Of a stretch of 64,000 nucleotides of DNA, positions 1 through 64,000 are shown in pieces. Source of the DNA: a virus (lineage: Duplodnaviria > Heunggongvirae > Uroviricota > Caudoviricetes); IMG/VR virus record IMGVR_UViG_2609459856_000007, positions 28,436-92,435 of that record. The stretch is one strand, 5' to 3'. The notes below the pieces were generated by a model. It was not told where the DNA came from and made no database searches. It saw nothing but the letters and a program-made list of their open reading frames with translations. Within the stretch, counting starts at the first letter, position 1. Every line of letters starts with the position of its first letter. A program made the translations under genes and the position numbers.

Positions 1-239
1 GTCATACCCGAGTTTTCGTAAATCTTCATGACCTTTTCACGAGCCTTTGCAGTAGTCTCTAATGACGTAGCTATCTTATCAAAATCACCCATCGTCATAT
101 TGGACAGCACCAGATTGATGATGTCTGCCTTTGACAGTTTTATGCTGCGTTCACGCAGTCGATTCTGAAAGGTCTCTAGTTTATCGTTTGCTTTTTCGGT
201 TAACTGAACCTGGCAGTGTATAGCGCGTTTCTCGCTCAT
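1..239 (-). CDS. hypothetical protein, partial (start in window, runs off left edge); start 2 nt after helicase stop
   Basis: Reverse-strand ATG at 237-239; translation MSEKRAIHCQVQLTEKANDKLETF... open to position 1. Confidence 0.4.
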   Translation of the reverse strand, partial: MSEKRAIHCQVQLTEKANDKLETFQNRLRERSIKLSKADIINLVLSNMTMGDFDKIATSLETTAKAREKVMKIYENSGM

Positions 240-241
240 GC

Positions 242-1801
242 TTACTCTCTATTTAAAACAGTGAAATCGAATGTGCTGCCAACCGGCAAGACCCCCTCGG
301 CAAACCCAGGCGTCGTGTCGATAATGTGTTTCCGCTCATATGAATGCGACATGAGGTATTTGTTGCTCACGTCGATGAAGTCGGTAATAAAGCACACGTT
401 AGCCTGATTCTTTTTGGCTCGAAGACCGCGACCCACACGTTGACGCATCTCCACTTCGGCTTTGCCGCCACCACCCAGAATCACCGCGCCTACGCTTGGA
501 ACGTCGACACCAACATCCAGAATGGTTGAACCAATGAGAACATCTATCTTGCCTGCCGCCAGACTATTAAGTTTTGCTTGTCGGGTAGTCTGGTTTGATT
601 CTCCGTAGATGAAATCGACCTTGAGGCCACTCTCTTTCATCATTTCCATCAAGATCTGACCATGACGCTTCAGACGAACCAATGTCATACAGTTCAGACC
701 GTGACTCTTGTACATTAGCGCTTCACGCACAATAGCTTCGTTGCGGCCCAGATTATAGACGATGCCTAACTGATAGGCTTTCTGGTAAGCCGTGCTCATT
801 CCAACCCGAAAATTCAGGTGTTTTGAAGCAAGTTCGGCTCTAATCCGCGCCTCATCTGGAGTGTACGCGATTTTATGATATAAAAAGTATGGTTTCGCTA
901 AAATACCTCTGTCGATCAAATATTTCTCCGTTACTTTTATCTCGATGCGACCCGCAACGGCCATGAGACGCATATTTGCTTCAGTCGAGTCCTTCATGAA
1001 CGGCGTTGCTGTCAGCGCCAGACGGTAGTCGGCATTGATGCACAACCGGGCGATGTCGTAGAAGTTAGAACCAGATGATTCGTGTGCCTCTTCCAGAATC
1101 AGCAGAGAAACGCTGGACAGGAAGCGTTTAACCAGTTCCCGGCGCTTCAGGTGGTACTGTTTTTTCTCCGGTGATGCGTCGCGCGGTGGCTCTTCGAGAA
1201 AACTGGCCAGGGTCTGCACCGTGGCAACGTTGATATGGCGCGAGACCTGGAACTCACCCGATCCAATCACCCCAACTCTCTGACCTTTCAGCCACGGCTC
1301 GCCATTCTCCGCGCGGTAGTCGATGGATTTCTGGAAGTTCTCTGCCATCTGGAACATCAGAACCGATCGCGTGGTTAAAAACAGCGTCATACGACCAATG
1401 CGAGCAGCAGCCTTACACGCTACGTTCGATTTACCGCCACCCGTCGCAATCTGGGCAATCATCATCCCTTCGCGCACCAGTGTTTCCACTGTCTGATCCT
1501 GATACGCGTAGTCCGGGTTATACGGGAATGGGTTAACCACCGGATTCGGCTTACCCAGCGCGGGAGCTTTTTCCTTGCGAACATGCACGCATTTGATGCC
1601 AGCTTTCAGAAGATTGGTCGCAACTGGCTTCGCAAACCCAGCCGGGAACGCGTTTTTACTCCAGTTGAACATCGTGCTGGTCCCTTTCCAGTCACCAGCC
1701 TCCACTTCATAGCTCAACATCTCCTGAACAAGCCGTTTCACGTTGTCATCAGCGCCAGAAATCAGCGCATTGACTGCATTTGATACAATCCGAACAGTCA
1801 T
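242..1801 (-). CDS. superfamily 2 DEAD/DEAH-box DNA helicase
   Basis: Motif I GGGKS, motif II LEEAH, motif III TATP, motif VI QRVGRGLR; RBS GGAAAGAGG upstream of ATG. Confidence 0.85.
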   Translation of the reverse strand: MTVRIVSNAVNALISGADDNVKRLVQEMLSYEVEAGDWKGTSTMFNWSKNAFPAGFAKPVATNLLKAGIKCVHVRKEKAPALGKPNPVVNPFPYNPDYAYQDQTVETLVREGMMIAQIATGGGKSNVACKAAARIGRMTLFLTTRSVLMFQMAENFQKSIDYRAENGEPWLKGQRVGVIGSGEFQVSRHINVATVQTLASFLEEPPRDASPEKKQYHLKRRELVKRFLSSVSLLILEEAHESSGSNFYDIARLCINADYRLALTATPFMKDSTEANMRLMAVAGRIEIKVTEKYLIDRGILAKPYFLYHKIAYTPDEARIRAELASKHLNFRVGMSTAYQKAYQLGIVYNLGRNEAIVREALMYKSHGLNCMTLVRLKRHGQILMEMMKESGLKVDFIYGESNQTTRQAKLNSLAAGKIDVLIGSTILDVGVDVPSVGAVILGGGGKAEVEMRQRVGRGLRAKKNQANVCFITDFIDVSNKYLMSHSYERKHIIDTTPGFAEGVLPVGSTFDFTVLNRE

Positions 1802-1846
1802 AAACCTCTTTCCTTCGTGCCTTTTGTATGGTAATTGGCTATTATG

Positions 1847-1864
1847 TTAAGTAAGTGCTTACAC
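1847..1864. promoter_or_regulatory. palindromic TAAGTA-n-TACTTA motif in divergent helicase/ParB intergenic region
   Basis: ttaagtaagtgcttacac; family recurs at 11 sites. Confidence 0.35.
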
Positions 1865-1865
1865 A

Positions 1866-2564
1866 ATGTATTGTATCAAAAATATGGATGTGAAAATTAC
1901 GATTCTACAGGTGGAAGTCGCGAACCTGCGTCCGAACCCCTGGAATACCAACTCCGTTGGGGCGCAAAACTTCGAAAAACTGAAAGGTTCCATCGAAAAG
2001 TTGGGCTTTTTTAAGCCAATTCTGGCGCGAGAGCTGGACGGCGGCATTTTTGAGATTCTCGGTGGCGAACATCGCTGGCGTGCCGCGATGGAGCAGGGCA
2101 TTTCAACGGTTCCCGTCATCTCCGTGGGCAAAATTAACGACCTGGTGGCCAAACAGATGTCCCTCGTCGACAACGAGCGCTACGGCGAAGACGATCAGGT
2201 CGCTTTGCAGCGCTTAATCGAAGAAATCCAGTCTGAAATCGACTACCGGTTGTCCGATATCGCCCCGTATGACGACGAAATGGCGGCAACACTCGCCAAA
2301 GCGTCCGTTATCGATCTTGAAGCGCTGGAAGCGCTCTCCCGTGGCGATGACGAGCCGGTCGATGAGGACAAACGCGAGAAAACCGAGCGAGTCGGCGCTG
2401 AACACCAGACGATGCGCTTCAAGGTGACGTTTGATGCGTCAGATCGGGTCGCCGACACCATCAAAACCATCATCAAAGAGCAGGGAATCAATACCGGTAA
2501 CGAAATGGAGAACGCCGGGGAAGCCCTGGTGTGGCTGGTCGACTACTACAAGGAGCGTATGTAA
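1866..2564 (+). CDS. ParB/Srx-like nuclease domain protein
   Basis: ILGGEHRWRAA motif typical of ParB N-terminal domain; start could be 1884. Confidence 0.7.
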   Translation: MYCIKNMDVKITILQVEVANLRPNPWNTNSVGAQNFEKLKGSIEKLGFFKPILARELDGGIFEILGGEHRWRAAMEQGISTVPVISVGKINDLVAKQMSLVDNERYGEDDQVALQRLIEEIQSEIDYRLSDIAPYDDEMAATLAKASVIDLEALEALSRGDDEPVDEDKREKTERVGAEHQTMRFKVTFDASDRVADTIKTIIKEQGINTGNEMENAGEALVWLVDYYKERM

Positions 2565-3232
2565 TGACCAAAAACTTTGAAATCGTCTATCGAAACCCGG
2601 CAGAACTCATCCCGTATGAGATGAACGCCAAAAAACATGACGAACAGCAGATCCGCGATCTGGCGGCCGCCATCAAAAAGCGCGGTTTTGACCAGCCGAT
2701 CACGGTCGACAAGCACGACGTCATCATTACTGGCCACGGTCGTCGCGAGGCGGCTCTTCTGGCTGGTCTGGAGCGTGTGCCGGTCATTGTTCGCGACGAT
2801 CTGAGCGAAGAAGAAGTGAAGGCTAAGCGTCTGGAAGACAACCGCCTGGCCAGTATTGACTACGACGCCATCAAATTGCAGCAGGAACTGGAATCCCTGG
2901 TGCTGGGCGACGTCGAGGTCTTCGGTTTTGAAGAGCGCGAGCTGAACGTGCTTGTCGGCAGCATGACCGAAGAGATGGAAACCGGCTCTCTGGTGCTCGA
3001 TCTGGGCGAAGAGACGGAGCGCCAGAAGGAAGAGCACACCGAGATCAGTCGCGAAGTGGCCTCTGAAGAAGTCCGCGTCATCGACGTATTGGGCTTTAAA
3101 ACGCTCCCTGCTGGCTCTGCCATTGTGGTTGGGGATTTGCTTGCCCACATGGAAGAAATCACGGGAGAGAGCGGGGTAGACGCTTTCGTGGCGTATGCGG
3201 AGAAAGTTTCTTCTGGTGAGCTGGCCGCATGA
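2564..3232 (+). CDS. ParB-like nuclease domain protein (second copy)
   Basis: ITGHGRREAA motif; ATG overlaps upstream stop (TAATG); ORF track start 2531 is an upstream GTG. Confidence 0.7.
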   Translation: MTKNFEIVYRNPAELIPYEMNAKKHDEQQIRDLAAAIKKRGFDQPITVDKHDVIITGHGRREAALLAGLERVPVIVRDDLSEEEVKAKRLEDNRLASIDYDAIKLQQELESLVLGDVEVFGFEERELNVLVGSMTEEMETGSLVLDLGEETERQKEEHTEISREVASEEVRVIDVLGFKTLPAGSAIVVGDLLAHMEEITGESGVDAFVAYAEKVSSGELAA

Positions 3233-3867
3233 GCAAATACACCATCAACGTATCGTTTCAGACCCGCGTGAACAAAACCACGCGCACGCTGGAGATTGCC
3301 GAATCGTTCGGTCTTGGCCTGGACGAAAAAGAGTGGACGCTTTACGACAATCTGGAGCTGGAAGTGAAGCAGGGCGATGTGGTGTACATCACCGGCCAAT
3401 CCGGTTCCGGTAAATCCGTTGTGCTGCGCGAGCTGCAACGCCAGATGAAGGATGAAGGGCTTTCTGTAGCCTCCATCGATGACTTTGCCTTCGACAATGA
3501 GGTTAACGTCATTGACCAGCTGGGCAAAACCACCAGCGAAGCGCTGGGGCTGCTGTCTATGGCCGGATTGAATGACGCCTATCTCTTTGTGCGTAAGCCA
3601 TCCGAGATGTCTGACGGCCAGAAATACCGTCTCAAGATCGCCAAGCTGATCGAGTCCGGCGCGAAAGTCTGGGCTGCCGACGAATTTGGCGCTGTTCTCG
3701 ACCGTGTAACCGCCCAGGTTGTGGCGTCGAACCTCCAGCGTGCCGCCCGTAAGGTTGGTGCGACGGTAATGGTGGCGACGACCCACGAAGACCTGAAGAA
3801 CGCGCTGCGCCCGGATATGCAGATCACCAAGCACTACAAAGAACGCGTGAAGGTGGAATATGCCTGA
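3229..3867 (+). CDS. minimal ABC-type ATPase domain protein
   Basis: Walker A GQSGSGKS, signature-like SDGQKYR, Walker B VWAADEF, H-loop TTHE; ATGA overlap with upstream gene. Confidence 0.65.
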   Translation: MSKYTINVSFQTRVNKTTRTLEIAESFGLGLDEKEWTLYDNLELEVKQGDVVYITGQSGSGKSVVLRELQRQMKDEGLSVASIDDFAFDNEVNVIDQLGKTTSEALGLLSMAGLNDAYLFVRKPSEMSDGQKYRLKIAKLIESGAKVWAADEFGAVLDRVTAQVVASNLQRAARKVGATVMVATTHEDLKNALRPDMQITKHYKERVKVEYA

Positions 3868-4114
3868 TTTGAAGATCGTAGAGCTGAAGCCATCGAAAGA
3901 GGCTGACAACAACAACGTTGAAGTCATCCGCCTGCTGGAAGAAGCACTCCAGTACGCCAGAGAAGGCAAAAGCCAGAGCCTGGCACTGCTGATGATCAAC
4001 AACGACGGCAGTGTGCTGGATTGCTGGCATAACGGTGGGCGTCCATACGTCATGGTTGGGGCGATGGAATCGCTTCGCCTGGACTTCATCAATGCCAATA
4101 TCGAGCGTAGGTGA
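3860..4114 (+). CDS. hypothetical protein
   Basis: 84-aa ORF translationally coupled in operon. Confidence 0.4.
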   Translation: MPDLKIVELKPSKEADNNNVEVIRLLEEALQYAREGKSQSLALLMINNDGSVLDCWHNGGRPYVMVGAMESLRLDFINANIERR

Positions 4115-4119
4115 TCGAC

Positions 4120-5037
4120 ATGACAGGCATCATCATCAAACGCTACCGCCCGGAAGAGTTCCCGCGTCATCTGGACTTTCTGGAGCGTATGACCGTTACC
4201 AAAGGCACGGTTGAAGACTGGCACGCGCTGAAGTCGCTGCACTACAAGACGGATGGTAAGCCGTTTGCGCCAACGTATTATCGCTGCGAACTGGACGACC
4301 GGCTGGTGGGCGTCGTGGTTATGGCTTACCCGAAACTGCTGCTGGCGCCTCGCCATCGCATGTTTCCTAAGCTGAAGCCAACCACCAATACCACCGTGGC
4401 CAACCAGTATTGGGGGCGGTACGTGAACAACAACTTTGCGGTGATCAGCCGTTCCGTTGTGGACACTCAGTACCGCGGTGTCGGCGTCTCCTATCGAATG
4501 ATTAACCTGGTTAGCAGGATGCACGACCGGCCAATCATCGAGATCCAGTCGTCGATGAGCAAATACAACCCGTTCGCCATGAAAGCAGGGTTCCAGTTCA
4601 TCCGTCCGGAGCGTCCGAAGAGCTATGAGAGTGCGTTGCGTGTCTTCCAGCGTCATTTCCGTTCCGACCCTGGCGACAACGAAGCGATCGTCAAAGAGCT
4701 GTTTGCCATGAGTGAGTCTCGCCGTCGTCGTGCGCTGCGTGATCTGGTCGCTGACTACCACAAGAACAGTTCCCTGGCCAAAGCCGGGCGTAATCGTGGC
4801 ACGACGATTCAGGACATTGCCGACAGCCTGGTGGACGAGGCCAGCATCGTGAAGCTGCTCAAGGACATTCACAACCTGAGCTTCACGTCTCCGCTGTATG
4901 GCGTGTACCGAAACCCGGACTTTGGTCGTCAGCTGCCGGACACGCTGCCACTGCTGGCATTCGACAAACAGCCTTTGAATAACCCTCTTGAAATTGCATT
5001 ATCCGAAGAAGCCCCCGCCGATCGCAGACCGTGTTAA
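4120..5037 (+). CDS. hypothetical protein, possible GNAT-like fold
   Basis: AGGTGA RBS before ATG 4120; YRGVGVSYRMINLV resembles acetyl-CoA binding motif A (weak). Confidence 0.4.
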   Translation: MTGIIIKRYRPEEFPRHLDFLERMTVTKGTVEDWHALKSLHYKTDGKPFAPTYYRCELDDRLVGVVVMAYPKLLLAPRHRMFPKLKPTTNTTVANQYWGRYVNNNFAVISRSVVDTQYRGVGVSYRMINLVSRMHDRPIIEIQSSMSKYNPFAMKAGFQFIRPERPKSYESALRVFQRHFRSDPGDNEAIVKELFAMSESRRRRALRDLVADYHKNSSLAKAGRNRGTTIQDIADSLVDEASIVKLLKDIHNLSFTSPLYGVYRNPDFGRQLPDTLPLLAFDKQPLNNPLEIALSEEAPADRRPC

Positions 5038-5258
5038 CGCAGTGAACCGCATGTTGATGAGTGCCTCGGGCGAAACCCGGTTGTACATCGATCCGAAGTG
5101 CAAACACCTCATCGACTCGCTGGAGAAGGTGATCTACAAGCCAGGCTCACGCGATATGGATAAGACTGGCGGCATCGAACACAGTGCGGATGCGTTAGGT
5201 TATCCGGTTCATCGTAGGTATCCGGTGAAAAATCGTGTTATTCTTGGTGGATCTAGAT

Positions 5259-5274
5259 AGGTAAGTACTTACCT
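5259..5274. promoter_or_regulatory. perfect 16-bp palindrome AGGTAAGTACTTACCT upstream of portal-like gene
   Basis: Member of recurring TAAGTA-n-TACTTA motif family. Confidence 0.4.
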
Positions 5275-5293
5275 AATAGGAAAAGAAAATCAA

Positions 5294-6868
5294 ATGGAAT
5301 TGACTGACAAGCAAATCAAAGACCTTGTGGCACGACGCCACCCAGAATATGAGAAGAAAAAAGAACATTGGGACTTCCTCGCCAGCACCTACGCTGGCGG
5401 GCGTGCCTGGTTCAACGACAATATCTTCCGTTACTTCAAAGAGGGCGATCAGGAGTTCAAAGAGCGCCTGGAACGCGCTTATCGCTTCAACCATACGCGC
5501 GAAGTGGTAAACCTCATCAACAAATACCTCTTCAAAGAGGTCATTCACCGCAACACTGATGAAGCACCGGAGCAGATCCGCAATTTCTGGAAGCGAGCCA
5601 CGCGCCAGAACGCCTCCATCGATGCGTTTATGGCGGCTATCGATCTGCAATCATCCATTTATGGCCGTATCTGGGTTGTCGTGGATAGCACGATGAACGT
5701 CGATGTTGAGTCTGTTGCAGACGAGAAGAAAAATGATGCGCGTGCCTACGCTTACTGGATTTCGCCGCAGCAGCTGCTTGATGTTGCCTGGGATGAAGAC
5801 GGCAATATGTTGTGGGCGCTGATTGTTGAAATCGCGCGCGACGACGAAGATCCGTTCACTTCAACCGGGCAGGAATACCAGCGTTACCGTCTGTGGACGC
5901 AAAACGAGTGGTATCTGTTCCGTGAAGAAGTGAAGAAGGGTTCCGGAAATAGCGGTCGCCGTCAGGCCAAAGTCGTTCTGGAGGATAGCGGCCAGCATAA
6001 TCTGGGCGTGGTGCCGGTGTTCCCGGTGGATTGCATTGGTGAAAGCGAGTCTCCGTATTTTAGCCCGTCGTTGATTGACGATATTGCCTATCTTGATCGC
6101 GCCGTGGCCAACTACCTGTCGAACCTTGACGCGATTATTCAGGATCAGACATTCAGCCAGTTAGCGATTCCGGTTCAGTCCCTGCTGCCGGGCGATGAAA
6201 ACCACACCAAAGTGCTCGAAATGGGGACAAAACGTGTCTTCACCTTCGATTCTGAGAGCGGTAATCAGCCATTCTATCTGTCTCCAGACCCGAAACAGGC
6301 TCAGATGATCATCACCACGATTAAGACGGTGATTAATGAGATCTACCATTCCGTTGGTGTGGCTGGTGAGCGAACCAAGCAGGATAACGCGCAGGGTATC
6401 GACAACTCTTCGGGGGCAGCGAAGATGTACGACTTCCAACGTATTAACAGTCTGTTGGTGACAAAAGCAGAGCGCCTCGAAAGGGCAGAACGCCAAATGA
6501 TGGAGTTGGCTGCGAAATGGATGGGCATCGAATTGGATGAAGACCACTCTCTGATCGCTTACCCGGAGAGTTTCGATATTCGTGGTCTGACTGACGAATT
6601 TGCCGTCGCTGAGAAATTGTCGCTGTTACAGGCGCCTGATTCTGTACGTCGTCATCAGATGGAAATGCTCATAGAAAAGATCTTCCCGAATATTTCCGAA
6701 GCGATGCAAAAGGAATTTAAAAAAGATCTCTTGAAATTTCCTCTAAAAAATGCTCCTGGCGCCCTTGAAAATAAGTCAGTACTTACTTATGATCGAGATA
6801 CAGTCCAAGAAAGCGGACAAGATCAACCCCGAGGGAATGGGGACTCATCTACTCAAGAGACCGAGTGA
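5294..6868 (+). CDS. putative portal protein
   Basis: 524 aa, no NTPase motif, immediately upstream of scaffold-like and capsid-like genes; assignment by size and position only. Confidence 0.5.
   Translation: MELTDKQIKDLVARRHPEYEKKKEHWDFLASTYAGGRAWFNDNIFRYFKEGDQEFKERLERAYRFNHTREVVNLINKYLFKEVIHRNTDEAPEQIRNFWKRATRQNASIDAFMAAIDLQSSIYGRIWVVVDSTMNVDVESVADEKKNDARAYAYWISPQQLLDVAWDEDGNMLWALIVEIARDDEDPFTSTGQEYQRYRLWTQNEWYLFREEVKKGSGNSGRRQAKVVLEDSGQHNLGVVPVFPVDCIGESESPYFSPSLIDDIAYLDRAVANYLSNLDAIIQDQTFSQLAIPVQSLLPGDENHTKVLEMGTKRVFTFDSESGNQPFYLSPDPKQAQMIITTIKTVINEIYHSVGVAGERTKQDNAQGIDNSSGAAKMYDFQRINSLLVTKAERLERAERQMMELAAKWMGIELDEDHSLIAYPESFDIRGLTDEFAVAEKLSLLQAPDSVRRHQMEMLIEKIFPNISEAMQKEFKKDLLKFPLKNAPGALENKSVLTYDRDTVQESGQDQPRGNGDSSTQETE
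6773..6790. promoter_or_regulatory. TAAGTA-n-TACTTA motif inside 3' end of portal-like gene, upstream of scaffold gene
   Basis: taagtcagtacttactta. Confidence 0.3.
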
Positions 6869-6890
6869 TAAGTAACGAAAAGGTATTTCT

Positions 6891-7787
6891 ATGAATCTGT
6901 GGCAAATGCTTATGGCCCGTCGTGGCCTGATGGATGTAGCCGAAGCGCATGAGCGCGGCGGCGCTGGTGGCGGTGCTCCTGCTGGAGACAATGAGCAGAG
7001 CATTCAAGACCCAGGCAAACAGGGCGAGCAAAAAGAGCAACCGAAGGGTGACGACGATGAGTATGCCGGTATGACTCAGGAAGAGTTGCTGGCAGAACTG
7101 CGTAAGTCTAAGAAAGCCGGTGCTGATCTGTTGAAAGAGAACATGAAGCGCAAGGAGAAAGAGCGCACATTGGCCGATCAGCTGGCTCAGTACGGTGATA
7201 TTGACCCGACGCGTGCTCGTCAGCTTCTCGAAGCTGAACAAGCCGCAGAAACCGCACGTCGGGAGGCGGAGCAGGCTGAACTGGAACGTCGTGGTGAGTT
7301 CGATGCTGTGAAAAAGCAGATGATCGAAGCACACCAGACTGAACTGGCACAGCGCGACGAACGCTACTCCGCTCTGGAGAGCGAGAACGCCGCACTGAAG
7401 GCTCAACTGGTCGAAATGACTGTTGGTGTTTCCTTCAGCAGTTCTGCTTTCCTGCGTGACAAAGTTCTGATGACTCCGGCTAAGGCACGCGTTATCTACG
7501 GCTCTCATTTCGAAGTGGGTGAAGACGGTAGTGTTGTGGGCTTTGATAAGCCAGCCGGTCAGAAAGAACGTGCAGTTCTGGTTGACGGTGAAGGCAAGCC
7601 GTTACCGTTCGAATCCGCGATTGAGCGCATTCTGCGTGCAGATCCGGAAGCTGACGCACTGTTGCGTAGCGAAGCCAAGCAGGGTGCTGGTTCCAATAGC
7701 AAACCGACCCACAAAGTAAGCCAGCCGAAGAGCAAGTCGACTATGGATAAGTTGACCTCCGGTCTGGGAAAAATCGGACTCAAGTAA
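6891..7787 (+). CDS. putative scaffolding protein
   Basis: Acidic N-terminus, long Ala/Glu/Gln-rich predicted coiled coil, located between portal-like and capsid-like genes. Confidence 0.5.
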   Translation: MNLWQMLMARRGLMDVAEAHERGGAGGGAPAGDNEQSIQDPGKQGEQKEQPKGDDDEYAGMTQEELLAELRKSKKAGADLLKENMKRKEKERTLADQLAQYGDIDPTRARQLLEAEQAAETARREAEQAELERRGEFDAVKKQMIEAHQTELAQRDERYSALESENAALKAQLVEMTVGVSFSSSAFLRDKVLMTPAKARVIYGSHFEVGEDGSVVGFDKPAGQKERAVLVDGEGKPLPFESAIERILRADPEADALLRSEAKQGAGSNSKPTHKVSQPKSKSTMDKLTSGLGKIGLK

Positions 7788-7813
7788 CATCTTAAATCAT
7801 AGGGAAATGAAAG

Positions 7814-8689
7814 ATGCCATTACTGCGTGATGAAGCTGAAAAGCTGTCTAATAACGAACTTGAGCAGGGTGTGATCGAGACCATCATCGATCGCGATGAC
7901 CTGTTCGCTATTCTGCCTTTCATGAAGATTAATTCTAAGGCATACCTTTACAACCGCGAAGCTACCCTGAGCGAAGCTACCTTCATTGATGTGAACGACA
8001 CCATCACTGAAGGCGCAGCAACCTTCAGCGAACACGTTGCGAAGCTACGTATCCTGGCAGGCGACGTAGACGTCGACAAATTCCTGGCGACCACTATGTC
8101 CGACACCAACAACCAGCTGGCAATCCAGGTTCGTCAGAAGGTGAAAGGTCTGGCTCGCGCATTCCGCCGCAATCTGATTCTGGGCGACTCCAGCACCAAC
8201 ACCAAAGCGTTCGACGGTATTCCGAAACTGATGCACGACGATCAGAAGATCGACATCGAAGGCGCTTCCATGACCTTCTCCATGTTCGACGAACTGGTCG
8301 ACGCGGTGAAAGATCTGGGTGCGGACTGCATCATGATGCGCTCCGAGCATCTGCGTGCTTATCGCGCTCTGCTGCGTACCGTTAATATCGGCCCGTCCGA
8401 AATTATGATGGAAAACTTCGGTCGACCGATGTTGTGCCACAACGGTGTACCTTTCATCGTGAACGACTTCATCCCGACTGACGCGGGCAAAGCAAGCATC
8501 TACTGTCTGCACCTGTCCGAAGAGAACGGTGTGACCGGTCTGTATGGCGGTGAAAACGCTGGTATCGTTGTTGAGAACATCGGTACTGTTCAGAACAAAG
8601 ACGCAACCCGTACCCGCGTTAAGTGGTACTGCTCTCTGGCGAACAAGCACGACAAAGCTATCGCCGCGCTGACCAATGTAAAAATTTGA
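7814..8689 (+). CDS. putative major capsid protein
   Basis: 291 aa, position after scaffold, followed by strong terminator; no motif-level confirmation. Confidence 0.5.
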   Translation: MPLLRDEAEKLSNNELEQGVIETIIDRDDLFAILPFMKINSKAYLYNREATLSEATFIDVNDTITEGAATFSEHVAKLRILAGDVDVDKFLATTMSDTNNQLAIQVRQKVKGLARAFRRNLILGDSSTNTKAFDGIPKLMHDDQKIDIEGASMTFSMFDELVDAVKDLGADCIMMRSEHLRAYRALLRTVNIGPSEIMMENFGRPMLCHNGVPFIVNDFIPTDAGKASIYCLHLSEENGVTGLYGGENAGIVVENIGTVQNKDATRTRVKWYCSLANKHDKAIAALTNVKI

Positions 8690-8702
8690 TCAGAATGATA
8701 GG

Positions 8703-8720
8703 TAAGTAGTTATCTACTTA
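8703..8720. promoter_or_regulatory. TAAGTA-n-TACTTA motif
   Basis: taagtagttatctactta. Confidence 0.35.
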
Positions 8721-8723
8721 ATA

Positions 8724-8751
8724 TGGGTGGGCTATACGCCCACCTTTTTTG
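8724..8751 (+). terminator. rho-independent terminator after capsid gene
   Basis: GGGTGGGC-tatac-GCCCACC stem followed by TTTTTT. Confidence 0.65.
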
Positions 8752-8763
8752 TAGGAGCGATAA

Positions 8764-9090
8764 ATGCCAGAACAAAAGATGAAAATCATGGAGGAGACGT
8801 TTGCGGATTTCACAGGGCATATGTGCCGTGCCGGATTCACCAACTCCGTCTCCAACGAGCCTCTGAGCGAGCGCCAGCAGAACCATCTTGCGGCTTGCTT
8901 CCGGACAGTTCCGTTCACGCAGTCTGTCAGCGTGGAGTCTGTTGCTCTGACTCCTGATTCTGTCTCTGTTGAGAAGGGGAAGTCAGTCAAATTGCGAGTT
9001 GATGTGCAACCGTCAAACGCAACCAATCAAAAAGTCACCTGGACTTCTCAAAATAGCGACAAAGCGACCGTGGATCAGAACGGTATCTGA
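8764..9090 (+). CDS. bacterial Ig-like (Big_2) domain protein
   Basis: RBS GGAG; C-terminal SVSVEKGKSVKLRVDVQPSNATNQKVTWTSQNSDKATVDQNG matches Big_2 pattern. Confidence 0.65.
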   Translation: MPEQKMKIMEETFADFTGHMCRAGFTNSVSNEPLSERQQNHLAACFRTVPFTQSVSVESVALTPDSVSVEKGKSVKLRVDVQPSNATNQKVTWTSQNSDKATVDQNGI

Positions 9091-10252
9091 AGAAAAAAAC
9101 GCCCGAGCAACTGCCGACGAATCTTTGGCACAACAGATAACTACATTGAAGAGTCAAACGGGCAAGGATATTAAGGCGGCTGTAGCTGAAGAGACGAAAG
9201 CCAGAACTGATGCTGATTCCGCTTTGGCTTCTAATATCACTAATCTACAGGCTCAAACGAGCAAAGATATTCATGCTGCGATTACATCTGAAGCGACTGC
9301 GCGTACAAGCGCCGACAATGCACTAAGTGGGAGAGTTGACACCTTAAAAGCATCAGTAGATGGAAATACAGCAACAATTCAACAACAGGCCACAGCTATT
9401 GCTGATACGAACAAGAAGGTATCAACAGCCTGGACGCTGAAAATGGAAACCTCCACCAGCGGAGGCCAAAAATATGTTGCCGGCATAGCGTTGGGCATCG
9501 ACACAACAGGTCTATCGCAGTTTTTGGTGCAGGCAGATCGCTTTGGTTTGGTGAACTCCGTTAATGGGAAAATTACAACGCCATTCGTTATTGATGCCGG
9601 TGTGGCTTATATGAACGGAGCTTATATCAAGAACGGCACCATTGATAACGCCAAAATAGGCAACTTCATTCAGTCCAACGATTACTCAAGCGGGATGACG
9701 GGGTGGCATATTAATAAAAACGGGAACTCAGAGTTTAACAATGTAACTGTTAGAGGCACCGTTTACGCAACGAATGGCAAATTCACAGGAGAAATACAGG
9801 CTACCAGCGGAACATTCAGAGGCACGGTACAAGCAGATCACTTCGTAGGCGATGTCGCTAACATGTATGTGGGCAATGACTTCTCAGTTCGTTACAACGG
9901 CACATATACAATGACATATACAGACTCTTCTTCGTCTGCATTGCCCAAAAATATTTATGTGGCAATAAATGTATATACGGGGGGCGTCGGCCCTGTTGCA
10001 GCCCAATTTACCTGCAATGGAGTGACGAAGACCGCAACCACTGGTAAGGGGACAACATACAGAGACCCTGATCTTAATTCAACAAGATCTACAGGCGTCG
10101 GTGGCACTCTTTACGCTGCTTTTAACAATGTTACCTCAAGAACTGTTGCTGTTACGGTAAAAGTGACCAGTTCATCACAGACACATATTTATTCGCCCGT
10201 GATGCTAATCAGCCGTGGAAGTGGCGCATTTTCCATGTCGGGCATCAGTTAA
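9086..10252 (+). CDS. fibrous virion protein ORF with no start codon of its own (+1 frame relative to 8764..9090); fusion by frameshift or disrupted gene
   Basis: Coiled-coil-like TxADxALA repeats then beta-rich C-terminal domain; no ATG/GTG/TTG with RBS in frame near 9086; A7 run at 9093-9099. Confidence 0.45.
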   Translation, partial: SEEKNARATADESLAQQITTLKSQTGKDIKAAVAEETKARTDADSALASNITNLQAQTSKDIHAAITSEATARTSADNALSGRVDTLKASVDGNTATIQQQATAIADTNKKVSTAWTLKMETSTSGGQKYVAGIALGIDTTGLSQFLVQADRFGLVNSVNGKITTPFVIDAGVAYMNGAYIKNGTIDNAKIGNFIQSNDYSSGMTGWHINKNGNSEFNNVTVRGTVYATNGKFTGEIQATSGTFRGTVQADHFVGDVANMYVGNDFSVRYNGTYTMTYTDSSSSALPKNIYVAINVYTGGVGPVAAQFTCNGVTKTATTGKGTTYRDPDLNSTRSTGVGGTLYAAFNNVTSRTVAVTVKVTSSSQTHIYSPVMLISRGSGAFSMSGIS

Positions 10253-10323
10253 TTGATGGGAATAATGAGCAGCAATGTATACAGCGTGTTTTCTTAGTGC
10301 AAAAGGATTTTGTATCATGGATA

Positions 10324-10344
10324 ATAAGTAAGTATATACCTATT
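10324..10344. promoter_or_regulatory. ATAAGTAAGTAnATACCTATT motif, followed by hairpin 10346-10367
   Basis: Near-identical 21-mer also at 17735-17755. Confidence 0.4.
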
Positions 10345-10387
10345 TGTGTGGGCAAGGACGCCCACACTTCAAGGAGTGAAAAAGAAC

Positions 10388-13300
10388 ATGTGGTACAGGG
10401 AAGGTACTGTTACATTTACAAAAGGAAGCGACACAATATCAGGCATCGGAACACGTTGGAATTTGACCGAAAACGGCGTGTTACCGGGCATGATTGTCAT
10501 TGGTCCTGACAATAAGTTGTATGAGGTCAAGCGCGTAACCAGTGATACGGTCATTGTCCTCTCAGAACCTTATACCGGCGAAACTCAATCTAAAGTTCCG
10601 TGCCGAATCATTACGACCTATGAAGGCGACTTAACTCAGTTTAGTGCGCGCTTTACTGCACTAATGTCGCGTATGTCGGCTGATTCCAAGTCCATGCGCA
10701 GTTGGTTGACCGCTCTGGATGATGTGACAATCGAGCGTGAAGACGGTACAGAAGTGACCGTTAAGCCGCTAATGCAGATCGTCAACGAGCATAACGAAAA
10801 CGTTGAGTGGTATAAAAATAACACCGATGCGATTGAGGCCGCTGGAGACAAAGCTCGGGAGGCGGCGGCCAGTGCTGTCGCTGCGGCAGAAAGTGCCAAC
10901 ACTGCTGTAGAAAAAGCCTCTCAGGCATCTCAAAGTGCATCCGCTGCGGTATCTTCACAAAGTGCGGCGAGTGAGAGTGCAGCTGCTGCGGAAAAATCTG
11001 AAACAAACGCAGAAGCGGCAAAAGAAGCGGCAGCAGAATCAGCATCTGTGGCGTCGACTAAAGCATCGGAGGCAGCCACATCAGCGTCCAGTGCCTCTGC
11101 ATCTAAGGATGCGGCTAAATTATCAGAGACTAACGCTTCATCGAGTGCAAACGCGGCAGCATCATCAGCTACAGAAGCTGCAAATTCATGTAAGGCAGCA
11201 AAAGCATCAGAGACAAACGCAAAAGCGTCTGAAGCTGCTGCCGAACAGAGTGCATTGTCTGCAAACAGTTCGAAATCTGCGGCAGAAACGTCAGCGAGCG
11301 CGGCCTCAGTAAGCGCGGATAGTGCTTCATCAAGTGCAACGTCGGCAGAAAAGTCTGCGGAAAGCGCTTCGTTATCCGCGGCAAATGCCACCGCTAAAGC
11401 GACAGAGGCGACGAAACAGGCAACAGCTGCGGAAAAGTCAGCAGAGGCGGCAAAATCTTCTGAAACCAATGCAAAGACTTCAGAAGACAATGCCGCTGCT
11501 TCTAAGGAGACAGCAGCCGAATCTGCAAGCTCTGCCTCTGTTTCAGCTTCCTCGGCGTCATCTTCAAAAGATGAGGCCGCTCGCCAGGCGTCAGCGGCAG
11601 CAGAGAGTGCGACAACGGCATCAACGAAGGCGACGGAAGCGGCAGACAGTGCGACGGCGGCTGCGCAGAGCAAAAATGCGGCAGAATCCGCGGCAACACG
11701 CTCTGAGACAGCGGCAAAACGAGCTGAGGATATTGCATCCGCCGTGGCGCTTGAGGATGCAAGCACGACGAATAAGGGAATAGTACAACTTAGTAGCTCA
11801 ACTAATAGCGAATCGGAGTCATTTGCAGCCACCCCAAAAGCAGTAAAGACAGCATATGATCTTGCTAATGGCAAATACACTGCACAGGACGCCACCACGT
11901 CGCAAAAGGGGCTTGTTCAGCTTAACAGTGATACCAACAATAGCAGTGAAAGTTATGCGGCCACATCAAAGGCCGTGAAGGCCGCATACGACAATGCTGA
12001 AACACGCCTTCGGAAAGACCAGAATGGCGCGGATATACCTAGCAAAGACACCTTCGCAAAAAATATTGGCGCAGCGAAAGCTGCTGGCGGCAGTATCAGT
12101 ATTGGGGGAGACAGCAACAACTGGACGACGGCGCAATTTATTGAGTGGTTGGAGTCTCAGGGGGCATTCAATTATCCATACTGGATGTGCAAAGGCTCTT
12201 GGTCTTACGCTGCCAATAAAATCATCACGGATACCGGTTGTGGGAATATACAACTCGCTGGCGCTGTAGTTGAAGTTATGGGGGTTCGGGATGCTATGAC
12301 GATTCGCGTCACTACCCCCACGACGGCAACGAATGGCGGAACCGTCAAGGCTCAGTTTACCTACATCAACCACGGTGACTCTTATGCGCCAGGCTGGAGG
12401 CGCGACTTTAATCGAGCTGGCGATTCAATGTCAGGCCAATTGACTTTGGCGAATATGTCGCAGCCATTAAGATCACCTGGTGGTGGTATATTTGCCAATG
12501 ATGGCAACGTGTATATCAATAAACCGGGTTTCGCTGGATGGATTGATGCACTCTTTTTGAAATTAACCGGAGGAACTTTAACCGGGTCACTTGGATTTCA
12601 AAATTCAAACGGGAAAGTATTCAGGGTGCAGACTACTGAAACTCCGTCACTGAATACTTATATGCAGGTATGGGGAAATTCTTCAAGGCCAACGGTAATT
12701 GAATTCAAAGACGATCAAGGCTATCACTTTTACAGTCAGAGAAACACTGACAATACTATTACAATGAGTATAAATGGAGAGGTGGTTTCCGAAACAGCAA
12801 ATGCTTTCCGTGCAGTATATGGGAATTATGGCTTCTTCATTCGAAATGATGGGGCGAATACTTACTTTCTGTTGACAAATTCAGGTGATCAACATGGAAG
12901 TTGGGGACCTTTACGTCCACTATATATTAGCAATACAACAGGACGAGTGACACTTGGAAATGGCGTTGATATTAGTAATGGGGCAGTAATTAACGGTAGC
13001 GTCGGATTAGGGGTGTCGAATGCGCTTGGCGGAAACTCTATCGTATTAGGCGATAATGATACTGGCTTAAAACAGAATGGTGATGGCATTCTTGATGTTT
13101 ATGCAAATAATGCCCATGTTTTTCGGTTCACTAATGGCACGTTGCAAAGTCTTAAGCCGTTGAGTGTAACGGGGGATATCACGTCAAGTGCATGGGTTTA
13201 TGCCAACAGCTACTCTATCAACAGCGGTTCTGGCGCATGGATCGATATGCGGAGCCAGAACGTCATCTTCGGGAAGAATGCTGTAAGCACAAGCTCTGCA

Positions 13301-13777
13301 CAAGCGTTGTTGAGACAAGACCACGCGGATCGCAAATTCTTTGTGGGTGGCTTGGGAAACAGTCAGTTTGGTTTTTACATGATCAACAACTCACGTACCG
13401 CGAATGGCACGGATGCGAACGCATATCTTCAAAATGATGGTACTTGGGTTTGTGGAGGTAATGGTAACTTTAACGATGTTTATATCCGCTCTGATGCCAG
13501 ACTTAAAAGTAACTTCGCACCGATTAAAAATGCTCTGAGTAAGGTGAAAGTACTGAGCGGATTAATTTACGATAAAAAGGAAAATTTTCAATCTAGTACG
13601 GTTCGTCGTGAGGCGGGTGTTGTTGCTCAGGAACTCCAAAAGGTTTTACCGGAAGCTGTTTCAGCTTACAAAGATGCAAATGGCGAAGATGTTCTGACTA
13701 TTTCAAATTCTGCACAAATAGCACTTCTTATTGAGGCTGTTAAAGAGCTGGCAGCAATCATTGAACAAAAAATATGA
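10388..13777 (+). CDS. tail fibre protein with C-terminal intramolecular chaperone (peptidase S74-like) domain
   Basis: RBS AAGGAG before ATG 10388; long Ala/Ser-rich low-complexity region; fibre repeats (TNKGIVQLSSSTNSESESFAATPKAVKTAYD, twice); C-terminal DARLKSNF...VAQELQKVLPEAV...IALLIEAVKELAAIIEQ. Confidence 0.8.
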   Translation: MWYREGTVTFTKGSDTISGIGTRWNLTENGVLPGMIVIGPDNKLYEVKRVTSDTVIVLSEPYTGETQSKVPCRIITTYEGDLTQFSARFTALMSRMSADSKSMRSWLTALDDVTIEREDGTEVTVKPLMQIVNEHNENVEWYKNNTDAIEAAGDKAREAAASAVAAAESANTAVEKASQASQSASAAVSSQSAASESAAAAEKSETNAEAAKEAAAESASVASTKASEAATSASSASASKDAAKLSETNASSSANAAASSATEAANSCKAAKASETNAKASEAAAEQSALSANSSKSAAETSASAASVSADSASSSATSAEKSAESASLSAANATAKATEATKQATAAEKSAEAAKSSETNAKTSEDNAAASKETAAESASSASVSASSASSSKDEAARQASAAAESATTASTKATEAADSATAAAQSKNAAESAATRSETAAKRAEDIASAVALEDASTTNKGIVQLSSSTNSESESFAATPKAVKTAYDLANGKYTAQDATTSQKGLVQLNSDTNNSSESYAATSKAVKAAYDNAETRLRKDQNGADIPSKDTFAKNIGAAKAAGGSISIGGDSNNWTTAQFIEWLESQGAFNYPYWMCKGSWSYAANKIITDTGCGNIQLAGAVVEVMGVRDAMTIRVTTPTTATNGGTVKAQFTYINHGDSYAPGWRRDFNRAGDSMSGQLTLANMSQPLRSPGGGIFANDGNVYINKPGFAGWIDALFLKLTGGTLTGSLGFQNSNGKVFRVQTTETPSLNTYMQVWGNSSRPTVIEFKDDQGYHFYSQRNTDNTITMSINGEVVSETANAFRAVYGNYGFFIRNDGANTYFLLTNSGDQHGSWGPLRPLYISNTTGRVTLGNGVDISNGAVINGSVGLGVSNALGGNSIVLGDNDTGLKQNGDGILDVYANNAHVFRFTNGTLQSLKPLSVTGDITSSAWVYANSYSINSGSGAWIDMRSQNVIFGKNAVSTSSAQALLRQDHADRKFFVGGLGNSQFGFYMINNSRTANGTDANAYLQNDGTWVCGGNGNFNDVYIRSDARLKSNFAPIKNALSKVKVLSGLIYDKKENFQSSTVRREAGVVAQELQKVLPEAVSAYKDANGEDVLTISNSAQIALLIEAVKELAAIIEQKI

Positions 13778-13839
13778 TAATGTTGGAGAGGCTAAGACCT
13801 CTCCCATAATAAACTGTCATAATATTTGAGAGGGTTATT

Positions 13840-14097
13840 GTGTCAATTTCAAATGTTCCAGGATGGATAGGATCATCAGCGGTTTCCGAAACAGGGCAAC
13901 GTTGGATGAGTGCTGCCCGTATTGGCCTTGCACAAATTGCTGACGTTATGCCTCAAGTTTCTGCCGCAATGGATAAAGCGCAAGGCAATATCTCCAGTGG
14001 AGATACGGTACGCATCATCTTTGGCGTAGCTACCATTCTTGTGGCAGCATTCATTGCCTGGTCCCAGGTTCGCAAGCACCAGAAAGGATTAGTGTAA
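13840..14097 (+). CDS. small membrane protein, possible holin
   Basis: GTG start; one TM helix IIFGVATILVAAFIAW; directly upstream of spanin genes. Confidence 0.35.
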   Translation: MSISNVPGWIGSSAVSETGQRWMSAARIGLAQIADVMPQVSAAMDKAQGNISSGDTVRIIFGVATILVAAFIAWSQVRKHQKGLV

Positions 14098-14099
14098 GT

Positions 14100-14351
14100 A
14101 TGTTCGACGGCCTGTTGTTCAAAATGAAATCCGCTTTGTTCACTCTGGCCGCCGTCATTCTAGTCCTTGTCGGCGCATACTCCTATGGCGGGGATATGGC
14201 CAGACGCAGTATGGAAGAGAAAGAACGGCGGGAAGATAACAAGCGTCTTCAAAGCACAGTGGAAGTGGTGAATGAGACGAACAGTGAAATACGTCAGAAA
14301 GATGCTTCTGCCATTCATCGTGAGCTGCATGATAAGTGGGTGCGTAATTAA
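14100..14351 (+). CDS. Rz-like inner-membrane spanin (i-spanin)
   Basis: N-terminal TM anchor, charged coiled-coil periplasmic region; embedded overlapping lipoprotein ORF. Confidence 0.6.
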   Translation: MFDGLLFKMKSALFTLAAVILVLVGAYSYGGDMARRSMEEKERREDNKRLQSTVEVVNETNSEIRQKDASAIHRELHDKWVRN

Positions 14352-14487
14352 GCCACAGACCACCAGCGTGTTGTTCTGCGATGGCGCTGAACCTATTTAT
14401 ATCAGCAATGACGATGTAATGACCGAAGAAACCGAACGCCAAATCCTTTTTCACAATACGATGGGAGAGAGAGTTTGCGGTTGGTGA
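14302..14487 (+). CDS. Rz1-like outer-membrane lipoprotein spanin (o-spanin), overlapping Rz in +1 frame
   Basis: Lipobox MISGC; starts inside Rz and extends past its stop (overlapped architecture). Confidence 0.5.
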   Translation: MLLPFIVSCMISGCVIKPQTTSVLFCDGAEPIYISNDDVMTEETERQILFHNTMGERVCGW

Positions 14488-14519
14488 TGTCGAAGTTCCC
14501 CTCAAATGAGGGGGACACA

Positions 14520-15041
14520 TTATTCTTCGAACAATTTTTCGATAGATTTTGTTGGATAGAACAAAGAACGATCGTTGTTACCAACCAGCTGGATAAAGCC
14601 CAAACTTTTATAAAACGCCCTGGCTTTATCGTTCAACGCCTCAACGAAAAGCCCATGAATGCCTACCGCAAGAGATGCATTGTACACAACACGCATTGCG
14701 TGAGTTACAAGCATTGAGCCAAGCCCCTGACCTTGAAGAGATTTGTCCAAAGCCAGTCTGCCTAAAGTGATACTTGGGACATGCCGATAAGGCACTTTCT
14801 TTTGCTGACTCTTTGAAGGTAAGTTTTCTTTCTCAAAGCAGCTGCCTGACAAAGTGTAATAACCTAATACCTTTGGTATTTCTTCTTTAGTGCAAAGCAC
14901 ATAAGCGCGAAGAATTTTTCCTTCATGCTGTCTTTTTAAGTGGTTGGTCAAAAATGCGTTTAGTGACTCTTCGCCGCAATCAAAACCGTTTAGATCATAA
15001 TCTTTCTCTCCAGAGAAAATCTCGATCGTCGTATTGCTCAC
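14520..15041 (-). CDS. GNAT-family acetyltransferase toxin (TacT-like)
   Basis: GNAT motif A QGQGLGSMLV; 7 nt downstream of DUF1778-type antitoxin gene; GTG start. Confidence 0.75.
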   Translation of the reverse strand: MSNTTIEIFSGEKDYDLNGFDCGEESLNAFLTNHLKRQHEGKILRAYVLCTKEEIPKVLGYYTLSGSCFEKENLPSKSQQKKVPYRHVPSITLGRLALDKSLQGQGLGSMLVTHAMRVVYNASLAVGIHGLFVEALNDKARAFYKSLGFIQLVGNNDRSLFYPTKSIEKLFEE

Positions 15042-15048
15042 GAGTAAA

Positions 15049-15318
15049 TTACTCCATGCTTTTCAGACGATTGGCAGCTCGTTTCAGCTTGTCGTTCGGT
15101 GCCGGAGGATTGCTTATAGCATCCATAACCAGATTCCAGGACTCTTCACTTAGAACCAGTCTACGGTGTTGCTCTATCACCTTCACGGCACGTTCGGATG
15201 CACTGCTAACCATGAACTGGGTAATGCTCTGGTTAGACATTGCGGCAGCTTCCTCGATGATGCTTTTATCGTCATCGGTTAATCTCAAATCGATGCGCTG
15301 CTTTTTCAGTGCGGACAT
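15049..15318 (-). CDS. DUF1778-family antitoxin (TacA-like)
   Basis: 89 aa; RIDLRLTDDDKSIIEEAAAMSNQSITQFMV... matches DUF1778 pattern. Confidence 0.75.
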   Translation of the reverse strand: MSALKKQRIDLRLTDDDKSIIEEAAAMSNQSITQFMVSSASERAVKVIEQHRRLVLSEESWNLVMDAISNPPAPNDKLKRAANRLKSME

Positions 15319-15329
15319 GTGTACCCCCT

Positions 15330-15357
15330 GATGGCCGGTGATGTAGGAAGGCCATCA
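15330..15357. promoter_or_regulatory. inverted repeat GATGGCC-n-GGCCATC just upstream of tacA-like start, candidate operator
   Basis: Palindrome adjacent to antitoxin start codon. Confidence 0.3.
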
Positions 15358-15437
15358 TTGCTCTCTATTTAAACTGAGTTTTCGACTCAAAGGTTATTTA
15401 ACTGGGCTATAGCCCATTGCGTATGTGTCATCAAATT

Positions 15438-15460
15438 GTGTACGGCAATTTACCGTACAC
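15438..15460. promoter_or_regulatory. inverted repeat GTGTACGG-caattta-CCGTACAC in partition/TA intergenic region
   Basis: Perfect 8-bp arms, 7-bp spacer; candidate centromere or operator. Confidence 0.3.
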
Positions 15461-15637
15461 GTAATATAGAGATGATTGTCACTTTTTTCAACAGACAAAT
15501 GAAAACAGTTACTAGCAATAGGCAATAACAACCTACTAAATAACCTTTACACCGCAGCCGTAGGCATTTAGGCTATATCACATATAAGAAAACAAGTTGT
15601 TTCAGACGATAATTATATACGCAAAGGGAACTCTCCA

Positions 15638-16306
15638 ATGACCAAGATCTTTGTGGTTGGCGGCACAAAGGGCGGGCCTGGCAAATCCACTGTTGCCCAG
15701 CAAATTGCCGTTTGCCTGAAAGTCAAAAAGAAGAAGAAGGTTTATATCACTGATATAGATATTCAGCGCACGACAACAAGCTGGTGTGAAGACCGTCGAC
15801 AGAACGAAGACCTTGAGCTGATTCCTTTTGCATACGTTCAGGATGACATCATTAAGCACCTAAAATCGCTTCAGGGTAGAGCTGAGTTTGTAGTGGTAGA
15901 TGCTGGTGGCTTTGACTCCGAAATTCAGCGACAAGCGATGCTGATGGCCGACGTTATCATTATCCCGCTTCGTCCTAAGCGTCGTGATTTGAAATCTCTG
16001 CGTGACATCGATCCTATTATCGACAATGTTCGTAATGTAAACGATAAAGTGAAGGTCCGCGCGGTCATGAACCAGTGCCCGGCTTTGCCATCACAAGTGT
16101 CTCGCATTTTGGCGGCTAAAGAGATTGTCGAGACGGTTGGCATCGAGTCTGCGCCAGTCAATTTATATAACCGCAACGTCTATGATGATGCGGAAGAGTC
16201 TGGTCGTTCTATCTTTGAAATGACCGGTAGCGAGCGCGACAAAAAGGCGGAAGCCGAGTTTGAAGAATTTGTAGATTATCTGTTGAGTCTGGAGGAAGAA
16301 GAATAA
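15638..16306 (+). CDS. parA: ParA-family partition ATPase (small, type Ib)
   Basis: Deviant Walker A GGTKGGPGKST; RBS AAAGGGA. Confidence 0.8.
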   Translation: MTKIFVVGGTKGGPGKSTVAQQIAVCLKVKKKKKVYITDIDIQRTTTSWCEDRRQNEDLELIPFAYVQDDIIKHLKSLQGRAEFVVVDAGGFDSEIQRQAMLMADVIIIPLRPKRRDLKSLRDIDPIIDNVRNVNDKVKVRAVMNQCPALPSQVSRILAAKEIVETVGIESAPVNLYNRNVYDDAEESGRSIFEMTGSERDKKAEAEFEEFVDYLLSLEEEE

Positions 16307-16665
16307 TGTCCATGAAAATGGGTGACCTAGCAAAGCGCAAAGAGCCTGATGCACCGGCCAAGAACACAACTCCTTTGCGCCAACCAGTCAGACCACAGGG
16401 ACGCCCGACTCGTGGCAAAGAGAAAATTAAAAGCCGCACAATGTCACTGGAGGACGAATACTTCGAACTGCTGGAAATGATGAAGTTCATCCCTCGTTTC
16501 GAGAAGTTCACCCGTTCTGACGTGATTCGCGCAGCCATTTTCCATCTGGCAGAGAAGTCACCGCAGGAAATCGAGGACATCGTGAAACTTAACGAGGCGA
16601 TCACAGCTGCCGATGTCACGATGCGTACCGATGAAATCAAACGAGAGTTGATGAAGAAAGGTTAA
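16306..16665 (+). CDS. partition centromere-binding protein (ParG/ParB-like)
   Basis: Small basic protein coupled to parA (start overlaps parA stop). Confidence 0.5.
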   Translation: MSMKMGDLAKRKEPDAPAKNTTPLRQPVRPQGRPTRGKEKIKSRTMSLEDEYFELLEMMKFIPRFEKFTRSDVIRAAIFHLAEKSPQEIEDIVKLNEAITAADVTMRTDEIKRELMKKG

Positions 16666-16717
16666 AAATTATGCATTGGCGCAATGTACGCGCCAATGCA
16701 TAAGTACAGTGTCAGCT

Positions 16718-17485
16718 TTATGCCGCGCTAACACTATGTTCATTCCTAACCACCCCAACCTTCACAAAAGGGCTGCCGTAGCTTGGTGGCTTCTTGATTA
16801 ATTTGCCTACATACAGTTTTCTAATATGCTCATCGGCTATTCTGCCAACAAATTCATAACGTTTTGTGTCGGGGCCAAGAGCTATATCCCTTGTAAAGTA
16901 CTGCTGAGAACCGGCTTTGACCCAGCATTCAATCTGATAAACTTCCATTATCAGGCCCCCATATGTAGCGTAGGCATATTTGAGATTCTCGTCTCTTGGA
17001 ACCTTTGCCCATACGCCACGCGTAGCTTCATATAATGCCAGAGCGGACATTCCTGACTTGTAGGTGCTGTTTAGCAGGAAGGCAAGACCGGCGTGCTCAG
17101 GAGCAATTTCAGTTTCCTCTTGCAGCACTAAGTGATGGTAGGCGTCCAGTGATATTCTGCCCATCATGGAACCACTTCCTCGTACCTTATTCGTAAGCTC
17201 TCCGACCCCCATAAGGTCGATGCATGTCGCCTCAACAAGTTTGGCTGTGGTTTCATCCATACCATGACGAAGAATATCTATGCCTAATTTTTTATTAGCC
17301 AAAAGTTCTTTGATCCGCATGGATTTGGGAGAGTCATCGGGATACTTGATGTGATCGAGACAACGAGTCGATTTGCCTTTTCCTATGTAAAACGGTCTTT
17401 TCATCTTGTCTTCTGTATCATAGAGACAGTAAACATAGTATTTAGCCTTATCCAATGATTTCGCGTATACCGATAAATCGTCCAT
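16718..17485 (-). CDS. GIY-YIG nuclease domain protein
   Basis: N-terminal YYVYCLYD...PFYIGKGKSTR with downstream Glu/Asn; 255 aa, unknown C-terminal domain. Confidence 0.7.
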   Translation of the reverse strand: MDDLSVYAKSLDKAKYYVYCLYDTEDKMKRPFYIGKGKSTRCLDHIKYPDDSPKSMRIKELLANKKLGIDILRHGMDETTAKLVEATCIDLMGVGELTNKVRGSGSMMGRISLDAYHHLVLQEETEIAPEHAGLAFLLNSTYKSGMSALALYEATRGVWAKVPRDENLKYAYATYGGLIMEVYQIECWVKAGSQQYFTRDIALGPDTKRYEFVGRIADEHIRKLYVGKLIKKPPSYGSPFVKVGVVRNEHSVSAA

Positions 17486-17734
17486 TATTGCATCTCTTAG
17501 CTACTGACTAATGCGTTCTATTTTACACATAAGTGTTTAATCAATTTTACAGGCTCAAAGTGTAGAGCTTCTGGGTGTCTAAGACGACAAGTTATGCCTG
17601 TTTCTGTATATAAATAATAAGTAACTTATTAAATATATACGGAAGCAGGTCTTTTAAAAGACACCCACCAGAACAACTCCCTTCCGTTTCCACTTCCCAA
17701 AAATATCTCCAGTCGCTATGATTCGCTAACTTAG

Positions 17735-17755
17735 ATAAGTAAGTACATACCTATT
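17735..17755. promoter_or_regulatory. ATAAGTAAGTAnATACCTATT motif upstream of Toprim gene
   Basis: ataagtaagtacatacctatt. Confidence 0.4.
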
Positions 17756-17858
17756 AAAGGGAATCATGTGAGCCAGATCTTCTTCAACACTATCGACAAT
17801 GACCAGTACGATTTCATGACAGAGTGGAATACTGATACCGGTTTACGATCTGGATGGC

Positions 17859-18401
17859 GTGATGAAGACCTTCCAGGGTCGTGACATTACCGGTGCAGCA
17901 GAACGCCGGTATCTGTTCCCCATGCAGCTGCCAGCATCGGGTAAATTTCTCTACAACGGCCACAATGCAGTCGGCAAACAGACTGTAGTTGTCTGTGAGG
18001 GGGCGTTCGATGTTATGGGGGTTAAACGAGCTATTTTTGATGAAGAAACATTACGCGATTACGTGGAACCGATAGGAACGTTCGGGATGCATCTATCTGG
18101 TAACACCACTCAGGATGCAGAAGATCAGTTGGGCGCGTTCCTGACGCTCAAGGCGCGTGGATTACGTAATGTGATTATGATGTGGGATAGTGAAAAGCAA
18201 GCTATACGCAACACGATGGCCGCAGCCAGGCGACTGACCAGTATCGGTCTTAATGTCAAAGTAGCGTGTTTGGGCGAGGAAGGACTCGACCCCGGCGATG
18301 CGACACCGGGGCAGATTATCAAAGCCTACTATTGCGCAAAACCTTATTCACGACAGCTTGAACTTTTAAGCAAGGTAAAAGGCATAGCTGCATTAGTTTG
18401 A
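17859..18401 (+). CDS. Toprim domain protein (primase C-terminal-like, no zinc-finger/RNA-polymerase domain)
   Basis: VVVCEGAFDVMG and MMWDSE Toprim motifs; 180 aa. Confidence 0.6.
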   Translation: MMKTFQGRDITGAAERRYLFPMQLPASGKFLYNGHNAVGKQTVVVCEGAFDVMGVKRAIFDEETLRDYVEPIGTFGMHLSGNTTQDAEDQLGAFLTLKARGLRNVIMMWDSEKQAIRNTMAAARRLTSIGLNVKVACLGEEGLDPGDATPGQIIKAYYCAKPYSRQLELLSKVKGIAALV

Positions 18402-19538
18402 ACCAGTATTAGTCACATACACATTGACCGAAAATGATTTAACTTCAGTATTGAAGTTGTCAGTCATTACCGCGAGGTAGGCATTCTTGGTATCTCTGAA
18501 TTGCTTCAGGATGATTTGAACGTTATCGGTGCAAACAAACGAGGTAGCCAGATTGCCTCCTTTCTCTGAAAAATCCTTCAGGAAGGTGCAGTCAACTTTG
18601 CCATCATTAGCGGTGAAGGTAGCATCATCACCCTGCCAGGTAAATGTAGCGTTAACGCCCTTATCAATGGATTTAGCAATAAGTCGCTGGGTGGCGGATT
18701 TTGTTTTGGCTTTGGAAGCCGGCGCTCGATATTTGCCGCTTTCTTTCAGTTCAGCAATGTATTTACAGCCGCTTTTATCTCCTTTATCGCAAGCGGCCTG
18801 ATAAAAATCGGCTGCTTTTTTATAATCCTTTTTAACACCCTCGCCATTCTCATACATAATGCCAAGATTTGTCATGGCATCGACGTTTCCGAGTTCAGCA
18901 GCTTTTTTATACCACTTAATTGCTTCGGCATCGTTTCGTTTAACACCTAAACCATCATCGTATAAGGTGCCTAATGCGAACATACCATCTGAACTACCTT
19001 GATCCGCCGCTTTTTTGTAATAAGCAAAAGCCTTTTTATAACTCTTTTGTACATTTTTACCATGTTGGTAATACACCCCAAGAAGGTAAGTAGCCTTAAC
19101 ATACCCGGCATCAGAGGCTAATTTGAAGTATTTAATGGCGAGTGCATGATCTACTTTACCAAGCATCCCCTTTTGATAAATAGCACCAAGATTGTTGTAG
19201 GCTCTACCTTCACGGGCATCTCCCGCAAGTTTGTAGTACTCAACAGCTTTATTTAGGTCTTTATCTACACCCTCGCCAAATGTGTACATAACTCCAAGTG
19301 CATAATATGCTACTTTATCTCCCTTTTCTGCAGCTAGATCAATCCACTTCTTGGCCTCAACTACATCCTTATCAAAACCATTGATACCATCAAAATAATT
19401 TGTCCCTAACTCACTTTGTGCTGCGGTATCCCCTGCGTTAGCGGCTTCTATCAGCGTTTGTTTATTGTCTGCGTTAACGAATCCAGAGCTAAAAAGCAAA
19501 GTTAATGCCAGCAACGATGAAGATTTTATGTATTTCAT
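18393..19538 (-). CDS. secreted Sel1-like repeat protein
   Basis: Signal peptide MKYIKSSSLLALTLLFSSGFVNA; at least six Sel1 repeats (AxxWYxKAAxxG); ~110-aa non-repeat C-terminus. Confidence 0.75.
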   Translation of the reverse strand: MKYIKSSSLLALTLLFSSGFVNADNKQTLIEAANAGDTAAQSELGTNYFDGINGFDKDVVEAKKWIDLAAEKGDKVAYYALGVMYTFGEGVDKDLNKAVEYYKLAGDAREGRAYNNLGAIYQKGMLGKVDHALAIKYFKLASDAGYVKATYLLGVYYQHGKNVQKSYKKAFAYYKKAADQGSSDGMFALGTLYDDGLGVKRNDAEAIKWYKKAAELGNVDAMTNLGIMYENGEGVKKDYKKAADFYQAACDKGDKSGCKYIAELKESGKYRAPASKAKTKSATQRLIAKSIDKGVNATFTWQGDDATFTANDGKVDCTFLKDFSEKGGNLATSFVCTDNVQIILKQFRDTKNAYLAVMTDNFNTEVKSFSVNVYVTNTGSN

Positions 19539-19770
19539 ATTTTTTGTTCTGTTGATATAGGATGAACAGTTTAGACGCGGCAAGCGTCAAGTGTGCGAAA
19601 AGGGTACTTAAATTTAGTTAATATGTCAGCTTTGTTGATTTAGTTTATGGTCGGTAAAGTTACTGGGAAACTAATAACCATAAGAAATAGTACGCCATTT
19701 AATTATTGTGGCACTGCTCGTGTTTTGATTAACTAATACCTGCGATAAATATAAATAAAGGGAAGCCAAC

Positions 19771-20184
19771 ATGAGCAAAAATAAGCTGATTTTAACAGGA
19801 GCTTTATTGTCTTTGTTTGCTTTAGTGGGGTGTAAGCCTACAGACGAGAAGGCTATTGCTCTGGGCCAACAAGCAATTGCGGATGATATGAAAGATCCCA
19901 CGTCGGTGATGTTTAGGAAAGATAAGTTTGTCAGGACTGATCATAATGACGGGAGAGTTACCGGTTTTGTGTGTGGTGAATTAAACGCCAAAAATGGCTT
20001 TGGTGCATACGTGGGCTACCACTCATATGTTGTCGAACTTGAAATGAAACCAAAGGGCATGTTTTCTAAAGGTGTGGAATACAAAATCCTCATGAAGTCA
20101 TTGGCACCAAACGAGCCTCATGATTTACAGCGTTATAAGCAGGTCTACAGAGAGATGTGCAACAGTGAGGCTGTAGCTCATTAA
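19771..20184 (+). CDS. putative lipoprotein
   Basis: Lipobox LVGC after hydrophobic signal; RBS AAAGGGAAG. Confidence 0.55.
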   Translation: MSKNKLILTGALLSLFALVGCKPTDEKAIALGQQAIADDMKDPTSVMFRKDKFVRTDHNDGRVTGFVCGELNAKNGFGAYVGYHSYVVELEMKPKGMFSKGVEYKILMKSLAPNEPHDLQRYKQVYREMCNSEAVAH

Positions 20185-20247
20185 TGTGAATGCCGGGCTT
20201 ATCGTCTGCCTGGCTTCTTCGTATAGCAGACTATTGCGCCCGATATA

Positions 20248-20267
20248 ATAAGTAGATACTTACTTAT
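20248..20267. promoter_or_regulatory. TAAGTA-n-TACTTA motif
   Basis: ataagtagatacttacttat. Confidence 0.35.
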
Positions 20268-20308
20268 TTTTCTGAAAGAATACTTTCATCTGTTAGTCAG
20301 GAGTTGCT

Positions 20309-21121
20309 ATGAAAGAAGAATTTCAGAAGTTAGTCTGCGACATCATCGACAAATCCGGCGTAGAAATTGATGCAGAAGAGCGCCAGAAGATTATCGACGA
20401 GGCGATCCAAACTGCGCTGGAGCATATCGCCACGTCCGTGAGCGCCGCACCTCTTTCGGAAGGCTCGAAATACATGCAGGTCTGGGTTCGTTTTGGAGAG
20501 TCCCCGGAGTTGCCAGGTGTTAAGCAGAAACGCGCGGCACTTGTGGCGTTCTCTCGCGAGATGAAAGACGCAACGGTCGAAGTGAGTACCGGTGCATGGT
20601 ACGACGGCCGCATTGTCTACACTAATCAGGCTGTCTACACCAATCAGACTGTGTGCAATGAAGGTGAACGGTTTGAGGATATTGTCGACGCAACTCTTCG
20701 CACGCTCAAAGTCAGAGCTGAAGTGGCGGATGACCCGTCCATCGCGGCGTTCCTGAGTATTGTCGAACAGTCTGAAGTTACCGAGCGCGTAACAGATCTG
20801 ACAACTCCACCTGGTTTGCTGGAATTGGTGGTCAGTGGCGATATCAAAAAAGCCGTTGAGCGCATTCGTGAGGTGGAATACGGCATTATCTGCGATATGT
20901 GCCGCAGCGACTTAGACCTGGTGCGCATCATTGTCGACGCGGGTCAGGCATGTGACGGAGTACTCGCCAGTTTTGCAGGGCAAGTGGCTCGTCTGGCCAA
21001 CGAATTACCCATGATTAAACAAGAAGCCAAATCCTACGCCGTCCACCATGCCAACGATTTACTGGACCCATACCGGTTCGAAGCTGCTCAGGACAAAATG
21101 ACTGGCTGGGCGACCTGGTAA
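20309..21121 (+). CDS. hypothetical protein
   Basis: RBS CAGGAG; contains 18-bp tandem duplication (VYTNQAVYTNQTV). Confidence 0.5.
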   Translation: MKEEFQKLVCDIIDKSGVEIDAEERQKIIDEAIQTALEHIATSVSAAPLSEGSKYMQVWVRFGESPELPGVKQKRAALVAFSREMKDATVEVSTGAWYDGRIVYTNQAVYTNQTVCNEGERFEDIVDATLRTLKVRAEVADDPSIAAFLSIVEQSEVTERVTDLTTPPGLLELVVSGDIKKAVERIREVEYGIICDMCRSDLDLVRIIVDAGQACDGVLASFAGQVARLANELPMIKQEAKSYAVHHANDLLDPYRFEAAQDKMTGWATW

Positions 21122-21138
21122 GCCTCGATAAAACATTT

Positions 21139-21161
21139 AGCCCCCTCGTGGGGCTTCTTTA
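21139..21161 (+). terminator. putative rho-independent terminator
   Basis: AGCCCC-ctcgtg-GGGGCT then TCTTT. Confidence 0.45.
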
Positions 21162-21172
21162 AACTGCGATTA

Positions 21173-21184
21173 ATAAGTAAGTAC
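21173..21184. promoter_or_regulatory. TAAGTA motif variant (ataagtaagtac)
   Basis: Upstream of 21203 gene. Confidence 0.3.
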
Positions 21185-21202
21185 AAGATTACGGTTAGAA
21201 GC

Positions 21203-21679
21203 ATGTCCACAAGAACAGATTTGTCGAAAATCCCGTCTATCTCCGGAAACAACGGTTATTCGCTGCGCTGCCCGGAAGTGAAGCTCAACGGCCATGAGGC
21301 TCATTGCAGCTATACAGTCTGCCAACACACGATCCTCGCCTATAAAGAAAAACGTCTCCCGGCTACATCGTTCCAGTCCTGTGCTGCGGCTATTGCTGCT
21401 GGTAAATGTCAGGCACTGAAAATGATGGTCGAAGAGATCCGCAAAGGCGAACAGCTCTACTTCATCGATATGTCTTCACTTATCAAAGAAGTGGAAGAGC
21501 AAAACGACCATGCCAGAACGCTCCCCCGGAAGCGAAACACCGCGACAATTGACAGTCTTATTCATCGCACGAAGAAAACAGAACCTGCTAAATCCGAAAC
21601 CAAGCCCACCGATTCACTGGCGCCGGTCACTGACGTGTACGCGGCACTCATTGAAGAAGCAACCAAAGAAAACACATGA
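21203..21679 (+). CDS. hypothetical protein
   Basis: 158-aa ORF. Confidence 0.45.
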   Translation: MSTRTDLSKIPSISGNNGYSLRCPEVKLNGHEAHCSYTVCQHTILAYKEKRLPATSFQSCAAAIAAGKCQALKMMVEEIRKGEQLYFIDMSSLIKEVEEQNDHARTLPRKRNTATIDSLIHRTKKTEPAKSETKPTDSLAPVTDVYAALIEEATKENT

Positions 21680-21713
21680 AAACTCCCGAGCGACCGATGG
21701 AGGTTAAACACTA

Positions 21714-23036
21714 ATGGAAAAACTGATCGCCCTAAAGCACAAGCTAGATGCTATTAAAACGATGGGAACCAACGCCAAGAAAGAGGCGCTGGCCAATCTG
21801 GATGAATTTGAACAGAGCATGGTCTCGCTAATGCTCAATCCATTCATTCGATTCGGTGTGAAGAAGTACAAAGTGGCCGAGCCACTCGATACTTCCGTAC
21901 CCAGCGACCAGAAGGTAGTAGATCTGCTGGAGAAGCTGGCAGCGCGCGAACTGACCGGGAACATCGCTATTGCTGCTGTCGAATCACTCGTTGCCTCGAT
22001 GTGCGCTGACGGGCAGGACGTGTTTCGTCGCTTCCTGCTGAAAGATCCGAAAGCCGGTGTCGGCATCAGCCTGTGCAACAAGGTGTTCGCAAACCCAATT
22101 CCGAAGTTTGAGGTACAGCTGGCGTCTCCGTACAAGGAGAAAGGCGACAAATACCCATTTAAACCAAATCCAAAGGCCAAGTGGCCAATGATCGGCAGTC
22201 TCAAACTCGATGGTCTCCGGGTTATCTGCGAAGTCATCGTGGACGAGGGTGAGGTCAATTTCCTGACGCGCACCGGCAATCCGATTACGTCACTCGATCA
22301 CCTTAAACCAGCCATGCTGGAGCGGGGCAGACTCTCCGGCTTCAATCACATCTTCTTCGATGGAGAGGGCACTGCAGATACATTCAACCAGTCAGTGTCG
22401 GCGCTTCGTAAGAAGAACGTGAAAGCCATTGGTGCCGTTTACCACATTTTCGATTTCTTCTTACCGGAGTGGCGTGCTCAGGCAAAAAGCAAAGAGTACC
22501 TGAAGACCGGTATGAAGCTGAAAGAGCGCCTGGCTATGCTGGTGGCGTTGTTCCGCAACACTTGCGTGGAAGATTATGCGCAAGATATCCACCTTCATCC
22601 GTTCTACATCATCCATAACCATGAAGACTTTATCGAACGCTTCATGAAGCGCCTGGACGAGAACGAAGAGGGAGAGATGGGCAAAGATCCGGATTCTGTT
22701 TACGAGTTCAAACGCACCCGCAGCTGGTGGAAGCTGAAAGACGAGGATTCAGAAGACGGTGAAATCATCGACTTCGAGCCTGGCGATCCGGATTCTGGAT
22801 TTGCGCATACGCTAGGCAAGATAGTGATTCGTCTGGAGAACGGCGTCATCGTTCGTGCCAGCGGTATCAAGCATAAATACCTGGATGAAATCTGGAACAA
22901 TCAGGAGAAGTATCGTGGACGCATCGTTGAGGTTCACTGCCATGAGAAAACGCCAGATGGTAGCTTGCGTCATCCACGTCTGAAGTGGCCTAAATGTCTT
23001 CGAGATACCGAAGATCGTATTGGAGATAAGGAATGA
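21714..23036 (+). CDS. ATP-dependent DNA ligase
   Basis: Motif I SLKLDGLR (KxDG), FFDGEG, WWKLK; RBS GGAGG. Confidence 0.8.
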   Translation: MEKLIALKHKLDAIKTMGTNAKKEALANLDEFEQSMVSLMLNPFIRFGVKKYKVAEPLDTSVPSDQKVVDLLEKLAARELTGNIAIAAVESLVASMCADGQDVFRRFLLKDPKAGVGISLCNKVFANPIPKFEVQLASPYKEKGDKYPFKPNPKAKWPMIGSLKLDGLRVICEVIVDEGEVNFLTRTGNPITSLDHLKPAMLERGRLSGFNHIFFDGEGTADTFNQSVSALRKKNVKAIGAVYHIFDFFLPEWRAQAKSKEYLKTGMKLKERLAMLVALFRNTCVEDYAQDIHLHPFYIIHNHEDFIERFMKRLDENEEGEMGKDPDSVYEFKRTRSWWKLKDEDSEDGEIIDFEPGDPDSGFAHTLGKIVIRLENGVIVRASGIKHKYLDEIWNNQEKYRGRIVEVHCHEKTPDGSLRHPRLKWPKCLRDTEDRIGDKE

Positions 23037-23212
23037 TGCTCGGCTGGATGTTTGTATTTTTAGTCGTCGGCATTGTTATCGGAAGTCTGGTTATGTCCAG
23101 CTGTATCCACGATTACGTAAAAGCCGGTGTCATGCAAAGGCGAGGTCGTATTTATCGCATAGTAGATATCACGGACACACTGAAGGAGATTAAGGATGAT
23201 CATGTTAAGTAA
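23033..23212 (+). CDS. small membrane protein (59 aa), translationally coupled to ligase
   Basis: ATG overlaps ligase stop; TM LGWMFVFLVVGIVIGSLVM; below ORF-track size cutoff. Confidence 0.35.
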   Translation: MMLGWMFVFLVVGIVIGSLVMSSCIHDYVKAGVMQRRGRIYRIVDITDTLKEIKDDHVK

Positions 23213-23408
23213 ACGAGAGAAGGAAACCCTGCGTGAAATCAGCAAGTGGAAGGAGTTCTACGCCAACTGGAAGCCGAAGACCAGAGCCAAACTGGAGCGC
23301 ATGAATCTTGTCGCCAACGTTTCTCCAAAGGGATGTATTGAGAACTATCAACTGACTGAAAAAGGTTATTTGTTGTTGCAGCAATTGACTGAGGCGGGGG
23401 CATACTGA
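23196..23408 (+). CDS. hypothetical protein
   Basis: 70-aa ORF in coupled series. Confidence 0.35.
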   Translation: MIMLSKREKETLREISKWKEFYANWKPKTRAKLERMNLVANVSPKGCIENYQLTEKGYLLLQQLTEAGAY

Positions 23409-23560
23409 TGATTCCATACATCATTTTATCATTCACTGGTGGCGTGGGCCTCGGCCTCGCAATCTGCCGCGCCCTGGTCCAGCAGGAACTGAAAACCAAA
23501 ACACTTCGTGTCGGTAAGCGTGTGTATCGGGTTGTTCACGAGACGGGAGTGCGAAAATGA
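23408..23560 (+). CDS. small membrane protein (50 aa)
   Basis: ATGA overlaps on both sides; MIPYIILSFTGGVGLGLAICRAL. Confidence 0.3.
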   Translation: MIPYIILSFTGGVGLGLAICRALVQQELKTKTLRVGKRVYRVVHETGVRK

Positions 23561-23862
23561 GCAATTTGACTTCCTTCGACTGGTGGCTGGCAACCTACCT
23601 TGTTGCGGCCGGCTTCGGATTTGCCTTTTACGTTGGTCAGTTAATCGTAAAGCTACTGCTGATCAGATTCCCCAGCCATAAACGCATAGACGACGGTCTG
23701 TGGCGTCTGGGGTCCCTGTTAGAGACGCATTACGGCGAACTCAAGGAAAACGAAACTATCACTATTCAAGCGAAGCGTTTTACCGCCATCATCACGAGAA
23801 CTCCGGAACAAAAGGGGAGCCTGATCAAAAAGATAGCAACTAAACGCATTACAGATAGATAA
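23557..23862 (+). CDS. membrane protein
   Basis: TM WWLATYLVAAGFGFAFYVGQLIVKLLLI. Confidence 0.4.
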   Translation: MSNLTSFDWWLATYLVAAGFGFAFYVGQLIVKLLLIRFPSHKRIDDGLWRLGSLLETHYGELKENETITIQAKRFTAIITRTPEQKGSLIKKIATKRITDR

Positions 23863-23880
23863 GTATTTACTTACTTATCT
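23857..23880. promoter_or_regulatory. TAAGTA-n-TACTTA palindromic motif
   Basis: agataagtatttacttacttatct. Confidence 0.35.
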
Positions 23881-24605
23881 AATATGTATAAGATCACTTT
23901 GTTTTCGTTGAGATGCGACTGTTTGAACGTTAAATATAACTGCAAACGAAGATGCATACCTGGCAGTAGCCTAAGAAGCCAAACACCAGCGAGGTCAGTT
24001 TCCAGCCTCGTTACCAAAATGGGACACACTGAGCGAGTGTGATTGCAGAACGCAGAATAGGGCATATTGCACCATCCATGCCCTATTCAATGAAGTAACA
24101 GAATGGGCGGTTGGTTTCATCATTCCATTCATCCATCCCGGTTTCAGCTGACCGTCCATTCTGTTACGTCATTTCCATTACTTATGTCGTTTATACTTGG
24201 GTTAAAAGCGGCGACGTAACCCGGCTGACTTGGTTAGTCAGCACATAACGTTGAGATCACTGATTTTTCTTAAAATCATACAGGCGATTCCACATAGCTG
24301 TAGCGACTGATCAATATGTTGGGTTGAACATTAATCGGTTCAGTGATCTCAACGTTGTGAAAGCAGGATTAATTAACCCTCTAGTGAAAACATTGTTGCC
24401 TTTATTGCCCCTGGCTTCACAACATGTATGATTCCATACATCCAATAAGATCGAAGAATCTAACGGCAATCAACCACCGAGAAAGATTCCAGATCTTCGC
24501 TCATATGAGCGAGCCACATGCCTCGTCTGGTACTAACGTAAAGTGCAAGTTGCGGGAAAGTTTCTGGCTGCCTGGTTGTCCATAAGCTAGTACCGCCGCG
24601 AAAAT

Positions 24606-24680
24606 GATGGTGTAGCTCAGTGGTAGAGCGGTTGACTGTTAATCAACTGGTCGGTGGTTCGAGTCCACCCACCATCGCCA
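24606..24680 (+). tRNA. tRNA-Asn (anticodon GTT), CCA encoded
   Basis: Cloverleaf: acceptor GATGGTG/CACCATC, D-arm GCTC..GAGC, anticodon stem GTTGA/TCAAC with loop CTGTTAA, T-arm GGTGG-TTCGAGT-CCACC, discriminator G, CCA. Confidence 0.9.
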
Positions 24681-24684
24681 ACAT

Positions 24685-24759
24685 AGCGCTGAACGGTTTG
24701 GATTCGCCACCACCGTCCGAACGAAAGACTCCGCAAATGTCGCCAGACCGTTCAGCGCT
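24685..24759 (+). other. large imperfect hairpin immediately 3' of tRNA-Asn
   Basis: AGCGCTGAACGGT...ACCGTTCAGCGCT (13-bp perfect arms, about 49-nt loop). Confidence 0.4.
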
Positions 24760-24873
24760 GTGATAGACACGGCAGACGTTTTTTAACCATTGCTTCTAAG
24801 CATCGTAGCAACACTTTTTTCAGCGCAAAATCCAAAGGGGCTTCGGCCCCTTTTTGCTATCTTATCTCTTGGT

Positions 24874-25653
24874 AATATGGGAAACAAACGTAAACAGGCG
24901 CGTCGCGCAGTCCGACAGGCACTGAAGTCAAAGCCACGTATCCAGGACTACGAAATTGATACAATCATCGTTAACGAGCAGGCTGTACACCCTACTCTGC
25001 CACCCACCAAGCCTAAACGCGACAAATCCCCCATCGAAGCGCTTAACGAGGCCCAGGCTCACTATCTTATCTCCCTAGATACCAAAGCTCTGACTTTCGC
25101 CACTGGTGAAGCAGGTTGCGGTAAGACTTACCTGGCTGCCACCGTCGCTGCGCAGCGTCTGTTGGATAAGGAAGTCGAGAAGATCATCGTTACGCGTCCC
25201 GTATTGCAAGCAGAAGAAGATCTGGGCTTCCTTCCGGGTGACATGAGCGAGAAGTTCGCTCCGTTCTTTCGTCCCGTTTATGACGTGCTAAAGAAGCGTT
25301 TGGGTGGCTCATTCCTTGAATATTGCTTAAAGCCAGAGGTGGCCAAAGTAGAAATTGCTCCCTTCGCTTATATGCGTGGGCGCACGTTCGAGAACGCAGT
25401 AGTCATTCTTGATGAGGCGCAAAACGTTACAGCGTCACAAATGAAAATGTTCCTGACCCGTATGGACGAGAATGTTACCGTCATTGTGAACGGTGATATT
25501 ACTCAATGTGATCTGCCCGGTAACGTTAAGTCTGGTCTGGAAGATGCTCTGGCTCGTTTTAGACCTTCCGCCCATGTTGGCCTTGTTGAGTTTACGACCG
25601 AAGACTGCGTGCGATCAGAACTATGCAAAATCGCACTGGAAGCCTATCAGTAA
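24874..25653 (+). CDS. phoH: PhoH-family ATPase
   Basis: Walker A GEAGCGKT, Walker B-like VVILDEAQ; ORF track start 24790 is upstream of likely ATG 24874. Confidence 0.8.
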   Translation, partial: NMGNKRKQARRAVRQALKSKPRIQDYEIDTIIVNEQAVHPTLPPTKPKRDKSPIEALNEAQAHYLISLDTKALTFATGEAGCGKTYLAATVAAQRLLDKEVEKIIVTRPVLQAEEDLGFLPGDMSEKFAPFFRPVYDVLKKRLGGSFLEYCLKPEVAKVEIAPFAYMRGRTFENAVVILDEAQNVTASQMKMFLTRMDENVTVIVNGDITQCDLPGNVKSGLEDALARFRPSAHVGLVEFTTEDCVRSELCKIALEAYQ

Positions 25654-25712
25654 GAGAGTTATACAGCCTCGATATCCAGCCATTTGGTGGCTCTCCCAGA
25701 TTAAACCCAACA

Positions 25713-25745
25713 AAAAGCCCCTTACGGGGCTTATTTATTTTTGGC
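25713..25745. terminator. bidirectional rho-independent terminator between convergent genes
   Basis: A-run, AAGCCCC-ttac-GGGGCTT, T-run. Confidence 0.65.
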
Positions 25746-26228
25746 TGTTACTAGAACGCGTCGTTTCTGTCTACCAAAACCTCTAGTAGTAACGACTCTG
25801 ACTTTCTGAGCGACATCACTTTCATTTACAGGAACCATCTGCCCCGTACTTGCATCATAAGTAAAAAGCTGCCCATCTCGAGGCTCATTCGGTGAGATCA
25901 ATGCCGCAGCTTTAACATTCATATGTGGTCTAAATGCGTACGCAACACCTGTAGCGGTTGCACTTTTGCGTCCCCGACCATCAGTAATCAAGCCAGTAAA
26001 CATTCCAAATTTTCTCGGTACAATTCGGCGACGAAATTTTGGTGTAGAATTTTCAATGATTGTTTTTATGGCAGAGGTAGTAGTGCGGGCAGGCTCCGCA
26101 TTTTCAGAAGAGGATGCGACTACTGTAGTTTGGCCCGCATCGATGGCTCGATTCATAGCATCGATACGTTCAGCCTGGCGAGCACGATATTGCTCAAGCC
26201 GTGTAGAATTTTGGCGTTCGTAAGACAT
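25731..26228 (-). CDS. hypothetical protein
   Basis: Strong RBS GAGGGGAAGG before ATG at 26228. Confidence 0.5.
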   Translation of the reverse strand: MSYERQNSTRLEQYRARQAERIDAMNRAIDAGQTTVVASSSENAEPARTTTSAIKTIIENSTPKFRRRIVPRKFGMFTGLITDGRGRKSATATGVAYAFRPHMNVKAAALISPNEPRDGQLFTYDASTGQMVPVNESDVAQKVRVVTTRGFGRQKRRVLVTAKNK

Positions 26229-26667
26229 TCGCCTTCCCCTCTGGTTCTAGGCCTACTTCAATAGTAAACCCTCTGTGTTTCTTCATGGTTACAAATCGAC
26301 AGTAAACGCCTGAAAGTTTTAGATCTGCTGGCGCAAATGTGTAAAGTGCCACGTTGAATGTATTATAGTGGTCAATAATTATTCTTTCAACGCACTTTAG
26401 GACTCTGGTTCCAGCGCCATTTGGCAGGTTTTCCATTCTTTTAAAATGAGTCTTTTCCTTCCAGTTCTGAACAGAATCGAACACTACGTCGTAATGGTTG
26501 CCGTATTCTGGGAAAATAAAATCCAGCGGAAACTCGGCAGCACAATCATACATGTTTGCTTTGGTGATTTGCGTAAAATACACACGGTATTCAACTCCGG
26601 CTACTGCAAATGTTGCTGAATGTGAACGCGGTTCGCCGTATGGAGCAAGCTCGTCAAAGTTAGTCAT
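26194..26667 (-). CDS. hypothetical protein
   Basis: Start uncertain (TTG 26712 or ATG 26667). Confidence 0.4.
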   Translation of the reverse strand: MTNFDELAPYGEPRSHSATFAVAGVEYRVYFTQITKANMYDCAAEFPLDFIFPEYGNHYDVVFDSVQNWKEKTHFKRMENLPNGAGTRVLKCVERIIIDHYNTFNVALYTFAPADLKLSGVYCRFVTMKKHRGFTIEVGLEPEGKANVLRTPKFYTA

Positions 26668-26802
26668 GATTAATGGGTTAATTGTCCTTTTTAAATATGA
26701 TACCAGATTCAATTAGACCGCGTAAAAACGCCTTACATTTGCTCCCCTTATATTAGCGGTAGATTTCACGCCGACGGCTACTTTTTTTAAAAATAGCGGC
26801 CT

Positions 26803-26837
26803 AAATGATTCCATACTTGTAAGGTATGGAATCATTT
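26803..26837. promoter_or_regulatory. perfect 14-bp inverted repeat with 7-bp spacer, candidate recombinase core site or operator
   Basis: AAATGATTCCATAC-ttgtaag-GTATGGAATCATTT, about 100 bp upstream of tyrosine recombinase gene. Confidence 0.45.
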
Positions 26838-26935
26838 TCAAAAACAGTCTATTTTACTGTTGATCATACAAAAACTGAGGCCTAACACACTGTTTATAAA
26901 TACAGTAAAAACAGGCTTCACTCAGTGAGTGGACT

Positions 26936-28039
26936 ATGAAAAACACTTTTGATAAAGCACGCGCAGCAGAAAACACCTCTAGAGAAGCCATCGAGTATCT
27001 CGAACGCGCTTCCGGTTTGTCAGCAGTGTCGACCACCAATTTCGACGGTGACATGTCGTTTTCTTCCGCATTCATGTTATTCACTCGCTTATCTTTGCTG
27101 ATAACGAGACGTCGACCTGAAATAGCTGTTCATTGTATTTTGATACATGTAATGCCGCATATCTGTGAAGTAAAAGTAAGTGACATTAGTAGGGTTTTAG
27201 TCAACCAGCTGGTGAACCCATTAATACTTGAGGGCAAGATCGTCCAGGGCAGACGTGTGTTCTCGCTGATGAAGCAGTTTCTCAGTTGGTGTGCATTTCA
27301 GGGCTTAATTGATACATCCCCATTGAACGATATGTCGCTTAACAGAGTAGCCGGTGGCGCGAAGCCCACGCCGCGCGAGCGCAAACTGACCGACGCAGAG
27401 GTCTGGGTCTTTTGGAATGTATGGGACTACTTCAACGTATGTGAGGGTACAAAGTGGGCGGCCAGATTATGCCTTGTAGCGGCCAGACGACCAGATGAAG
27501 TGCTCCGAGCTAAAAGATCAGAATTCAACCTCGAATATAATTTATGGAATCAAGGAACGAGGAATAAATCGGCTCGCCAGCACTCGTTACCATTAAGCCC
27601 GCTAATGCGCAAATGTGTTGAGGAGCTGATCAAATACGGAAAAGGCAGCCAGTGGCTTGTTCCTTCAAACAAGAAACAGGGGGAGGATGTGCCAATGTCT
27701 AAGGTGGCCATATCACAGGCGTTGAGAAGGATTTTAGAACGTCCAGAGTTGATGGAGCTTGAGCCATTTACCCCCCGAGATTTGCGTCGTACTGCGCGTA
27801 GTTACTTCCCCGCGTTAGGCATAAGTCAGGAGGTATCCCGCAAAATTATGAACCATAGTCTTGAGGGGATAGATCGAGTATACGATCGGCACGATTATAT
27901 AGACGAGATGCGAGACGCCTTAAACAGTTTTTCGGCGTACATCGCATCAATCGTAGAGAAACAGGATTTAGAGGAGATAGATCATAAGTTCAAGGGAGAT
28001 CGACTCGCTACTGAGCTAATCCGTGTAAATTTCTCATAG
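26936..28039 (+). CDS. tyrosine recombinase / phage integrase family protein
   Basis: C-terminal catalytic region with conserved Arg, LRRTA box, MNHS and RVYDRHDY. Confidence 0.75.
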   Translation: MKNTFDKARAAENTSREAIEYLERASGLSAVSTTNFDGDMSFSSAFMLFTRLSLLITRRRPEIAVHCILIHVMPHICEVKVSDISRVLVNQLVNPLILEGKIVQGRRVFSLMKQFLSWCAFQGLIDTSPLNDMSLNRVAGGAKPTPRERKLTDAEVWVFWNVWDYFNVCEGTKWAARLCLVAARRPDEVLRAKRSEFNLEYNLWNQGTRNKSARQHSLPLSPLMRKCVEELIKYGKGSQWLVPSNKKQGEDVPMSKVAISQALRRILERPELMELEPFTPRDLRRTARSYFPALGISQEVSRKIMNHSLEGIDRVYDRHDYIDEMRDALNSFSAYIASIVEKQDLEEIDHKFKGDRLATELIRVNFS

Positions 28040-28423
28040 CGACTTGATTGCCTCAACAACCCGCTCCGACGCACCACGTTGGTCACCGAAACGTCGACGG
28101 AAGGCTTCCAGAACTAGTTTTTCATCTTTAGTCAGAGGGGCTGTGCCTTCGTCGCGAAAAAACGCTAACAGCTCTGGATGACGCTCTTCCAGCACCATTA
28201 GCATCAATCGGACCGAATCGGCATCCAATGCTTTAGCCAACGCTCTGACCTTGTCGATCGGAAGCGGGATTTTGCCGCTCTTGATAAGTGAAAGATTGTT
28301 AGGATTTTTATAGCCTGCTTCTTTCGCGATGGTCGCCTGGCTTTTCGGAGAAATCGCGATTAAAGCGTCAATGTAAGCAGCGTAGCGACCTACTTTAGCT
28401 TCTGTTATTTCGTTGGTAGCCAT
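28034..28423 (-). CDS. helix-turn-helix transcriptional regulator (XRE-like), possible repressor
   Basis: ATIAKEAGYKNPNNLSLIKSGK HTH; divergent from small ORF 28680. Confidence 0.6.
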   Translation of the reverse strand: MATNEITEAKVGRYAAYIDALIAISPKSQATIAKEAGYKNPNNLSLIKSGKIPLPIDKVRALAKALDADSVRLMLMVLEERHPELLAFFRDEGTAPLTKDEKLVLEAFRRRFGDQRGASERVVEAIKSL

Positions 28424-28455
28424 AATTATCAACCTGCGTGTTTTGATTTTATATG

Positions 28456-28469
28456 GTAAGTGCTTACTG
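28456..28469. promoter_or_regulatory. TAAGTG-CTTAC palindromic motif upstream of HTH gene
   Basis: ggtaagtgcttact. Confidence 0.35.
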
Positions 28470-28679
28470 ATATTACATCAAAGGTTAGTGTTGTAAAGAC
28501 TTATCTATTTTTTTTCGTAGAGTTATTGACCACAAAAGGCTTAATTAATAGACAACTATCTAAAAAACAACTCATTTAAGAACTTAAAACTAAGTTGTAT
28601 TTGATATATAAGTATTCCGTATTGATACAATAGGTAGTAGTATTGCAAGGCATTTACGTGTTCAGTTGGATGATATGAA

Positions 28680-28892
28680 ATGAAAAAAATAACTTCTAAT
28701 TTGATCGCCCTTGAGGTCGGACATACGGTTTCAATTGACGATGATGGGGCAGCAGCCATACTCACTGAACTGCCAACAAAGTCTTTGTTACTTGACATGA
28801 AAGACGCAACCGCATACATCTTTGAGCTAAAGGGCAAGTGCTTCACTCTCATCAATACCGGCTGCGGTTCAGTAGCCGTCCGCACTATTTAA
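28680..28892 (+). CDS. hypothetical small protein
   Basis: 70-aa ORF divergent from regulator gene. Confidence 0.3.
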   Translation: MKKITSNLIALEVGHTVSIDDDGAAAILTELPTKSLLLDMKDATAYIFELKGKCFTLINTGCGSVAVRTI

Positions 28893-29004
28893 CACCCCCC
28901 TCCCATCCTCTCTAGCGCCTGTACGAACAGATTAGATGCCTGTTCGTACAGTGATAAATTACGCACATCAGAAAACAAATTGTTTTAACAACAAGGAAAT
29001 TCTA

Positions 29005-29103
29005 ATGTCCAAAAAAACCACCAAAGCTGTACTGAAAGAGGTGCAGGATTTTCGCGACTGTGTAAAACGAGTTGTAGCGATGCTTTCAGGTAAACAGATA
29101 TGA
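29005..29103 (+). CDS. 32-aa ORF translationally coupled to vWA gene
   Basis: RBS AAGGAAA; stop TGA overlaps ATG of 29100 gene. Confidence 0.3.
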   Translation: MSKKTTKAVLKEVQDFRDCVKRVVAMLSGKQI

Positions 29104-30650
29104 AAGACAAGCCAGAGGGCAAATTACCAGAACTTAAATCATCTGCCAGAAAGCCGTCGGAGAGCAAAGACGAGTCCGAGGAAACGCCAGAATCAGGTGA
29201 CGAGCCGTCTCATGGTGACTCTGCATCTAAGCCTGCCAAAGGCGAAGGCGATGACAAGGAAGAACGAGAAGATGATGCATCAGAAGAGGAAGATTCTGGG
29301 GATTCCGATTTGCCTGATTCGTTAGATAAGGACTTACCTACACACGTTAAAGATATTAGTGATACAGAAAGTAAATATACAGAAGCAGGCCACGAAGAGT
29401 CAGGAGACACCCCAGAATCCGATGCTATCGGCATGAAATCAAGTGACTCTGACACCGATGGTGATGACGGTGAGGACTCCGATACTGATCGTGGGGAAAC
29501 TGAAGAAGACGTCGAAGGCAAAAAAAATAAAGATGGTGCGGAAGTGCCCAAAGACAGTGAGTCTGGCTTTGTTCCTGCGCCGGATGAAATGACTCTGGAG
29601 GAGGCGCTAAAGGCGCTCGACGAGATGGAAGACGGAATCGGTGAAATGACCGAAGACGCACTGTCGGCCACCATCAGCAAAGAGCTTATGAGCGTCTCAC
29701 CTTCTGATTATCGGCCATACGATCGATCATACGACTTTATCGGGTTGATTGATGGAGCCGAAGAGCATGTGAAGCGCACCAGAAAGACGTTCGGTGCAAT
29801 ACCAATGCACTCACCAGTCGACCGCTACCGTATGGTGCCAGAAGGCAGAAAACTCTTTGAACTGAAAATCGAAAAACATCTGTCTGCAGGCGTTTCTTCG
29901 ACGCTGGCCAAAGACCTGGAGCGGGCCATCGCCAGCCGCAACCGAGTTCAGTTTATACCTGGTCAGAGGCGTGGGCGGATACATGGCGCGAGCCTGTATC
30001 GTCTGGCAATGAACGACGACCGAGTGTTCCGCAAGAAGGAAGACCATAGAGCGGTGAACGCGTGTGTCCAGCAGGTCATCGACTTGTCCGGCTCAATGGA
30101 TGGCGTGAAGATTCAACTGGCCCTAGCCAGTGCCTATACCATTGCGGATGCTTTAGATCGTATCAATGTCCCCAACATCATCACCGGCTTTACCACGTTC
30201 GGTAGCCCAGATTATGAAACCAGGTCGAAGCGCGGGTTTACACGCTTCGAGGCGCTCATGCTGCCCATTATCAAAAACTGGAATGAGAAAGCAAACTCTC
30301 CAGAGATCCGTGCTCGCATGGGATGCGTATGTGAGACGTTCCCCCTGCTCAATAACGTCGATGGTGAGAGTGTCGCGCAACTGGCTACCCTGTTTGCAGG
30401 GCGAATGGAGGACAAAAAGATCATGCTGGTTATGAGTGATGGGGAGCCATGTGCTACAGGTAGTGGATTCCATCAGCATTTACGAACCGTCACCAAAGAA
30501 ATTGAGACCTTGAGCGACATCGAACTGATGGCTATCGGCATTCTGACCGACGAACCACGGCGTTACTACAAAAATTACGCACTGGTTAACAGTGTTGAAG
30601 AGTTAGGGCCGTCAGTCGTCACTGAGTTATCTCGTATCATTCTTGGGTAA
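29100..30650 (+). CDS. von Willebrand factor A domain protein (CobT-like)
   Basis: About 180-aa acidic N-terminal region; MIDAS-like DLSGSM; vWA fold. Confidence 0.75.
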   Translation: MKDKPEGKLPELKSSARKPSESKDESEETPESGDEPSHGDSASKPAKGEGDDKEEREDDASEEEDSGDSDLPDSLDKDLPTHVKDISDTESKYTEAGHEESGDTPESDAIGMKSSDSDTDGDDGEDSDTDRGETEEDVEGKKNKDGAEVPKDSESGFVPAPDEMTLEEALKALDEMEDGIGEMTEDALSATISKELMSVSPSDYRPYDRSYDFIGLIDGAEEHVKRTRKTFGAIPMHSPVDRYRMVPEGRKLFELKIEKHLSAGVSSTLAKDLERAIASRNRVQFIPGQRRGRIHGASLYRLAMNDDRVFRKKEDHRAVNACVQQVIDLSGSMDGVKIQLALASAYTIADALDRINVPNIITGFTTFGSPDYETRSKRGFTRFEALMLPIIKNWNEKANSPEIRARMGCVCETFPLLNNVDGESVAQLATLFAGRMEDKKIMLVMSDGEPCATGSGFHQHLRTVTKEIETLSDIELMAIGILTDEPRRYYKNYALVNSVEELGPSVVTELSRIILG

Positions 30651-30667
30651 TAGCTTTACCCTTAAAA

Positions 30668-30685
30668 ATAAGTAACTGCTTACTA
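30668..30685. promoter_or_regulatory. TAAGTA-n-CTTACT motif
   Basis: ataagtaactgcttacta. Confidence 0.35.
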
Positions 30686-30745
30686 TACAGCATAATATAT
30701 TTCTATAAGATATACCCCACAAACGACAAACAGTAAGGAAAAAAC

Positions 30746-31981
30746 ATGACCGCTACTGCACTACAGCAAGAAGAACATTTGCCGGAAGCCATCGTCTGCA
30801 AGTGGTGTGGCAAATCCTTTCATTACCTGAAATCCCATATCTCTATGGGCCGTTGCGAGAATATTCCTGAGTCTGCGAAGGGTCTGGACGTGGACGAAGT
30901 GGTGAAGATGTACACCTCTGCGTTTCCAGATGAACCAACGATCTCTCGCACGGCACTGGCCAAACTCAATGAGAAGCGTGCCGAAAAAAATTCATGCGAA
31001 GGAAAGGTAGCGGAGATTAGCGCACATCCGGGCTACGCAGGAACGGTCGAATACAAGACCGAACTGGTGGCCGCGCACGAGCTGCTTGGCGTAACGATCA
31101 AAGAGCTGGGAACGTCACGCGGAAAGCCACTACAGGTGACAGTCAACGTCAACACGCCCTATCCGGAGTTCGTACCGGAAGCGAAGAAAAACTATGTGTA
31201 TGGCGACTTCGACCTGATCAAAGACATCTTTATGATGCTGGAAATCGGAATCCCGGGTTATCTCTGGGGCCATGCAGGAACCGGTAAATCTTCTCTTCCT
31301 ACGCAGCTATGTGCCCTGCTAAATCGACCACTGATCCGCGCCCAGCATACGGCATCTATGGAGGAAGCGCACGTTACAGGCCAGATCCTCGCTCGCGATG
31401 GTTCCACCTATTTCGAACCGGGTTTACTAGCGCTGGCGATGAAAAATGGTTGGGTTTACCTCGCTGATGAATATGACTTCGCGTTCCCGCAGATTCTGGG
31501 TGTGTATCAGCCAGTTCTTGAAGGAGAGCCGCTGATCATCAAAGAGGCAACTGCGGACTGGCGCCGCATCACCCCGCATAAACGCTTTGCCTTCATTGGC
31601 ACTGGCAACACTAACGGCTCTGGCGACGAAACAGGTCTCTATCAAGGCACAAACATCCAGAACGCAGCGAACTTCTCGCGTTTTGGCATTGTTTCAAACG
31701 TGAAGTACATGAGTACGAAGGCAGAAGTCAACATGCTGGCTGAAGCAGGCGTCATCCGCGAATACGCCGAGAAGATGGTGAAGTTCGCGAATCTTATCCG
31801 TGAAGGTTATGAAAAGCATCAGATTAGCCAGCCAATCGGGCCTCGTGAGCTGCTGCTGTCCGCCAAAATCGGAATGATGCGCGGTGATTTCTCTGCCGGC
31901 ATCGAAAAGTCGTTTATCAATAAACTTCCATCCACGTCTGCACAGGCAGCGCGTGAAGTGGTTCAGAAGATCTTTGGTTAA
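30746..31981 (+). CDS. AAA+ ATPase, MoxR/CobS-like
   Basis: Walker [10 protein letters not shown], Walker B VYLADEYD; N-terminal [20 protein letters not shown] zinc-finger-like motif. Confidence 0.8.
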
Positions 31982-31983
31982 TC

Positions 31984-32385
31984 GTGCGTAACTGGCTAAT
32001 GAATGGCGGACAATGGTTCTTCATGCTGGACACTGATCAGGAAATATTAGCCTGGGCGCTGGTGGAGCTGGTAAAGCGTCTGCCCTATATCATTGAGTTG
32101 AACACCGGGCAAGAAACTATCGTTATAGCCCATGCCGACTATCCGGATAATGAATACCAATTCGGTAAGGAGGTGCCGCTTTTCAACGTTGTCTGGGCGC
32201 GCGAGCGTATCAGTGATTCGATGGATGATATTGGTGGCGAAATTTCGGGCGCAGATCGTTTTATCTTTGGTCACACTCCGGTGAAAAGCCCGAAGACATT
32301 CTGGAATCAGCAGTATATCGACACTGGTGCCGTATTTTGCGGAAACCTGACATTGATGAAAGTGAAAGGTGATGGTGCAGCATGA
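31984..32385 (+). pseudogene. ppp: 5'-truncated lambda-type Ser/Thr protein phosphatase (C-terminal half only)
   Basis: [10 protein letters not shown]...IVIAHADYP...FIFGHTP...[15 protein letters not shown] aligns to C-terminal half of lambda phosphatase; GDxHG/GDxxDR/GNHE motifs absent; GTG start 3 nt after AAA+ stop. Confidence 0.6.
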
Positions 32386-33083
32386 AGATTGCTTTAGTTT
32401 TTCGCTCTGGTGGTGACTATAACGCTTCCGATGTGCAGTGGCTGGTTAATCAACTGCCAAAAGGCTATGAAATTATTTGCCTGACAGACCTGAAGCGTTT
32501 ACATGTACCTGGCGTCAAAGTTGTCCCATTGATCAACCAGTGGCAAAAGTGCCGTGGCTGGTGGGCGAAAATAGAGTTGTTCCGACCGGATATAACCGAT
32601 GATCTGTTCTATCTGGATTTGGACACGGTTATTGCCGGTGATATACGCCCAATCCTAGAGCATCCACCAACCAGCTTCACCATGCTTAGGGATTTTTACC
32701 ATCCACAATATCGTGGCAGCGGTGCCCTGTGGATACCAAATAGTGTTAAAGCGCATATCTGGAGTTCATTCTGGCAAGATCCGGAAGGTTGGATTTCTCG
32801 TTGTGTCACTACTGAGTGCTGGGGTGACCAGGGGTTCTTACGAAAGGTTATGGGCGATGATACACCAGCATTTCAGGATCTGTATCCAGGATGGTTTGTA
32901 AGTTACAAGGCCGATGTTGTGGAACCTGGTTCAAAATATGCGAGCGCGCGTTACTCCAGGGGGAATGGGGCATTACCAAAAGACTGCCGAATAATCTTTT
33001 TCCACGGCAAACCGCGACCTCGCGAAGTGTCAGAGGATTGGCTTCCCCTTATCAGCTCATTTTTTGAGCGAGAATCAGAATAA
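32382..33083 (+). CDS. hypothetical protein, possible DxD glycosyltransferase-like
   Basis: [11 protein letters not shown] motif. Confidence 0.45.
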
Positions 33084-33111
33084 TATTACTCTAATAATTC
33101 CATATTTTTAA

Positions 33112-33141
33112 AACGTGATGTACGCTCATCACGTTTTTTAT
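33112..33141 (+). terminator. rho-independent terminator
   Basis: AACGTGATG-tacgct-CATCACGTT then TTTTTT. Confidence 0.6.
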
Positions 33142-33150
33142 TAGAGCAAT
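33134..33150. promoter_or_regulatory. C1-operator-like site
   Basis: Reverse complement ATTGCTCTAATAAAAAA vs P1 Op consensus ATTGCTCTAATAAATTT. Confidence 0.4.
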
Positions 33151-33164
33151 CTACAAGGTGCACT

Positions 33165-33383
33165 ATGTGGCCATTCCGACGGAAATATCACTACTGGCTG
33201 ATCGCCTTTGTTACGCCGACCGGCGGTATCAGGCATGTCATCACCAGGTATAGCAACAAGAGACTCACCTTAGCCAGAATTTTACAGGCTGCCATAGGTG
33301 AGGGACTGGATACAAATTGCGTAGTCCTTCCTCCTTCATACTTAGGAAAAATGACCGAAGCACAAGCTAATACGGAACTTTGA
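33165..33383 (+). CDS. hypothetical protein
   Basis: 72-aa ORF. Confidence 0.4.
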   Translation: MWPFRRKYHYWLIAFVTPTGGIRHVITRYSNKRLTLARILQAAIGEGLDTNCVVLPPSYLGKMTEAQANTEL

Positions 33384-33384
33384 A

Positions 33385-34647
33385 ATGATCACTTCAGCAC
33401 AAAACCAATCAATCGAAAATGTATCTATCCCTGACGTCCTGAATGCCGGTATCCCGGCCATTATCCAGAACATCCGGGCCGCGCAACGCCGCGTTAGTTG
33501 TGATGACCTCACAGCGCGTTTTTTTGATAATGCGGTTCAGTCAGCGGAGATGCTTCACGCACTGCTTATTGATGTTTATAACGCAGAAGCTGATAGCCAT
33601 AACTCCCTGGTAGATGCAGCTGAAAATATGCAGTTGGATCTCGGTCTGAAGGGTAAAGAAATTGAAGAGCTTCAGCTGGAAATTGAACATTTGAAACGCC
33701 AGCAACAGGACGCGATCGACGATGCGACGCATGACGCCAACCAGCGTGCTGATAATGCCGAACGTATAAGCATTGAGCTGGAAACAAAACTCAATGAAAT
33801 GACCGCGATGGTTGAACTGCGGAACTCACAGATTTCAACGCTAAAATCTCAATATAAAGAGATCATGAAACTTGATCCTTTTAACCTTGAGAAACGCTAT
33901 AACAAAGCTAAAAGCGAGCGACAGGAACTGCGTAAGCAGGTCGCCGACCTTAACCAACAGCTCAAAAAAACTATTAAAGATGCAAGCGAAGCGCGTGTGG
34001 CATTTGCTAATAAAAAAGCAGAGGTTACCGCGCTGGTTAATGAGAATGCCAAATTTGCGACGCTCAAGAAGGAAATGTATGGCATTACTGAGCGCCGTTT
34101 CCCTGCAAGCAAACTTCATCCGACGTTAGGGCAAATCTCCTTCTTCCCGCGCCTCCTGGCTTATGGGATCTCATCGCCTAAAGAGTTCAATAACGAGCGT
34201 CCTTATATCGTTTCTAAGCTGGGCTTTGCTTATCAGCTCTGCTGCGACATGGGCTATGCCATTGATATCCGGATCAATGAATGGTTGATGCCAAACTTCC
34301 AGCCGTTGGCCATTTTCCGCGAGTTCCAGCCGGAAGGTTGGGTAGAGTTCTTCCATGAATTGATCTGTAAAGAGATGGAAAGCCGCCGCCCGGAACTGGT
34401 CCGTCGAGTTGAGTGGGCGCAAGAGGTTATGTTGGCAGAGGCAGAGCTGCCGTTCGAACCGGAATTTATTGATGATCTGGCAGCTAAAGGGCTGCATACC
34501 CTGTTTGATGTGGTTACCCGCCGTCATGAGCAGTTGGTTGTCGAATTGGGTTTAGAGGAAACAGCGGCAAGAAGACTTCTCGATGTTTGCTATGCACGTA
34601 GCGATGCATGGGAAAAAGAGAACGGCGGCACTATTTACGTTCGCTGA
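33385..34647 (+). CDS. hypothetical coiled-coil protein
   Basis: Central long charged heptad-rich segment. Confidence 0.5.
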   Translation: MITSAQNQSIENVSIPDVLNAGIPAIIQNIRAAQRRVSCDDLTARFFDNAVQSAEMLHALLIDVYNAEADSHNSLVDAAENMQLDLGLKGKEIEELQLEIEHLKRQQQDAIDDATHDANQRADNAERISIELETKLNEMTAMVELRNSQISTLKSQYKEIMKLDPFNLEKRYNKAKSERQELRKQVADLNQQLKKTIKDASEARVAFANKKAEVTALVNENAKFATLKKEMYGITERRFPASKLHPTLGQISFFPRLLAYGISSPKEFNNERPYIVSKLGFAYQLCCDMGYAIDIRINEWLMPNFQPLAIFREFQPEGWVEFFHELICKEMESRRPELVRRVEWAQEVMLAEAELPFEPEFIDDLAAKGLHTLFDVVTRRHEQLVVELGLEETAARRLLDVCYARSDAWEKENGGTIYVR

Positions 34648-34720
34648 TAGTTACAGTGTCACTTTTAATGCTGGTGGAGTGCGTCCCACCAGCATTTTTT
34701 TCGTCCAATGAGGAGGGCAT

Positions 34721-34993
34721 TTGAGTATTTTCAATAAACACGCACACCAGGAACGTCCGTATATCGTCATAGTAGATATTGATGGGACGATAACTCCGGA
34801 TAGTTGGATAAGCTGTAGTGAGCGAATGCCCGCTCAAGATGATTGGATTTTAATTTATTCAAAGCACGGTGAGTATATGGCAGGACAGGTGCAAGGGGAA
34901 TACGTGGAGTTGAGCGATGGCACTTTATCGTGGTTAGGGAATGCCTTGTTCTGGATGCCGCTACCAGAACCGCCGCAGGAGGTGAATCAATGA
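34721..34993 (+). CDS. hypothetical protein
   Basis: 90-aa ORF. Confidence 0.4.
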   Translation: MSIFNKHAHQERPYIVIVDIDGTITPDSWISCSERMPAQDDWILIYSKHGEYMAGQVQGEYVELSDGTLSWLGNALFWMPLPEPPQEVNQ

Positions 34994-35073
34994 GCTGGCC
35001 TGAAGCATTCACCACGGTAGGAATTGTGATGGCGGCAGCACTGGGTTTGTATTCAATTTGTCGCTGGTGGTAA
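34990..35073 (+). CDS. 27-aa hydrophobic peptide ORF, translationally coupled
   Basis: MSWPEAFTTVGIVMAAALGLYSICRWW; ATGA overlap with upstream gene. Confidence 0.25.
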   Translation: MSWPEAFTTVGIVMAAALGLYSICRWW

Positions 35074-35075
35074 CG

Positions 35076-35309
35076 ATGGGAAAAATAACTTTTGTAGTCG
35101 AATTTGAGGATGGTAAAGAGCCACCTGTTAGCGCCAATCTTGATGTTGCTGGTGGCAGGCTTGTTTCGGTTCTATTTGGTGACTACCGAGATGATTTCTT
35201 CCAACCAGAAGAAGTTGATGTGGTGCGAGAGGCATTAAACGAGTTAAGTGTTGATAACGATGATGCTCATGCGGAAATCATCCAAAAAATGGAACTGCTA
35301 ACTCACTAA
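35076..35309 (+). CDS. hypothetical protein
   Basis: ORF track 35058..35309; ATG at 35076. Confidence 0.4.
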   Translation: MGKITFVVEFEDGKEPPVSANLDVAGGRLVSVLFGDYRDDFFQPEEVDVVREALNELSVDNDDAHAEIIQKMELLTH

Positions 35310-35400
35310 ATTATCAATTATGGTGCTATCACCTACGACACCAAGAGAAAATTTATAATGTCAAAAGTAAATGTTTTGATTTTTTCAGTAATTGTAGGTT

Positions 35401-35781
35401 TTGGTTTTTCTGCTGGAGTGCATATTTATATTACGTGGGAAAAAATCATCAACTACGTATGGAGTTGTTTTATTAAGTGAGGTAAGTATGTGGAGAGGTA
35501 ATAGTCATGGCAAAAGCCAGATGATACTTACCGAATATCAGTTTGACCATAAAACCAACAAATCACGTTCAGTATATTTGCTTCGGCACAATAGCCGCGT
35601 AAGGAATACCGTGCTGGAGCAAAATCTGACTGTTGAAATGGATAATTACGGGGGCTTCAAGCCAACAATTTCGCTTGATGATTTTCCTCGTGGTTTAAGC
35701 GAAAGAGAAGCAATGCTGAAATTAGCAGAATGGCTACAAAGATTAAGCATTGCTATTGAAGATAACTGGTCTGAACCTTAA
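35401..35781 (+). CDS. hypothetical protein
   Basis: 126-aa ORF; start uncertain. Confidence 0.4.
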   Translation: MVFLLECIFILRGKKSSTTYGVVLLSEVSMWRGNSHGKSQMILTEYQFDHKTNKSRSVYLLRHNSRVRNTVLEQNLTVEMDNYGGFKPTISLDDFPRGLSEREAMLKLAEWLQRLSIAIEDNWSEP

Positions 35782-35787
35782 ATTTAT

Positions 35788-36162
35788 ATGATGACACTAA
35801 AACATTATCTTGACCGCCCATTATGGACGGCAGCCGCAGGCTATGACTTTAATTATATGGATTGCATGTCTTATACCGCCAATGCATACGACCATTCCTT
35901 CAGTCTGCTGTTTAATTCTTTAAGAATATTGCCGCAAACAGAAGTTGGAGAGCTTCATTTATGGCTATTGGGCTTTATCGCGGCTGGAGTTGGTATTGCT
36001 GTATGGCCTTTTATTTTCTGGCTGGTGGCTGTTGTAGTGTGGTTTAAGTGCAAGACGTACCGGAAAAAGTATTTCTTAGGTGATGGAATGACTGATATTG
36101 CCAAAATGAACATTGAAAAATGGACTAAGGAATGTGAAAAGAAATGGCGCAAAAAGAAATGA
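35788..36162 (+). CDS. membrane protein
   Basis: TM LWLLGFIAAGVGIAVWPFIFWLVAVVVWF. Confidence 0.45.
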   Translation: MMTLKHYLDRPLWTAAAGYDFNYMDCMSYTANAYDHSFSLLFNSLRILPQTEVGELHLWLLGFIAAGVGIAVWPFIFWLVAVVVWFKCKTYRKKYFLGDGMTDIAKMNIEKWTKECEKKWRKKK

Positions 36163-36818
36163 CTACTCTAACGACAGCATACTTACAGCAATTGGTATTT
36201 TTTGCAGGCGAGGCTACTTGTCATCCTGACGCAAACTATTTATTGGAATTTGAGAGGTTAGCGTCACCCGGTATCGTTCTGGAACTGGCCCAACAGGTGC
36301 TGGCCTTAAGACAAAAAGAGCAACATGAAAGTAATACGTGTAGATTGAATTTTGAGCAGTGGCTGGAACAGCAACGCGGAAAAATCGATGTGGACTGTGG
36401 TTGTGTGTCCACTGAAACATTCATGCACTGGCTGCGGGTAGCTTACGAGGCTGGCAACTATCCGGATATTCCGGATAGTTCGGTGCCAGCGCCAGGAAAG
36501 GGCGTCACCGGTGAACGTATCCGCATTAAGCCGCATGTTTATCGCGAACTGGTTAACCGTCTCCACGATACAGCGATCAAGTGTGCTGGCACCCAGCAAT
36601 TACGAGAAAGAATTAGCCGTGTTTTGGGCGACGTTATTACGCCATATCATCATAAACAAGCTGAGAAAAGCGGTCTGGAAAGGTGTCATCTTGAGGCAGC
36701 ATTAAACATTAAGCCGGGGCATACGCTTGGCATTATTGATGCACTGTTGGTTCATAAGATGGCCAGGGCTTTATTGTCGTTGGTGGACGCTGGTGATACA
36801 AGCGAGGGTGAAGTATGA
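36144..36818 (+). CDS. hypothetical protein
   Basis: 224-aa ORF. Confidence 0.45.
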   Translation: MAQKEMTTLTTAYLQQLVFFAGEATCHPDANYLLEFERLASPGIVLELAQQVLALRQKEQHESNTCRLNFEQWLEQQRGKIDVDCGCVSTETFMHWLRVAYEAGNYPDIPDSSVPAPGKGVTGERIRIKPHVYRELVNRLHDTAIKCAGTQQLRERISRVLGDVITPYHHKQAEKSGLERCHLEAALNIKPGHTLGIIDALLVHKMARALLSLVDAGDTSEGEV

Positions 36819-37177
36819 GAGTTGCAGATCACATTAAACACCTTGAAAGAATTATCGAAAACGGTGAACTCTTAAGAGATCAGATGAGACGCACGGCAGA
36901 AGCCAGGGAGGCGATAATCCGCAGTCAGGCTGGTAAATTAAAGCAATTGTCAGAGATTAACACGCTATACAAGAACAGACGTAACCGGGCGGTGATGCGG
37001 CTTCAGAAAGCACGTAATGAAATTAAATTGGTGGAGGCAAAACTGAAAAAACAGATCCAGCGTTACGATCAGCAAGATGCTTTTTATGCCGCCATCAAGG
37101 CGGCTGCTAATGAAATAGGCATCTGGAAGTTGCTGGTGGAGAAAGCAAAGACGAAGTTAAATGCCAACGAAAGCTGA
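36815..37177 (+). CDS. hypothetical coiled-coil protein
   Basis: 120-aa ORF, ATGA overlap. Confidence 0.45.
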   Translation: MRVADHIKHLERIIENGELLRDQMRRTAEAREAIIRSQAGKLKQLSEINTLYKNRRNRAVMRLQKARNEIKLVEAKLKKQIQRYDQQDAFYAAIKAAANEIGIWKLLVEKAKTKLNANES

Positions 37178-37253
37178 ACTACAGGCGCCCACCAGCACAT
37201 ACAGAAAATGATTGTTTCCACATCAAGGAGATTTTAATGTTTCACTGAAACAT

Positions 37254-37391
37254 TAAGTAAGCCAGTGCATAATTCCATTTTTTACTGACCTTAAAAGCAA
37301 AATCAAAACGATGATGAGGATAATAGCCAGAATCTGGCTAATAATAGGCGCATCTAAAAATGCACTCAGGAACTGAAAAAAAGCGTTCATT
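37254..37391 (-). CDS. 45-aa hydrophobic peptide ORF
   Basis: MNAFFQFLSAFLDAPIISQILAIILIIVLILLLRSVKNGIMHWLT; isolated in about 1 kb gene-poor region. Confidence 0.25.
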
Positions 37392-38255
37392 CAGGTGGTT
37401 CCTTGTCAAATGTAAAGGTGCACTTGCTCACGTTGACGTAGAAACCCAACCCCTATATAGTTGGATTCGGTGAATGAAAGTCGTTAACGTGAGCTTACGG
37501 CACATGTTTTCGGAAAAACATCAGGGAACGGCTAATTCCTTGATGCGGGTGGGGTCTGTAATGCAGACCCTATCTATTAACGTCATGATTGCATCTCAAA
37601 TTTTCTCCTTATCTTCAATTAATCTACATACATTCATTTTATCTGTTAGCCACCACAATATGTAGAAAATGGCCCTCTTGCAAGTGCATAACTTTGTGGA
37701 TAACTCAGGAAGGAAAAAGTGGCTTTCGCGCACCTTCGGTCAGACAAGGTGTCCGGGAAAGTCAACGCAAAGAAAAAAATTGTTAAAAATAACGTTTGTT
37801 GGAATTGTATATTTTTATCCCCTTCAATGGTTAGCATTCTATTAACATCTTTTTTTAGAGACAGAAAAACATATCGTAACAACATATATACAGTATTAAG
37901 AGGCGAGTATTATCCTGCGGTGGGAATTCTGGGCGCTGTTAGATTCGACTTTCTCAGCAGGATTACATCGTCAACTTGCGACGTTGCCGTATGACTTTCG
38001 TGTAATAGGTGACAATGATGCGGCTAGTGAGTTACTTGTGAAGTTTTTCGGAAAAGGTTTTGTGGCCTCGGATCTTGATGAGCTACAGCAACATGAAGTG
38101 TCTAATTTGATTTTTAGCCATAGCCAATAAGCATCTCTCCCCTTTGAGGCCACAATTTGTGACCTTAAACAATTTGTTTTCTGCTTTTTCTTATTTGAGA
38201 AAATAACGTTGTTGACAGCTAATAGGCTCGTTGTTGTTATACATGCCTGTATAGA

Positions 38256-38612
38256 TTATGACCGTAAATTATTAGCGGATTTTAAGCCATATTCACCGTT
38301 GTAGAAATTACTCATGTTCCATTCATTAGGAAGTTCTTTTCTGTCCAATGTATAGTGGCGCACGATATAACGATCTTCATCTTCTTCGATGGACAGGCGG
38401 ACATAGCCAATGTGAATCACCGATACGGGCGGTGTTCGTATTGCATAGATGTCGCGGAGATATACCGGCAGCTCGACAAATGCATCAGGTGCATCTGTGA
38501 TGCTCGTTTTTTCACAGTATTCATATAACGCATCGTTGATATCGTTAAGAGATTCATGATCGTATATTTCCAGGTAATTACCGCGATCGCGATTGTACTC
38601 GATTTTAGCCAT
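38256..38612 (-). CDS. hypothetical protein (second gene of LexA-box operon)
   Basis: 118-aa ORF immediately after 38613..39197. Confidence 0.45.
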   Translation of the reverse strand: MAKIEYNRDRGNYLEIYDHESLNDINDALYEYCEKTSITDAPDAFVELPVYLRDIYAIRTPPVSVIHIGYVRLSIEEDEDRYIVRHYTLDRKELPNEWNMSNFYNGEYGLKSANNLRS

Positions 38613-39197
38613 TCAAAATCCCCTGTTATCGTTTTGCATTTCTCTAATCCGGTTCAGAACTACTTCGTGCTGGATTTGGATAGCGGCTTTTTCGTTTTCA
38701 AGCCGGGAAATAGACATCTCTAATTCTTTGCTGTACCAGGCGAGCTGGGCCAGGTTCATCCGGTTGTGGTCGAGAGTTGGAGACACTTCGACGCGATCCC
38801 TTTCTTCCTGCTTTAATGAGAAGAGATTCATCTCATCCCTTGAGGAAAATTCAGCAACAATTTCTTGTTGATGATCCGGTCGCTGCGGCATCCTCGCCAG
38901 TATAAATGGCGGTTCTTTTGAAAACATGAATGTCGGTTCAGACCGTGTTTTTACCCAGCTTGCCTGCTGTCTTTCGGCAAGTTCACAGGCTTCATCATAG
39001 TTATCTGCCAAACAAAGCACGGATGGACGGTCCCACGCCCCACCATTCAGACAATAAACTACAATTTTCCCGTCAGGTTGTGTAACCCCATATGGATGGT
39101 CCCACCAGGCGTCCAGCTGAGCTTTAGAGCGTTTCTCGTTAGGAGTGCAGTCAAAATTTTTGGGCAATACAGGATCGAGAGGAATGCGATTAGGCAT
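38613..39197 (-). CDS. hypothetical protein, likely LexA-regulated
   Basis: Divergent from humD across LexA box. Confidence 0.5.
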   Translation of the reverse strand: MPNRIPLDPVLPKNFDCTPNEKRSKAQLDAWWDHPYGVTQPDGKIVVYCLNGGAWDRPSVLCLADNYDEACELAERQQASWVKTRSEPTFMFSKEPPFILARMPQRPDHQQEIVAEFSSRDEMNLFSLKQEERDRVEVSPTLDHNRMNLAQLAWYSKELEMSISRLENEKAAIQIQHEVVLNRIREMQNDNRGF

Positions 39198-39333
39198 AGC
39201 TAATTCCTTATTAACTGATTGGCAACGAGGTTACGCTGATCCCGCGGTGATGAATAGTAGCAAAGCGCACAAAAATCATCAGCGGTGGTTGATGTACATA
39301 ACGTGTTTGCACCAAAGGTGCTTCTTTAATGTA

Positions 39334-39353
39334 TACTGTGCAGATAAACAGTA
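39334..39353. promoter_or_regulatory. LexA (SOS) box
   Basis: TACTGTgcagataaACAGTA = CTGT-N8-ACAG. Confidence 0.75.
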
Positions 39354-39371
39354 TTTTTGAGGTAAAACGCT

Positions 39372-39761
39372 ATGGGTTTCCCTTCTCCTGTGGCGGATTA
39401 TGTTGAAAACCGAATTTCTCTTGATCAGCAGATAATTAGGCATCCATCAGCAACCTACTTCATGCGGGCAGCTGATAGCCATCACCGTGAGGGAATATTG
39501 CAGGGTGCTTTGCTGGTGGTTGATTCTTCGCTTACTCCAGTTGATGGTTCGCTGCTTGTGTGCGCTATGGAGGGTGAATATCGCATAAAGAGATACAGGA
39601 AGTATCCGCGCCAGCACCTGGAGGATTTAAGCACCGGGAAGAAAGAGGCGTTACCAGTAGATGACGATGGATACACGGGCAGTAATGCTGTTTTTGGTGT
39701 GATCACTCATGTCATCAATGATGCCCGAAGTGGGGAGTTTGATGATTGTCCGGTTATTTAA
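39372..39761 (+). CDS. humD: UmuD'-like protein (S24 peptidase fold, no N-terminal arm)
   Basis: Aligns with UmuD C-terminal region (GFPSPVADYVE..., HPSATYF, Ser in AADS, Lys in RIKRYRK); LexA box upstream. Confidence 0.8.
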   Translation: MGFPSPVADYVENRISLDQQIIRHPSATYFMRAADSHHREGILQGALLVVDSSLTPVDGSLLVCAMEGEYRIKRYRKYPRQHLEDLSTGKKEALPVDDDGYTGSNAVFGVITHVINDARSGEFDDCPVI

Positions 39762-39827
39762 GCTGCAAAGGGCTGGTGCTTTATGCCTGTGAGGTTTATA
39801 ATTGTGTACACATAACGAGTACACGAG

Positions 39828-40055
39828 GTGTTTATGCAATCCATTAACTTCCGTACCGCGCGCGGCAACCTTTCTGAAGTGCTCAACAATGTTGAAGCCG
39901 GGGAAGAGGTTGAAATCACCCGCAGAGGCCGTGAGCCAGCAGTAATTGTCAGCAAGGCTACTTTCGAAGCCTACAAAAAAGCGGCGCTGGATGCTGAATT
40001 TGCATCCCTGTTTGACACCCTGGACTCCACCAACAAGGAACTGGTTAACCGATAA
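39828..40055 (+). CDS. phd: Phd antitoxin
   Basis: 75-aa Phd/YefM-type; stop overlaps doc start by 1 nt (TAATG). Confidence 0.85.
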
Positions 40056-40435
40056 TGAGGCATATATCACCGGAAGAACTTATTGCGCTTCATGATGCGA
40101 ATATAAGCCGCTACGGCGGCCTGCCGGGAATGTCAGATCCGGGTAGGGCAGAGGCCATTATCGGGAGAGTTCAGGCCAGAGTTGCCTACGAAGATATCAC
40201 CGACCTTTTCGAAGTCTCCGCCACCTACCTGGTGGCTACAGCGAGAGGGCATATATTCAATGATGCCAATAAGCGTACCGCGCTAAACAGCGCGCTGCTA
40301 TTTCTACGCCGTAACGGGGTGCAGGTATTTGATTCACCTGAACTGGCAGACCTTACTGTAGGGGCTGCGACTGGCGAGATATCTGTATCTTCTGTCGCCG
40401 ACACGTTACGTAGATTGTATGGTTCTGCGGAGTAG
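40055..40435 (+). CDS. doc: Doc toxin (Fic/Doc family)
   Basis: Fic motif [11 protein letters not shown]. Confidence 0.9.
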
Positions 40436-40619
40436 ATTAATGGCACGCAAATACAACAAATTGTCCCGTGAAGCGTTAAAGATGCTTCTTGATGGCGTGA
40501 GTCGCCGCGAGGTAAAGCAATACCTGGTTGGTAAGCAAATTGGAGCCAGGACTGCTATTGCTGTGTTATGCCGTCAGGAAATGGTTGTGCTTAAACAGAG
40601 AATGCCGGGCAGCAGATAA
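40419..40619 (+). CDS. small hypothetical protein
   Basis: 66-aa ORF; position matches first post-doc gene in P1. Confidence 0.35.
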
Positions 40620-40646
40620 AGCCCAATCAGTGATGAAAGGTGTGAT

Positions 40647-41690
40647 GTGAAAGCCGTAATTACTCCCTTTGTACAAAAAGAGCTTGGCGTCGCCACATTC
40701 AAAGTGGATCAGGAAGTCAGAAAGCTGGTGGAGGCTGGCCGTAAATTTATTATGGAGCCGGTGCCGCGTGAGTTAATCGAGCACATGGACGACGGCCTCG
40801 TTGTTTCCGAGCAAACTATGGCAACAAATGAGGCGTTGCAGCCGTTTTTTAACAGCGATGAACTGTTTCGCCGTATTGGTGGAATTGACGCGCTGGTGGC
40901 GTGGTTGCGCAGGAAAGAGGGGCAATGCCAGGCCGCAGATCGTAGCTGGTGTGACAACCATATTGTCCACGCAGAACGAGACAATAGCGCGGTGTTGTTG
41001 TGCTGGCATCACGATAACCATTACCGGATGCGTGGTTTTAATGAGCTGAAAGAAACGCTGCATAATAATCGCGTTAACTGGATACTGGATGTCGCCCGTC
41101 AGGAAATGGGGCTTTCAGATGGCCATGATTTAAGTATTCAGGAACTGTGCTGGTGGGCTTTCATGCGCAACATGATGCACCTGATGCCGGAAGAAGTTTG
41201 CCGTATATCAATAAATAAGATGAAAGCCGCAACGCAGGATAGCGGACCTCTGAAAGAGGCGGATATTCGCCCGTATGACGATCGCGCTACAGCATATGTT
41301 CAGATGATGGAAGAACGCGCCGCGCCGATGCGTGCAAAAGTATGCCCTGTGGATGTTGACTCTGACCCTGGCATGGCGCATTTCAAAATACCAAAACTGC
41401 AATCGCTAAAATTACCTGAGTACATGGACTTTGTTGCTTCCCGTCCATGCTGTGGGTGTGGAGCGGCGGGAGCTGGCGCTCACATTACGCCTTATATCGT
41501 TCGTCATAGTCGATTATGCGCGCATGACATTTACCCAATTCCTCTGTGCCAGTCATGCCAGCGTGATATTGAGCGTGACCGCGATAATTGGGAGAAGACG
41601 CACGGTAGGCTGGCGATGCATCAACGATTGTTCTTTGATTACGCGCTTGGAGTCGGCGCTATCACAAGTCACTCGTCGAGCGTTAGATAA
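40647..41690 (+). CDS. hypothetical protein with Cys-rich C-terminus
   Basis: 347 aa; CCGCG...CxxC cluster; position matches second post-doc gene in P1. Confidence 0.5.
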
Positions 41691-41691
41691 A

Positions 41692-41708
41692 ATTGCTCTA
41701 ATGTATTG
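41692..41708. promoter_or_regulatory. C1 operator upstream of lpa
   Basis: ATTGCTCTAATGTATTG vs Op consensus. Confidence 0.55.
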
Positions 41709-41778
41709 CTATTTCTTTAATCGAGGGTATTATATTCCACGTTGATTAGTTGACATGGGCTAATCAGTAGGTGACAGG

Positions 41779-42231
41779 ATGTTACTTAACTGGCAGGGAC
41801 GCCACTTCATGGAAATAAATCACTCACGAATAACATCGTACGAGATTGCGGATTACATGATCCGCACTAAATCTCTTCTGTCAGCGAAAGAACTCGCAGC
41901 AATTCTTGAAAAGGAATACCCGCATCTGGATGTCGATAAGCGCGATGTTTATCTGCGCTTAAAGGCTATCGCTGTGTCTAAGTATTCGTCTGTTTTGATT
42001 GATGACAGTACACGCCCACGTAGATTTCAGATCCACTCTCTGAATCCTGAATTCTTTCGCCGCAGCCGCGCTCCGCGCCGGTTTGATGAAAAACTCCAGA
42101 ACGAACTCTATATGACGCAGGACGAAAAGGAACGCCGGGAGCACCAGCCTTGGGTGATGGCGCGTCAACTTTTCAATAAGGTGGTCCGTCAGCACCGTCA
42201 TTACGGTAATGCCACATCCGCACGTATCTGA
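41779..42231 (+). CDS. lpa: late promoter activator-like protein
   Basis: 150-aa ORF between C1 operator and pacA, as in P1; assigned by position. Confidence 0.5.
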   Translation: MLLNWQGRHFMEINHSRITSYEIADYMIRTKSLLSAKELAAILEKEYPHLDVDKRDVYLRLKAIAVSKYSSVLIDDSTRPRRFQIHSLNPEFFRRSRAPRRFDEKLQNELYMTQDEKERREHQPWVMARQLFNKVVRQHRHYGNATSARI

Positions 42232-42317
42232 TTGATTGCTTGCCCGTTCCGGGCCTTTTGACATGTGACTTTCGTTACCCTCGCGTCAAAAAGAGTTTTA
42301 TACGAAAGGAAGCATAA

Positions 42318-43511
42318 GTGACCTGGGACGATCACAAGAAGAATTTTGCTCGCCTGGCGCGAGATGGTGGTTACACCATCGCACAATATGCCGCCGAGTT
42401 TAATCTCAACCCAAACACCGCACGTCGTTATCTCCGTGCATTCAAAGAAGACACCGGAACAGCGGACAGCCGTAAGCCAAATAAGCCTGTCAGAAAACCA
42501 CTAAAAAGCATGATCATTGATCACGCTAATGATCAACGTGCAGGTGATCACATTGTGGCTGAAATGGCTGAAAAACAAAGAGTTAATGCTGTTGTCAGTG
42601 CCGCAGTCGAGAACGCGAAGCGCCAGAATAAGCGCATAAATGATCGTTCTGATGATCATGACGTGATCACCCGCGCCCACCGGACCTTACGTGATCGCCT
42701 GGAACGCGACACCCTGGATGATGATGGTGAACGCTTTGAATTCGAAGCTGGCGATTACCTGATAGATAACGTTGAAGCGCGGAAGGCCGCGCGCGCTATG
42801 TTGCGTCGGTCCGGGGCTGATGTTCTGGAAACCACTCTTCTGGAAAAGTCTCTCTCTCATCTCCTTATGCTGGAGAACGCCAGGGATACGTGTATTCGCT
42901 TGGTTCAGGAAATGCGCGATCAGCAAAAAGACGATGATGAAGGAACTCCGCCTGAATACCGTATCGCGAGCATGCTAAACAGCTGTTCCGCGCAGATAAG
43001 CAGCCTGATCAACACCATTTACAGCATCCGGAATAACTATCGAAAAGAAAGCCGGGAGGCGGAAAAGCACGCTTTGTCTATGGGGCAAGCTGGCATTGTT
43101 AAGCTGGCATACGAACGAAAGCGTGAAAACAACTGGTCAGTGCTGGAGGCAGCTGAATTCATCGAGGCGCATGGAGGGAAAGTACCGCCCCTGATGCTGG
43201 AGCAAATCAAAGCCGATCTGCGTGCTCCTAAGACCAATACCGATGATGAGGAAAGGCAAACAGCCGTCGGTGGCCCTTCTCTTGAAGATCTGGACAAAGT
43301 TGCGCGAGAACGGGCCGCCAACCGCCGCGCCGATGCCGCATTGTGGATTGAGCAGCGTAGGGAAGAAATCGCCGATATCGTTGATACAGGCGGTTATGGA
43401 GATGTTGATACTGAAGGTGTATCAAACGACCCATGGCTGGAACAAGACCTGGACGAAGACGAGGAGGAAGACGAAGAAGTTACCCGCAAGCTATACGGGG
43501 ATGATGATTAA
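42318..43511 (+). CDS. pacA: terminase small subunit PacA
   Basis: 397 aa; contains pac hexamer cluster; followed by pacB. Confidence 0.75.
42511..42669. promoter_or_regulatory. pac: pac packaging site (TGATCA/G hexamers, 4 + 3, Dam GATC sites)
   Basis: TGATCA at 42511, 42518, 42530, 42545; TGATCG 42641; TGATCA 42653, 42664. Confidence 0.75.
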
Positions 43512-44995
43512 TGGCCAGAAGTTGCGTAACGGATCCACGTTGGCGCGAGCTGGTGGCGCTATATCGTTATGACTGGATTGCGGCCGCTGATGTTTTGTTC
43601 GGCAAAACACCTACCTGGCAGCAGGATCTGATTATTGAGTCTGTGCAGGAACAGGGTAGCAAGACATCTGTTTCGTCTGGTCACGGTACCGGGAAATCAG
43701 ACATGACTTCTATCATGATCATGTTGTTCATAATCATGTATCCCGGTGCCCGCGCCATTATCGTTGCGAACAAAATTCAGCAGGTAATGACCGGTATATT
43801 CAAGTACATCAAGATAAACTGGGCTACTGCCACCAGCCGTTTTCCATGGCTTGCTGATTATTTTGTTCTGACAGAAACCGCTTTCTATGAGGTTACTGGT
43901 AAAGGTGTATGGACTGTAGTACCGAAGGGCTTTCGTCTGGGAAGTGAAGAAGCTCTCGCCGGTGAACACGCAGATCATCTTCTGTATATTATCGATGAAG
44001 CCTCCGGTGTCAGTGATAGAGCTTTCGGTATCATCACCGGTGCTCTTACCGGACAGGATAACCGCATCTTATTACTGTCACAGCCTACACGCCCAAGCGG
44101 CTATTTCTACGATACTCACCATAAACTGGCCAAGCGTCCTGGTAACCCTGATGGCGTTTATACGGCGATCACGCTTAATAGTGAGGAATCACCGCTGGTA
44201 ACGCCAGCATTTATCAAAATGAAGCTGGCGGAGTACGGCGGGCGTGATAACCCTATGTACATGATTAAGGTACGCGGACTATTCCCTAAATCACAGGATG
44301 GCTTCCTTCTTGGACGTGATGAGGTTGAACGTGCGACGCGGCGGAAAGTCAAGATTGCAAAAGGATGGGGCTGGCTTGCATGTGTGGACGTTGCTGGTGG
44401 TACGGGACGGGATAAGTCCGTTATCAATATCATGATGGTGTCCGGCCAGCGAAATAAACGCCGTGTAATCAACTATCGAATGCTGGAATACACAGACGTT
44501 ACAGAAACGCAGCTTGCCGCCAAAATTTTCGCAGAATGTAATCCTGAGCGATTCCCAAATATCACCATAGCGATAGACGGCGATGGCCTGGGTAAAGCAA
44601 CGGCGGATCTGATGTACGAGTATTATGGTATTACCGTACAGCGTATACGCTGGGGTAAAAAGATGCATAGCCGTGAAGATAAGAGCCTGTACTTTGATAA
44701 ACGTGCTTATGCCAACGTTCAAGCCGCAGAGGCCGTAAAATCTGGTCGTATGAGACTGGATAAGGGTAATGAAACTATTGAGGAAGCGTCGAAAATCCCT
44801 GTAGGGATTAACTCCGCAGGTCAATGGAAGGTGATGAGTAAGGAGGATATGAAGAAAAAACTCAACCTGCACTCACCAGACCATTGGGATACATATTGTT
44901 TCGCTATGCTGGCGGATTATGTTCCCCAGGATGAAGTGCTTAGCGTCGAAGACGAAGCGCAGGTTGATGAAGCTCTGGCATGGCTTAATGAATAA
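43511..44995 (+). CDS. pacB: terminase large subunit PacB
   Basis: 494 aa; ATGA overlap with pacA; P1 gene order. Confidence 0.75.
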
Positions 44996-45019
44996 CTCAT
45001 TGACCATGCCGGATGGAAA

Positions 45020-45871
45020 CTATTGCGCGCTTTCGGGGTTGTCGTTTACTGGCTGCCCCTTCTTAGTTTTACGGCTGCGCGTAACTGATGCGGCTGATTT
45101 GACCTTTTTCTCTTCGCGAGTGATGGCAATTTGTTTTTTTACATTTTCAATATCTGCCAGGCGATATATTTTTGCCTGCGGCCAGCGGTCGCAGATGATC
45201 GGTTCTATAGAGTCATAAAGGCTAAATTTTGCTTTCTCGAATTCACCGTTGATGATAATTCCATCACGGAGAGTTTCATCGCAGATAAACACACCACATA
45301 GCGGCACATGGTAACTAACTGATTTACCATCATTGTAGTTAGGGCTACTAGAAATGTAATGGACGCGCAGCATTGTCTCGCTAAAGCCGTGTACGCGCAT
45401 ACGGAATTTTTCATCCTCCGGGTACTGCTTCATTAGCTCTTTTGTTGCTTCCAGGTTCTCTATGTATTTCGCACTGTGCTCATTGATCCCTGCGCTTTTC
45501 TGGATGCGAATGTCCTTATCAATCAGATGAATAATGCGGCCAGCGGTCATGTTGACGCTGTTCACAGCTTCTGTCTGATAAGTCGTAACCTTACGCACAC
45601 CGCGAAGGATGTTAGGCACTGGATATAAAATAGTCTTTGGGATATTGAGGTCTGGGTACTGTTCCAGTTCCCGCGCCATTAAAGTCCATTTATCAATTTC
45701 AGCCTGAATGCTGTCAGTTTCTTTGAACGGCAGAACGACAACCGGGCGTACAGGACGACCGTCGCTGGCGGCATCAACGTGTTGGGCGCGTGCAACAGCT
45801 TTTTTTAGAAAGAGATCCCTGAAGCTGACGAACTCCTGGTACAGTTGTTCGCCGTAGACATAATTTATCAT
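45020..45871 (-). CDS. c1: C1 repressor of lysogeny
   Basis: 283 aa as in P1; flanked by operators matching ATTGCTCTAATAAATTT; adjacent coi. Confidence 0.85.
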   Translation of the reverse strand: MINYVYGEQLYQEFVSFRDLFLKKAVARAQHVDAASDGRPVRPVVVLPFKETDSIQAEIDKWTLMARELEQYPDLNIPKTILYPVPNILRGVRKVTTYQTEAVNSVNMTAGRIIHLIDKDIRIQKSAGINEHSAKYIENLEATKELMKQYPEDEKFRMRVHGFSETMLRVHYISSSPNYNDGKSVSYHVPLCGVFICDETLRDGIIINGEFEKAKFSLYDSIEPIICDRWPQAKIYRLADIENVKKQIAITREEKKVKSAASVTRSRKTKKGQPVNDNPESAQ

Positions 45872-45981
45872 TGATCCTCCTCCAGAATTGACATGGCCAA
45901 CAACTCACAGCGGATTACACTGGGAGTTGTTGGCCACCATTATAGAAGGATCCAACGAAAATAATAGATTTATTAGTGCAT

Positions 45982-46191
45982 TTATTGTGAGTCTGGCTGG
46001 TTAGTGGCCATGAGATATTCGATTGTGTCAGTGAGATCATCCAGGTCGTCTTGGGTGATGCGGTACTCCTGATTGGATATCTTTGAGTAGTGTTCAGCAA
46101 TGGCGCGGGCAGCGTCGGTTTCGGCGGGGTCTACAGATAAAGCGTTAGAGCAATGTCTAACGTCGTCGATGGTTGGTGGAATGAAAGCCAT
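45982..46191 (-). CDS. coi: C1 inactivator Coi
   Basis: 69-aa ORF upstream of c1 on same strand. Confidence 0.65.
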   Translation of the reverse strand: MAFIPPTIDDVRHCSNALSVDPAETDAARAIAEHYSKISNQEYRITQDDLDDLTDTIEYLMATNQPDSQ

Positions 46192-46429
46192 AATTATGCC
46201 TCACTGTATTGACAACACAGAGCCTGAAGCTCTGACCTACTGTTTCACCCATGATCCATGCTGGGGTAATCTAACAACATTGCGCTGTGTGTAAGATGAG
46301 CAATGCATAGCTGTAATGCCGTTGTATAAGGTTTCCCTGTTTGCTCATTTCCTTCTGAGCCGCTCTACAACGCTGAAGACACATTAAATAGTGAATCCAA
46401 AGTCGTATTACGAAACGGCGGCAAAACTA

Positions 46430-46446
46430 TAATTTATTAGAGCAAT
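46430..46446. promoter_or_regulatory. C1 operator
   Basis: Reverse complement ATTGCTCTAATAAATTA. Confidence 0.6.
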
Positions 46447-46512
46447 TGTCAAACAACTATGAAAAACAATCCAGTTTTTGGCTGGTGGAGTGGGATTTTT
46501 CTCTCAAAATTT

Positions 46513-46529
46513 ATTGCTCTAATAATTCT
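46513..46529. promoter_or_regulatory. C1 operator
   Basis: ATTGCTCTAATAATTCT. Confidence 0.6.
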
Positions 46530-46573
46530 TGATTTTTATGCGCAGCTGGACGTAAACTCCTCTTCAGACCTAA

Positions 46574-46607
46574 TAACTTCGTATAGCATACATTATACGA
46601 AGTTATC
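46574..46607. other. loxP: loxP site-specific recombination site
   Basis: Exact ATAACTTCGTATA-GCATACAT-TATACGAAGTTAT (13-bp inverted arms, 8-bp spacer). Confidence 0.97.
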
Positions 46608-47016
46608 TTAAGGGTTATTGAACATGATCAATTTACCTGTAAATCCATACAGTTCAATACCTTATCAGGTCAAATAGTGATCATTTGATCAAGGTTGCGC
46701 TACGTAAAATCTGCGAAATGTTGGCAGTGTTAGTGCTCCAGATTTCGCGTAGCGCACTTAGCACCACCAATCAATCAGAGGTGAAAAATGGGATATTCAG
46801 CTGCTAAAGTGTCCACTCATATTGAGCTTGAGAAAAACCGTGGTTACTGGCGGGCAAAAGGGGTTGATTGTGATAGTTGTCAACTGTCATTATCGCGCGG
46901 TGAAGAGAAAATAGAACGCACGCGCGGTCGCTGGCGTTTCTATGACGAGAACCATAAACAGGTAAAGGCAGAGCCGATCCTGTACACTTTACTTAAAACC
47001 ATTATCTGAGTGTTAA

Positions 47017-48048
47017 ATGTCCAATTTACTGACCGTACACCAAAATTTGCCTGCATTACCGGTCGATGCAACGAGTGATGAGGTTCGCAAGAATCTGATG
47101 GACATGTTCAGGGATCGCCAGGCGTTTTCTGAGCATACCTGGAAAATGCTTCTGTCCGTTTGCCGGTCGTGGGCGGCATGGTGCAAGTTGAATAACCGGA
47201 AATGGTTTCCCGCAGAACCTGAAGATGTTCGCGATTATCTTCTATATCTTCAGGCGCGCGGTCTGGCAGTAAAAACTATCCAGCAACATTTGGGCCAGCT
47301 AAACATGCTTCATCGTCGGTCCGGGCTGCCACGACCAAGTGACAGCAACGCTGTTTCACTGGTCATGCGGCGGATCCGAAAAGAAAACGTTGATGCCGGT
47401 GAACGTGCAAAACAGGCACTAGCGTTCGAACGCACTGATTTCGACCAGGTTCGTTCACTCATGGAAAATAGCGATCGCTGCCAGGATATACGTAATCTGG
47501 CATTTCTGGGGATTGCTTATAACACCCTGTTACGTATAGCCGAAATTGCCAGGATCAGGGTTAAAGATATCTCACGTACTGACGGTGGGAGAATGTTAAT
47601 CCATATTGGCAGAACGAAAACGCTGGTTAGCACCGCAGGTGTAGAGAAGGCACTTAGCCTGGGGGTAACTAAACTGGTCGAGCGATGGATTTCTGTCTCT
47701 GGTGTGGCTGATGATCCGAATAACTACTTGTTTTGCCGGGTCAGAAAAAATGGTGTTGCCTCGCCATCATCCACCAGCCAGCTATCAACTCGCGCCCTGG
47801 AAGGGATTTTTGAAGCAACTCACCGATTGATTTACGGGGCTAAGGATGACTCTGGTCAGAGGTACCTGGCCTGGTCTGGACACAGTGCCCGTGTCGGAGC
47901 CGCGCGAGATATGGCCCGCGCCGGAGTTTCAATACCGGAGATCATGCAAGCTGGTGGCTGGACCAACGTAAATATTGTCATGAACTATATCCGTAATCTG
48001 GATAGTGAAACGGGGGCAATGGTGCGCCTGCTGGAAGATGGTGATTAG
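47017..48048 (+). CDS. cre: Cre tyrosine recombinase
   Basis: 343 aa; MSNLLTVHQNLPALPVDATSDEVRKNLMDMFRDRQAFSEHTWKMLLSVCRSWAAWCK... matches P1 Cre. Confidence 0.97.
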   Translation: MSNLLTVHQNLPALPVDATSDEVRKNLMDMFRDRQAFSEHTWKMLLSVCRSWAAWCKLNNRKWFPAEPEDVRDYLLYLQARGLAVKTIQQHLGQLNMLHRRSGLPRPSDSNAVSLVMRRIRKENVDAGERAKQALAFERTDFDQVRSLMENSDRCQDIRNLAFLGIAYNTLLRIAEIARIRVKDISRTDGGRMLIHIGRTKTLVSTAGVEKALSLGVTKLVERWISVSGVADDPNNYLFCRVRKNGVASPSSTSQLSTRALEGIFEATHRLIYGAKDDSGQRYLAWSGHSARVGAARDMARAGVSIPEIMQAGGWTNVNIVMNYIRNLDSETGAMVRLLEDGD

Positions 48049-48065
48049 CCGTCAACGCATAATAA

Positions 48066-48082
48066 ATTGCTCTAATTATTTG
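48066..48082. promoter_or_regulatory. C1 operator
   Basis: ATTGCTCTAATTATTTG. Confidence 0.55.
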
Positions 48083-48098
48083 ATATTTATGGTGGCAT

Positions 48099-48410
48099 AT
48101 GAGAAAGGATTTCAACATCGACGGAAAATATGTAGTGCTGTCTGTAAGCACTAATATTCAGTCGCCAGCCGTCATTGTCACTGTAAAGCTGAGCGATAGA
48201 ATGCCTGATATTGACTCAATATCCGTTGCGTTTCCTGTCAAAAGTATGCGTAGTGCTGAACATTTCGTAATGAATGCCACCGAGGAAGAAGCACGGCGCG
48301 GTCTTGGTAAAGTGATGTCTGAGTTTGTCGAATTTCTGGGGCTCGTTAACAAAGCCCTCACAATCAGTTCAGCAAGGTCCAAAGCGTTAACAGCTTCCAT
48401 GATGAAATAA
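48099..48410 (+). CDS. hypothetical protein (cre-adjacent gene)
   Basis: 103-aa ORF between cre and ref. Confidence 0.5.
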   Translation: MRKDFNIDGKYVVLSVSTNIQSPAVIVTVKLSDRMPDIDSISVAFPVKSMRSAEHFVMNATEEEARRGLGKVMSEFVEFLGLVNKALTISSARSKALTASMMK

Positions 48411-48542
48411 AAAAAAGCCTGGCAAGGAGCCAGGCTGCACAAAAGAGCGGGTTTGTATTCCGCATCCAATCAATCAAGAAGGAGTATAGCACACAGGTAC
48501 TGAAGTGAAAAAATGTGATTCGCGATAAACAAAATATCTACC

Positions 48543-48559
48543 ATTGCTCTAATTGATTG
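48543..48559. promoter_or_regulatory. C1 operator overlapping promoter upstream of ref
   Basis: ATTGCTCTAATTGATTG followed by TATAAT at 48561-48566. Confidence 0.6.
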
Positions 48560-48625
48560 CTATAATTGAGCCGCAGTTTTTGTCAACTACGAAGACGTGC
48601 CATTACTTAACTCCTTGACATCATA

Positions 48626-48650
48626 GGCGGCCATTAGGCCGCCTTTTTTT
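48626..48650 (+). terminator. rho-independent terminator-like hairpin in ref leader
   Basis: GGCGGCC-atta-GGCCGCC then TTTTTTT. Confidence 0.5.
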
Positions 48651-48656
48651 GACCAT

Positions 48657-49217
48657 ATGAAAACAATCGAACAAAAAATTGAACAGTGCCGCAAGTGGCA
48701 GAAGGCAGCCAGAGAACGAGCGATCGCTCGGCAACGGGAGAAGTTGGCTGATCCGGTCTGGCGAGAATCTCAATATCAGAAAATGCGAGATACTATCGAC
48801 CGCCGTATCGCTAAACAGAAAGAGCGCCCACCAGCCAGCAAAACGCGGAAAAGCGCTGTAAAAATAAAATCTCGTGGCTTGAAGGGGAGAACACCAACGG
48901 CGGAGGAACGGCGCATCGCCAATGCTCTTGGCGCTCTCCCCTGCATTGCCTGCTATATGCATGGAGTAATATCTAATGAGGTGTCTCTGCACCATATCGC
49001 TGGTCGTACCGCGCCGGGTTGTCATAAAAAGCAATTGCCACTTTGTAGATGGCACCACCAGCATGCAGCACCGGCTGAAGTAAGAGCAAAATACCCCTGG
49101 CTGGTCCCTGTTCATGCCGATGGTGTGGTTGGAGGCAAGAAAGAATTCACCCTGCTGAACAAGTCAGAGATGGAGTTACTGGCTGACGCCTATGAGATGG
49201 CAAACATCATGCACTAA
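48657..49217 (+). CDS. ref: recombination enhancement function Ref (HNH endonuclease)
   Basis: 186 aa; HNH-like Cys/His cluster CIACYMHG...SLHHIAGR...LCRWHHQ; C1 operator upstream. Confidence 0.8.
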   Translation: MKTIEQKIEQCRKWQKAARERAIARQREKLADPVWRESQYQKMRDTIDRRIAKQKERPPASKTRKSAVKIKSRGLKGRTPTAEERRIANALGALPCIACYMHGVISNEVSLHHIAGRTAPGCHKKQLPLCRWHHQHAAPAEVRAKYPWLVPVHADGVVGGKKEFTLLNKSEMELLADAYEMANIMH

Positions 49218-49405
49218 TAAATATATTATTTTTAATGATAAATGATTGACAACTGACAAGTGACTTCAGTCAGAATCATCACACGCCCGGTACGGATGGA
49301 TCCCTTTTCAAATATTCCATGGACGGCACAGTCTGAGTACCGGGCGCTACCTTCAGTTGTATTGCTAAGCCGCCGCTGGTGGCTTTTCTTTTTTGTAGGG
49401 GCGCT

Positions 49406-50047
49406 ATGGATAAGAAAATATGCGTTGTTTCGATGAGCGTCGGCAAACCGGCGTCAATGACTGCTGCATGGATCAATAACGAGCTGATAATGGCTGAGCG
49501 GACCAGCTACCCTGAACGCCGCCGCGACATGGAACTCCAGCTGCTGCGCGAATTGCGAGAAAAAGAGGAAAAGGGTTTTATCGTGCTGGTGGAAGAGGAA
49601 AACAGCTTTATTACTGGTCGAGTTGGCCAGCGTGTAAGGTTGCGCGATCCCTTCATGAACGGCAGGCCGGTACTAATTGAGGCAATGCAGATTTATAAGG
49701 AGCTGGAACGCCAGAAAGCAATCAAGTTACCGCGCAAGGAATCCGGCAAATACATCCTCCACCAAAGCATCTTCGATTCCGAACACGATAAAAAAGGCGA
49801 TGAATTTTTCAACATCAATTGGAGCGAAATAACGACAGAGCATGTTCTGACGTTACTCTGTTGCTTTGCGACGGAATACAACAACGTTGCCAGCGCCGAC
49901 TACATCAGGGCAATGGCTTGTGAAGTGGATAGTCGTGATGACTCATCGCTGATAGCGTCATATATAAACATCATCAAGAAAACTCAAATTATGGGATGCG
50001 CTAGAGTTCCTCAAGGAATACTCACCGGAAAGAATAATATTCTATAA
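49406..50047 (+). CDS. hypothetical protein at P1 mat position
   Basis: RBS GGGG before ATG 49406; ORF track start 49379 is an upstream GTG; assigned by position. Confidence 0.45.
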   Translation: MDKKICVVSMSVGKPASMTAAWINNELIMAERTSYPERRRDMELQLLRELREKEEKGFIVLVEEENSFITGRVGQRVRLRDPFMNGRPVLIEAMQIYKELERQKAIKLPRKESGKYILHQSIFDSEHDKKGDEFFNINWSEITTEHVLTLLCCFATEYNNVASADYIRAMACEVDSRDDSSLIASYINIIKKTQIMGCARVPQGILTGKNNIL

Positions 50048-50144
50048 CCTACGAAGGTTATTTGTTACTTTCTGCGTAAACCTACAACTAACCTTCCTAA
50101 GTTAAGGAAGGTATTTATCATGAAGTGTAGACATAAGCGTATTA

Positions 50145-51155
50145 TTACATGGGCTTAACCACAACCTTTCCGTATATATCAAGTTTTGAATGTAATACGT
50201 TGACGTGAGACAATTCTTTATTCGAACTAACTTTATCTAAAATTATATTTTTATCTTTTTCAGTCATGTTATACCCTAAGGTAATTTGCTTGAATGCAGA
50301 AAAAGGAATTTTCTTTAAGTTAATTTCATGATAGTCATGAAAAACATCAGGATACTCATTTAATAGGCAGTCATCAATCGATGGAGAGACAATGCTTCCT
50401 ATTTTTCTCTCGCAATCAGCCAATGGAAAAATAATTCTACTTTCATTTTCAGGAAGCCACTCTTCACCTTTTGTATAAAGAAGCCTATTAATAAAAAGCT
50501 CGCGAACTGAATCTCGATTTAAGATCCCATGCAATGTATTATCTTTATTCTTTATATCTATATTCCTCGATGGCGCAGGATAGCCATTAAATCGCACAGC
50601 GCCTTTATAATAGGTTACAGATGCTCTATCTTCTGGATTATAACTAACATCACACGGCCGATATATTTTGAAAAAATCGTGTGTTTCATCGAAAACTACA
50701 GCAAACCCCTTTCCTATCGATGCATAATGATTCCACATGTGTAGATTGCAATCACTTTTTGATAGAGAGAACACACCAAGATGACAGCTTACGGCTTCTA
50801 CTAAATAATCGTTAAGGTACGTTACTATTTCTTGGAGTTTAGATTCATCATATGAATCCATTGAGGTAAAACCTTCATTGATTAACAAGTGTGGAAAATC
50901 CTCTCCGTATCGTTTCCCGCAAGGTTTTAAATAATACTCTAACTCTTGTATAGATGGGACATAAGATGGATCTCGTTGCATTTTCTTAAATTCATTTCTA
51001 GCCCATGCGTAATCGGCTGGTGAAAATTTATTAAAAAATGGAAGAAGTCGCGACTCACTCGACGGATCATTAAGATACTTTGGTTGCGTTGCTCTAAAGA
51101 AACCATCCTCCAGACAAGATGTTCTAATGTGCATGCCCGGCCAAGGTTTATCCAT
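50145..51155 (-). CDS. DUF2971-like protein, candidate abortive-infection/defence protein
   Basis: KYLNDPSSE and LGVFSLS...LHMWNHYA...KGFAVVFD resemble DUF2971 signature; visibly AT-rich relative to flanks. Confidence 0.5.
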   Translation of the reverse strand: MDKPWPGMHIRTSCLEDGFFRATQPKYLNDPSSESRLLPFFNKFSPADYAWARNEFKKMQRDPSYVPSIQELEYYLKPCGKRYGEDFPHLLINEGFTSMDSYDESKLQEIVTYLNDYLVEAVSCHLGVFSLSKSDCNLHMWNHYASIGKGFAVVFDETHDFFKIYRPCDVSYNPEDRASVTYYKGAVRFNGYPAPSRNIDIKNKDNTLHGILNRDSVRELFINRLLYTKGEEWLPENESRIIFPLADCERKIGSIVSPSIDDCLLNEYPDVFHDYHEINLKKIPFSAFKQITLGYNMTEKDKNIILDKVSSNKELSHVNVLHSKLDIYGKVVVKPM

Positions 51156-51237
51156 ATAACTCTCGCCTATATATTTAACTAACACTGTATGTCGATCCTG
51201 TTGTTTAAGCCCATATCATATGGGCTTTAAATGATTA

Positions 51238-51486
51238 TTAATCAGCATTCAGAAGCAATGCGTTATCTATGATGATCTGCTCCCATTCTTCGAATGCCCG
51301 ATCGCGGACACCTTGGGGAACACTGTTAGTTTTGAAATCGACGACCGTCCGCCATTTCCCGTCCGGGCGGTACATGCGCAGAGCTTTACTTCCCCCTTCC
51401 CTGCGCACCTCAACGTTATGCTTGTCAGCAAACTCTTGTAATGCTCGTAGCGTCCCATGCTTTACTGTGTAGTATCGCTTTTTCAA
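51238..51486 (-). CDS. small HicA-like fold protein lacking the catalytic His
   Basis: NVEVRREGGSKALRMYRPDGKWRTVVDF resembles HicA core with His replaced by Ala; TTG start with GGAGAG RBS. Confidence 0.35.
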   Translation of the reverse strand: MKKRYYTVKHGTLRALQEFADKHNVEVRREGGSKALRMYRPDGKWRTVVDFKTNSVPQGVRDRAFEEWEQIIIDNALLLNAD

Positions 51487-51584
51487 GTTTTCTCTCCAGC
51501 CTGTGCCAAGGCTTCAACTTCCAAATCGTAAGACTCAAACTCATAGTCCTGGTCGTCAACTTCTTCAGGCACTGGCAGTAAATG

Positions 51585-51923
51585 CTAGGCTGAGTATATC
51601 TGACCATTATCAAAACGCTCCTGGCTGTAGAGCGTCGCGGCTATGAGTGTTAGCGCCGGGCGGTCATAACGGTAAATTTTGCGAACGTCACGGTCAACGA
51701 GACGACCGAAATTACCATAACCGCGCTCCAGTAATAATTTTTTAATTTCCGGCCAGTATGGGCCATAGCTGCGGTACAGACGGGGATTTTTCAGTAATCG
51801 CCCGCGTAGCCCTGACAGGAAGAAATCAACGTATTCGTCTTCTGTCTTTCCTAACAACGCTGTACGGAGTACCGCTTCAAGATATGTTTTATTCGGTTTT
51901 ATTGTATCAGATAGTGTGGCCAT
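51585..51923 (-). CDS. hypothetical protein
   Basis: 112-aa ORF in same-strand cluster. Confidence 0.4.
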   Translation of the reverse strand: MATLSDTIKPNKTYLEAVLRTALLGKTEDEYVDFFLSGLRGRLLKNPRLYRSYGPYWPEIKKLLLERGYGNFGRLVDRDVRKIYRYDRPALTLIAATLYSQERFDNGQIYSA

Positions 51924-51956
51924 ATTATGCGACGCCCGGCGAACCGGGCGCTCCTG

Positions 51957-53324
51957 TTATGCGTATTGTTGGATGACGGCCAGAACGTCCGCCACGTTGT
52001 GTTTTGTCTCGATAATCCACCAGTTACCCGGGAAATCGCTGTTCTTTGCCTTCGCTGGCAGCCAGCGAGCGCCGAATTTCGCCTTGATTGCGTCTTTCGC
52101 ACGGAAAAGAATGCCTTTCATGCCGGACGCCTCCTGAAGCCCAAATACCTCGCCAGCGGCGAATTTTGGTGCGTACATCATCTTCAGGTCGGCGGTGGAT
52201 ACGCGATAATTCAGACCAAGAGACTGAGCTATGCTGGTGGCATCACCCTGTATTGATGATAACTCTTCTTGTTTCTCGTTTCTGGCGGCAATTTCTTCCT
52301 CCGTGATGTTGCCAAGGGCCAGGTTTATCCGATCAGCGTCGGCCTGTTTCTCTTCATCGGTGCGCCCGGCAAGAACCGTGTTAATTCTCTGCAATATCTC
52401 CACATGATTCTTGCGCATGCTGAGCAATTCCGGCGTAACATCGTTAAGAGCCACCAGCCCAAGGATGGCAAGGTCGGAAAACATTGATACCAGGTTGTAG
52501 GTCATGCGATAGCTGAGTTGGCCATAGGCTGATGGCAACTGCACCGCATCCATTTGATAGGCATCCATAAATTTAGAGCCGTCGTTTACGACATCCGCAA
52601 TTGCCGGTGTGATTTTCCCTGTGGTGGCGGCCTCCCTGATTGCTGTTACCCACGATTGAGTCAGCGCGGCGACTGCATGATTCAGATTGGCTTTCCGTTC
52701 TGCTGCAATGCGCGCGCTTGCTGCGTCCATTGCCTGCTTGATCTCGTCTTTATTGCTGTAAATGCCAATGGGACCAAACTGTGTTGTGGTGATCTCATAA
52801 TCTGACGCCCGGAACTCATTGGTACCGAAAATGGCATTGGTGACCTCAAGTTCAGAATCCCCGTTACGAGTAGCCCCCTGACTTGTTTTCTCCGGCATTT
52901 TTGCGATCGCATCCGCTATTTTCTCCTGAATTGCTTCAGGGGATAGCGTATCTCCGTATGACGCGATTACATCGCTATAATTGGATCCAAACAGTTCAGT
53001 CAGGAATACTTCTGCCAAACGGACCTGGCGGTTATTCCCTTCCGACATCATACCAAGCACCCATTTAGCAATTGACGACTTCAGCGCGCCGTCACGGCGA
53101 TCCGGGTAAACCGCATGCTTCAGTGGGTCCGTATAGGTACCAACAAAATCAATGCTATAGCCTGACTCTGTAGTCTGAACGCCGTATGAGTCAGTGATTT
53201 TGATCATGCCGCGCTGCTGGAAACGGTAGAAATCGTCACAGGAAATGATGTCGTTAATCCCGGCGATGGAGACGCCACCACTGATTTTCTGCATAACAGC
53301 ATCTTCATCGGGAGTTACATCCAC
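51957..53324 (-). CDS. hypothetical protein (455 aa)
   Basis: No nucleotide-binding or nuclease motif seen; start overlaps upstream gene by 10 nt. Confidence 0.5.
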   Translation of the reverse strand: MDVTPDEDAVMQKISGGVSIAGINDIISCDDFYRFQQRGMIKITDSYGVQTTESGYSIDFVGTYTDPLKHAVYPDRRDGALKSSIAKWVLGMMSEGNNRQVRLAEVFLTELFGSNYSDVIASYGDTLSPEAIQEKIADAIAKMPEKTSQGATRNGDSELEVTNAIFGTNEFRASDYEITTTQFGPIGIYSNKDEIKQAMDAASARIAAERKANLNHAVAALTQSWVTAIREAATTGKITPAIADVVNDGSKFMDAYQMDAVQLPSAYGQLSYRMTYNLVSMFSDLAILGLVALNDVTPELLSMRKNHVEILQRINTVLAGRTDEEKQADADRINLALGNITEEEIAARNEKQEELSSIQGDATSIAQSLGLNYRVSTADLKMMYAPKFAAGEVFGLQEASGMKGILFRAKDAIKAKFGARWLPAKAKNSDFPGNWWIIETKHNVADVLAVIQQYA

Positions 53325-54046
53325 CTGTTATCCAGCGTCTTCACATCCCAGTTACCCGATTTGGTGCCTTTGAAGGTAAAGATGATCTCCACGTCTGCGC
53401 GCTGGCTGTCGAAGTCCAGCGACTTAATGCGAACGATATCACCGGCACAATCGTAGTATTGGCCTACACGCCATGAGCGATCGCCGATAACAAGGAACTC
53501 ACTCGCATGGTTAACCAGGTCAGGATCAACATCCAGAATGCCTTTATTTATTGCATCCTCCACCAGCGGGCGCAGGCGTTTGATATCCGTCGCGGCCTTC
53601 TGAGTACGGTTCAATAATTTCTCATAGCGGGAGATGGCTTGAGAGATATTAGCCTTGCGCTGAATGGCGCTTTTCAACGACGCGCGATACTGTGCTAACA
53701 ACATACGGTCTGTGTGATGGACACTCCCCCAGCGGGCCTTCCAGTCTGCGTTATCAGCTGCTTTGGCCATTACCGCCTGTTTGAATTTAGCTACCTCGGC
53801 GGTGGTCTTTTCAAATTCCGCTTTGCTTCGCTCTAATTCAGCGGTAAGTACCTCCACATCCTCACCAGCTGCGTGCTGCGCCTTGATGTAGTTCTGAAGG
53901 TCGATAGTAGCCTGTTCTTTCTGGCGAGCGCGTTGCGCGGCTTTCGCCTTATCCATTTGAACCTGCATCATTGCCAGACGTTCACCGTCATCCTTCGCGG
54001 TATACATCTGCATTTCGATCATATCATTGGCGTCGGCGTTCTCCAT
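53315..54046 (-). CDS. hypothetical protein with N-terminal coiled coil
   Basis: ORF track 53315..54106 (TTG); first ATG at 54046. Confidence 0.45.
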   Translation of the reverse strand: MENADANDMIEMQMYTAKDDGERLAMMQVQMDKAKAAQRARQKEQATIDLQNYIKAQHAAGEDVEVLTAELERSKAEFEKTTAEVAKFKQAVMAKAADNADWKARWGSVHHTDRMLLAQYRASLKSAIQRKANISQAISRYEKLLNRTQKAATDIKRLRPLVEDAINKGILDVDPDLVNHASEFLVIGDRSWRVGQYYDCAGDIVRIKSLDFDSQRADVEIIFTFKGTKSGNWDVKTLDNRWM

Positions 54047-54093
54047 TTCTGACTTATCTGAACGGAGGATATCGGAGATCCTGGGCTTCGTTT

Positions 54094-54116
54094 GGGAAAC
54101 GTACAATATTGTACGG
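54094..54116. repeat. left copy of imperfect inverted repeat, contains perfect 16-bp palindrome CGTACAATATTGTACG
   Basis: GGGAAACGTACAATATTGTACGG; inverted partner at 54282-54305. Confidence 0.4.
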
Positions 54117-54281
54117 TTGCGCTATTGCGGTAGGGTGTACTCCAACGCTATACGGTCTTTGGCAGACCTTTAGGGAAATGAGATAAGCTAAATGCGATAA
54201 GAGAAAAGCAATAACTTAAAGGCAATAGCTGATTACGATAAATCAATCAGTTACTTATCAGTATCGATTAAAAAATGCTCC

Positions 54282-54305
54282 TAACGTACAATAATTTCCG
54301 TTTCC
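54282..54305. repeat. right copy of imperfect inverted repeat
   Basis: CTAACGTACAATAATTTCCGTTTCCC; shares CGTACAATA and inverted GGGAAACG/CGTTTCCC with 54094-54116. Confidence 0.4.
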
Positions 54306-54731
54306 CAAACCGCCCCCTCCGATCCCGCGCCGGTCTACCCGCAGACGCATCTGAGTTTTCTGGCAAACGTCTATAACCAGAAGGCGCGTGAGTTCTACCA
54401 TTGTTATGGCGTACAGTTGATCGACGCGGCGTATGAAGCGCATCAAGAAAAGGGCGATGTGCCTGTGATGATCACCAAGCATTGCCTGCGTTTTGCCTTT
54501 AATCTTTGCCCGAAACAGGCGAAAGGTAACATCAAAAGCTGGAAAGCGACGCCAATGCAACTGGTCAACGGTGATGAGGTGCTGACGCTGAAATTTGGCT
54601 GTCGCCCGTGTGAAATGCACGTTATCGGCAAGATTAAAGATCACATTCTTAAAATGCCGCTGCCGGGCAGCGTGGTGGGTTCCGTCAGTCCGGAAGATCC
54701 GATGAAAACGCTGCCGAAGCGTAAACCTTAA
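54285..54731 (+). pseudogene. C-terminal fragment of a peptidase U32-family protein (5'-truncated)
   Basis: Frame open from 54285 without credible start; resembles U32 C-terminal region from memory (HCYGVQLIDAAYEAHQEKGDVPVMITKHCLRFAFNLCPKQAKGNIKSW); N-terminal catalytic part absent. Confidence 0.4.
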
Positions 54732-54835
54732 TCCTTTGCGACATCAGCCCGGTGGCGTTTACCGGGCCTTTGTGTTGGTATTTATTTCCGCCGGTTAACG
54801 CCTGGCCCAAAGCCGACATCCGGCGAGGTGTCCGC

Positions 54836-54964
54836 TTAATGCGCTTTAAACCCCGCCGCAGTCATGAGCAGGCGAAAAAACATGCCCACCGCCGCCAGCG
54901 CCAACACGCTGCCGCCCCAAAGGATGACCAGCCACATCAGGCGTTTCCAGAGAGAATGTTGCAT
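54836..54964 (-). CDS. CydX-like small membrane subunit (42 aa)
   Basis: MQHSLWKRLMWLVILWGGSVLALAAVGMFFRLLMTAAGFKAH; start overlaps subunit II stop by 1 nt. Confidence 0.5.
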   Translation of the reverse strand: MQHSLWKRLMWLVILWGGSVLALAAVGMFFRLLMTAAGFKAH

Positions 54965-55974
54965 CAGTGATACCCCTCGCCATGTTGCACTTTGCCGCGA
55001 AACACATAGTAACTCCAGAAGGTGTACACCAAAATCACCGGAATGATGAGCAGCGCACCGACCAGCATAAACCCCTGACTCTGGGCGGGGGCGGCTGCCT
55101 GCCAGAGGGTAACCGAAGGCGGAATAATGTGCGGCCAGATACTGATGCCCAGGCCGCTGAAACCAAGGAAGATTAGCCCGAGCGTCAGCACAAACGGAAA
55201 CGTGTGGTTTTCCGGACGACCCAGTGTGCGCCATAACCAGACGCTGAACGCGATCACCAGCACCGGAACCGGCAGCAGATAGCCCAGGTTGGGAAGCGTA
55301 AACCAACGGTCGGCGATCGCCGGATGCGCTAACGGTGTCCAGAGGCTGATTATCGCAATTGACAACAGCAGGGCCAGCAGCAGTTTTTTCGCGACGCTGC
55401 GCATTTTATCCTGAAGCGGATTTTCGCTTTTCATCACCAGCCAGGTTGCGCCTAAGAGCGCATAGGCAACGACCAGTCCGACGCCACAGAACAGAGTGAA
55501 GGGGGTTAACCAGTCGAACGGCCCGCCGCTGTAGCTGCGACCGGTCACCGGGAAACCGTTGATCACTGCGCCAACCACGATCCCTGGGGCGAAGGTAGCC
55601 AGAATCGACCCGCCGAGAAAAGCATGGTCCCAAAATGGGCGGTGGGCTGGCGTGGCCTTGAAGCGAAACTCGAAGGCCACGCCGCGAAAAATCAGTCCGA
55701 TCAGCATCAGCGTCAACGGAATGGTCAGCGCATCGATAATAACCGCATAGGCCATCGGGAAAGCCCCAAACAGCCCCGCGCCGCCCAGCACCAGCCAGGT
55801 TTCATTACCGTCCCACACCGGCGCGACGCTATTGACCATCACATCACGATCCTCTGCGTTTCGTGTGACAGGAAACAGAATGCCAATACCCAAATCGAAT
55901 CCATCCATCACGATATACATTAGCGTGGCGAAAACGATGATCACAAACCAGATAACCGATAAATCAATACCCAT
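54964..55974 (-). CDS. cytochrome bd-type quinol oxidase subunit II (CydB/CioB-like)
   Basis: 336-aa polytopic membrane protein coupled to subunit I. Confidence 0.8.
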   Translation of the reverse strand: MGIDLSVIWFVIIVFATLMYIVMDGFDLGIGILFPVTRNAEDRDVMVNSVAPVWDGNETWLVLGGAGLFGAFPMAYAVIIDALTIPLTLMLIGLIFRGVAFEFRFKATPAHRPFWDHAFLGGSILATFAPGIVVGAVINGFPVTGRSYSGGPFDWLTPFTLFCGVGLVVAYALLGATWLVMKSENPLQDKMRSVAKKLLLALLLSIAIISLWTPLAHPAIADRWFTLPNLGYLLPVPVLVIAFSVWLWRTLGRPENHTFPFVLTLGLIFLGFSGLGISIWPHIIPPSVTLWQAAAPAQSQGFMLVGALLIIPVILVYTFWSYYVFRGKVQHGEGYH

Positions 55975-57374
55975 TAGCGATGTGCCTTATGTTGAGAATC
56001 GAGGACGGCGGCGGAAAGCGGCCTGGCGGGGGTGCCCGGCGGCGGCGCGGAATCATCTTCCAGCGGGCCTTTGCGGATCAGGCGAATCATATAGCTGTAG
56101 CCGACGCCAAAGACTGAGCTGTAGACAACAAAGAAAGCGAGCAACGAAATGCTCATATGTAAATCGCCGTGGGCCGACACCGCGTCGGCAGTACGCTGTA
56201 AACCGTACACCACCCACGGCTGGCGTCCGACCTCAGTGGTCACCCAGCCCGCGAGAATGGCGATGAGCCCCGAGGGTCCCATCCATAGCGCAAAGCGCAG
56301 GAACGGGCGCGAGGTGTAGAGGCGCTGCCTGTAGCGCAGCCAGAGCGCACAGAGCCCTAGCAGGATCATTAACATGCCCAGGCCGGCCATGATGCGAAAC
56401 GACCAGAACACGATCGTCGAGTGAGGGCGATCCTCTTTGGCGAATTCTTTTAGCGCCGGAACCTGTTTATCCAGACTGTGCGTCAGGATCAGGCTTCCCA
56501 GCGCCGGGATCGCCAGTCCATAGCGGGTGCGTTCCTGTTCCATATCCGGCCAGCCAAACAGCAGCAGCGGCGTGGGCTCACCCGGCGGGTTTTCCCAGTG
56601 ACCTTCAATCGCGGCGATTTTGGCTGGCTGATGTTTCAGGGTGTTCAGCCCATGCATATCGCCGATTAACGCCTGCACCGGCGCGACAATAAGCGTCATC
56701 CACAACGCCATGGAAAACATCGTGCGAATGGCTGGCGTTGCGTTGCCGCGCAGCAGATGCCAGGCTGCCGAAGCGCCGACAAACAGCGCGCTACTGAGAA
56801 ATGCGGCGACGGACATATGCAGCAGCCGATAAGGGAACGAAGGATTGAAGATAACGGCGAACCAGTCCACGGGCACAACCTGGCCGTTGACGATCTCAAA
56901 CCCCTGCGGCGTTTGCATCCAACTGTTAGACGCCAGGATCCAGAAGGTGGAAATGAGGGTGCCAAGCGCCACCATGCAGGTTGAGAAGAAATGCAAACCC
57001 GGACCGACTTTATTCCAGCCAAACAGCATCACCCCGAGGAATCCGGCTTCAAGGAAGAAAGCGGTCAGCACCTCATAGGTAAGCAACGGCCCGGTAATAC
57101 TGCCTGCGAATTCCGAAAAACCGCTCCAGTTGGTGCCGAACTGATAGGCCATCACCAGACCGGAAACCACGCCCATGCCGAAATTTACGGCGAATATTTT
57201 TGACCAGAAGTGGTACAACGAGCGCCAGACCGGATTTTTGCTTTTTAGCCAAAGGCCTTCCAGCACCGCCAGATAACTGGCAAGCCCAATGGTGATCGCC
57301 GGAAAGATAATGTGAAATGAAACTGTAAAGGCGAACTGGATCCTTGCCAGGTGATACGCATCAAGACCAAACAT
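55974..57374 (-). CDS. cytochrome bd-type quinol oxidase subunit I, short Q-loop form (CydA/CioA-like)
   Basis: N-terminus MFGLDAYHLARIQFAFTVSFHIIFPAITIGLA; GWxxxExGRQPW near C-terminus; 466 aa. Confidence 0.85.
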   Translation of the reverse strand: MFGLDAYHLARIQFAFTVSFHIIFPAITIGLASYLAVLEGLWLKSKNPVWRSLYHFWSKIFAVNFGMGVVSGLVMAYQFGTNWSGFSEFAGSITGPLLTYEVLTAFFLEAGFLGVMLFGWNKVGPGLHFFSTCMVALGTLISTFWILASNSWMQTPQGFEIVNGQVVPVDWFAVIFNPSFPYRLLHMSVAAFLSSALFVGASAAWHLLRGNATPAIRTMFSMALWMTLIVAPVQALIGDMHGLNTLKHQPAKIAAIEGHWENPPGEPTPLLLFGWPDMEQERTRYGLAIPALGSLILTHSLDKQVPALKEFAKEDRPHSTIVFWSFRIMAGLGMLMILLGLCALWLRYRQRLYTSRPFLRFALWMGPSGLIAILAGWVTTEVGRQPWVVYGLQRTADAVSAHGDLHMSISLLAFFVVYSSVFGVGYSYMIRLIRKGPLEDDSAPPPGTPARPLSAAVLDSQHKAHR

Positions 57375-57497
57375 GCCTGACTCCGCATTAAAAATTGATT
57401 CAGCGCAATTCTAAGCGTGTGAGGCAATGAGGGGCAGAAACAGAACAGACATATTTAACCATAACAGTTTGCAAATCGTTGTGAATTTTATTCACTG

Positions 57498-57956
57498 TTA
57501 TACACTGCGAGGCTCACCTGCATTGACCGACGAGAAACCAGAATAAAAAATACCAGCGTCTGGCTGAACAACTTTGCGAACAGATCGCCTCTGGCGTCTG
57601 GCGACCCGGCGACGCGCGGCCTCTTTGCGGTGGGAGTCGGAGTCCATTGCGCTGGCTACGCGCCCGGCAGCAACGAAGTCATAAAGCATATCCTGTGCAT
57701 GCTCATCTACGGTGTCATCACGTAGCGGAATGCGGGCGTATTGTTCTTTGGTAAACACGACTGCACGGTAATTTGAGTGCGGGATTGCATTCATACGTGC
57801 CGTGATAGTGGCTTCATCTGCCAGTTTAAGGGCATCGCGCATAACTGGAGTGCCATCAGTACCAAGAACAGGAGCACCTCCCACGCTAACGCGCGGGCCC
57901 CGAATCTCACCGTTCTGAAACCACAACAAAAAAACATCAGGAATAAAAAACACCAC
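57498..57956 (-). CDS. hypothetical protein (start uncertain)
   Basis: ORF-track ORF; Arg-rich C-terminus. Confidence 0.3.
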   Translation of the reverse strand: MVFFIPDVFLLWFQNGEIRGPRVSVGGAPVLGTDGTPVMRDALKLADEATITARMNAIPHSNYRAVVFTKEQYARIPLRDDTVDEHAQDMLYDFVAAGRVASAMDSDSHRKEAARRRVARRQRRSVRKVVQPDAGIFYSGFSSVNAGEPRSV

Positions 57957-58454
57957 ACAAACACAGCACTGTACCCCCCCTCATAACTGAAAAGCGCCGC
58001 CGCCCCCGCCCGAAGGGCGGGAACAACATCGCTTTTAATTATGAATGTTGTAAGTACATTGTCATCGCTGTCAGTCTTCTGGCTGGAAGTCCTCAGTACA
58101 CGCTCGTAAGCGGCCCTCACGGCCCGCTAACGCGGAGATACGCCCCAACTTCGGGTAAACCCTCGTCGGGACCACTCCGACCGCGCACAAAGGCTCTGTC
58201 ATGGCTGAAAACGGGTATGGCTTAGCAGGGCCGGGGGTGGGTAAGGTGAAATCTATCAGTCAGTACCGGCTTACGCCGGGCTTCGGCGGTTTTACTCCGG
58301 TATCATATGAAACAACAGAGTGCCGCCTTCCATGCCGCTGGCGCGGCATCAGGACAACTGAAGAGTGACGGCGCACATTAACATCAAACAGACTTGTTAA
58401 GCAGTCTTTCAGGGTGTAATCTGAAGACCTGTTAAATAGTCTCAGAGGTGTGTT

Positions 58455-58706
58455 ATGCCCAGTATCATTTTGTCTGACACCAGTGCAAGCGTCAGTGAGC
58501 TGAAAAAAAATCCGATGGCAACTGTCAGTGCCGGAGAGGGGTATCCTGTTGCCATTCTTAACCGGAATCAGCCAGCATTCTACTGTGTCCCTGCTGAGCT
58601 CTATGAAAGAATGCTTGATGCCTTGGATGACCAAGAGCTGGTAAAACTGGTTACTGAACGCAGCAGTCAGCCTCTGCATGATGTGGACCTGGACAGTTAT
58701 TTATGA
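58455..58706 (+). CDS. stbD: RelB/StbD-family antitoxin
   Basis: 83 aa, MPSIILSDTSASVSELKKNPMATV...; RBS AGAGG; coupled to toxin. Confidence 0.7.
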   Translation: MPSIILSDTSASVSELKKNPMATVSAGEGYPVAILNRNQPAFYCVPAELYERMLDALDDQELVKLVTERSSQPLHDVDLDSYL

Positions 58707-58990
58707 CTTATACAGTAAAATTCCGGGATGATGCACTGAAAGAATGGCTCAGACTGGACAAGACCATTCAGCAGCAGTTCGCAAAAAAACTGAAAAAATG
58801 CAGTGAAAATCCTCATATAGCTTCTGCAAAACTACGTGGATTAAAGGACTGCTATAAAATCAAACTTCGCGCATCAGGTTTTCGTCTGGTTTATCAGGTT
58901 ATTGATGATATGTTAATTATTGCGGTCGTCGCAGTAGGTAAACGTGAACGCAGCAACGTTTATCATCTCGCCAGTGAACGGATGAAATAA
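58703..58990 (+). CDS. stbE: RelE/StbE-family toxin
   Basis: 95 aa; FRLVYQVIDDMLIIAVVAVGKRERSNVY RelE/ParE-fold pattern; ATGA overlap. Confidence 0.7.
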   Translation: MTYTVKFRDDALKEWLRLDKTIQQQFAKKLKKCSENPHIASAKLRGLKDCYKIKLRASGFRLVYQVIDDMLIIAVVAVGKRERSNVYHLASERMK

Positions 58991-59849
58991 TATCCTGGTC
59001 AGCACTCTTTCTTACCTGCTTCCATTTTTTCAGTGATTCTTTTCCTGCATGCAGAAAAAAAGCCTACCCTGTGGGCAGGCATAACAGACAATCGCACAGT
59101 CAGTGTTGAAATTAATGATGTCACGCATTATACCCGGTGGATACACAAACCATCCCTGCAAATGCACTGGCATCCTAATCAACGTCTGAAACAACTGCAA
59201 TGGCCGGACCTGTGATTTCAGAGAAAGTTATTATGTTTATTGAATATAACCGAAGTGATAAATAAAAGTATTATCACCTTTAATATTTATGCTTATTGCG
59301 TGGTTTTATCTGGTTATATAAAGCACAGATGTTCTTATTATTTTCTGAAAAATAACCATATGGATCGATTTCCCCCACCCAGCCGAAGCGGTTCGGCTCG
59401 TTCGGCGTGTCGTCGACACTGAAGCGCTTATCCACTTCGTTCCAGCGGTAAGAGTTGTCGCTGTCGCTGACGAATGCCATCGGGTCGCTAAACAGCGTGA
59501 TCCGCCATGCGATCAAAAAGCGTAAGTGTTTCCGACAGACGAGCCGGTGAAAAAAGTGGTGTGTCTGGCAATACAGGCATCGTCCCCGAAATGGACGATG
59601 CCGTTGAAGGACTGGGGTATGGCAATAAGCCGCTTTATTATCGGATTCAGTGACCGCCTGGACGGTTACTTTTGAGAAAAGGCATTTACACACAATCCTA
59701 AACAGACTCCTATATTTCAGATTTTGTTATCAACGCATTTCAAATCTCTTAGAAATCATTACTGTCGTCATATTTTCCGAGGCAGCTCACCACCTAACCA
59801 TGTCTTATCAACAATATTTTGTGAAGGATATTTATAATGTAAAGACACA

Positions 59850-62800
59850 TCAGAAACGATATTCCACACTCAACATGGCAGATGTATTATGGTATCCATG
59901 TTCTCCAAGTTGAATGCCTGCATCAGCCCGGAATGCTACTTCTGGTGTTATCATTCCCACAACACCACCATTTATTTCTCCGATATCACGCGCACCATCC
60001 TGGTATATACTTACACCATTCATACTGGTGCCGAAAACACGACTATTGTGCAACCAGTGTGCCTCCACAAATGGTCTGAACGGAACCGCATACCGCGTAT
60101 TTTTACCGTTTTTGCTGGTAAGCCATGTTCTTGCTCCCAGGCGGGTGAGAATATTTCCGTTACCGGTATTTTCAATACTGGTTCCGTTACTTTCATGATA
60201 TTTGTCTGATTTTACATTCATCCGGACAACCTGAAGCTGCGGCTGAACATACCATTCATGACTTCCCTTGTAATTGTCGGTAAACTCTCCAGCCTTCCAT
60301 GAATATCCTGCTTCCAGAGATACCGTAAACCCTTTTGACTTCCATGACTCAGCAGGCAGCCGTTCTCCATTTATATGATTATCAAACCAGCTGTATTGCA
60401 GCCAGCTATCAAGATAAGAACCATTGTGTGTTTCATCATTGGCATACCATGTTGCATAAAGACCCGCTGTGTATCCATTCATTCTTCCTTCCGAATGGTA
60501 TCCGGTGCTCAGGGCATTCGTACTGTTATTATTATGACCATAGCCAGCCATCATACCTGTATGCCAGCGATCGGTACCATTCAGGCTCCACTGAGCTATA
60601 TCTCCCCCTATTAACACAACGTAGCTATTCCCCCGGGTTCTCAGCTGACTACTGTTGTCACGCCAGCGATTATGTTTTCCTTTATTATACATCCAGATAC
60701 CTGCTTCATTTTCTTCTCCTGTCATGTGGCTGATATACAACTCCTGTCCCTGTCGTTCATACAGATTCGTTACAAACAGATTATTTGCAGCAGCAATACT
60801 GGCAACATAGCTACCTGCCTCAGGACGCAAATTATTATCATGGCTTTCCGGTACAGCTTCAGGTTGTGGTACAGGAATGTCTTTTCTGCTAATCAGATAC
60901 CAGTTAGTGCTGTTAATCCCCTGACCACGTTTCAGTATGTAATCATAAGCTCCGGCTGTAATACGTTCCGTCTGAATGAATTCAGCATTATCAGCATTGC
61001 CACTGACGTGAATCACTTCAATCCCATTAAGTGTCTCTGCACCAGTACCACCGGCCTGAGTAACAGCGACACGGGTACGGCCACTGGCATTACCTTTAAT
61101 CACCAGACGATCTGTTTTCGAATTGTCACCACCTGTTTCTGTCTGGAGGAGAATAAGTCCATTTCTGCCAGTGTAATTCCCTCCGACAGTCAGTATATTA
61201 CCCGGCATATATGTAGTGAGATCGACTATACCACTATTGCTCAGATTTCCTGCAACGCCCCCAAACCCGGAGAGTTTGCCCTGCTCTTCAACAATGACCT
61301 GGTTACTGCCGAGCATCACCGGTGAATCTGCGTTCCCCAGTATCACTGTCCCCTGAATAATATCTGTCATCCCGGTCCATTTTGCGTTATCGCTAATGTT
61401 CAGTGCACCTGCTCCCGTCTTGCGAACATTACCATAACCACTGATATTGTTGGTAAGCTGCCATGCTGATGTACTGTTCAGAGTTAATGTGCCATAGTTA
61501 TCAACAAAGGCTGTCCCCAGATTATCAGCCGTGGATACAGCCAAATGAGCCCCCTTATTCACGGTAAAAACACCGGAAAAATTACGATTATTACCCGTTA
61601 TATCAAGCATTCCCCCATTTATGTTCAGAGAACCATCCCCTGCAATAGTACCTGCAGATTCTCCTCCATTATTCAGTATCAGACTTCCGCCATGAATGTT
61701 CAGCACAGAGCCTGCAGCCGTCAGTAGTTTGCTTATTGTCTGAGGATACCCATTCATATCCAGTTCTGCGCCACGGGATAAATATAAATACTCAGTCCGA
61801 CCAAGAGCATCAGGTGCAGCAAGAATTAATACGCCAGATTTAACCTCTGTATTTCCTGTATAATTGTTTGTTGCAGAAAGTATAAGAGTACCATTACCTG
61901 ATTTTGTCAGACTTTTGCCGTCCCAGCCATCATATAATAAAGGTGAAAGATTATCGGAAAGAGAAACGCCTATGTTCAGAGTGGCATCTTTTTCTATATT
62001 AAAGGTTCCATATCCCATCCCTTTTGTATTATTCCATCTCAGCATGGATATCAGTTTGTTATCGTCGTCATTTAAAGACGTATAAACATAACTTTCAGCA
62101 CCTTCTGTCAGTAATACATTGTATTGTACAATGTGACTATTATCAGCGATCGAGATACCTGTGTCTGACGACAATAATGTGTAATAGTCCTGAGTCCAGT
62201 TCTTAATTGATGTGTCTATATTAAGCCATGAATCACTTTTTAATGTAATAGTATTTGCGTGAACATTAGCATTTCCTACAGACAGGTTCATAGATGCGTC
62301 TTCATCAATACTTATATTTCCGTTAAAAATGGAGTTCTTGCCTGACAGATAAACAGATGAGCCATTCCCAATCATTAGCCCACCATTAATTGCTGTTGCG
62401 TTATTGATGTTTTTAATAATTAATTCATTTGTACCATTAACAGGTATACTAGCTAGTTTAATATCACCATTAATCACAGAATCTGAATAAATATCTAATG
62501 AATTATACCCGCCAGAAAAAATCATTGATGTATTATAAGCATCTTTTTGGCTATTATATAATCCTGAAAGATTACCATGATTATTAATATGGATATCTTC
62601 TCCATAAACAGAGCAACCACCGTCGGGGCCATATCCCCCCTGAACAATACCGTTATTATTCAAAGTGATTTGATTTCCAGAAATAGCATCTCCCCCTTGT
62701 TTTATTCCATATCCTCCAGATATCATGTTGTCGTTAGTAATGAAAAGATTACTACCATTAATACCATCACCACCGTTTACGCCATTACCGCCCAATATTC

Positions 62801-63347
62801 CTCCGGAATTATGCACTGTAATATTGCTACCGGTTACACCGGAACCACCTGTCCCACCTACATCATCACCTCCGTATATACTTCTGTAATTATCAACTAT
62901 AATATCATCCCCGCTTAACCCTGCACCTCCGCTACTTCCTGAGCCACCAAGACCATTACCCCCATATACATTTCTGTAATTGTTTATAGATATTTTGTTG
63001 CCACTAACAGCAATTCCACCATTATATCCATCTCCTCCCCAAACACTACCATTATTATTTAGCGTAAAGTTTTCACCGTAGACACCTGCACCACCGATTG
63101 ATGTATTGCTTGTTCCTCCTTTGATGTTAATACTGCTTTCAACAGATAGTATATTTTGAGTATAACTTGTTTTATACGGCACGCTGATATTAAGCGCCGC
63201 GTTTCCATCAACACCTGTAATACTCCTGGTTATACTTTCAGGTATACCATTACCATTCAGTTGTATTGTTTGCGCACCAGAAAAATGAGACTGCACAGAA
63301 TAAAGTATACTGACCAGAAATTGTAAAATTCGTATATTCTTATTCAT
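59850..63347 (-). CDS. autotransporter adhesin (type Va)
   Basis: Signal peptide MNKNIRILQFLVSILYSVQSHFSGAQT; Gly/Asn-rich beta-helical passenger repeats; C-terminal beta-barrel ending ...SVEYRF. Confidence 0.85.
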   Translation of the reverse strand: MNKNIRILQFLVSILYSVQSHFSGAQTIQLNGNGIPESITRSITGVDGNAALNISVPYKTSYTQNILSVESSINIKGGTSNTSIGGAGVYGENFTLNNNGSVWGGDGYNGGIAVSGNKISINNYRNVYGGNGLGGSGSSGGAGLSGDDIIVDNYRSIYGGDDVGGTGGSGVTGSNITVHNSGGILGGNGVNGGDGINGSNLFITNDNMISGGYGIKQGGDAISGNQITLNNNGIVQGGYGPDGGCSVYGEDIHINNHGNLSGLYNSQKDAYNTSMIFSGGYNSLDIYSDSVINGDIKLASIPVNGTNELIIKNINNATAINGGLMIGNGSSVYLSGKNSIFNGNISIDEDASMNLSVGNANVHANTITLKSDSWLNIDTSIKNWTQDYYTLLSSDTGISIADNSHIVQYNVLLTEGAESYVYTSLNDDDNKLISMLRWNNTKGMGYGTFNIEKDATLNIGVSLSDNLSPLLYDGWDGKSLTKSGNGTLILSATNNYTGNTEVKSGVLILAAPDALGRTEYLYLSRGAELDMNGYPQTISKLLTAAGSVLNIHGGSLILNNGGESAGTIAGDGSLNINGGMLDITGNNRNFSGVFTVNKGAHLAVSTADNLGTAFVDNYGTLTLNSTSAWQLTNNISGYGNVRKTGAGALNISDNAKWTGMTDIIQGTVILGNADSPVMLGSNQVIVEEQGKLSGFGGVAGNLSNSGIVDLTTYMPGNILTVGGNYTGRNGLILLQTETGGDNSKTDRLVIKGNASGRTRVAVTQAGGTGAETLNGIEVIHVSGNADNAEFIQTERITAGAYDYILKRGQGINSTNWYLISRKDIPVPQPEAVPESHDNNLRPEAGSYVASIAAANNLFVTNLYERQGQELYISHMTGEENEAGIWMYNKGKHNRWRDNSSQLRTRGNSYVVLIGGDIAQWSLNGTDRWHTGMMAGYGHNNNSTNALSTGYHSEGRMNGYTAGLYATWYANDETHNGSYLDSWLQYSWFDNHINGERLPAESWKSKGFTVSLEAGYSWKAGEFTDNYKGSHEWYVQPQLQVVRMNVKSDKYHESNGTSIENTGNGNILTRLGARTWLTSKNGKNTRYAVPFRPFVEAHWLHNSRVFGTSMNGVSIYQDGARDIGEINGGVVGMITPEVAFRADAGIQLGEHGYHNTSAMLSVEYRF

Positions 63348-63593
63348 ACTGTTTTTTCTTTAGTGATGCATTTTTTATCAACCACACAAGCACATTATTT
63401 CATTGATACTAATCACATCAGGATGAATGTTTTTTCTCAATAGAAATAAGTGTCTTTATTCCTTACCAATTTATTCTGGTTATTCCTCTTATCCAGACGT
63501 CTCGTGATACTCCCTGTATTTATTATAGAGTATATATATGTACTGCGTTTAAATCATGAAGACGACAACCTGTTTTACATAAATTATTCCTAA

Positions 63594-64000
<407 letters not shown>

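What the first reader, a model, noticed from the sequence alone, without database searches (positions are those of the whole stretch)
23880..24790. About 0.7 kb gene-free, repeat-rich region upstream of tRNA-Asn, plus a long hairpin downstream
The region has no credible ORF but several inverted repeats: AATAGGGCAT/ATGCCCTATT (24054-24085), GTAACAGAATGG/CCATTCTGTTAC (24100-24166), a perfect 17-bp repeat AACGTTGAGATCACTGA (24247-24263 and 24340-24356, each with a GATC) and the ATGATTCCATACATC 15-mer. After the tRNA is a 13-bp-arm hairpin (24685-24759). It could be a replication origin, an attachment or recombination region, or a structured non-coding RNA.
Basis: seen in the sequence. Interest (0 to 1): 0.45.

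Follow-up and report, generated by a model that had tools for sequence, protein, structure and literature searches.

The report
Phage RNA with tmRNA-like tag template
The "gene-free" stretch upstream of tRNA-Asn encodes a conserved structured RNA that carries a tmRNA-style degradation-tag reading frame but no tRNA-like domain, and whose 5' end is antisense to the host's own tmRNA; the same module is found unannotated in hundreds of unrelated enterobacterial phages, which suggests that phages can tamper with the bacterial ribosome-rescue system.

Summary
Window 23863-24605 is an unannotated gap in an SSU5/pHCM2/pMT1-type phage-plasmid, and all the listed repeats exist. They are helices of a + strand RNA: 97.7% of cells are paired, 19 pairs show double changes, and G.U outnumbers A.C 334 to 20. 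At 23942-23974 lies a start-less 10-codon frame, ANEDAYLAVA-stop, which resembles the E. coli tmRNA tag ANDENYALAA. It is under coding selection, and all three stop codons are used across copies. A conserved promoter places the RNA 5' end at a leader (23901-23924) that is antisense to host tmRNA nt 82-104, which spans its resume codon. The module (leader, tag, stop-codon hairpin, then hairpins with a candidate pseudoknot that covaries in the other phage families) recurs in 417 phage genomes: Felixounavirus, Vi01-like phages, T1-like Klebsiella phages, Suspvirus and HK620. In those the complementarity reaches tmRNA nt 54-105. No tRNA-like domain, SmpB gene or annotation was found, and no paper describing it turned up. 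My best reading, which is inferred, is that the RNA anneals to host tmRNA and replaces its tag template. It is not a replication origin or an att site. The downstream hairpin is the conserved end of the same promoter-to-terminator unit.

The parts
23866..23894 (+). Sigma-70-type promoter: -35 TTTACT (23866-71), 17-nt spacer, -10 TAAGAT (23889-94). Predicted transcription start is about 23900.
   Evidence: Both hexamers are conserved in all SSU5-type clades, while the 17-nt spacer varies in sequence but not in length. It scores 8/12 to consensus, so the scan missed it. The Felix-type homologue EC6 has TTGACA-17-TATAGT at the same relative position. The start site is inferred.
23901..23924 (+). 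5' leader antisense to host tmRNA. Block 1 GUUUUCGUUG (23901-10) is complementary to tmRNA nt 95-104. Block 2 UGCGACUGUUU (23914-24) is complementary to tmRNA nt 82-92, which includes the resume codon G90. A variable 3-4 nt internal loop separates the blocks.
   Evidence: RNAduplex gives -28 kcal/mol. Its best site on the whole E. coli ssrA is nt 75-105, and 0/1000 shuffles reach this energy against nt 79-125. Variation among 113 copies clusters in the loop. The leaders of five other phage families are antisense to the same tmRNA segment.
23925..23941 (+). A/U-rich single-stranded spacer ending in AUAACU just before the resume codon.
   Evidence: Positions -6 (A) and -4 (A) are invariant in 205 unique modules, and -5 is U or C. 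E. coli tmRNA has AUAGUC at -6..-1. Indels of 1-2 nt at 23929-31 show this stretch is not coding.
23942..23974 (+). tmRNA-type tag reading frame: GCA AAC GAA GAT GCA TAC CTG GCA GTA GCC TAA = ANEDAYLAVA-stop. It has no start codon.
   Evidence: There are 15 tag variants of the form AN[DE]xx[YF]LAVA. In SSU5-type copies every variable site in the YLAVA codons is a synonymous third position. The last Ala codon is GCC, GCT, GCG or GCA, and the stop is TAA, TGA or TAG. Rfam tmRNA models align here below threshold. ARAGORN recognises the resume consensus and tag in L246.
23961..23981 (+). Hairpin UGGC/GCCA with the stop codon in its loop, analogous to tmRNA helix 5.
   Evidence: 100% of cells are paired, with GC/GU alternation at one pair across 153 sequences.
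23989..24024 (+). Hairpin a (23989-95/24005-11) with candidate pseudoknot pairing of its loop (24000-04) to 24020-24.
   Evidence: Across families the stem occurs as four fully complementary variants: CGAGG/CCUCG, UGAGG/CCUCA, CAAGG/CCUUG and CAGGG/CCCUG. The loop-downstream pairing covaries in the other families as CCAA/UUGG, CCGA/UCGG and CCAG/CUGG. In the SSU5 type the pseudoknot pairing UUCCA/UGGGA is only a candidate.
24025..24041 (+). Hairpin b (CACACU/AGUGUG). This is the last element of the core shared by all phage families.
   Evidence: Two pairs show double compensatory changes (CG/UA/GC) across 153 sequences, and 100% of cells are paired.
24044..24423 (+). SSU5-type-specific 3' extension, a string of hairpins: c 24044-54; d 24055-88; e 24089-24173; f 24182-24219 (plus a weak pseudoknot 24198-201/24220-23); g 24224-42; h 24244-24359; i 24354/60-24417/23.
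   Evidence: helices d, e, g, h and i each have pairs changed on both sides (6, 2, 1, 5 and 5 pairs). Overall 97.7% of cells are paired, against 33-48% in slid controls; 334 G.U cells against 20 A.C cells. L060 naturally lacks hairpin h.
24428..24442 (+). Conserved box ATGATTCCATACATC, which overlaps a promoter-like -10 (TTGCCC-16-TATGAT, 24405-24432).
   Evidence: The box is invariant in all SSU5-type clades. The same box forms the start of ORF 23408 and both arms of the palindrome at 26803-26837 upstream of the recombinase gene. Its function is unresolved.
24443..24605 (+). Less conserved spacer before the tRNA, containing a conserved small hairpin (24527-24548).
   Evidence: There are three clade-specific versions; see the alignment.
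24606..24680 (+). tRNA-Asn(GUU), the first (and here the only) member of the co-oriented tRNA array.
   Evidence: ARAGORN and Rfam (76 bits). Relatives carry Asn-(Tyr)-(Thr)-Ser at this position.
24682..24762 (+). 20-bp hairpin that starts 1-2 nt after the last tRNA's CCA. The loop carries the conserved sequence AAGACUCCGC.
   Evidence: It follows the last tRNA in every clade and has two compensatory pairs (C-G to U-A, A-U to G-C). SSU5 itself has lost the 3' arm.
24833..24861 (+). Intrinsic terminator GGGGCUUCGGCCCC followed by a U-run, which ends the unit.
   Evidence: Found by the scan. It is invariant across clades, and homology between relatives ends just after it.

Best explanation
SHOWN: Window 23866-24861 is one transcription unit on the + strand. 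Its order is promoter, a roughly 530-700-nt structured RNA, tRNA-Asn, a conserved hairpin and a terminator. The RNA is a member of a widespread, unannotated family of enterobacterial phage RNAs. The family's core consists of (i) a 5' leader antisense to host tmRNA around and upstream of its resume codon; (ii) an A-rich spacer with A at -6 and -4, as in tmRNA; (iii) a start-less 10-codon reading frame AN[DE]xx[YF]LAVA-stop under protein-level selection; and (iv) a hairpin enclosing the stop codon, then a hairpin (with a candidate pseudoknot) and a second hairpin. This matches the mRNA-like half of a tmRNA. The family lacks the tRNA-like half. INFERRED MECHANISM: The RNA cannot be aminoacylated and has no start codon, so the only plausible way to translate its tag is trans-translation using a tRNA-like domain supplied in trans. 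I propose that the leader anneals to host tmRNA (nt 82-104 in this window, nt 54-105 in other families). That would bury the host's own resume codon and first tag codons in a duplex. It would also leave the phage spacer and GCA resume codon emerging next to the position of pseudoknot PK1, where the host's own template normally starts. Alanyl-tmRNA with SmpB would then rescue stalled ribosomes but add ...[YF]LAVA instead of ...YALAA. From memory of the ssrA-tag literature, this changes the C-terminal residues that ClpX reads while keeping the N-terminal AAND..Y part that SspB binds, so the fate of rescued proteins would change to the phage's benefit. The long SSU5-specific 3' extension, the ATGATTCCATAC box and the post-tRNA hairpin belong to the same unit, but their roles are not explained. 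The confidence given is for the whole statement including the inferred template-swap mechanism. For the shown part alone (a structured + strand RNA gene with a tmRNA-type tag frame, an anti-tmRNA leader and no tRNA-like domain) I would give about 0.9.
For: RNA gene: conserved promoter and terminator. Structure: 97.7% of cells paired against 33-48% in slid controls, and 19 pairs changed on both sides (0/500 shuffles reach this). G.U:A.C is 334:20, so the structure exists on the + strand only. Fold z = -6.7. Tag: 294 copies (205 unique), all 10 codons long. The stop is TAA 184, TGA 18, TAG 2. The last Ala codon uses all four synonymous forms. Amino-acid changes are confined to codons 3-5 plus Y/F at codon 6. 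No start codon or conserved upstream frame exists. Rfam tmRNA models hit only this segment. Leader: in six phage families the best duplex on full-length E. coli ssrA ends at nt 104-105, at -28 to -55 kcal/mol. At most 1/100 shuffles reached the observed energy for Vi01, ZX4 and HK620 on the whole molecule, and 0/500-1000 did for all families against the MLD. Antisense Smith-Waterman scores have a median of 33, against a shuffle mean of 17.4 (maximum 29) and a sense median of 16. The leader pairs much less well with its own tag region (-12 to -24), and GUUUUCGU is conserved although the phages' own codons 3-5 differ. Leader variation clusters in the predicted internal loop. No tRNA-like domain, tmRNA or smpB was found on a complete relative or next to any module. 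Cross-family covariation supports hairpin a, the pseudoknot and hairpin b.
Against: There is no expression or biochemical evidence. The Y. pestis sRNA catalogue lists nothing at this locus, although pMT1's copy is truncated. The SSU5-type leader is the weakest of the families: 8-27% of shuffles reach its energy somewhere on the GC-rich tmRNA. Natural tmRNAs, including two-piece forms, always link the tRNA-like domain covalently to the tag template, and a template tethered only by an intermolecular duplex has no precedent. The duplex would unfold PK1 in most families. In HK620 the module lies about 220 nt inside the pR' transcript, so its 5' end there would need processing. The antisense arm could be a relic of an inverted duplication of a captured ssrA segment. 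Host tmRNA sequences other than E. coli were not examined, so leader-target covariation could not be tested.
Confidence: 0.45

Rival explanations
1. Pure antisense inhibitor or sponge of host tmRNA. The leader blocks the resume codon, or triggers RNase III cleavage, so that trans-translation tagging is shut off. The tag frame is not used as a template.
For: The complementarity is the same as in the main explanation. From general knowledge, antisense oligonucleotides against the tmRNA template region inhibit trans-translation, and prophage-encoded anti-sRNAs are known in E. coli O157.
Against: It does not explain protein-level selection on the tag, the exact 10-codon length, the use of all three stop codons, the conserved A-6/A-4 upstream determinants, or the tmRNA-like hairpin and pseudoknot after the stop.
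Confidence: 0.2
2. A stable phage RNA, a tmRNA-derived relic, that acts on its own, for example as a processed spacer or scaffold of the tRNA or late operon or as a protein-binding RNA. On this view the antisense arm is left over from an inverted duplication and pairs in cis.
For: The module usually sits in tRNA clusters (129 of 205 have a tRNA within 0.9 kb) or in the late leader transcript. From memory, phage T4's tRNA cluster also encodes stable RNAs of unknown function. The leader can form small local hairpins.
Against: The leader matches host tmRNA far better than its own downstream sequence. It stays complementary to the host sequence across families that differ by about 25% elsewhere and whose own tag codons differ. 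The coding signature of the tag implies translation.
Confidence: 0.17
3. A DNA-level element: a phage or plasmid replication origin with Dam sites and cruciform-forming repeats.
For: The window has several inverted repeats and five or six GATCs. GC content is slightly lower than the flanks (0.42-0.44). Replication genes lie in the neighbourhood.
Against: The helices keep G.U pairs and avoid A.C (334:20), so they work on one strand as RNA. There are no direct-repeat iterons beyond chance. RepA is about 18 kb away. The GATCs in the arms are conserved in only 6 of 85 copies. There is no skew switch. The same core occurs in phages with unrelated replication systems.
Confidence: 0.03
4. An attachment or recombination region tied to the tRNA gene and the nearby tyrosine recombinase.
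For: The ATGATTCCATAC box at 24428 equals each arm of the palindrome at 26803-26837, about 100 nt upstream of recombinase gene 26936-28039. Cargo is variable downstream of the unit. L015 loses homology exactly at the box, and pMT1's caf locus begins at about 24380.
Against: The tRNA 3' end is not repeated anywhere in the window. The variable region starts after the terminator, not inside the structured RNA. The box accounts for 15 of about 740 nt. The covarying helices are RNA features.
Confidence: 0.07
5. A conventional small-protein gene encoding a 10-16-aa peptide ending in YLAVA.
For: The codon-level conservation of the frame.
Against: There is no ATG, GTG or TTG in frame in most clades. 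An in-frame TGA lies six codons upstream in the window. There is no Shine-Dalgarno sequence, and 1-2 nt indels lie immediately upstream.
Confidence: 0.03

Closest known systems
Bacterial tmRNA (SsrA; Rfam RF00023, clan CL00001)
   Same: Both have a start-less tag frame opening with GCA(Ala)-AAC(Asn), 10 codons long, of the form AN[DE]..[YF]....A-stop (E. coli has ANDENYALAA). Both have an A-rich upstream stretch with A at -6 and -4, the stop codon in a hairpin loop, and a pseudoknot and further hairpins immediately after.
   Different: This RNA has no tRNA-like domain: no acceptor stem, G3.U70, T-arm or CCA. It has no PK1. Its own promoter sits 40-50 nt upstream of the resume codon. The 5' part is antisense to tmRNA rather than homologous to it. 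The tag ends LAVA, not ALAA. It is phage- or plasmid-borne and up to twice as long. Beyond GCAAACGA there is no sequence homology to E. coli ssrA, and it scores below the Rfam gathering scores.
Two-piece (circularly permuted) tmRNAs of alpha- and beta-proteobacteria and cyanobacteria (RF01849-51, RF04321)
   Same: In both, the tag template lies on a different RNA piece from the 3' acceptor/T-arm piece, and the pieces are held together by base pairing. RF04321 gives the best sub-threshold hits (19.7 bits here, 32 bits in EC6).
   Different: In two-piece tmRNAs both pieces come from one gene, and the coding piece still carries the 5' acceptor strand and is covalently continuous from the tRNA-like domain to the template. 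Here no acceptor strand exists, and the proposed partner is the host's complete tmRNA.
Phage-encoded tmRNAs (mycobacteriophage Bxz1 group, Bacillus phage G) and the TLD-only RNA of mycobacteriophage DS6A (Hudson, Lau and Williams 2014, PMC4131195)
   Same: These are phage genes derived from, or aimed at, the trans-translation system. DS6A shows that phages can carry half a tmRNA.
   Different: Those are complete tmRNAs or the tRNA-like half. This is the opposite half (template only) with an added antisense arm. That survey of RefSeq plasmids and viruses did not report anything in these phage families.
Prophage-encoded anti-sRNAs or RNA sponges (e.g. AgvB/AsxR of E. coli O157 prophages; recalled from memory)
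   Same: Both are phage transcripts that base-pair with a host regulatory or housekeeping RNA.
   Different: The target here would be tmRNA, and the phage RNA also carries a replacement coding template. No such dual design is known to me.
Stable RNAs in phage tRNA clusters (T4 species 1 and 2 RNAs; recalled from memory)
   Same: Both are co-transcribed with phage tRNAs, released by tRNA processing, and have unknown function.
   Different: No sequence or structural relationship was tested. The T4 RNAs are not known to contain a tag frame.

Membership tests
tmRNA (SsrA) | tRNA-like domain: 7-bp acceptor stem with G3.U70, T-arm and 3' (A)CCA, chargeable by AlaRS | tested here: not met
   ARAGORN finds no tmRNA in the window, in 88 SSU5-type copies, in complete pTB212 or in five other families. 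The only two calls among 205 loci are stitched from neighbouring tRNA genes. Rfam alignments delete the acceptor columns. A permissive T-arm scan finds only tRNA-Asn.
tmRNA (SsrA) | Start-less tag reading frame that resumes at an Ala codon and ends in a hydrophobic A/L/V-rich C-terminus plus a stop | tested here: met
   Window 23942-23974 encodes ANEDAYLAVA-stop. Among 205 unique copies there are 15 variants, all AN[DE]xx[YF]LAVA. Changes are synonymous only in the conserved codons, and all three stop codons are used.
tmRNA (SsrA) | Upstream frame-setting sequence (E. coli A84 U85 A86 at -6..-4) | tested here: met
   Positions -6..-1 read A[U/C]AA[A/C/G]U in 203 of 205 unique copies (the other two end in A at -1). 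A-6 and A-4 are invariant. The functional role of these positions is recalled from the tmRNA literature.
tmRNA (SsrA) | Pseudoknot PK1 upstream of the template | tested here: not met
   The 45-60 nt upstream are the antisense leader, and only weak local hairpins are possible.
tmRNA (SsrA) | Stop codon in helix 5, followed by pseudoknots | tested here: met
   A hairpin encloses the stop codon (100% paired). Stem a and its pseudoknot covary across families, and hairpin b shows double compensatory changes. In the SSU5 type the pseudoknot is only a candidate.
tmRNA (SsrA) | Score at or above the Rfam gathering threshold | tested here: not met
   In the window: 16.5 bits (beta_tmRNA, gathering score 84) and 19.7 bits (tmRNA_permuted, gathering score 47). 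In EC6: 32.4 and 16.0 bits.
tmRNA (SsrA) | Dependence on SmpB, EF-Tu and alanylation | not testable with these tools
   No smpB is annotated on the complete relative pTB212. Testing this needs biochemistry.
Two-piece (permuted) tmRNA | An acceptor piece (T-arm plus 3' acceptor strand with CCA) encoded just upstream of a coding piece that starts with the 5' acceptor strand | tested here: not met
   The region upstream of the promoter is a conserved membrane-protein ORF, and cmscan and ARAGORN (including its permuted mode) find nothing. In Felix-type phages the upstream 'T-arm' belongs to a normal tRNA-Ile.
Trans-acting antisense RNA against a host RNA | Extended complementarity to the target that is conserved across independent lineages | tested here: met
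   Six phage families are all antisense to tmRNA, with the pairing ending at nt 104-105 and starting at nt 54-82. This exceeds shuffle and sense-strand controls.
Trans-acting antisense RNA against a host RNA | Pairing with the target in vivo or in vitro, with a consequence for the target | not testable with these tools
   No interaction or expression data were found.
Plasmid or phage replication origin | Iterons or DnaA boxes and an AT-rich unwinding element next to an initiator gene; conserved Dam sites | tested here: not met
   Direct repeats are at chance level. GC is 0.42-0.44 with no skew switch. repA is about 18 kb away. The GATCs in the arms are kept in only 6 of 85 copies.
tRNA-linked integration site (att) | A duplicated segment of the tRNA 3' end at the far island boundary, with an integrase adjacent | tested here: not met
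   The 25-nt tRNA 3' end is unique in the window even with 3 mismatches allowed. A recombinase gene lies 2.3 kb downstream and has its own palindromic site.

The most novel reading that the evidence does not exclude
Enterobacterial phages of at least six unrelated lineages, together with the pHCM2/pMT1/SSU5 phage-plasmids, encode a 'template-swap' RNA. It hybridises to the host's tmRNA, silences the host tag template, and presents its own. Ribosome rescue would then continue, but rescued proteins would receive a phage-specified ...[YF]LAVA tag instead of the ClpXP degron ...YALAA. This would be the first example of a bimolecular tmRNA assembled between host and parasite RNAs, and of a virus reprogramming trans-translation.
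Probability: 0.45. Interest if true: 0.95.

Novelty: new variant of a known kind. Interest (0 to 1): 0.87.

Why it matters
tmRNA-SmpB is nearly universal in bacteria, is a drug target, and is known to affect the growth of several phages. As far as I could find, no phage countermeasure aimed at its template has been described. The module sits unannotated in well-studied genomes: Felix O1-like and Vi01-like therapeutic phages, HK620-type prophages in about 3% of complete E. coli genomes, S. Typhi pHCM2-type elements, and Y. pestis pMT1, where it lies directly beside the F1 capsule locus. If the template-swap idea holds, trans-translation can run on a two-molecule, cross-species tmRNA. It would also give a natural tool for re-tagging rescued proteins, and it would open the question of what phages gain by changing the fate of truncated proteins, for example during abortive-infection or toxin-induced mRNA cleavage. 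Even if the function turns out to be only inhibitory, it defines a new, large RNA family that current tools (ARAGORN, Rfam, PGAP) miss.

Tried and rejected
1. Search for a tRNA-like domain. I used ARAGORN on the window, 88 relatives, a complete plasmid and five other families; Rfam at relaxed E-values; and a manual scan for T-arm plus acceptor. Nothing was found. Two ARAGORN tmRNA calls proved to be artefacts assembled from neighbouring tRNAs.

2. The UGGAUUCGCC string in the loop of the downstream hairpin resembles the tmRNA D-loop motif. It is not conserved in other clades, so I dropped it.

3. Recent capture of host ssrA. There is no homology beyond GCAAACGA.

4. tRNA-Asn as a surrogate tRNA-like domain. 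I rejected this because it has U3-A70, it is absent from pMT1 and from the HK620, ZX4 and Vi01 contexts, and a 5'-extended tRNA could not fit the ribosomal A site.

5. A long-range closing helix 23916-20/24393-97. It shows only one-sided changes, so it remains unsupported.

6. Further complementarity between the rest of the RNA and tmRNA. It is not better than shuffles.

7. Expression evidence. The Y. pestis sRNA-seq tables list sR082 and sR083, which map elsewhere on pMT1. Nothing was found for pHCM2.

8. Literature searches for the tag peptides, phage tmRNA mimics or anti-tmRNA RNAs. Nothing relevant was found.

9. L060, L088 and L095 as possible distinct variants. They are a deletion, an interruption and a MITE-like insertion.

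10. The MAFFT-based pair counts for hairpin a across families were corrupted by loop-length shifts. I replaced them with an alignment-free extraction.
Full report
CONTEXT. The window comes from an E. coli phage-plasmid of the SSU5/pHCM2/pMT1 type. The region matches Salmonella phage SSU5 at 91% identity, matches 772 plasmid records from Klebsiella, Escherichia, Enterobacter, Yersinia, Salmonella, Citrobacter and Cronobacter, and matches 252 complete E. coli genomes, always on plasmids. The finding covers the gap between the stop codon of a 101-aa membrane-protein ORF (23557-23862) and tRNA-Asn(GUU) at 24606-24680. No database record annotates anything in that gap.

OBSERVATION. The '17-bp repeat' is an inverted repeat. 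The post-tRNA hairpin has 20-nt arms at 24682-24701 and 24743-24762. The + strand of 23897-24425 folds with z = -6.7, against -4.6 for the - strand.

IT IS AN RNA, NOT A DNA ELEMENT. I aligned 26 diverse SSU5-type copies and counted pairs on a structure that I specified. 97.7% of cells form standard pairs, against 33-48% when partners are slid by 1-3 columns. Nineteen pairs show changes on both sides, against 1-6 in slid controls, and 0 of 500 shuffles reach the observed value. G.U cells outnumber A.C cells 334 to 20, so the structure is 97.7% paired when read on the + strand but only 85.7% on the - strand.

A sigma-70-type promoter lies at 23866-23894 (TTTACT, 17 nt, TAAGAT). Its hexamers are conserved, and its spacer varies in sequence but not in length. 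The unit runs through the tRNA array, which is Asn alone here and Asn-(Tyr)-(Thr)-Ser in relatives. It continues through the 20-bp hairpin, which follows the last tRNA in every clade and has two compensatory pairs. It ends at an invariant intrinsic terminator at 24833-24856.

The origin reading fails. There are no iterons, RepA lies about 18 kb away on a complete relative, there is no AT-rich element or skew switch, and the GATCs in the 17-bp arms survive in only 6 of 85 copies. The att reading fails for the structured part, because the tRNA 3' end is unique in the window.

THE KEY FEATURE: A tmRNA-TYPE TAG FRAME. Window 23942-23974 reads GCA AAC GAA GAT GCA TAC CTG GCA GTA GCC TAA, which translates to ANEDAYLAVA-stop. 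The E. coli tmRNA tag is ANDENYALAA. There is no in-frame start codon, a TGA lies six codons upstream, and relatives have 1-2 nt indels just upstream of GCA.

In 175 SSU5-type copies the frame is intact in all but one, which has a premature stop. One further copy only appears disrupted because a 1-nt indel downstream of the tag shifts the motif-anchored read-out. The four variable sites in the Y-L-A-V-A codons are all synonymous third positions, with a chance probability of about 5/1365. Amino-acid changes are confined to codons 3-5. By my own estimate, a frame of this kind arising by chance in the window has a probability of about 1e-6.

Two Rfam tmRNA models align to exactly this segment but below threshold. 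Apart from GCAAACGA there is no sequence homology to E. coli ssrA.

NO tRNA-LIKE DOMAIN. ARAGORN, Rfam and a permissive manual search find no acceptor stem, T-arm or CCA other than tRNA-Asn itself. This holds in the window, in 88 relatives and on the complete 110-kb relative pTB212, which also has no smpB annotated. By its defining feature this RNA is therefore not a tmRNA.

THE 5' LEADER IS ANTISENSE TO HOST tmRNA. The near-invariant first 25 nt of the predicted transcript are GUUUUCGUUG (23901-10) and UGCGACUGUUU (23914-24). They are complementary to E. coli tmRNA nt 95-104 and 82-92, that is, from 8 nt before the resume codon G90 to tag codon 5. The duplex has 21 bp and about -28 kcal/mol. 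It is the best site on the whole tmRNA, and none of 1000 shuffles reach its energy against the AU-rich template region. However, 8-13% of shuffles reach it somewhere on the GC-rich molecule (27% for a longer 60-nt leader), so on the window alone this result is only suggestive. The leader pairs much less well with its own tag region (-12 kcal/mol). Sequence variation among copies concentrates in the predicted internal loop.

INDEPENDENT CONFIRMATION FROM OTHER PHAGES. A sensitive search with window 23897-24060 hit 417 phage genomes. These include Felixounavirus and Suspvirus, where the module lies inside the tRNA cluster. They include Vi01-like Ackermannviridae and T1-like Klebsiella siphoviruses of about 46 kb, where it lies in unannotated gaps. 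They also include the P22-like temperate phage HK620, where it lies between the late promoter pR'/qut and the terminator tR', inside the short late leader transcript. The HK620 type is present, unannotated, in chromosomal prophages of 147 of 5,426 complete E. coli genomes.

All of these carry the same core. Over 294 copies (205 unique) the tag is always 10 codons of the form AN[DE]xx[YF]LAVA, with 15 variants. The last Ala codon is GCC, GCT, GCG or GCA, and the stop is TAA (184), TGA (18) or TAG (2). Positions -6 and -4 are always A, as in E. coli's AUAGUC. After the tag, the hairpin that encloses the stop codon is maintained. Stem a occurs in four fully complementary versions. Its loop pairs downstream with covariation (CCAA/UUGG, CCGA/UCGG, CCAG/CUGG), forming a pseudoknot in the position of tmRNA's PK2. 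Hairpin b shows double compensatory changes.

Every family's leader is a collinear reverse complement of tmRNA that ends at nt 104-105. In the Vi01, ZX4 and HK620 types it reaches back to nt 54, through the 3' half of PK1, at -43 to -55 kcal/mol. At most 1 of 100 shuffles reached the observed energy on the whole molecule for these three. Antisense Smith-Waterman scores have a median of 33, against a shuffle mean of 17.4 (maximum 29) and a sense-strand median of 16. The block GUUUUCGU complements the host's codons 3-5 (ACGAAAAC), and it is conserved even though the phages' own codons 3-5 differ. In EC6 a near-consensus promoter (TTGACA, 17 nt, TATAGT) places the 5' end at this block, as in the window. 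None of these loci has a tRNA-like domain. The two ARAGORN tmRNA calls among 205 loci are assembled from neighbouring tRNA genes, although ARAGORN does recognise the resume consensus and the tag in one of them.

MECHANISM (INFERRED). The frame is under protein-level selection, yet it has no start codon, no Shine-Dalgarno sequence and no tRNA-like domain. Immediately 5' of it the RNA carries 25-50 nt complementary to the one host RNA that owns such a domain. The simplest model that uses all these features is template replacement. The leader anneals to host tmRNA and buries the host's resume codon and first codons. Because the strands are antiparallel, the phage's 9-17-nt A-rich spacer and GCA codon then emerge beside the PK1 position, where the host's own template normally begins. 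Ala-tmRNA with SmpB would still rescue ribosomes but would append ...[YF]LAVA.

From memory of the ssrA-tag literature, ClpX reads the last three residues (LAA) and SspB reads AAND..Y. The phage tag keeps the SspB part and alters the ClpX part, so rescued proteins might escape or jam degradation.

Steps shown: the RNA gene, its structure, coding selection on the tag, conserved complementarity, and the absence of a tRNA-like domain. Steps inferred: transcription start and ends, pairing in vivo, use of the frame in trans-translation, and the fate of tagged proteins.

The main rivals are a purely inhibitory antisense RNA and a tmRNA-derived relic acting in cis. Neither explains the coding signature together with the host-matched leader.

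WHAT REMAINS UNEXPLAINED IN THE WINDOW. The SSU5-type RNA has a 380-nt extension of covarying hairpins (24044-24423) that the other families lack. One natural variant has lost hairpin h. The box ATGATTCCATAC(ATC) at 24428 is invariant. It also forms the first five codons of ORF 23408 in all clades and both arms of a palindrome upstream of the tyrosine recombinase gene. The post-tRNA hairpin may be a processing site, but this was not tested. No expression data were found.

KNOWN OR NEW. An exhaustive ssrA survey of RefSeq plasmids and viruses reported tmRNA only in some mycobacteriophages and Bacillus phage G, plus a TLD-only RNA in phage DS6A (PMC4131195). Searches of the paper library for the tag peptides, for tmRNA mimics or antisense RNAs, and for tmRNA in these phage groups returned nothing relevant. 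Rfam 15 has no family for it, and PGAP annotates nothing. I therefore rate it as a new variant related to tmRNA, the template half plus an anti-tmRNA arm. If the template-swap mechanism is confirmed it would be categorically new.

Noticed in passing
window 23408-23422, 24428-24442, 26803-26837; pTB212 (L115) 11136, 17312-17342: The box ATGATTCCATAC(ATC) occurs 4-5 times per element, where 0.3 are expected by chance. It forms the start codon and codons 2-5 of a conserved 50-aa ORF (MIPYI...). It occurs at the end of the structured RNA. It also forms a perfect palindrome, AAATGATTCCATAC-7 nt-GTATGGAATCATTT, about 100 nt upstream of the tyrosine recombinase gene (26936-28039). It may be a recombinase or regulator site, or an RNA-level motif.
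   Followed up: partly
window 24862 to about 26900; L002, L006, L010: A cargo hotspot starts right after the conserved terminator. This window carries PhoH and small ORFs there, pTB212 a YafO toxin-antitoxin pair, and Cronobacter a chaperone-usher fimbrial locus. In Y. pestis pMT1 the F1 capsule operon (caf1R-caf1M-caf1A) replaces everything 3' of about 24380, which truncates the RNA and removes the tRNAs.
   Followed up: partly
L184 (phage EC6) 1702-1780: Directly after the EC6 module lies a tRNA-like gene with an anticodon loop reading UCU, almost no D-arm, a 20-nt insertion in the variable region, a G3.U70 pair, A73 and an encoded CCA. The last three are alanine-identity features. ARAGORN does not call it, and Rfam's tRNA model gives 31 bits. 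Its exact 3' half is present in only 9 of 205 unique modules, so it is not a general partner of the tag RNA.
   Followed up: partly
L187 (HK620) 15873-15935 in record coordinates: In the lambdoid phage HK620 the module lies between pR'/qut and tR', inside the counterpart of lambda's short 6S late leader RNA. It could therefore be made constitutively from prophages. From memory, tmRNA is needed for growth of lambda-immP22 hybrid phages, which may or may not be related.
   Followed up: no
window 25455-25650 (- strand): There is a sub-threshold Rfam match (54 bits, gathering score 100) to Yersinia sRNA Ysr251, antisense to the 3' part of the phoH-like gene.
   Followed up: no
L095 (insertion at window-equivalent 24049); L060; L088: Natural variants of the RNA exist: a 256-bp MITE-like insertion with a duplicated TTGCAG inside hairpin c; a clean deletion of hairpin h through its palindromic CAACGTTG; and an interruption at about 24205.
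   Followed up: partly
L115 (pTB212) 38877-39075 (- strand): A full-length Rfam IS009 RNA match (190 bits) lies in the tail-fibre assembly region of the related phage-plasmid.
   Followed up: no
window 24606-24680 versus L011, L013, L016: The tRNA array differs between clades: Asn only; Asn-Ser; Asn-Thr-Ser; or Asn-Tyr-Thr-Ser. One Klebsiella plasmid (L015) keeps only Ser.
   Followed up: partly

Follow-up and report, generated by a model that had tools for sequence, protein, structure and literature searches.

What reaction does a tyrosine recombinase carry out on a phage-plasmid, and is the perfect inverted repeat that stands upstream of its gene the DNA on which it acts? We addressed these questions for a locus in a window (the whole stretch of 64,000 nucleotides analysed here) that consists of an SSU5/pHCM2/Cyrano-type phage-plasmid backbone fused to P1-like DNA. 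Local blastn comparison with Cyrano and two E. coli plasmids placed the SSU5-type backbone between approximately 264 and 31991, ending just short of dnaE, and close relatives of this backbone are typed as IncFIB. The P1-like part contributes a wild-type loxP and a cre open reading frame (ORF). Because these accompany the recombinase gene (int) and its palindrome, the element has two recombinase-site candidates, and the proposal made in the sequence-only reading, of a second candidate system besides Cre/loxP, holds.

A perfect inverted repeat upstream of int

The local order is ligase, small ORFs, tRNA-Asn, a variable cargo (phoH and two leftward ORFs), the palindrome, int and a convergent XRE-like repressor gene, past which lie a 70-aa ORF and then CobT-like and AAA proteins (Table 1). 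The palindrome, which is intergenic and close to the putative int promoter, reads cct-AAATGATTCCATAC-ttgtaag-GTATGGAATCATTT-tc, i.e. a perfect inverted repeat of 35 bp composed of 14 + 7 + 14, and the int ATG at 26936 lies 99 bp past its right arm. The architecture initially described was thus recovered: 14-bp arms without a mismatch, a 7-bp spacer between them and a tyrosine recombinase gene that starts about 100 bp further on. A scan of the entire window for perfect inverted repeats whose arms measure 12 bp or more and whose spacer is 12 bp or less found only four, loxP among them; composition-matched shuffles yielded 0-1.

The window was also scanned for the 12-mer ATGATTCCATAC. Exact matches were obtained at 23408(+), 24428(+), 26805(+) and 26824(-), confirming that the arm sequence recurs at the first two positions, as had been noticed from the letters, where the whole 12-mer is present. 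A single further match, at 60935(-), carries one mismatch. The five matches with at most one mismatch compare with an expectation of 0.34, and none of 100 shuffles reached five. Between the palindrome and int, conserved sequence suggests a promoter, the second hexamer of which is TAATAT in most relatives; a simple promoter scan made no call at this position.

Table 1 Coordinates of the features discussed in the text.
Feature	Position	Strand	Description
Left arm of candidate core site	26803..26816	+	AAATGATTCCATAC; inner 12 bp unchanged in all close relatives
Spacer, presumed strand-exchange region	26817..26823	.	TTGTAAG; 7 bp, AT-rich; fixed length, lineage-variable sequence
Right arm of candidate core site	26824..26837	+	GTATGGAATCATTT; exact reverse complement of left arm
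Putative int promoter	26860..26888	+	TTGATC-17 bp-TAACAC; 22 bp past palindrome; from conserved sequence only
Tyrosine recombinase gene (int), 367 aa	26936..28039	+	Pfam match, conserved catalytic residues, all-helical N-terminal domain in model
XRE-type prophage repressor gene	28034-28432	-	convergent with int, abutting it
Solitary half-site A	23408..23422	+	ATGATTCCATACATC; overlaps start codon of 50-aa ORF (MIPYI...)
Solitary half-site B	24428..24442	+	ATGATTCCATACATC; intergenic, 178 bp upstream of tRNA-Asn, ~1 kb downstream of A
tRNA-Asn	24606-24680		downstream of half-site B
Half-site E remnant (doubtful)	27542..27553	-	inside int; TTGATTCCATAA, 2 mismatches; 1 mismatch in many relatives
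Half-site D (relatives)	~6.1 kb right of palindrome	opposite strand	inside dnaE; R/G-C-M-E-S in variable loop
Wild-type loxP	46573-46606		P1-like part of window
cre ORF, 343 aa	47017-48048		P1-like part of window

The palindrome and the recombinase gene are inherited together

We then compared about 100 homologous loci. In every one, a palindrome with a 7-bp spacer is found upstream of the gene; one locus has a mismatch in one arm, and the arms of the others are perfect. About 90 of these loci are close, with Int 80-100% identical, and come from E. coli, Citrobacter, a Klebsiella phage, Yersinia pestis (a 108-kb contig), Kluyvera, Buttiauxella and IMG/VR contigs. All of them have exact ATGATTCCATAC arms around the 7-bp spacer, approximately 100 bp upstream of int, and the flanks and the sequence of the spacer differ among them.

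In the more divergent loci, the arms themselves have changed. Three arm classes were distinguished, ATGATTCCATAC, GTGATTCCATAC and TGACTCCAGAC, each of which is symmetric and follows the divergence of Int; from TGATTCCATAC arms to the one G variant and to TGACTCCAGAC arms, both sides change together. Thus, a Nissabacter-type contig with a 62% identical Int has CAATGATTCCATAC-TTATATA, and a Klebsiella lineage (Int about 57%) has TGTGATTCCATAC-TATATAA, with GTGATTCCATAC in both arms. At Int identities of about 43-46%, Xenorhabdus, Providencia, Pantoea, Rahnella and Erwinia all have a 7-bp spacer between two arms of the TGACTCCAGAC class, as exemplified by a Xenorhabdus phage-plasmid (ATGTGACTCCAGAC-GTAGTTA) and a Providencia phage-plasmid (ATGACTCCAGAC-TACATAG), both with an Int of 43% identity. 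The Pantoea vagans (508 kb), Rahnella (723 kb) and Erwinia (contig of 437 kb) replicons, presumably plasmids, carry their int homologue (45-46%) in a neighbourhood of transport and metabolic functions that lacks both phage genes and a homologous XRE repressor, and TGACTCCAGAC-N7-GTCTGGAGTCA is still present 30-150 bp upstream of it. Since the palindrome is kept on phage and non-phage replicons, with or without the repressor, the recombinase gene is its only constant partner. Co-inheritance of palindrome and gene across enterobacterial phage-plasmids and large plasmids leads us to conclude that the palindrome is very probably the recombinase's own target.

The length of the spacer, 7 bp, is constant over the approximately 100 loci, and its sequence can be written as CTANNAN in most lineages, although its direction with respect to int changes between related lineages. 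Two flips to the exact reverse complement were observed, CTATTAA/TTAATAG and TAATTAC/GTAATTA. These could have arisen by template switching between the arms, and they would be neutral or tolerable for a simple site without a need for fixed flanking accessory sequences. Conversely, since the orientation of the spacer flips relative to the flanks, no requirement for accessory sequences is apparent.

A two-domain tyrosine recombinase

The int product matches PF00589 (Phage_integrase) over residues 173-319 with 36.2 bits against a cut-off of 27.1, and a weak central-domain Pfam match was also found. Among 37 homologues, R185, K211, R284 and Y316 are invariant and H307 is present in at least 90%; the first-His catalytic position is occupied by R281 in the recombinase of the window, catalytic roles being assigned here from spacing and motifs rather than from structural superposition. 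The AlphaFold (AF2) model (pLDDT 85.7) consists of an all-helical N-terminal domain followed by the catalytic domain. A Pfam search detected neither PF13356 nor any other N-terminal DNA-binding domain.

The best Foldseek matches are lambda Int on core DNA, Tn1549 Int, XerH and IntI, with lambda Int bound to COC' core DNA at E=5.6e-7. Cre ranks below lambda Int (E=8.6e-3, TM 0.50), and a phmmer search against all PDB chain sequences returned no hit whatever, Cre included, at E<=0.01. By these comparisons the recombinase, which would work in the manner of Cre on loxP, falls outside the Cre-type subfamily (Cre, Dre, VCre, Vika). Its next relatives in sequence, at about 30% identity, are P4-like and, unlike the clade of the recombinase, possess the PF13356 arm-binding domain. 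The enzyme thus looks like a P4/lambda-type integrase that may have been reduced to a simple two-domain form.

A probable role in multimer resolution

We propose that the 35-bp palindrome is the Cre/loxP-style core site of the adjacent recombinase and that it serves multimer resolution, a reading to which we assign a probability of roughly 0.7. The gene is present in 236 of 5,426 complete E. coli genomes, in one copy per genome and always on a plasmid, never on the chromosome; outside this set, the loci are on contigs of about 100-115 kb or of 437-723 kb. Three features together point to resolution of the Cre/loxP kind, and possibly to cyclisation: the symmetry of the arms, the lack of an arm-binding domain and the occurrence on large non-phage replicons. 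The loxP-like architecture that the sequence-only reading had suggested for site and recombinase is likewise supported by the geometry of the site, by co-inheritance and by the covariation of the arms with the enzyme, so far as homologous loci can tell.

In the proposed mechanism, one recombinase monomer would occupy each 12-14-bp arm. Two sites would synapse as a tetramer, and strand exchange would take place over the 7-bp spacer in the way known from Cre/loxP. In a plasmid dimer, the two sites, being directly repeated, would recombine to yield monomers, making the low-copy phage-plasmid partitionable. An additional role might be the circularisation of phage DNA with terminal redundancy once it has entered the cell, which is what Cre does for P1. 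We infer binding, cleavage positions and the multimer-resolution role from the comparisons described above.

Of the natural products that recombination at the palindrome would leave (a dimer, a cointegrate or a split site), none was found. Similarity between relatives does end sharply at the left edge of the palindrome; this is not diagnostic, because the conserved backbone simply starts there. One relative (L021) has its crossover on the right-hand side of the palindrome, indicating homologous rather than site-specific exchange.

Conserved half-sites around the recombinase gene

The copies of the arm that lie away from the palindrome share a conserved unit, the 15-mer ATGATTCCATACATC, which is longer than the 12-mer first spotted. 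Four locations were defined (Table 1). The window has A and B and a degenerate E, D having gone along with dnaE. E is a doubtful member of the set because the same bases encode a conserved W-N-Q. Across distinct sequence contexts, the 12-mer is invariant in B (28/28) and D (36/36) and nearly so in A (31/32), and the flanks vary. Distances between A and B are about 1.0-1.3 kb, that between B and the palindrome is hypervariable (1.2-6.8 kb), and that between the palindrome and D is about 6.0-6.3 kb in all loci but one. All dispersed half-sites point towards the palindrome. In two complete genomes, Cyrano (108 kb) and the Klebsiella phage GArcari-2022a (110 kb), copies occur only within 9-13 kb around int, and none was found elsewhere.

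The conservation of these copies appears to act on the DNA. In the Klebsiella G-variant lineage, site B has the same G as the palindrome arms; the ORF still starts with (M)IPYI, encoded by other synonymous bases, and DnaE is without CMES. Since this lineage keeps (M)IPYI by other bases and dispenses with CMES, the constraint seen elsewhere must act on the DNA. More generally, the half-sites are base-conserved through synonymous positions of the start codon region and of dnaE, implying a DNA-level constraint that shapes protein sequence. We found no second, degenerate arm beside the solitary half-sites, no conserved promoter over site A or B, and no satellite half-sites in the TGACTCCAGAC clade, large plasmids included.

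Conserved half-sites several kb away are not accounted for by a simple resolution site. Our best guess is that the dispersed 15-bp copies are most likely extra single-monomer binding sites of the same recombinase, with a regulatory or architectural role. A more specific version, which we regard as doubtful, is that in the E. coli/Klebsiella/Yersinia branch a catalytically intact resolvase has acquired a second job, the half-sites recruiting monomers into a long-range complex over the replication/immunity region. If true, such a complex could control early or replication genes, or it could subject the Cre-like reaction to a topological filter or give it a directionality, and the protein would be an evolutionary step on the way from a working recombinase to the master repressors that SPbeta-like phages have derived from recombinases.

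We also asked whether this integrase-fold protein might be mainly a transcriptional regulator, acting in autorepression and in control of the replication region with little or no recombination. Such proteins exist: MrpR and SroF of the phages SPbeta and phi3T have the tyrosine-recombinase fold, bind a repeated element and have lost catalysis (PMC10516654; bioRxiv 10.1101/2025.11.27.690993). DNA-bound phi3T SroF is among the Foldseek matches of the window recombinase, and the base-for-base conservation of half-sites confined to the 9-13 kb around int, the covariation of site B with the palindrome arms and the position of the palindrome 22 bp upstream of the putative int promoter would all fit a regulator. 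The catalytic residues argue otherwise, with R185, K211, R284 and Y316 invariant and H307 nearly so, as do the palindromes of the TGACTCCAGAC clade and the large plasmids, which stand without solitary copies, and the lack of a conserved promoter overlapping A and B. A protein that is a regulator instead of a recombinase is therefore unlikely; a dual role, recombinase plus regulator, is possible.

Integration, operator and hairpin explanations

Could the palindrome instead be the core of an attP for chromosomal integration of the phage-plasmid? In favour of this, the annotation is that of an integrase, P4-type integrases come next to the clade in sequence, and the structures that match best are those of lambda Int. 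Against this, 0 of the 236 E. coli copies is chromosomal, an arm-binding domain is missing from the protein and arm-type sites that differ from the core are missing from the DNA. Gene and site are also paired on the 437-723-kb non-phage replicons, and perfect symmetry is typical of simple resolution or inversion systems and not of attP. We consider integration quite improbable. Of the two functions originally offered for the system, dimer resolution or integration, the first is thus favoured by plasmid carriage in 236 of 236 cases and by the missing arm-binding domain, and the second is disfavoured in E. coli by the lack of any chromosomal copy.

An operator function for the adjacent XRE-type repressor, with the motif dispersed in the manner of the P1 C1 operators, is more improbable still. 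The repressor gene abuts int, the motif is both dispersed and asymmetric, and the Cyrano homologue of the repressor is a putative master repressor that is expressed in lysogens (PMC9928086). The divergent control region of the repressor (28433-28679) is nevertheless devoid of the motif and contains different, GTTGT repeats instead, and the palindrome persists upstream of int on replicons without such a repressor. A small helix-turn-helix dimer would, in addition, not typically bind 12-bp arms whose centres are 19 bp apart. That the palindrome is a terminator or RNA hairpin and the repeats a shared translation-initiation region is barely credible: the palindrome could fold as a 14-bp hairpin and the copy at 23408 does contain a real start codon, but no terminator-like site was called, the stem is AT-rich, the T-run is not conserved in relatives, and the 23408 copy alone starts an ORF, the 24428 copy and the palindrome arm reading into a stop after 5-6 codons and further copies in relatives lying antisense inside dnaE and int. 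The shared translation-initiation region, named at the outset as the explanation that could overturn a recombination site, accordingly fails.

Several other candidates were tried and rejected. A sigma-70 promoter element was discarded since weak overlaps with A and B are no commoner than in shuffles and Cyrano has none, and a genome-wide dispersed operator, like that of P1 C1, since the copies in the two complete genomes are restricted to the 9-13 kb around int. A cassette boundary or integron-like capture does not fit the left breakpoints, which are at the tRNA terminator (24861/24874) and not at site B; the right breakpoint, sharp and at the palindrome, follows equally well from the start of the backbone and so is not diagnostic. 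Shufflon-like inversion between half-sites is contradicted by the single gene order of all loci and by half-site 'spacers' that are not consistently identical, and a telomere-resolution site by the circular topology of those records that state one, a non-palindromic spacer and a protein that is not protelomerase-like. To our knowledge, the motif has no convincing match to the sites of Fur, ArgR, IHF or Ter or to dif.

Significance

A literature search retrieved no relevant paper containing the arm sequences and none naming the target of the conserved 'integrase' of SSU5/pHCM2-type elements; on the integrase or on multimer resolution of SSU5, pHCM2 and pMT1, it yielded general statements only. 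The recombinase-site pair is thus undescribed yet of an ordinary, well-known kind, accompanied by unexplained satellite half-sites, and it is the latter that would surprise specialists. SSU5/pHCM2-type phage-plasmids are common, as the gene count in complete E. coli genomes attests, and elements of this type also carry resistance genes (PMC9600943). The 35-bp site would offer a direct handle on how low-copy phage-plasmids stay monomeric. In addition, the arm specificities TGATTCCATAC and TGACTCCAGAC, served by enzymes that are not of the Cre type, are candidates for orthogonal recombinase-site pairs in genome engineering.

Comparison with known systems

Three groups of systems share part of this arrangement. 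Firstly, XerCD with dif, cer and psi, and XerH with difH, likewise resolve replicon dimers at a short inverted repeat with a 6-8-bp spacer. They differ from the present system, where a single plasmid-encoded recombinase is found, the arms are identical and no need for accessory sequences is apparent; we take the arm sequence to bear no resemblance to dif. Secondly, the heterobivalent integrases of lambda and P4 come closest, lambda Int in structure and P4-like proteins in sequence (about 30%), and the lambda overlap is 7 bp long, equal to the spacer here. Unlike them, the present recombinase lacks an N-terminal arm-binding domain and differing arm-type sites, its core is perfectly symmetric and complete E. 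coli genomes contain no chromosomal copy. Thirdly, MrpR (YopR) and SroF, with their SPBRE repeats, are integrase-fold proteins of temperate phages associated with a short element repeated in the genome. Here, in contrast, the catalytic residues are conserved, and the repeats, few in number (3-4), stay within about 13 kb of the gene, with none in half of the clade.

Two further systems are comparable in overall design. ResD/rfsF of the F plasmid comprises a plasmid tyrosine recombinase with a resolution site just upstream of its own gene, and ResD has been reported to be both the resolvase and the repressor of its own operon; we draw this parallel as an analogy only. The other system is Cre/loxP of P1. 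The two differ in dimensions, loxP being 13 + 8 + 13 and the present site having 12-14-bp arms and a 7-bp spacer, in the conserved satellite half-sites, which Cre/loxP does not have, and in ancestry, the present lineage looking P4/lambda-integrase-derived, with no sequence-level similarity to Cre. They agree in that the enzyme is encoded by a phage-plasmid and has core-binding and catalytic domains only, that the target, of about 34-35 bp and at most a few hundred bp upstream of the gene, has an asymmetric spacer between two perfect inverted arms, and that the presumed function is multimer resolution together with cyclisation.

Orientation of the central spacer and apparent influence of half-site D on the DnaE sequence

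In related lineages, the 7-bp spacers at the centre of the main palindrome, the candidate core site upstream of int, are exact reverse complements of one another (CTATTAA/TTAATAG and TAATTAC/GTAATTA), indicating that the centre of the palindrome has been inverted repeatedly with no change in the arms. Half-site D, a solitary arm-like copy, lies in dnaE of the relatives, where it is contained in the codons for R/G-C-M-E-S within a loop that is otherwise variable; the Klebsiella lineage, which does not carry it, has another peptide at the same DnaE position. Part of the polymerase sequence appears to be dictated by a putative DNA-binding site. The window lacks both the SSU5-like dnaE and the half-site D within it.

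Positions of sites, repeats and RNA matches (window coordinates unless a relative's locus, L, is named)
Feature	Position	Strand	Remarks
Spacer comparisons	26817-26823 and homologous spacers		L011/L031 vs L009; L103 vs L102/L105; L098 vs L106
Half-site D	L002 27002-27016; L003 14071-14085		dnaE of relatives
Second perfect 14 + 7 + 14 palindrome	16669-16703		TTATGCATTGGCGC-AATGTAC-GCGCCAATGCATAA
Stem-loop	24089-24173		23-bp arms
Stem-loop	24244-24359		20-bp arms
Stem-loop after tRNA	24682-24762		20-bp arms
Yersinia antisense sRNA Ysr251-like	25455-25650	-	sub-threshold Rfam match, 54 bits vs gathering score 100
Perfect 12-bp inverted repeat	28919-28951		CTGTACGAACAG-N9-CTGTTCGTACAG; downstream of 70-aa ORF
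Wild-type loxP	46573-46606		P1-like part
cre	47017-48048		P1-like part

Surroundings of the main palindrome

From the tRNA-Asn terminator to the palindrome runs a hypervariable cargo slot (24861-26802; same interval in L001-L093). The whole interval from half-site B to the palindrome measures 1.2-6.8 kb among relatives, with a cargo of tRNAs, phoH, an Ail/Lom-like protein, glutaredoxin, an Acb2/Tad1-like protein and others. The Cyrano gene adjoining the palindrome was reported at 723-fold above background in lysogens (PMC9928086). Long stem-loops occupy the non-coding stretch around tRNA-Asn (23860-24600 and 24682-24762), for which Rfam returned sub-threshold matches only; the Ysr251-like match sits opposite the phoH 3' end. 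On the other side of int, the AT-rich stretch at 28433-28679, which separates the XRE-like repressor from the divergently oriented 70-aa ORF, holds four repeats centred on GTTGT/ACAAC, in both orientations, which are unrelated to the recombinase motif and are candidate repressor operators.

A second palindrome and the mosaic make-up of the window

The second palindrome is flanked by the parA/120-aa-ORF operon on one side and by a leftward GIY-YIG nuclease-like ORF (16718-17485) on the other; its possible roles include those of a centromere, a terminator and a site associated with the nuclease. Cyrano does not have it and carries a different hairpin at the corresponding spot.

As a whole, the window (1-64000) is a mosaic of an SSU5/Cyrano-like backbone, spanning 264 to 31991, and P1-like DNA, with the junction near 31991. 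Compared with Cyrano, the backbone has undergone large deletions, most tail genes being gone between 8873 and 9165, for example, and the P1-like part contains, besides loxP and cre, adjoining P1 genes too.

Follow-up and report, generated by a model that had tools for sequence, protein, structure and literature searches.

Three plus-strand open reading frames lie in the window (the whole 64,000-nucleotide stretch of DNA that was analysed) where the first-pass annotation had placed them, at 29005-29103 (32 aa), 29100-30650 (516 aa) and 30746-31981 (411 aa), and domain searches bear out its description of the two longer products as a vWA protein and a MoxR-class AAA+ ATPase, such as phage annotations call CobT/CobS or "porphyrin biosynthesis protein". 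The gene-pair family is already known; it is the "CobT/CobS-like" pair of SSU5-type phage-plasmids, with counterparts SSU5_049/050 in Salmonella phage SSU5 (families PHROG 1576 and PHROG 249) and, on E. coli plasmids, WP_074014831.1 ([quoted passage not shown]) and WP_023135733.1 ("AAA family ATPase"). Nucleotide identity is ~99.4% between the E. coli plasmids and window positions 29097-31991, and ~93% between SSU5 and the window over the region they share. Gene order, the cobS-like protein and an upstream integrase/repressor/small-ORF module are common to the window and its SSU5-type relatives; the window differs from them in that codons 33-227 of the cobT-like gene are gone, with a frameshift, and P1 DNA stands in place of dnaE. 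The locus is very probably the cobT-like/cobS-like pair of an SSU5-type phage-plasmid, damaged and lying inside a degraded SSU5::P1 hybrid replicon. Its features are as follows:

28919..28951, no strand: perfect 12-nt inverted repeat CTGTACGAACAG-N9-CTGTTCGTACAG, 54 nt upstream of the cobT-like start
29005..29103, plus: orphaned 5' end of the cobT-like gene; native start and first 32 codons, then a frameshift-made TGA
29097..29100, no strand: deletion joint; 583 bp (194 codons + 1 nt) absent relative to intact relatives, GATA at both ends
29100..30650, plus: 3' part left of the cobT-like gene; opens at an internal Met and encodes residues 227-742 of the 742-aa form
about 29136-29567, plus: acidic disordered linker in the 516-aa remnant; the interdomain linker of the intact protein
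about 30024-30647, plus: CobT_C (vWA/MIDAS) domain of the 516-aa remnant; MIDAS DxSxS at 30084-30098
30746..31981, plus: cobS-like MoxR-class AAA+ ATPase, intact; 411 aa, Pfam AAA_5, PHROG 249
about 30791-30985, plus: predicted N-terminal Ros/MucR-type zinc-finger domain of the cobS-like protein
31268-31291, plus: Walker A GHAGTGKS of the cobS-like protein
31466-31471, plus: Walker B DE of the cobS-like protein; a CbbQ_C-like lid is also present
31983..31991, no strand: recombination joint, SSU5-like to the left and P1-like to the right; imperfect 8-9-nt microhomology GTGCGTAA / GTGAATAA
31984..32385, plus: truncated 3' portion of ppp (lambda-type Ser/Thr phosphatase) from phage P1, with a fortuitous GTG start, outside the cobTS unit

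Compared with intact relatives, the 32-aa and 516-aa frames read as two pieces of a single cobT-like gene. The 32-codon stub matches without any difference the opening 32 codons of the undamaged 742-aa gene carried by two plasmid relatives (L003, which is NZ_CP010244.1, and L004) and is homologous to residues 1-32 of SSU5_049, and in a model of the intact protein the first helix of the N-terminal domain (residues 11-29) lies within it. BLAST alignment of the window to NZ_CP010244.1 pairs 26802-29100 with 8410-10707 and 29097-31991 with 11287-14181, and the comparison shows an out-of-frame deletion of 583 bp, by its 4-bp GATA ends microhomology-mediated, that split a gene normally encoding ~742 aa. 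Residues 33-227, which it removed, form an N-terminal domain with an invariant HExxH motif. An intact cobT-like frame of 687-792 aa is found in 74 of 76 IMG/VR relatives, all of them close (80-99% identity), and residues 33-227 are encoded in 75 of the 76; the remaining two carry cobT lesions unlike that of the window. The best 120 protein clusters of a second homologue search, near-identical and low in diversity (diversity was drawn from a separate representative search), are all 742-744 aa and occur on hundreds of contigs, and the SSU5 protein is one frame of 781 aa. Each PLSDB and RefSeq match listed takes at least two BLAST pieces to cross the deletion site. In essentially all the relatives compared the 32 codons are in frame with the long ORF and belong to it; the supposed leader and its ATGA overlap exist because the deletion cut the first gene in two. 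Programmed frameshifting or a natural split gene was considered and rejected, since the DNA for the N-domain is physically gone and not merely out of frame.

The 516-aa remnant retains a CobT_C/vWA domain (Pfam PF11775, 6.9e-109), as the first-pass annotation had recognised, with MIDAS residues D555, S557, S559, T593 and D674 (DxSxS...T...D) that are invariant across the family; by structure comparison the vWA fold lies near those of NorD and the Rea1 MIDAS. The acidic stretch said to form its N-terminal region does lie at the start of the 516-aa frame; in the 742-aa protein it is an interdomain linker. The N-domain model PF06213 matches the intact protein only and not the window frame, and whereas the intact relative covers residues 7-741 against phrog_1576, the window keeps the vWA half next to cobS without a full-length PHROG 1576 protein bearing the HExxH domain. 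Across 45 sequences the lost domain shows no variation at H77, E78, H81, E109, D110 or E114, and HExxH is found in 146 of 147 representatives. In solved cellular CobT the corresponding residues are SMALR, according to a by-eye alignment anchored by the profile match to CobT; a PDB search with the deleted N-domain as a single sequence gave nothing meaningful, and the family profile alone reached CobT. This invariance, the order of secondary-structure elements, a weak PHROG "peptidase" match (8.8e-5) and the published description of the architecture (PMC7824862) mark the N-domain as putatively zincin-like.

The adjoining cobS-like gene is intact, and the claim of a MoxR/CobS-like AAA+ ATPase 3' of the vWA gene held up: Pfam AAA_5 (4.5e-15), phrog_249 (2.9e-108, pairing residues 12-410 with profile positions 5-375 of 380), PDB CobS 9ujv_A (1.4e-25), and a predicted structure (pLDDT 89.5) for which Foldseek gave NorQ/CbbQ as top fold matches at TM 0.84-0.87. 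Residues G175, G178, G180 and K181, together with D241 and E242, are invariant among 44 homologues, 33 of which also match CbbQ_C. The N-terminus carries C18-x2-C21-x4-H26-x4-H31-x5-C37, in which C18, C21, H26 and H31 are invariant in the same 44 sequences (42-89% identity); the CxxC...HxxxxxxxC motif described earlier is thus present and conserved, although its H-x7-C spacing as written is inexact. A pattern CxxC-x9-H-x3-5-[HC] occurs in 93 of 110 cobS-like homologues, the window protein being of this type (C18, C21, H31, C37). On these patterns the motif matches, as a prediction, the zinc finger of Ros/MucR regulators (Pfam PF05443), which it resembles in its C-x2-C-x9-H-x4-H spacing and in a helical stretch after it where Tyr, Pro and Ser are conserved. 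Pfam ROS_MUCR matches 16 of the 44 homologues at E<=0.01 (best 1.3e-6), three N-termini scoring 29-33 bits against a gathering threshold of 25.4 and the window's own region a sub-threshold 12.7 bits, and the matches fall on the zinc-finger part of the model, positions ~58-120. In the SSU5 clade, unlike Ros/MucR, Cys37 takes the fourth ligand position, five residues separating it from H31, and there is an extra invariant His26; the domain is moreover fused to an AAA+ ATPase, whereas Ros/MucR is a small transcriptional regulator. One subgroup of the cobS-like homologues has Asp in place of the second Cys, a replacement also reported for some Ros homologues.

Downstream, the last clearly SSU5-like base lies ~10 nt 3' of the cobS stop codon. 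The truncated phosphatase noted directly downstream is present as an ORF at 31984-32385, and its linkage to the pair does not stand; it adjoins cobS because of an illegitimate recombination joint between two phage-plasmids. It represents the last ~131 codons of P1 ppp, its final ~400 nt being 99.3-99.8% identical to P1/P7 ppp. Compared with full-length Ppp it is without metallophosphoesterase motifs I-III (GDxHG, GDxxDRG, GNHE), and a Pfam search with it gave no match. In intact relatives the neighbourhood is orderly: dnaE lies 100-200 nt 3' of cobS in 71 of 72 close relatives, a synteny interrupted in the window by the ppp fragment, and the order cobT-cobS-(0-4 small ORFs)-dnaE-gp32 is found in all six of six distant loci, followed by exo-recA where the DNA extends that far. 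Where these distant loci show a divergent repressor or lysogeny module, it stands upstream of cobT. All of this dnaE evidence comes from one broad phage lineage, so that the synteny may reflect shared ancestry and not functional coupling; cobST carriage has been reported for other phages, T4-like cyanophages (PMC8651126). Upstream, the 12-nt inverted repeat is the same in phage SSU5 (6043-6075) and is possibly an operator or RNA hairpin; it has no second copy in the window, is absent in distant relatives and is kept in SSU5 only. No att-like direct repeats were found around the integrase module between tRNA-Asn and cobT, and scans for promoters and terminators showed no excess of sites over shuffled sequence.

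The first-pass annotation had viewed the 32-aa frame as a coupled leader and had been reminded of vWA-MoxR signalling systems by the phosphatase; on this reading the leader peptide would regulate the vWA gene, and pair and phosphatase together would make up a vWA-MoxR signalling or conflict system. The overlap of the TGA of the 32-aa frame with the ATG of the 516-aa frame is real, termination-reinitiation at such overlaps is a known mechanism, and vWA-MoxR ternary systems exist (Kaur et al. 2020; PMC7159879). However, a single uninterrupted ORF begins with these 32 codons in essentially all relatives (the 120 closest clusters, SSU5 and the 74 intact IMG/VR relatives), the phosphatase is a catalytically gutted piece of P1 and not a conserved linked third or effector component, dnaE follows cobS in relatives, and no PADLOC defence-system model matches either protein; by these comparisons the leader and signalling reading is already contradicted, and we give it almost no credence. 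A further concern is that sequencing or assembly produced both the deletion and the SSU5|P1 joint as chimeras. The joint is spanned by no PLSDB plasmid, and neither it nor the deletion occurs among the matches listed from PLSDB or complete E. coli genomes; this joint together with the element's set of deletions is likewise absent from PLSDB and from the top E. coli matches listed. Yet the exact 516-aa protein is found on 12 contigs, and those inspected, five draft or Logan contigs that come from as many samples, have the same flanks and the same SSU5|P1 joint at 99.9-100% identity with differing left-hand breakpoints; independent NCBI and Logan assemblies agree, and the joints show 4-9-nt microhomologies typical of illegitimate recombination rather than k-mer-length repeats. 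The recurrence of allele and joint across contigs and samples therefore argues for a real degraded SSU5::P1 hybrid lineage, and an artefact is extremely improbable. Phage-plasmid recombination giving chimeric or defective elements has been described for P1, SSU5 and related types (PMC12977533). A real lineage might also maintain the truncated linker+vWA protein because it functions in the hybrid plasmid, for instance as a CobS regulator or a plasmid-state MIDAS adaptor. Persistence on the 12 contigs with diversified flanks among those inspected, 516 codons still open, and an ATGA overlap preceded by a well-placed native ribosome-binding site that could drive translation would suit such a variant, as would the lack of any non-synonymous change from intact relatives. 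The remnant nonetheless differs from these by only 1-3 synonymous substitutions, too few to reveal selection or to make dN/dS informative; the pattern fits a recent deletion but also a retained function, the contigs may share a clonal origin, and cobT has suffered different lesions in two other IMG/VR relatives. The element has also lost its terminase and tail genes by similar microhomology deletions, and decay is therefore the simpler reading, selection being improbable.

As to the intact pair, the scores place it apart from orthologous cobaltochelatase: against the CobS equivalog TIGR01650 the cobS-like protein scores 85.4 bits where the cut-off is 558.55, and against the CobT equivalog TIGR01651 the window frame scores 76.7 and the intact relative 75.4 bits where it is 759, that is, ~1/7 and ~1/10 of the respective NCBIfam cut-offs. 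No clear cobaltochelatase orthology in a cobalamin context thus emerged, in keeping with the first-pass annotation. The likeness to CobNST (EC 6.6.1.2; PDB 9ujv, 9uka, 21vt, 21vu) lies in a homologous AAA+ ATPase and a three-part partner, CobT and the intact viral protein both having a PF06213 N-domain, an acidic linker and a vWA domain with MIDAS. Viral cobST has been proposed by Liu et al. 2021 (PMC8651126) to be a set of cobalamin-boosting auxiliary genes, true cobaltochelatase subunits that hijack host CobN and raise cobalamin production during infection. The shared architecture and the nearest solved structures, cobaltochelatase CobS and CobT (the latter by profile, 5.6e-65), favour that proposal, but set against it, beyond the equivalog scores, are the invariant HExxH of the viral N-domain in place of SMALR, the ~100 extra N-terminal residues of the viral ATPase with their predicted zinc finger, and the position of this lineage's genes in a replication operon, not beside metabolic genes. 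CobNST has CobN and a cobalamin context, and the window has neither: the only ORFs there above 700 aa are a tail fibre and an autotransporter, which leaves no place for CobN, and none is annotated in a 113-kb SSU5-like reference plasmid. E. coli is not known to make corrins de novo, and the chelatase of Salmonella is CbiK, an early-insertion enzyme; the hosts would therefore offer no CobN, and an auxiliary metabolic role is very improbable. Somewhat easier to entertain is a role in virion assembly, the pair acting as MoxR-vWA chaperone and co-chaperone, equipped with a peptidase domain, in the folding or processing of structural proteins. Virion assembly has been proposed for jumbo phages, MoxR-vWA is reported to be required for tail assembly of Acidianus two-tailed virus, the same architecture (a MoxR AAA+ plus a vWA protein with N-terminal metallopeptidase) was described by Iyer et al. 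2021 (PMC7824862), and the folds match those of the MoxR/vWA pairs NorQD and CbbQO, which are maturation factors. The genes of this lineage, however, lie beside the repressor where the replication operon begins, distant from head and tail genes, and a capsid or tail chaperone is not expected to bear a DNA-binding-type zinc finger; we consider this reading unlikely.

The pair is most likely, by analogy, a MoxR-type AAA+/vWA remodelling machine encoded in the phage early/replication operon. That the intact pair is a MoxR/vWA remodeller that does not chelate cobalt seems to us reasonably probable, and its replication-linked version is put forward tentatively. With other MoxR-class pairs (NorQ-NorD, CbbQ-CbbO, RavA-ViaA, and Rea1/midasin with its MIDAS) the window shares an ATPase of AAA_5/CbbQ type in which both Walker motifs, A and B, are intact, and an adjacent vWA protein with intact MIDAS; the viral pair differs from the maturation pairs in its clients and would have two extra elements, the HExxH domain of its vWA protein and the zinc finger of its ATPase. 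Complex formation and ATP-dependent client remodelling are predicted from homologues whose complexes have been solved (NorQ-NorD). The cobS-like protein would form a hexameric ATPase ring like CobS, NorQ and CbbQ, the vWA/MIDAS domain of the cobT-like protein would dock onto it, and the ring would power remodelling of client proteins, possibly with HExxH-dependent cleavage, the zinc finger serving as a putative tether to DNA or client. The pair is promoter-proximal in an early operon running into dnaE, gp32, a 5'-3' exonuclease and recA, and an early lytic role, on the side of replication or host takeover, would therefore be expected. In the window copy the machine is probably crippled and most likely does not work normally; termination-reinitiation at the ATGA would at best yield a linker+vWA fragment without the effector domain. 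The literature searched held no functional study of phage cobST, only annotation-level proposals, and nothing linking MucR or zinc finger with CobS and phage. A more elaborate scheme, which is speculative and unlikely to hold as a whole, is that of a DNA-tethered AAA+ remodeller-protease expressed first by large temperate phages, in which a zinc finger on the MoxR ring and a vWA-MIDAS adaptor bearing an active HExxH domain would be directed at the host replisome, nucleoid proteins or defences in favour of phage DnaE-based replication; the linker+vWA allele, translated by ATGA reinitiation in SSU5::P1 hybrids, would be retained as a modulator of the ATPase.

For the window itself the result is mainly corrective: deletion and recombination in a hybrid phage-plasmid that is decaying left behind the leader ORF, the acidic N-terminus and the linked phosphatase, and no catalogue should enter these as features of regulation or signalling. 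An old annotation problem attaches to the "CobS/CobT" or "porphyrin biosynthesis" genes common in tailed phages, and the comparison sharpens it by three marks that set these genes apart from a real cobaltochelatase: the invariant HExxH of the vWA protein, the predicted Ros/MucR-type finger of the ATPase and, in this lineage, the place at the head of the replication operon. These same three marks point to concrete mutations and assays for the function of the phage genes.

The cobT-like (vWA) and cobS-like (MoxR-class AAA+) genes lie within a run of four ORFs, listed here with an inverted repeat upstream of them:

28919-28951: perfect 12-nt inverted repeat, CTGTACGAACAG-N9-CTGTTCGTACAG, 54 nt before the start of the cobT-like gene
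29005-29103, plus strand: 32-codon ORF; an upstream in-frame ATG at 28936 would make 55 codons
29100-30650, plus strand: 516-codon ORF, its own ATG overlapping the preceding TGA as ATGA
30746-31981, plus strand: 411-codon ORF
31984-32385, plus strand: 133-codon ORF

In Pfam searches the 516-aa protein matches CobT_C, which is CobT's vWA domain (6.9e-109), and the 411-aa protein matches AAA_5 (4.5e-15), bearing out the positions and domain calls of the first-pass annotation; the 133-aa ORF has no Pfam domain match. The inverted repeat occurs once in the window and with the same sequence in phage SSU5, and is a possible operator or RNA hairpin.

The first-pass annotation treated the 32-aa ORF as a leader coupled to the vWA gene, a reading that comparison with relatives overturns. 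SSU5_049, the 781-aa cobT-like protein of SSU5, begins with a homologue of the 32-aa ORF, MSKAMTRSVLKEVQDFRDCVKRVVAMLSGKQI, and its reading frame carries on; the corresponding gene of E. coli plasmid NZ_CP010244.1, 99% identical to that of the window, encodes 742 aa. By BLAST, window 26802-29100 aligns to 8410-10707 of this plasmid and window 29097-31991 to 11287-14181, and the gap left on the plasmid between the two blocks means that 583 bp (194 codons plus 1 nt), with GATA at both ends, are absent from the window gene. The resulting frameshift creates a TGA straight after codon 32, and the ATG overlapping that TGA is Met227 of the intact protein. The ATGA "coupling" is wholly a product of the deletion frameshift, and the "leader", codons 1-32 of one long ORF in SSU5 and the plasmid relatives, is the vWA gene's own 5' end, orphaned by the deletion. 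The acidity reported for the N-terminus of the 516-aa protein is real, although its position is not N-terminal: the acidic stretch is the interdomain linker of the cobT-like family, disordered in the predicted model (pLDDT <50, residues 239-382) and found also in solved cellular CobT. The difference in length between the SSU5 and NZ_CP010244.1 proteins (781 vs 742 aa) falls in this linker, as localised for this pair alone. Opposite the linker, on the minus strand, a Ser-rich 156-aa ORF (29210-29680) is most likely a by-product of biased GAN/GAA codon composition, not a gene.

The leader is not conserved as such; instead, 74 of 76 IMG/VR relatives carry a single open cobT-like ORF, ranging among these close relatives from 687 to 792 aa, and residues 33-227 are encoded in 75 of the 76. 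The best 120 protein clusters are every one 742-744 aa with both PF06213 and PF11775, on hundreds of contigs, and all of the PLSDB and complete-genome matches listed need at least two BLAST pieces over the deletion site. Two relatives have lesions of their own, a premature stop at codon 248 in L050 and an absent N-domain in L024, so that occasional inactivation of cobT is not peculiar to the window. The exact 516-aa protein is present on 12 contigs. Five of these, each from a different sample, were inspected: every one has cobS and the same joint to a truncated copy of the P1 phosphatase gene ppp, and on four the 32-codon stub is called as a separate ORF. Window 19100-40650 is matched at 100% identity by one of the five, contig JNMN01000021.1 of assembly GCA_000700365.1; the other four show 99.9% identity, with different left-hand breakpoints and cargo. 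Because the arrangement is shared while the breakpoints differ, the deleted allele is part of a hybrid lineage in circulation rather than a product of misassembly. Only 1-3 substitutions, all synonymous, separate the remnant from intact relatives, as would be expected soon after the event; so few changes leave no power for a test of selection. The cobT lesion is an ordinary inactivating deletion.

Residues 33-227, lost in the deletion, make up the greater part of an N-terminal domain modelled with high confidence (pLDDT ~90; a helix at 11-29, three strands, then helices), in which lie the family's most conserved residues apart from the MIDAS site: H77, E78, H81, E109, D110 and E114 are invariant among 45 sequences of 26-68% identity, and HExxH is found in 146 of 147 representatives (50% clustering). 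Pfam CobT (PF06213) matches the intact protein at 1.9e-35 and does not match the window ORF. In a by-eye alignment anchored by a profile alignment, solved cellular CobT reads ...TRGLGDSMALRQ... whereas the viral proteins read ...VRGFLDHEVAHI..., so the chelatase subunit is without the HExxH kept by the viral family. The viral N-domain agrees with Iyer et al. (PMC7824862), who remark that vWA partners of MoxR ATPases in jumbo phages bear an N-terminal metallopeptidase domain, and with the frequent "peptidase" annotation of cyanophage cobT, which the authors reporting it consider mistaken (PMC8651126). In the vWA domain the MIDAS is intact (D555xS557xS559, T593, D674), and the nearest folds are the Rea1/MDN1 MIDAS and NorD.

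The 411-aa cobS-like protein is itself intact, with Walker A and B motifs conserved and an end-to-end match to the PHROG 249 phage family (2.9e-108). Residues 142-411 are homologous to cobaltochelatase CobS (PDB 9ujv_A, 1.4e-25), and the model (pLDDT 89.5) has a fold like those of NorQ and CbbQ (TM 0.84-0.87). Unlike CobS, the viral protein has ~100 N-terminal residues without a counterpart, and these contain C18-x2-C21-x9-H31-x5-C37. The zinc-finger-like motif noticed earlier is real, C18, C21, H26 and H31 being invariant in 44 homologues, and can be described more precisely as a predicted zinc finger of Ros/MucR type. The pattern C-x2-C-x9-H-x3-5-[HC] fits 93 of 110 homologues; ROS_MUCR of Pfam is matched by 16 of 44 (best 1.3e-6), and three isolated homologue N-termini pass its gathering threshold, aligning to the zinc-finger portion of the model. 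The window's own region reaches only 12.7 bits against ROS_MUCR and is therefore assigned through its alignment to the matching homologues. A literature search found no paper on a zinc finger in phage CobS. Among CobS homologues P0044-P0058 and P0119, one subgroup has C-x2-D in place of C-x2-C, e.g. CQLDG, and another, of Xenorhabdus/Providencia type, has a long insertion ahead of the last zinc-finger ligand.

By Megablast, window 1-31991 is SSU5-type phage-plasmid DNA (~99% to many E. coli plasmids, ~92% to Salmonella phage SSU5) and the window from 31983 on is phage P1-like (99% identity), with the junction at 31983-31991, ~10 nt past the cobS stop, showing microhomology GTGCGTAA/GTGAATAA. 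The joint is spanned by no PLSDB plasmid, nor by the complete E. coli genomes among the matches listed. The ORF at 31984-32385 is the 3' end of P1 ppp, a lambda-type Ser/Thr phosphatase gene, covering its final ~131 codons and lacking the motifs GDxHG, GDxxDRG and GNHE. A truncated phosphatase does therefore lie directly downstream of the pair as first described, but it is a recombination scar where 71 of 72 relatives have dnaE, and the vWA-MoxR signalling link suggested from it is accidental; neither protein of the pair matches a PADLOC defence model.

The region upstream of the pair contains the following features:

24606-24680: tRNA-Asn
24790-25653: PhoH
26936-28039: tyrosine integrase
28034-28432, minus strand: divergent XRE-type repressor
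28680-28892: small ORF, phrog_2627

SSU5 lacks the integrase/repressor module between tRNA-Asn and cobT, which E. coli relatives and distant prophages do have; a search for att-like direct repeats flanking it found none. Elsewhere the SSU5-like part shows three further losses relative to NZ_CP010244.1, at ~4998-5005, 9084-9085 and 17827-17832, each joint with a 2-8 nt overlap. Gone are ~2.1 kb that held the small terminase gene and the bulk of the large one, a 14.8-kb block of tail genes with the tape measure among them, and a 2.7-kb segment in which the reference plasmid has a DnaB-like helicase gene; one joint made a fused ORF (8969-10252) ending in a tail-tip domain. The element is unable to make SSU5-type virions, and the cobT lesion is one among several decay events. 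Phage-plasmids that are hybrid or defective have been described before (PMC12977533). The P1-like part carries in a GC-richer segment the minus-strand genes of cytochrome bd oxidase subunits I (55974-57374) and II (54964-55974), an unusual respiratory cargo for a phage-plasmid, and a low-GC segment near the window end encodes a 1165-aa autotransporter with pertactin-like passenger, autochaperone and beta-domain (59850-63347, minus strand).

Annotations of the pair in SSU5 and the E. coli plasmids read [quoted passage not shown] for the first gene and "AAA family ATPase" for the second, with dnaE next downstream. The pair is not an orthologous cobaltochelatase: its NCBIfam equivalog scores reach roughly one tenth and one seventh of their cut-offs, and CobN is absent from both the window and the reference plasmid. 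E. coli and Salmonella are not known to use a CobN-type chelatase. In mechanism the viral pair stands closest to the MoxR-class AAA+ rings of CobST, NorQD, CbbQO and Rea1, which bind a vWA/MIDAS partner and act on a client protein by remodelling it. Six distant loci (L010, L012, L013, L014, L100 and L101), whose CobS proteins are 44-49% identical to that of the window, have the gene order cobT, cobS, 0-4 small ORFs, dnaE and gp32, then a 5'-3' exonuclease and recA where the sequence reaches. Here cobT-cobS are the first large genes of a rightward operon, in most cases with a lysogeny module or a repressor transcribed in the opposite direction ahead of them, and four of the six loci adjoin host genes and look like integrated prophages. 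The dnaE of these loci is often fused to a UDG domain, and a sigma-70 region-2-like ORF at times lies between cobS and dnaE. This operon position, with dnaE synteny drawn from one broad phage lineage, favors an early remodeller tied to replication or host takeover, in which the cobT-like adaptor would supply the HExxH domain and the cobS-like ATPase a DNA-binding-type zinc finger. The assembly-chaperone role proposed by Iyer et al. is a less likely alternative. The literature searched contains no experiment on the function of the pair.

With its adaptor deprived of the conserved N-domain, such a machine is probably crippled in the window, where reinitiation at the ATGA could yield a linker plus vWA fragment. 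The gene pair is already known: annotated plasmid genes match it at ~99.4% identity along the stretch they have in common, and the features that looked unusual are artefacts of decay; what remains of value is a sharper description of the viral CobS/CobT-like family.

Follow-up and report, generated by a model that had tools for sequence, protein, structure and literature searches.

What does a phosphatase gene that has lost its 5' half signify when it lies between two phage-plasmid backbones? We addressed this question in a 64,000-nt stretch of DNA (hereafter, the window), which constitutes the last 64,000 nt of contig JNMN01000021.1 (92,435 bp) from E. coli 3-267-03_S1_C2 (GCA_000700365.1). 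The gene is a chimeric open reading frame (ORF) at positions 31984-32385 on the + strand, which begins with GTG, encodes 133 amino acids and represents a 5'-truncated remnant of the lambda-type Ser/Thr phosphatase gene ppp. An AAA_5 ATPase gene directly upstream terminates with TAA at 31979-31981, and a 2-nt spacer, TC, separates this stop codon from the GTG. An earlier note on this DNA had placed the ORF start at the third base past the ATPase stop, which is right, and at position 31982, which is 2 nt too early; the true start is 31984. GenBank annotates only 31999-32385, from an ATG at 31999 (128 aa, KDU01147.1). Neither the GTG at 31984 nor the ATG at 31999 is preceded by a good Shine-Dalgarno sequence.

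The ORF derives from two genes. Its product corresponds to residues 98-230 of P1 Ppp at 98.5% identity (tblastn and alignment), and its residues 3-133 match residues 100-230 of P1 and P7 Ppp at 98-99%. The first two codons (GTG CGT, 31984-31989, + strand) differ in origin from P1 and P7 ppp and come from an unrelated SSU5-family gene. They are the start of a homologue of SSU5_051, the gene that usually follows the AAA ATPase gene in SSU5 and in the plasmid pYLPI6a, where the same sequence is found; SSU5_051 itself begins GTG CGT AAA GGA (V R K G), 3 nt past the SSU5_050 stop codon. The ORF is an in-frame fusion of two SSU5_051 codons to ppp codons 100-230. The frame is maintained because the patch of similarity at the junction pairs the GTG of SSU5_051 with Val98 of Ppp, and this alignment of the frames could be fortuitous, given pure-chance odds of one in three. 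The ppp fragment may be translated from the inherited SSU5_051 start.

What remains of the phosphatase? Ppp is a NinI/lambda-type Ser/Thr protein phosphatase, and 1G5B is the structure of lambda phosphatase. The ORF aligns solely with residues 91-221 of the 221 residues of 1G5B (E 2.7e-46). According to the literature, the first 90 residues of lambda phosphatase carry the GDxHG, GDxxDRG and GNHE motifs, and these residues are therefore missing from the ORF together with their motifs. P1 Ppp contains the motifs as GDLHG (27-31), GDLIDRG (56-62) and GNHE (82-85), all before residue 98. Relative to the P1 and P7 genes, the window lacks the first 97-99 codons that carry them, and neither motif I (GDxHG) nor motifs II (GDxxDRG) and III (GNHE) occur in the ORF. 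The metal ligands of lambda phosphatase are Asp20 and His22 of motif I, Asp49, Asn75 and His76 of motifs II and III, and the C-terminal His139 and His186. The last two are retained in the ORF, in IAHADYP and FGHTP segments that are conserved relative to 1G5B. Pfam Metallophos (PF00149) does not match the ORF at E ≤ 0.01, and NCBIfam NF008516 scores it at 141 bits against a cut-off of 326; the score of full-length P1 Ppp is 274. The alignments to P1 Ppp 98-230 and 1G5B 91-221 thus bear out the claim of the earlier note that only the C-terminal half is encoded, without the N-terminal metal-binding motifs. Lacking motifs I-III, the product would not bind the two-metal centre of a functional phosphatase and, judged from its sequence, cannot be an active enzyme. 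In annotations, we recommend labelling the truncated ppp a pseudogene or the remnant of a fusion, and not a phosphatase.

The DNA to the left of the ORF is SSU5-like. Window positions 1-31991 correspond to SSU5 (NC_018843) from 97952 round its end to 46449 at 71-96% identity (local blastn), and SSU5 homology is confined to the left of 31991. The gene order of SSU5_049 and SSU5_050 is conserved up to the joint: a CobT-like VWA gene (SSU5_049 homologue; 29100-30650, + strand; Pfam CobT_C, E 6.9e-109) is the penultimate SSU5-type gene, and the AAA_5 (CobS/MoxR-like) ATPase gene (SSU5_050 homologue; 30746-31981, + strand; Pfam AAA_5, E 4.5e-15; 411 aa, KDU01143.1 / WP_033870700.1) is the last intact one. 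The blastn matches to SSU5 43436-46449 lie at window positions 29097-29452 and 29507-31991. The left half is most closely related to pYLPI6a (NZ_CP074043.1), a phage-plasmid of E. coli that is related to pSLy3 and SSU5 and has a reduced complement of phage genes. This plasmid is collinear with the window and 98-99.8% identical up to 31991, with 99.6% identity up to base 31991 itself. Past the junction point, pYLPI6a proceeds to its own SSU5_051-like gene and then to the dnaE region, as SSU5 does with its SSU5_051 gene and dnaE, whereas the window proceeds to P1 DNA.

The SSU5-like half has lost much of the phage. The terminase-to-capsid block (SSU5 1772-5702) is kept at window 4998-8929, unlike in pYLPI6a, which lacks it. 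The region encoding connectors, tape measure and minor tail proteins (SSU5 6.1-21.2 kb) is absent, with the deletion point at window 8929-9105, and SSU5 46.45-97.9 kb is not in the window. The complete virion module of SSU5/pSLy3 elements from terminase to tail fibre and their repA/dnaE genes are accordingly not found in the window, and the SSU5-like half is probably defective as a phage. The pattern of loss in pYLPI6a is a different one. Both elements contain a 4.1-kb islet that is absent from SSU5 at the same point. The islet lies within 24606-28876, directly downstream of tRNA-Asn (24606-24680), and encodes a PhoH-like ATPase, a tyrosine integrase (26936-28039) and an Xre-like ORF; no convincing direct repeats flank it (24722-28876).

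From the joint onwards the window is P1-like. Positions 31983-57872 correspond to P1 (NC_005856) from 81050 to 94800 and on from 1 to 14437 at 94-99% identity (local blastn), and identity from 31983 on is 99.4% to P7 and 98.7-98.9% to P1; megablast against phage records places the start of the P7 and P1 matches exactly at 31983 and the end of the SSU5 match at 31991. To the left of 31983, P1 homology is limited to weak tail-fibre similarity (70-74%) at 11754-12407. The order of genes after the truncated ppp, namely pmgQ, pmgR and pmgS, is exactly that of P1 and P7, and the P1 genes from pmgQ to ulx all retain their full length, in keeping with a recent event. The glycosyltransferase-like gene pmgQ/hdmD (32382-33083, + strand) is complete (residues 1-233 at 97.9%, tblastn), and its ATG and the stop of ppp overlap in the sequence ATGA. 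Upstream of ppp, the pmgN-pmgP genes and the operator Oppp of P1 are absent from the window. By coordinates carried over from the P1 annotation, the first P1 C1 operator to the right of the junction is OpmgRa (33085-33101), followed by OpmgRb (33134-33150), which is identical to that of P1; the two flank PpmgR. OpmgRa differs from P1 by a G>A change (ATTACTC versus ATTGCTC), which at the same time alters the -35 hexamer of PpmgR.

The P1-like half contains full-length c1, coi, cre, lpa, pacA, pacB, phd and doc at 88.7-100% identity (tblastn), with pacB the lowest at 88.7% and the other seven at 95.7% or above. The P1-like (Punavirus) hallmarks of C1 repressor with operators, cre/loxP, pacAB with pac, lpa and phd-doc are hence all represented. 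Those of the replicon and virion, repA/parAB, repL and the head and tail genes, are missing from the window, which ends in IS5, and no tblastn match was obtained in the window for repA, parA, repL, gp23 or prt; such genes could lie past the IS5 at which the contig ends. Both the window and its contig end inside this IS5 (63594-64000), the only one in the window. Because neither the P1 replicon and structural genes nor SSU5 repA/dnaE lie in the window, the element must continue beyond the IS5. Further mosaicism is visible within the P1-like half. Of P1 pap, which is replaced, only the initial 25 codons survive, joined to a DUF551-type ORF (34721-34993), and about 1.6 kb without a P1 match follows, which places a mosaic boundary within 34721-36443. 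The stretch 49900-64000 lacks the P1 res/mod region and retains only the C-terminal part of darB. The cargo past darB matches many plasmids, among them p20170403CC-1 and pF1200-2, at 99.9% identity and, going by the annotation of p20170403CC-1, would include a DUF2971 protein, cydAB, a Phd/RelE pair and an AidA-like autotransporter.

How sharp is the switch between the two backbones? A three-way alignment of the window, SSU5 and P1, together with the pYLPI6a alignment, resolves a junction patch, CGTGCGTAA, at 31983-31991. The P1 sequence at this patch is CGTGAATAA, and seven of the nine bases match the window (CGTGnnTAA). The sequence across the joint reads GGTTAATCGTGCGTAAAGGATG in SSU5 and pYLPI6a, GGCAACGTGAATAACTGGCTA in P1 and GGTTAATCGTGCGTAACTGGCTA in the window. 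The last SSU5-specific base is 31988 and the first P1-specific base is 31992; therefore, the crossover lies within the common TAA at 31989-31991. Patches with at least seven of nine matching positions account for 0.16% of the position pairs between the two parental regions, and the microhomology at the joint thus exceeds chance. The 3-nt perfect microhomology would by itself be weak evidence of mechanism. SSU5-type and P1-type sequences abut directly, with no IS element and no filler or inserted DNA at the joint, and the IS copy and target-site duplication expected at the joint of an IS-mediated cointegrate are not found there.

The earlier note had read the truncated gene as the mark of a recombination breakpoint where two unrelated backbones meet, and the abrupt switch between phage-plasmid backbones within 31983-31991 (BLAST versus P1, SSU5 and pYLPI6a) supports this interpretation. 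It had also assigned the P1-type signals to the right of the junction, where we indeed find loxP (46573-46606) and all seven C1-operator-like sites (33134-48543, counted with up to three mismatches to the consensus). Its assignment of all TAAGTA motifs to the left did not survive counting on both strands, which gave 32 to the left and 15 to the right, with approximately 18 and 20 expected. The extended motif ATAAGTAAGTAnnnAC[CT]TAT does occur exclusively on the left, in six copies, and is absent from the P1-like half. These copies (6780, 10325, 17736, 20257, 21174 and 23868) are intergenic, three per strand, and the motif is probably an SSU5-family promoter or operator element. The two halves also differ in GC content (46.8% in the P1-like versus 48.2% in the SSU5-like half) and in Chi sites, which are strongly enriched on the right (18 forward and 8 reverse in 31991-64000 versus 5 and 3 in 1-31990). 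A forward Chi, GCTGGTGG, at 32058-32065 (+ strand) is the first of the 18 in the P1-type half and lies 67 nt to the right of the joint. Since 18 forward Chi sites occur in 32 kb, such proximity is unremarkable and probably coincidental. A Chi-guided origin was considered and rejected; in its orientation, this site would promote events initiated by RecBCD entry from the right and would not protect the P1 arm that was retained.

The ppp gene is evidently dispensable and often decays. In a metagenome contig (L009), a 4-nt deletion (ACGT) lies just upstream of the joint position, 5-10 nt from it, and another contig (L010) has an N-gap at the same spot of ppp. In an E. coli contig (L034 2150-2940; GCA_054663835.1, BAAFNE010000087.1), IS1 is inserted in ppp with a target duplication, TGAATAAC, that equals P1 81052-81059 and window 31985-31992 and holds the crossover TAA. 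Several frameshifted lambdoid ppp homologues break at codons 100-109. The region around ppp codon 100 may be a fragile spot, a view that is subject to considerable ascertainment bias. Two broader candidates were rejected. Contig ends in metagenomes at first resembled a hotspot, in that, among the matches listed for the 128-aa product, 7 of 10 contigs begin 0-2 nt ahead of the ATG at 31999; when the look-up was repeated as a control with products that begin one and five codons further in, 7 and 12 contigs of this type were obtained, and the apparent hotspot is therefore mostly a selection artefact of the exact-product look-up. A mosaic boundary within ppp was likewise discarded, because 570 of 718 PLSDB records span pmgP-ppp-pmgQ contiguously, and ppp is therefore not a common boundary.

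We consider it likely that the joint arose by illegitimate, microhomology-guided recombination of a degraded SSU5/pSLy3-like phage-plasmid with a P1-like segment and that the ORF is the scar of this event. We infer this mechanism from the sequence. The partners would have been two phage-plasmids in the same cell, one P1-like and the other SSU5/pSLy3-like and degraded beforehand; pYLPI6a is the closest relative of the latter. The SSU5 side would have broken two codons into the SSU5_051 homologue and the P1 side at ppp codon 99/100, with crossover via the common TAA inside the 7/9 patch. Such an event would yield a product of fMet/Val-Arg followed by Ppp 100-230, in which the SSU5_051 translation start is kept and phosphatase motifs I-III are lost. 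It would also detach pmgQ, translationally coupled to the ppp stop, from the C1-repressed PpmgN/Oppp and place it downstream of the SSU5 cobT/AAA genes. The joined P1 block runs from the truncated ppp to the truncated darB.

Could the joint instead be an artefact of assembly or library construction, with separate P1-like and SSU5-like plasmids in one strain falsely joined in a contig? The sequence comes from a short-read draft of 2014 in which the contig terminates within IS5, and no second copy of the joint turned up in any collection searched: it has no match in INPHARED phages, PLSDB or 5,426 complete E. coli genomes, the exact 31-mer over it is absent from GTDB species representatives, IMG/VR and JGI metagenomes, and the three PLSDB records that carry both segment types have them at separate places. 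The joint is thus known from one isolate. However, the Logan assembly of SRR1186779 contains a 32.7-kb contig (SRR1186779_124) that spans the joint without a branch and differs from the window by one mismatch in 12,949 nt. This second, independent assembly across the joint makes assembler chimerism unlikely, and an unbranched, unitig-based contig would not be expected if intact parental paths were present; neither an intact path from the AAA gene to SSU5_051 nor one from ppp 5' to 3' would exist at comparable depth. Both assemblies probably stem from the same short-read data set, which leaves some room for a library-level chimera. A repeat-induced misjoin is impossible, because the two sides share only 3 nt perfectly (7/9 imperfectly), far below the assembler k-mer, and the microhomology patch is rarer than chance would provide. 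We therefore regard a chimera as very improbable; the anatomy of the sequence, the parentage of each side and the truncation are direct observations, as is the joint in two assemblies. The genuine joint could have formed directly, as the first crossover between two molecules, or later, by deletion within a cointegrate. The latter, in which the joint is a secondary deletion end-point within a P1 and SSU5-like cointegrate formed elsewhere, for example via IS5 copies, is a reading that we hold as possible and somewhat short of probable. IS5 forms the end of the window and an IS5-family copy is present in pYLPI6a as well, both halves are eroded elsewhere (SSU5 6.1-21.2 kb absent, darB truncated), and short-homology deletions are typically intramolecular events. 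In addition, a search for the reciprocal fusion Ppp(1-99)::SSU5_051(3-67) in a protein collection that holds the other looked-up proteins of this assembly found no such protein (best query coverage, 74%), which mildly favours a non-reciprocal or deletion origin. This absence could nevertheless reflect contig breaks or database clustering, and neither the window nor its contig covers the remainder of the element.

The IS1 insertion in ppp of L034 raises the question of whether an insertion sequence once occupied the joint. In such a scenario, a P1-like parent with IS1 in ppp at TGAATAAC would have formed a cointegrate or broken at an IS1 end, and slippage between the similar flanks would then have removed IS1. 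The 8-bp duplication in L034 contains the crossover TAA, IS1 forms cointegrates and P1 carries a resident IS1 according to its annotation. On the other hand, IS1 is found neither at the joint nor anywhere else in the window, the L034 flank is 98.6% identical to the window and thereby no closer than ordinary P1-like plasmids, and the ppp::IS1 junction is absent from the 5,426 complete E. coli genomes, so that no such parent lineage is evident and we rejected it as a candidate. Given approximately 10-16 independent ppp lesions, one within a few nucleotides of the joint is not very improbable. The scenario also demands more steps than direct illegitimate recombination, and we judge it to be improbable. 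Even less credible, to the point of being nearly dismissible, is the idea that the half-length protein is a selected functional product, such as a regulatory or dominant-negative C-terminal phosphatase domain. A start codon and the frame are kept, as are the equivalents of lambda phosphatase His139 and His186, and the same 128-aa ORF is called in the P1-like contigs with frameshifted ppp (L009 and L010). Motifs I-III and most metal ligands are missing, however, no convincing ribosome-binding site is present, the hybrid form is a singleton, and the truncation of ppp at many positions by IS629, IS1, a 4-nt deletion and frameshifts is the pattern of dispensable-gene decay.

Direct illegitimate recombination, as favoured here, differs from the published routes to P1-derived fusions with which we compared it. 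Pfeifer & Rocha 2024 (PMC10879196) and PMC9748602 document P1-derived hybrid and defective plasmids well, and the latter ascribes the formation of the P1-like fusion plasmid pHNSHP24 to IS26. In P1-derived hybrid plasmids, as in the window, P1-like backbones have recombined with other replicons and lost phage genes, and the darB-proximal cargo (cydAB, autotransporter, phd/relE) of p20170403CC-1 and others is the same at 99.9% identity. The ppp gene of pF1200-2 is also truncated, but IS629 lies at its break. The compared published fusions are thus IS-mediated (IS629 in pF1200-2, IS26 in pHNSHP24), whereas the window joint has no IS and 3 nt of homology. Moreover, the partner in the window is a member of another phage-plasmid family (SSU5/pSLy3) and not a conjugative resistance plasmid. 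We found no described P1-SSU5 joint. The tyPPing preprint anticipates co-integrates between phage-plasmids and lists pYLPI6a as a pSLy3-related element that escapes typing. IS-free joining of this kind opens a route to chimeric elements, which, because hybrids fail typing thresholds, are excluded or missed by large surveys. The contig analysed here should be typed neither as a P1-like nor as an SSU5-like phage-plasmid.

What might such a hybrid be to its host and to P1? There is a slim chance that the element is a maintained chimeric phage-plasmid, namely a tail-less SSU5/pSLy3-like plasmid that has captured a P1 block and lives as a satellite-like parasite of P1. If so, the captured lpa-pacAB-c1-lox-cre-phd/doc genes would confer P1 immunity, addiction, pac-initiated headful packaging and Cre-lox recircularisation, and a helper P1 could package and transduce the element, which would itself keep out superinfecting P1. 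Independently of this possibility, the joint is a real, precisely mapped scar and a new instance of a known, ordinary phenomenon. The in-frame fusion of SSU5_051 to ppp is a new detail, and the case differs from known ones in its SSU5-family partner and in an IS-free joint that is resolved to the base. When two common E. coli phage-plasmids are co-resident, such recombination is an expected outcome, and the window provides a base-resolved case in which P1 and SSU5/pSLy3 phage-plasmids have recombined without an IS element or long homology.
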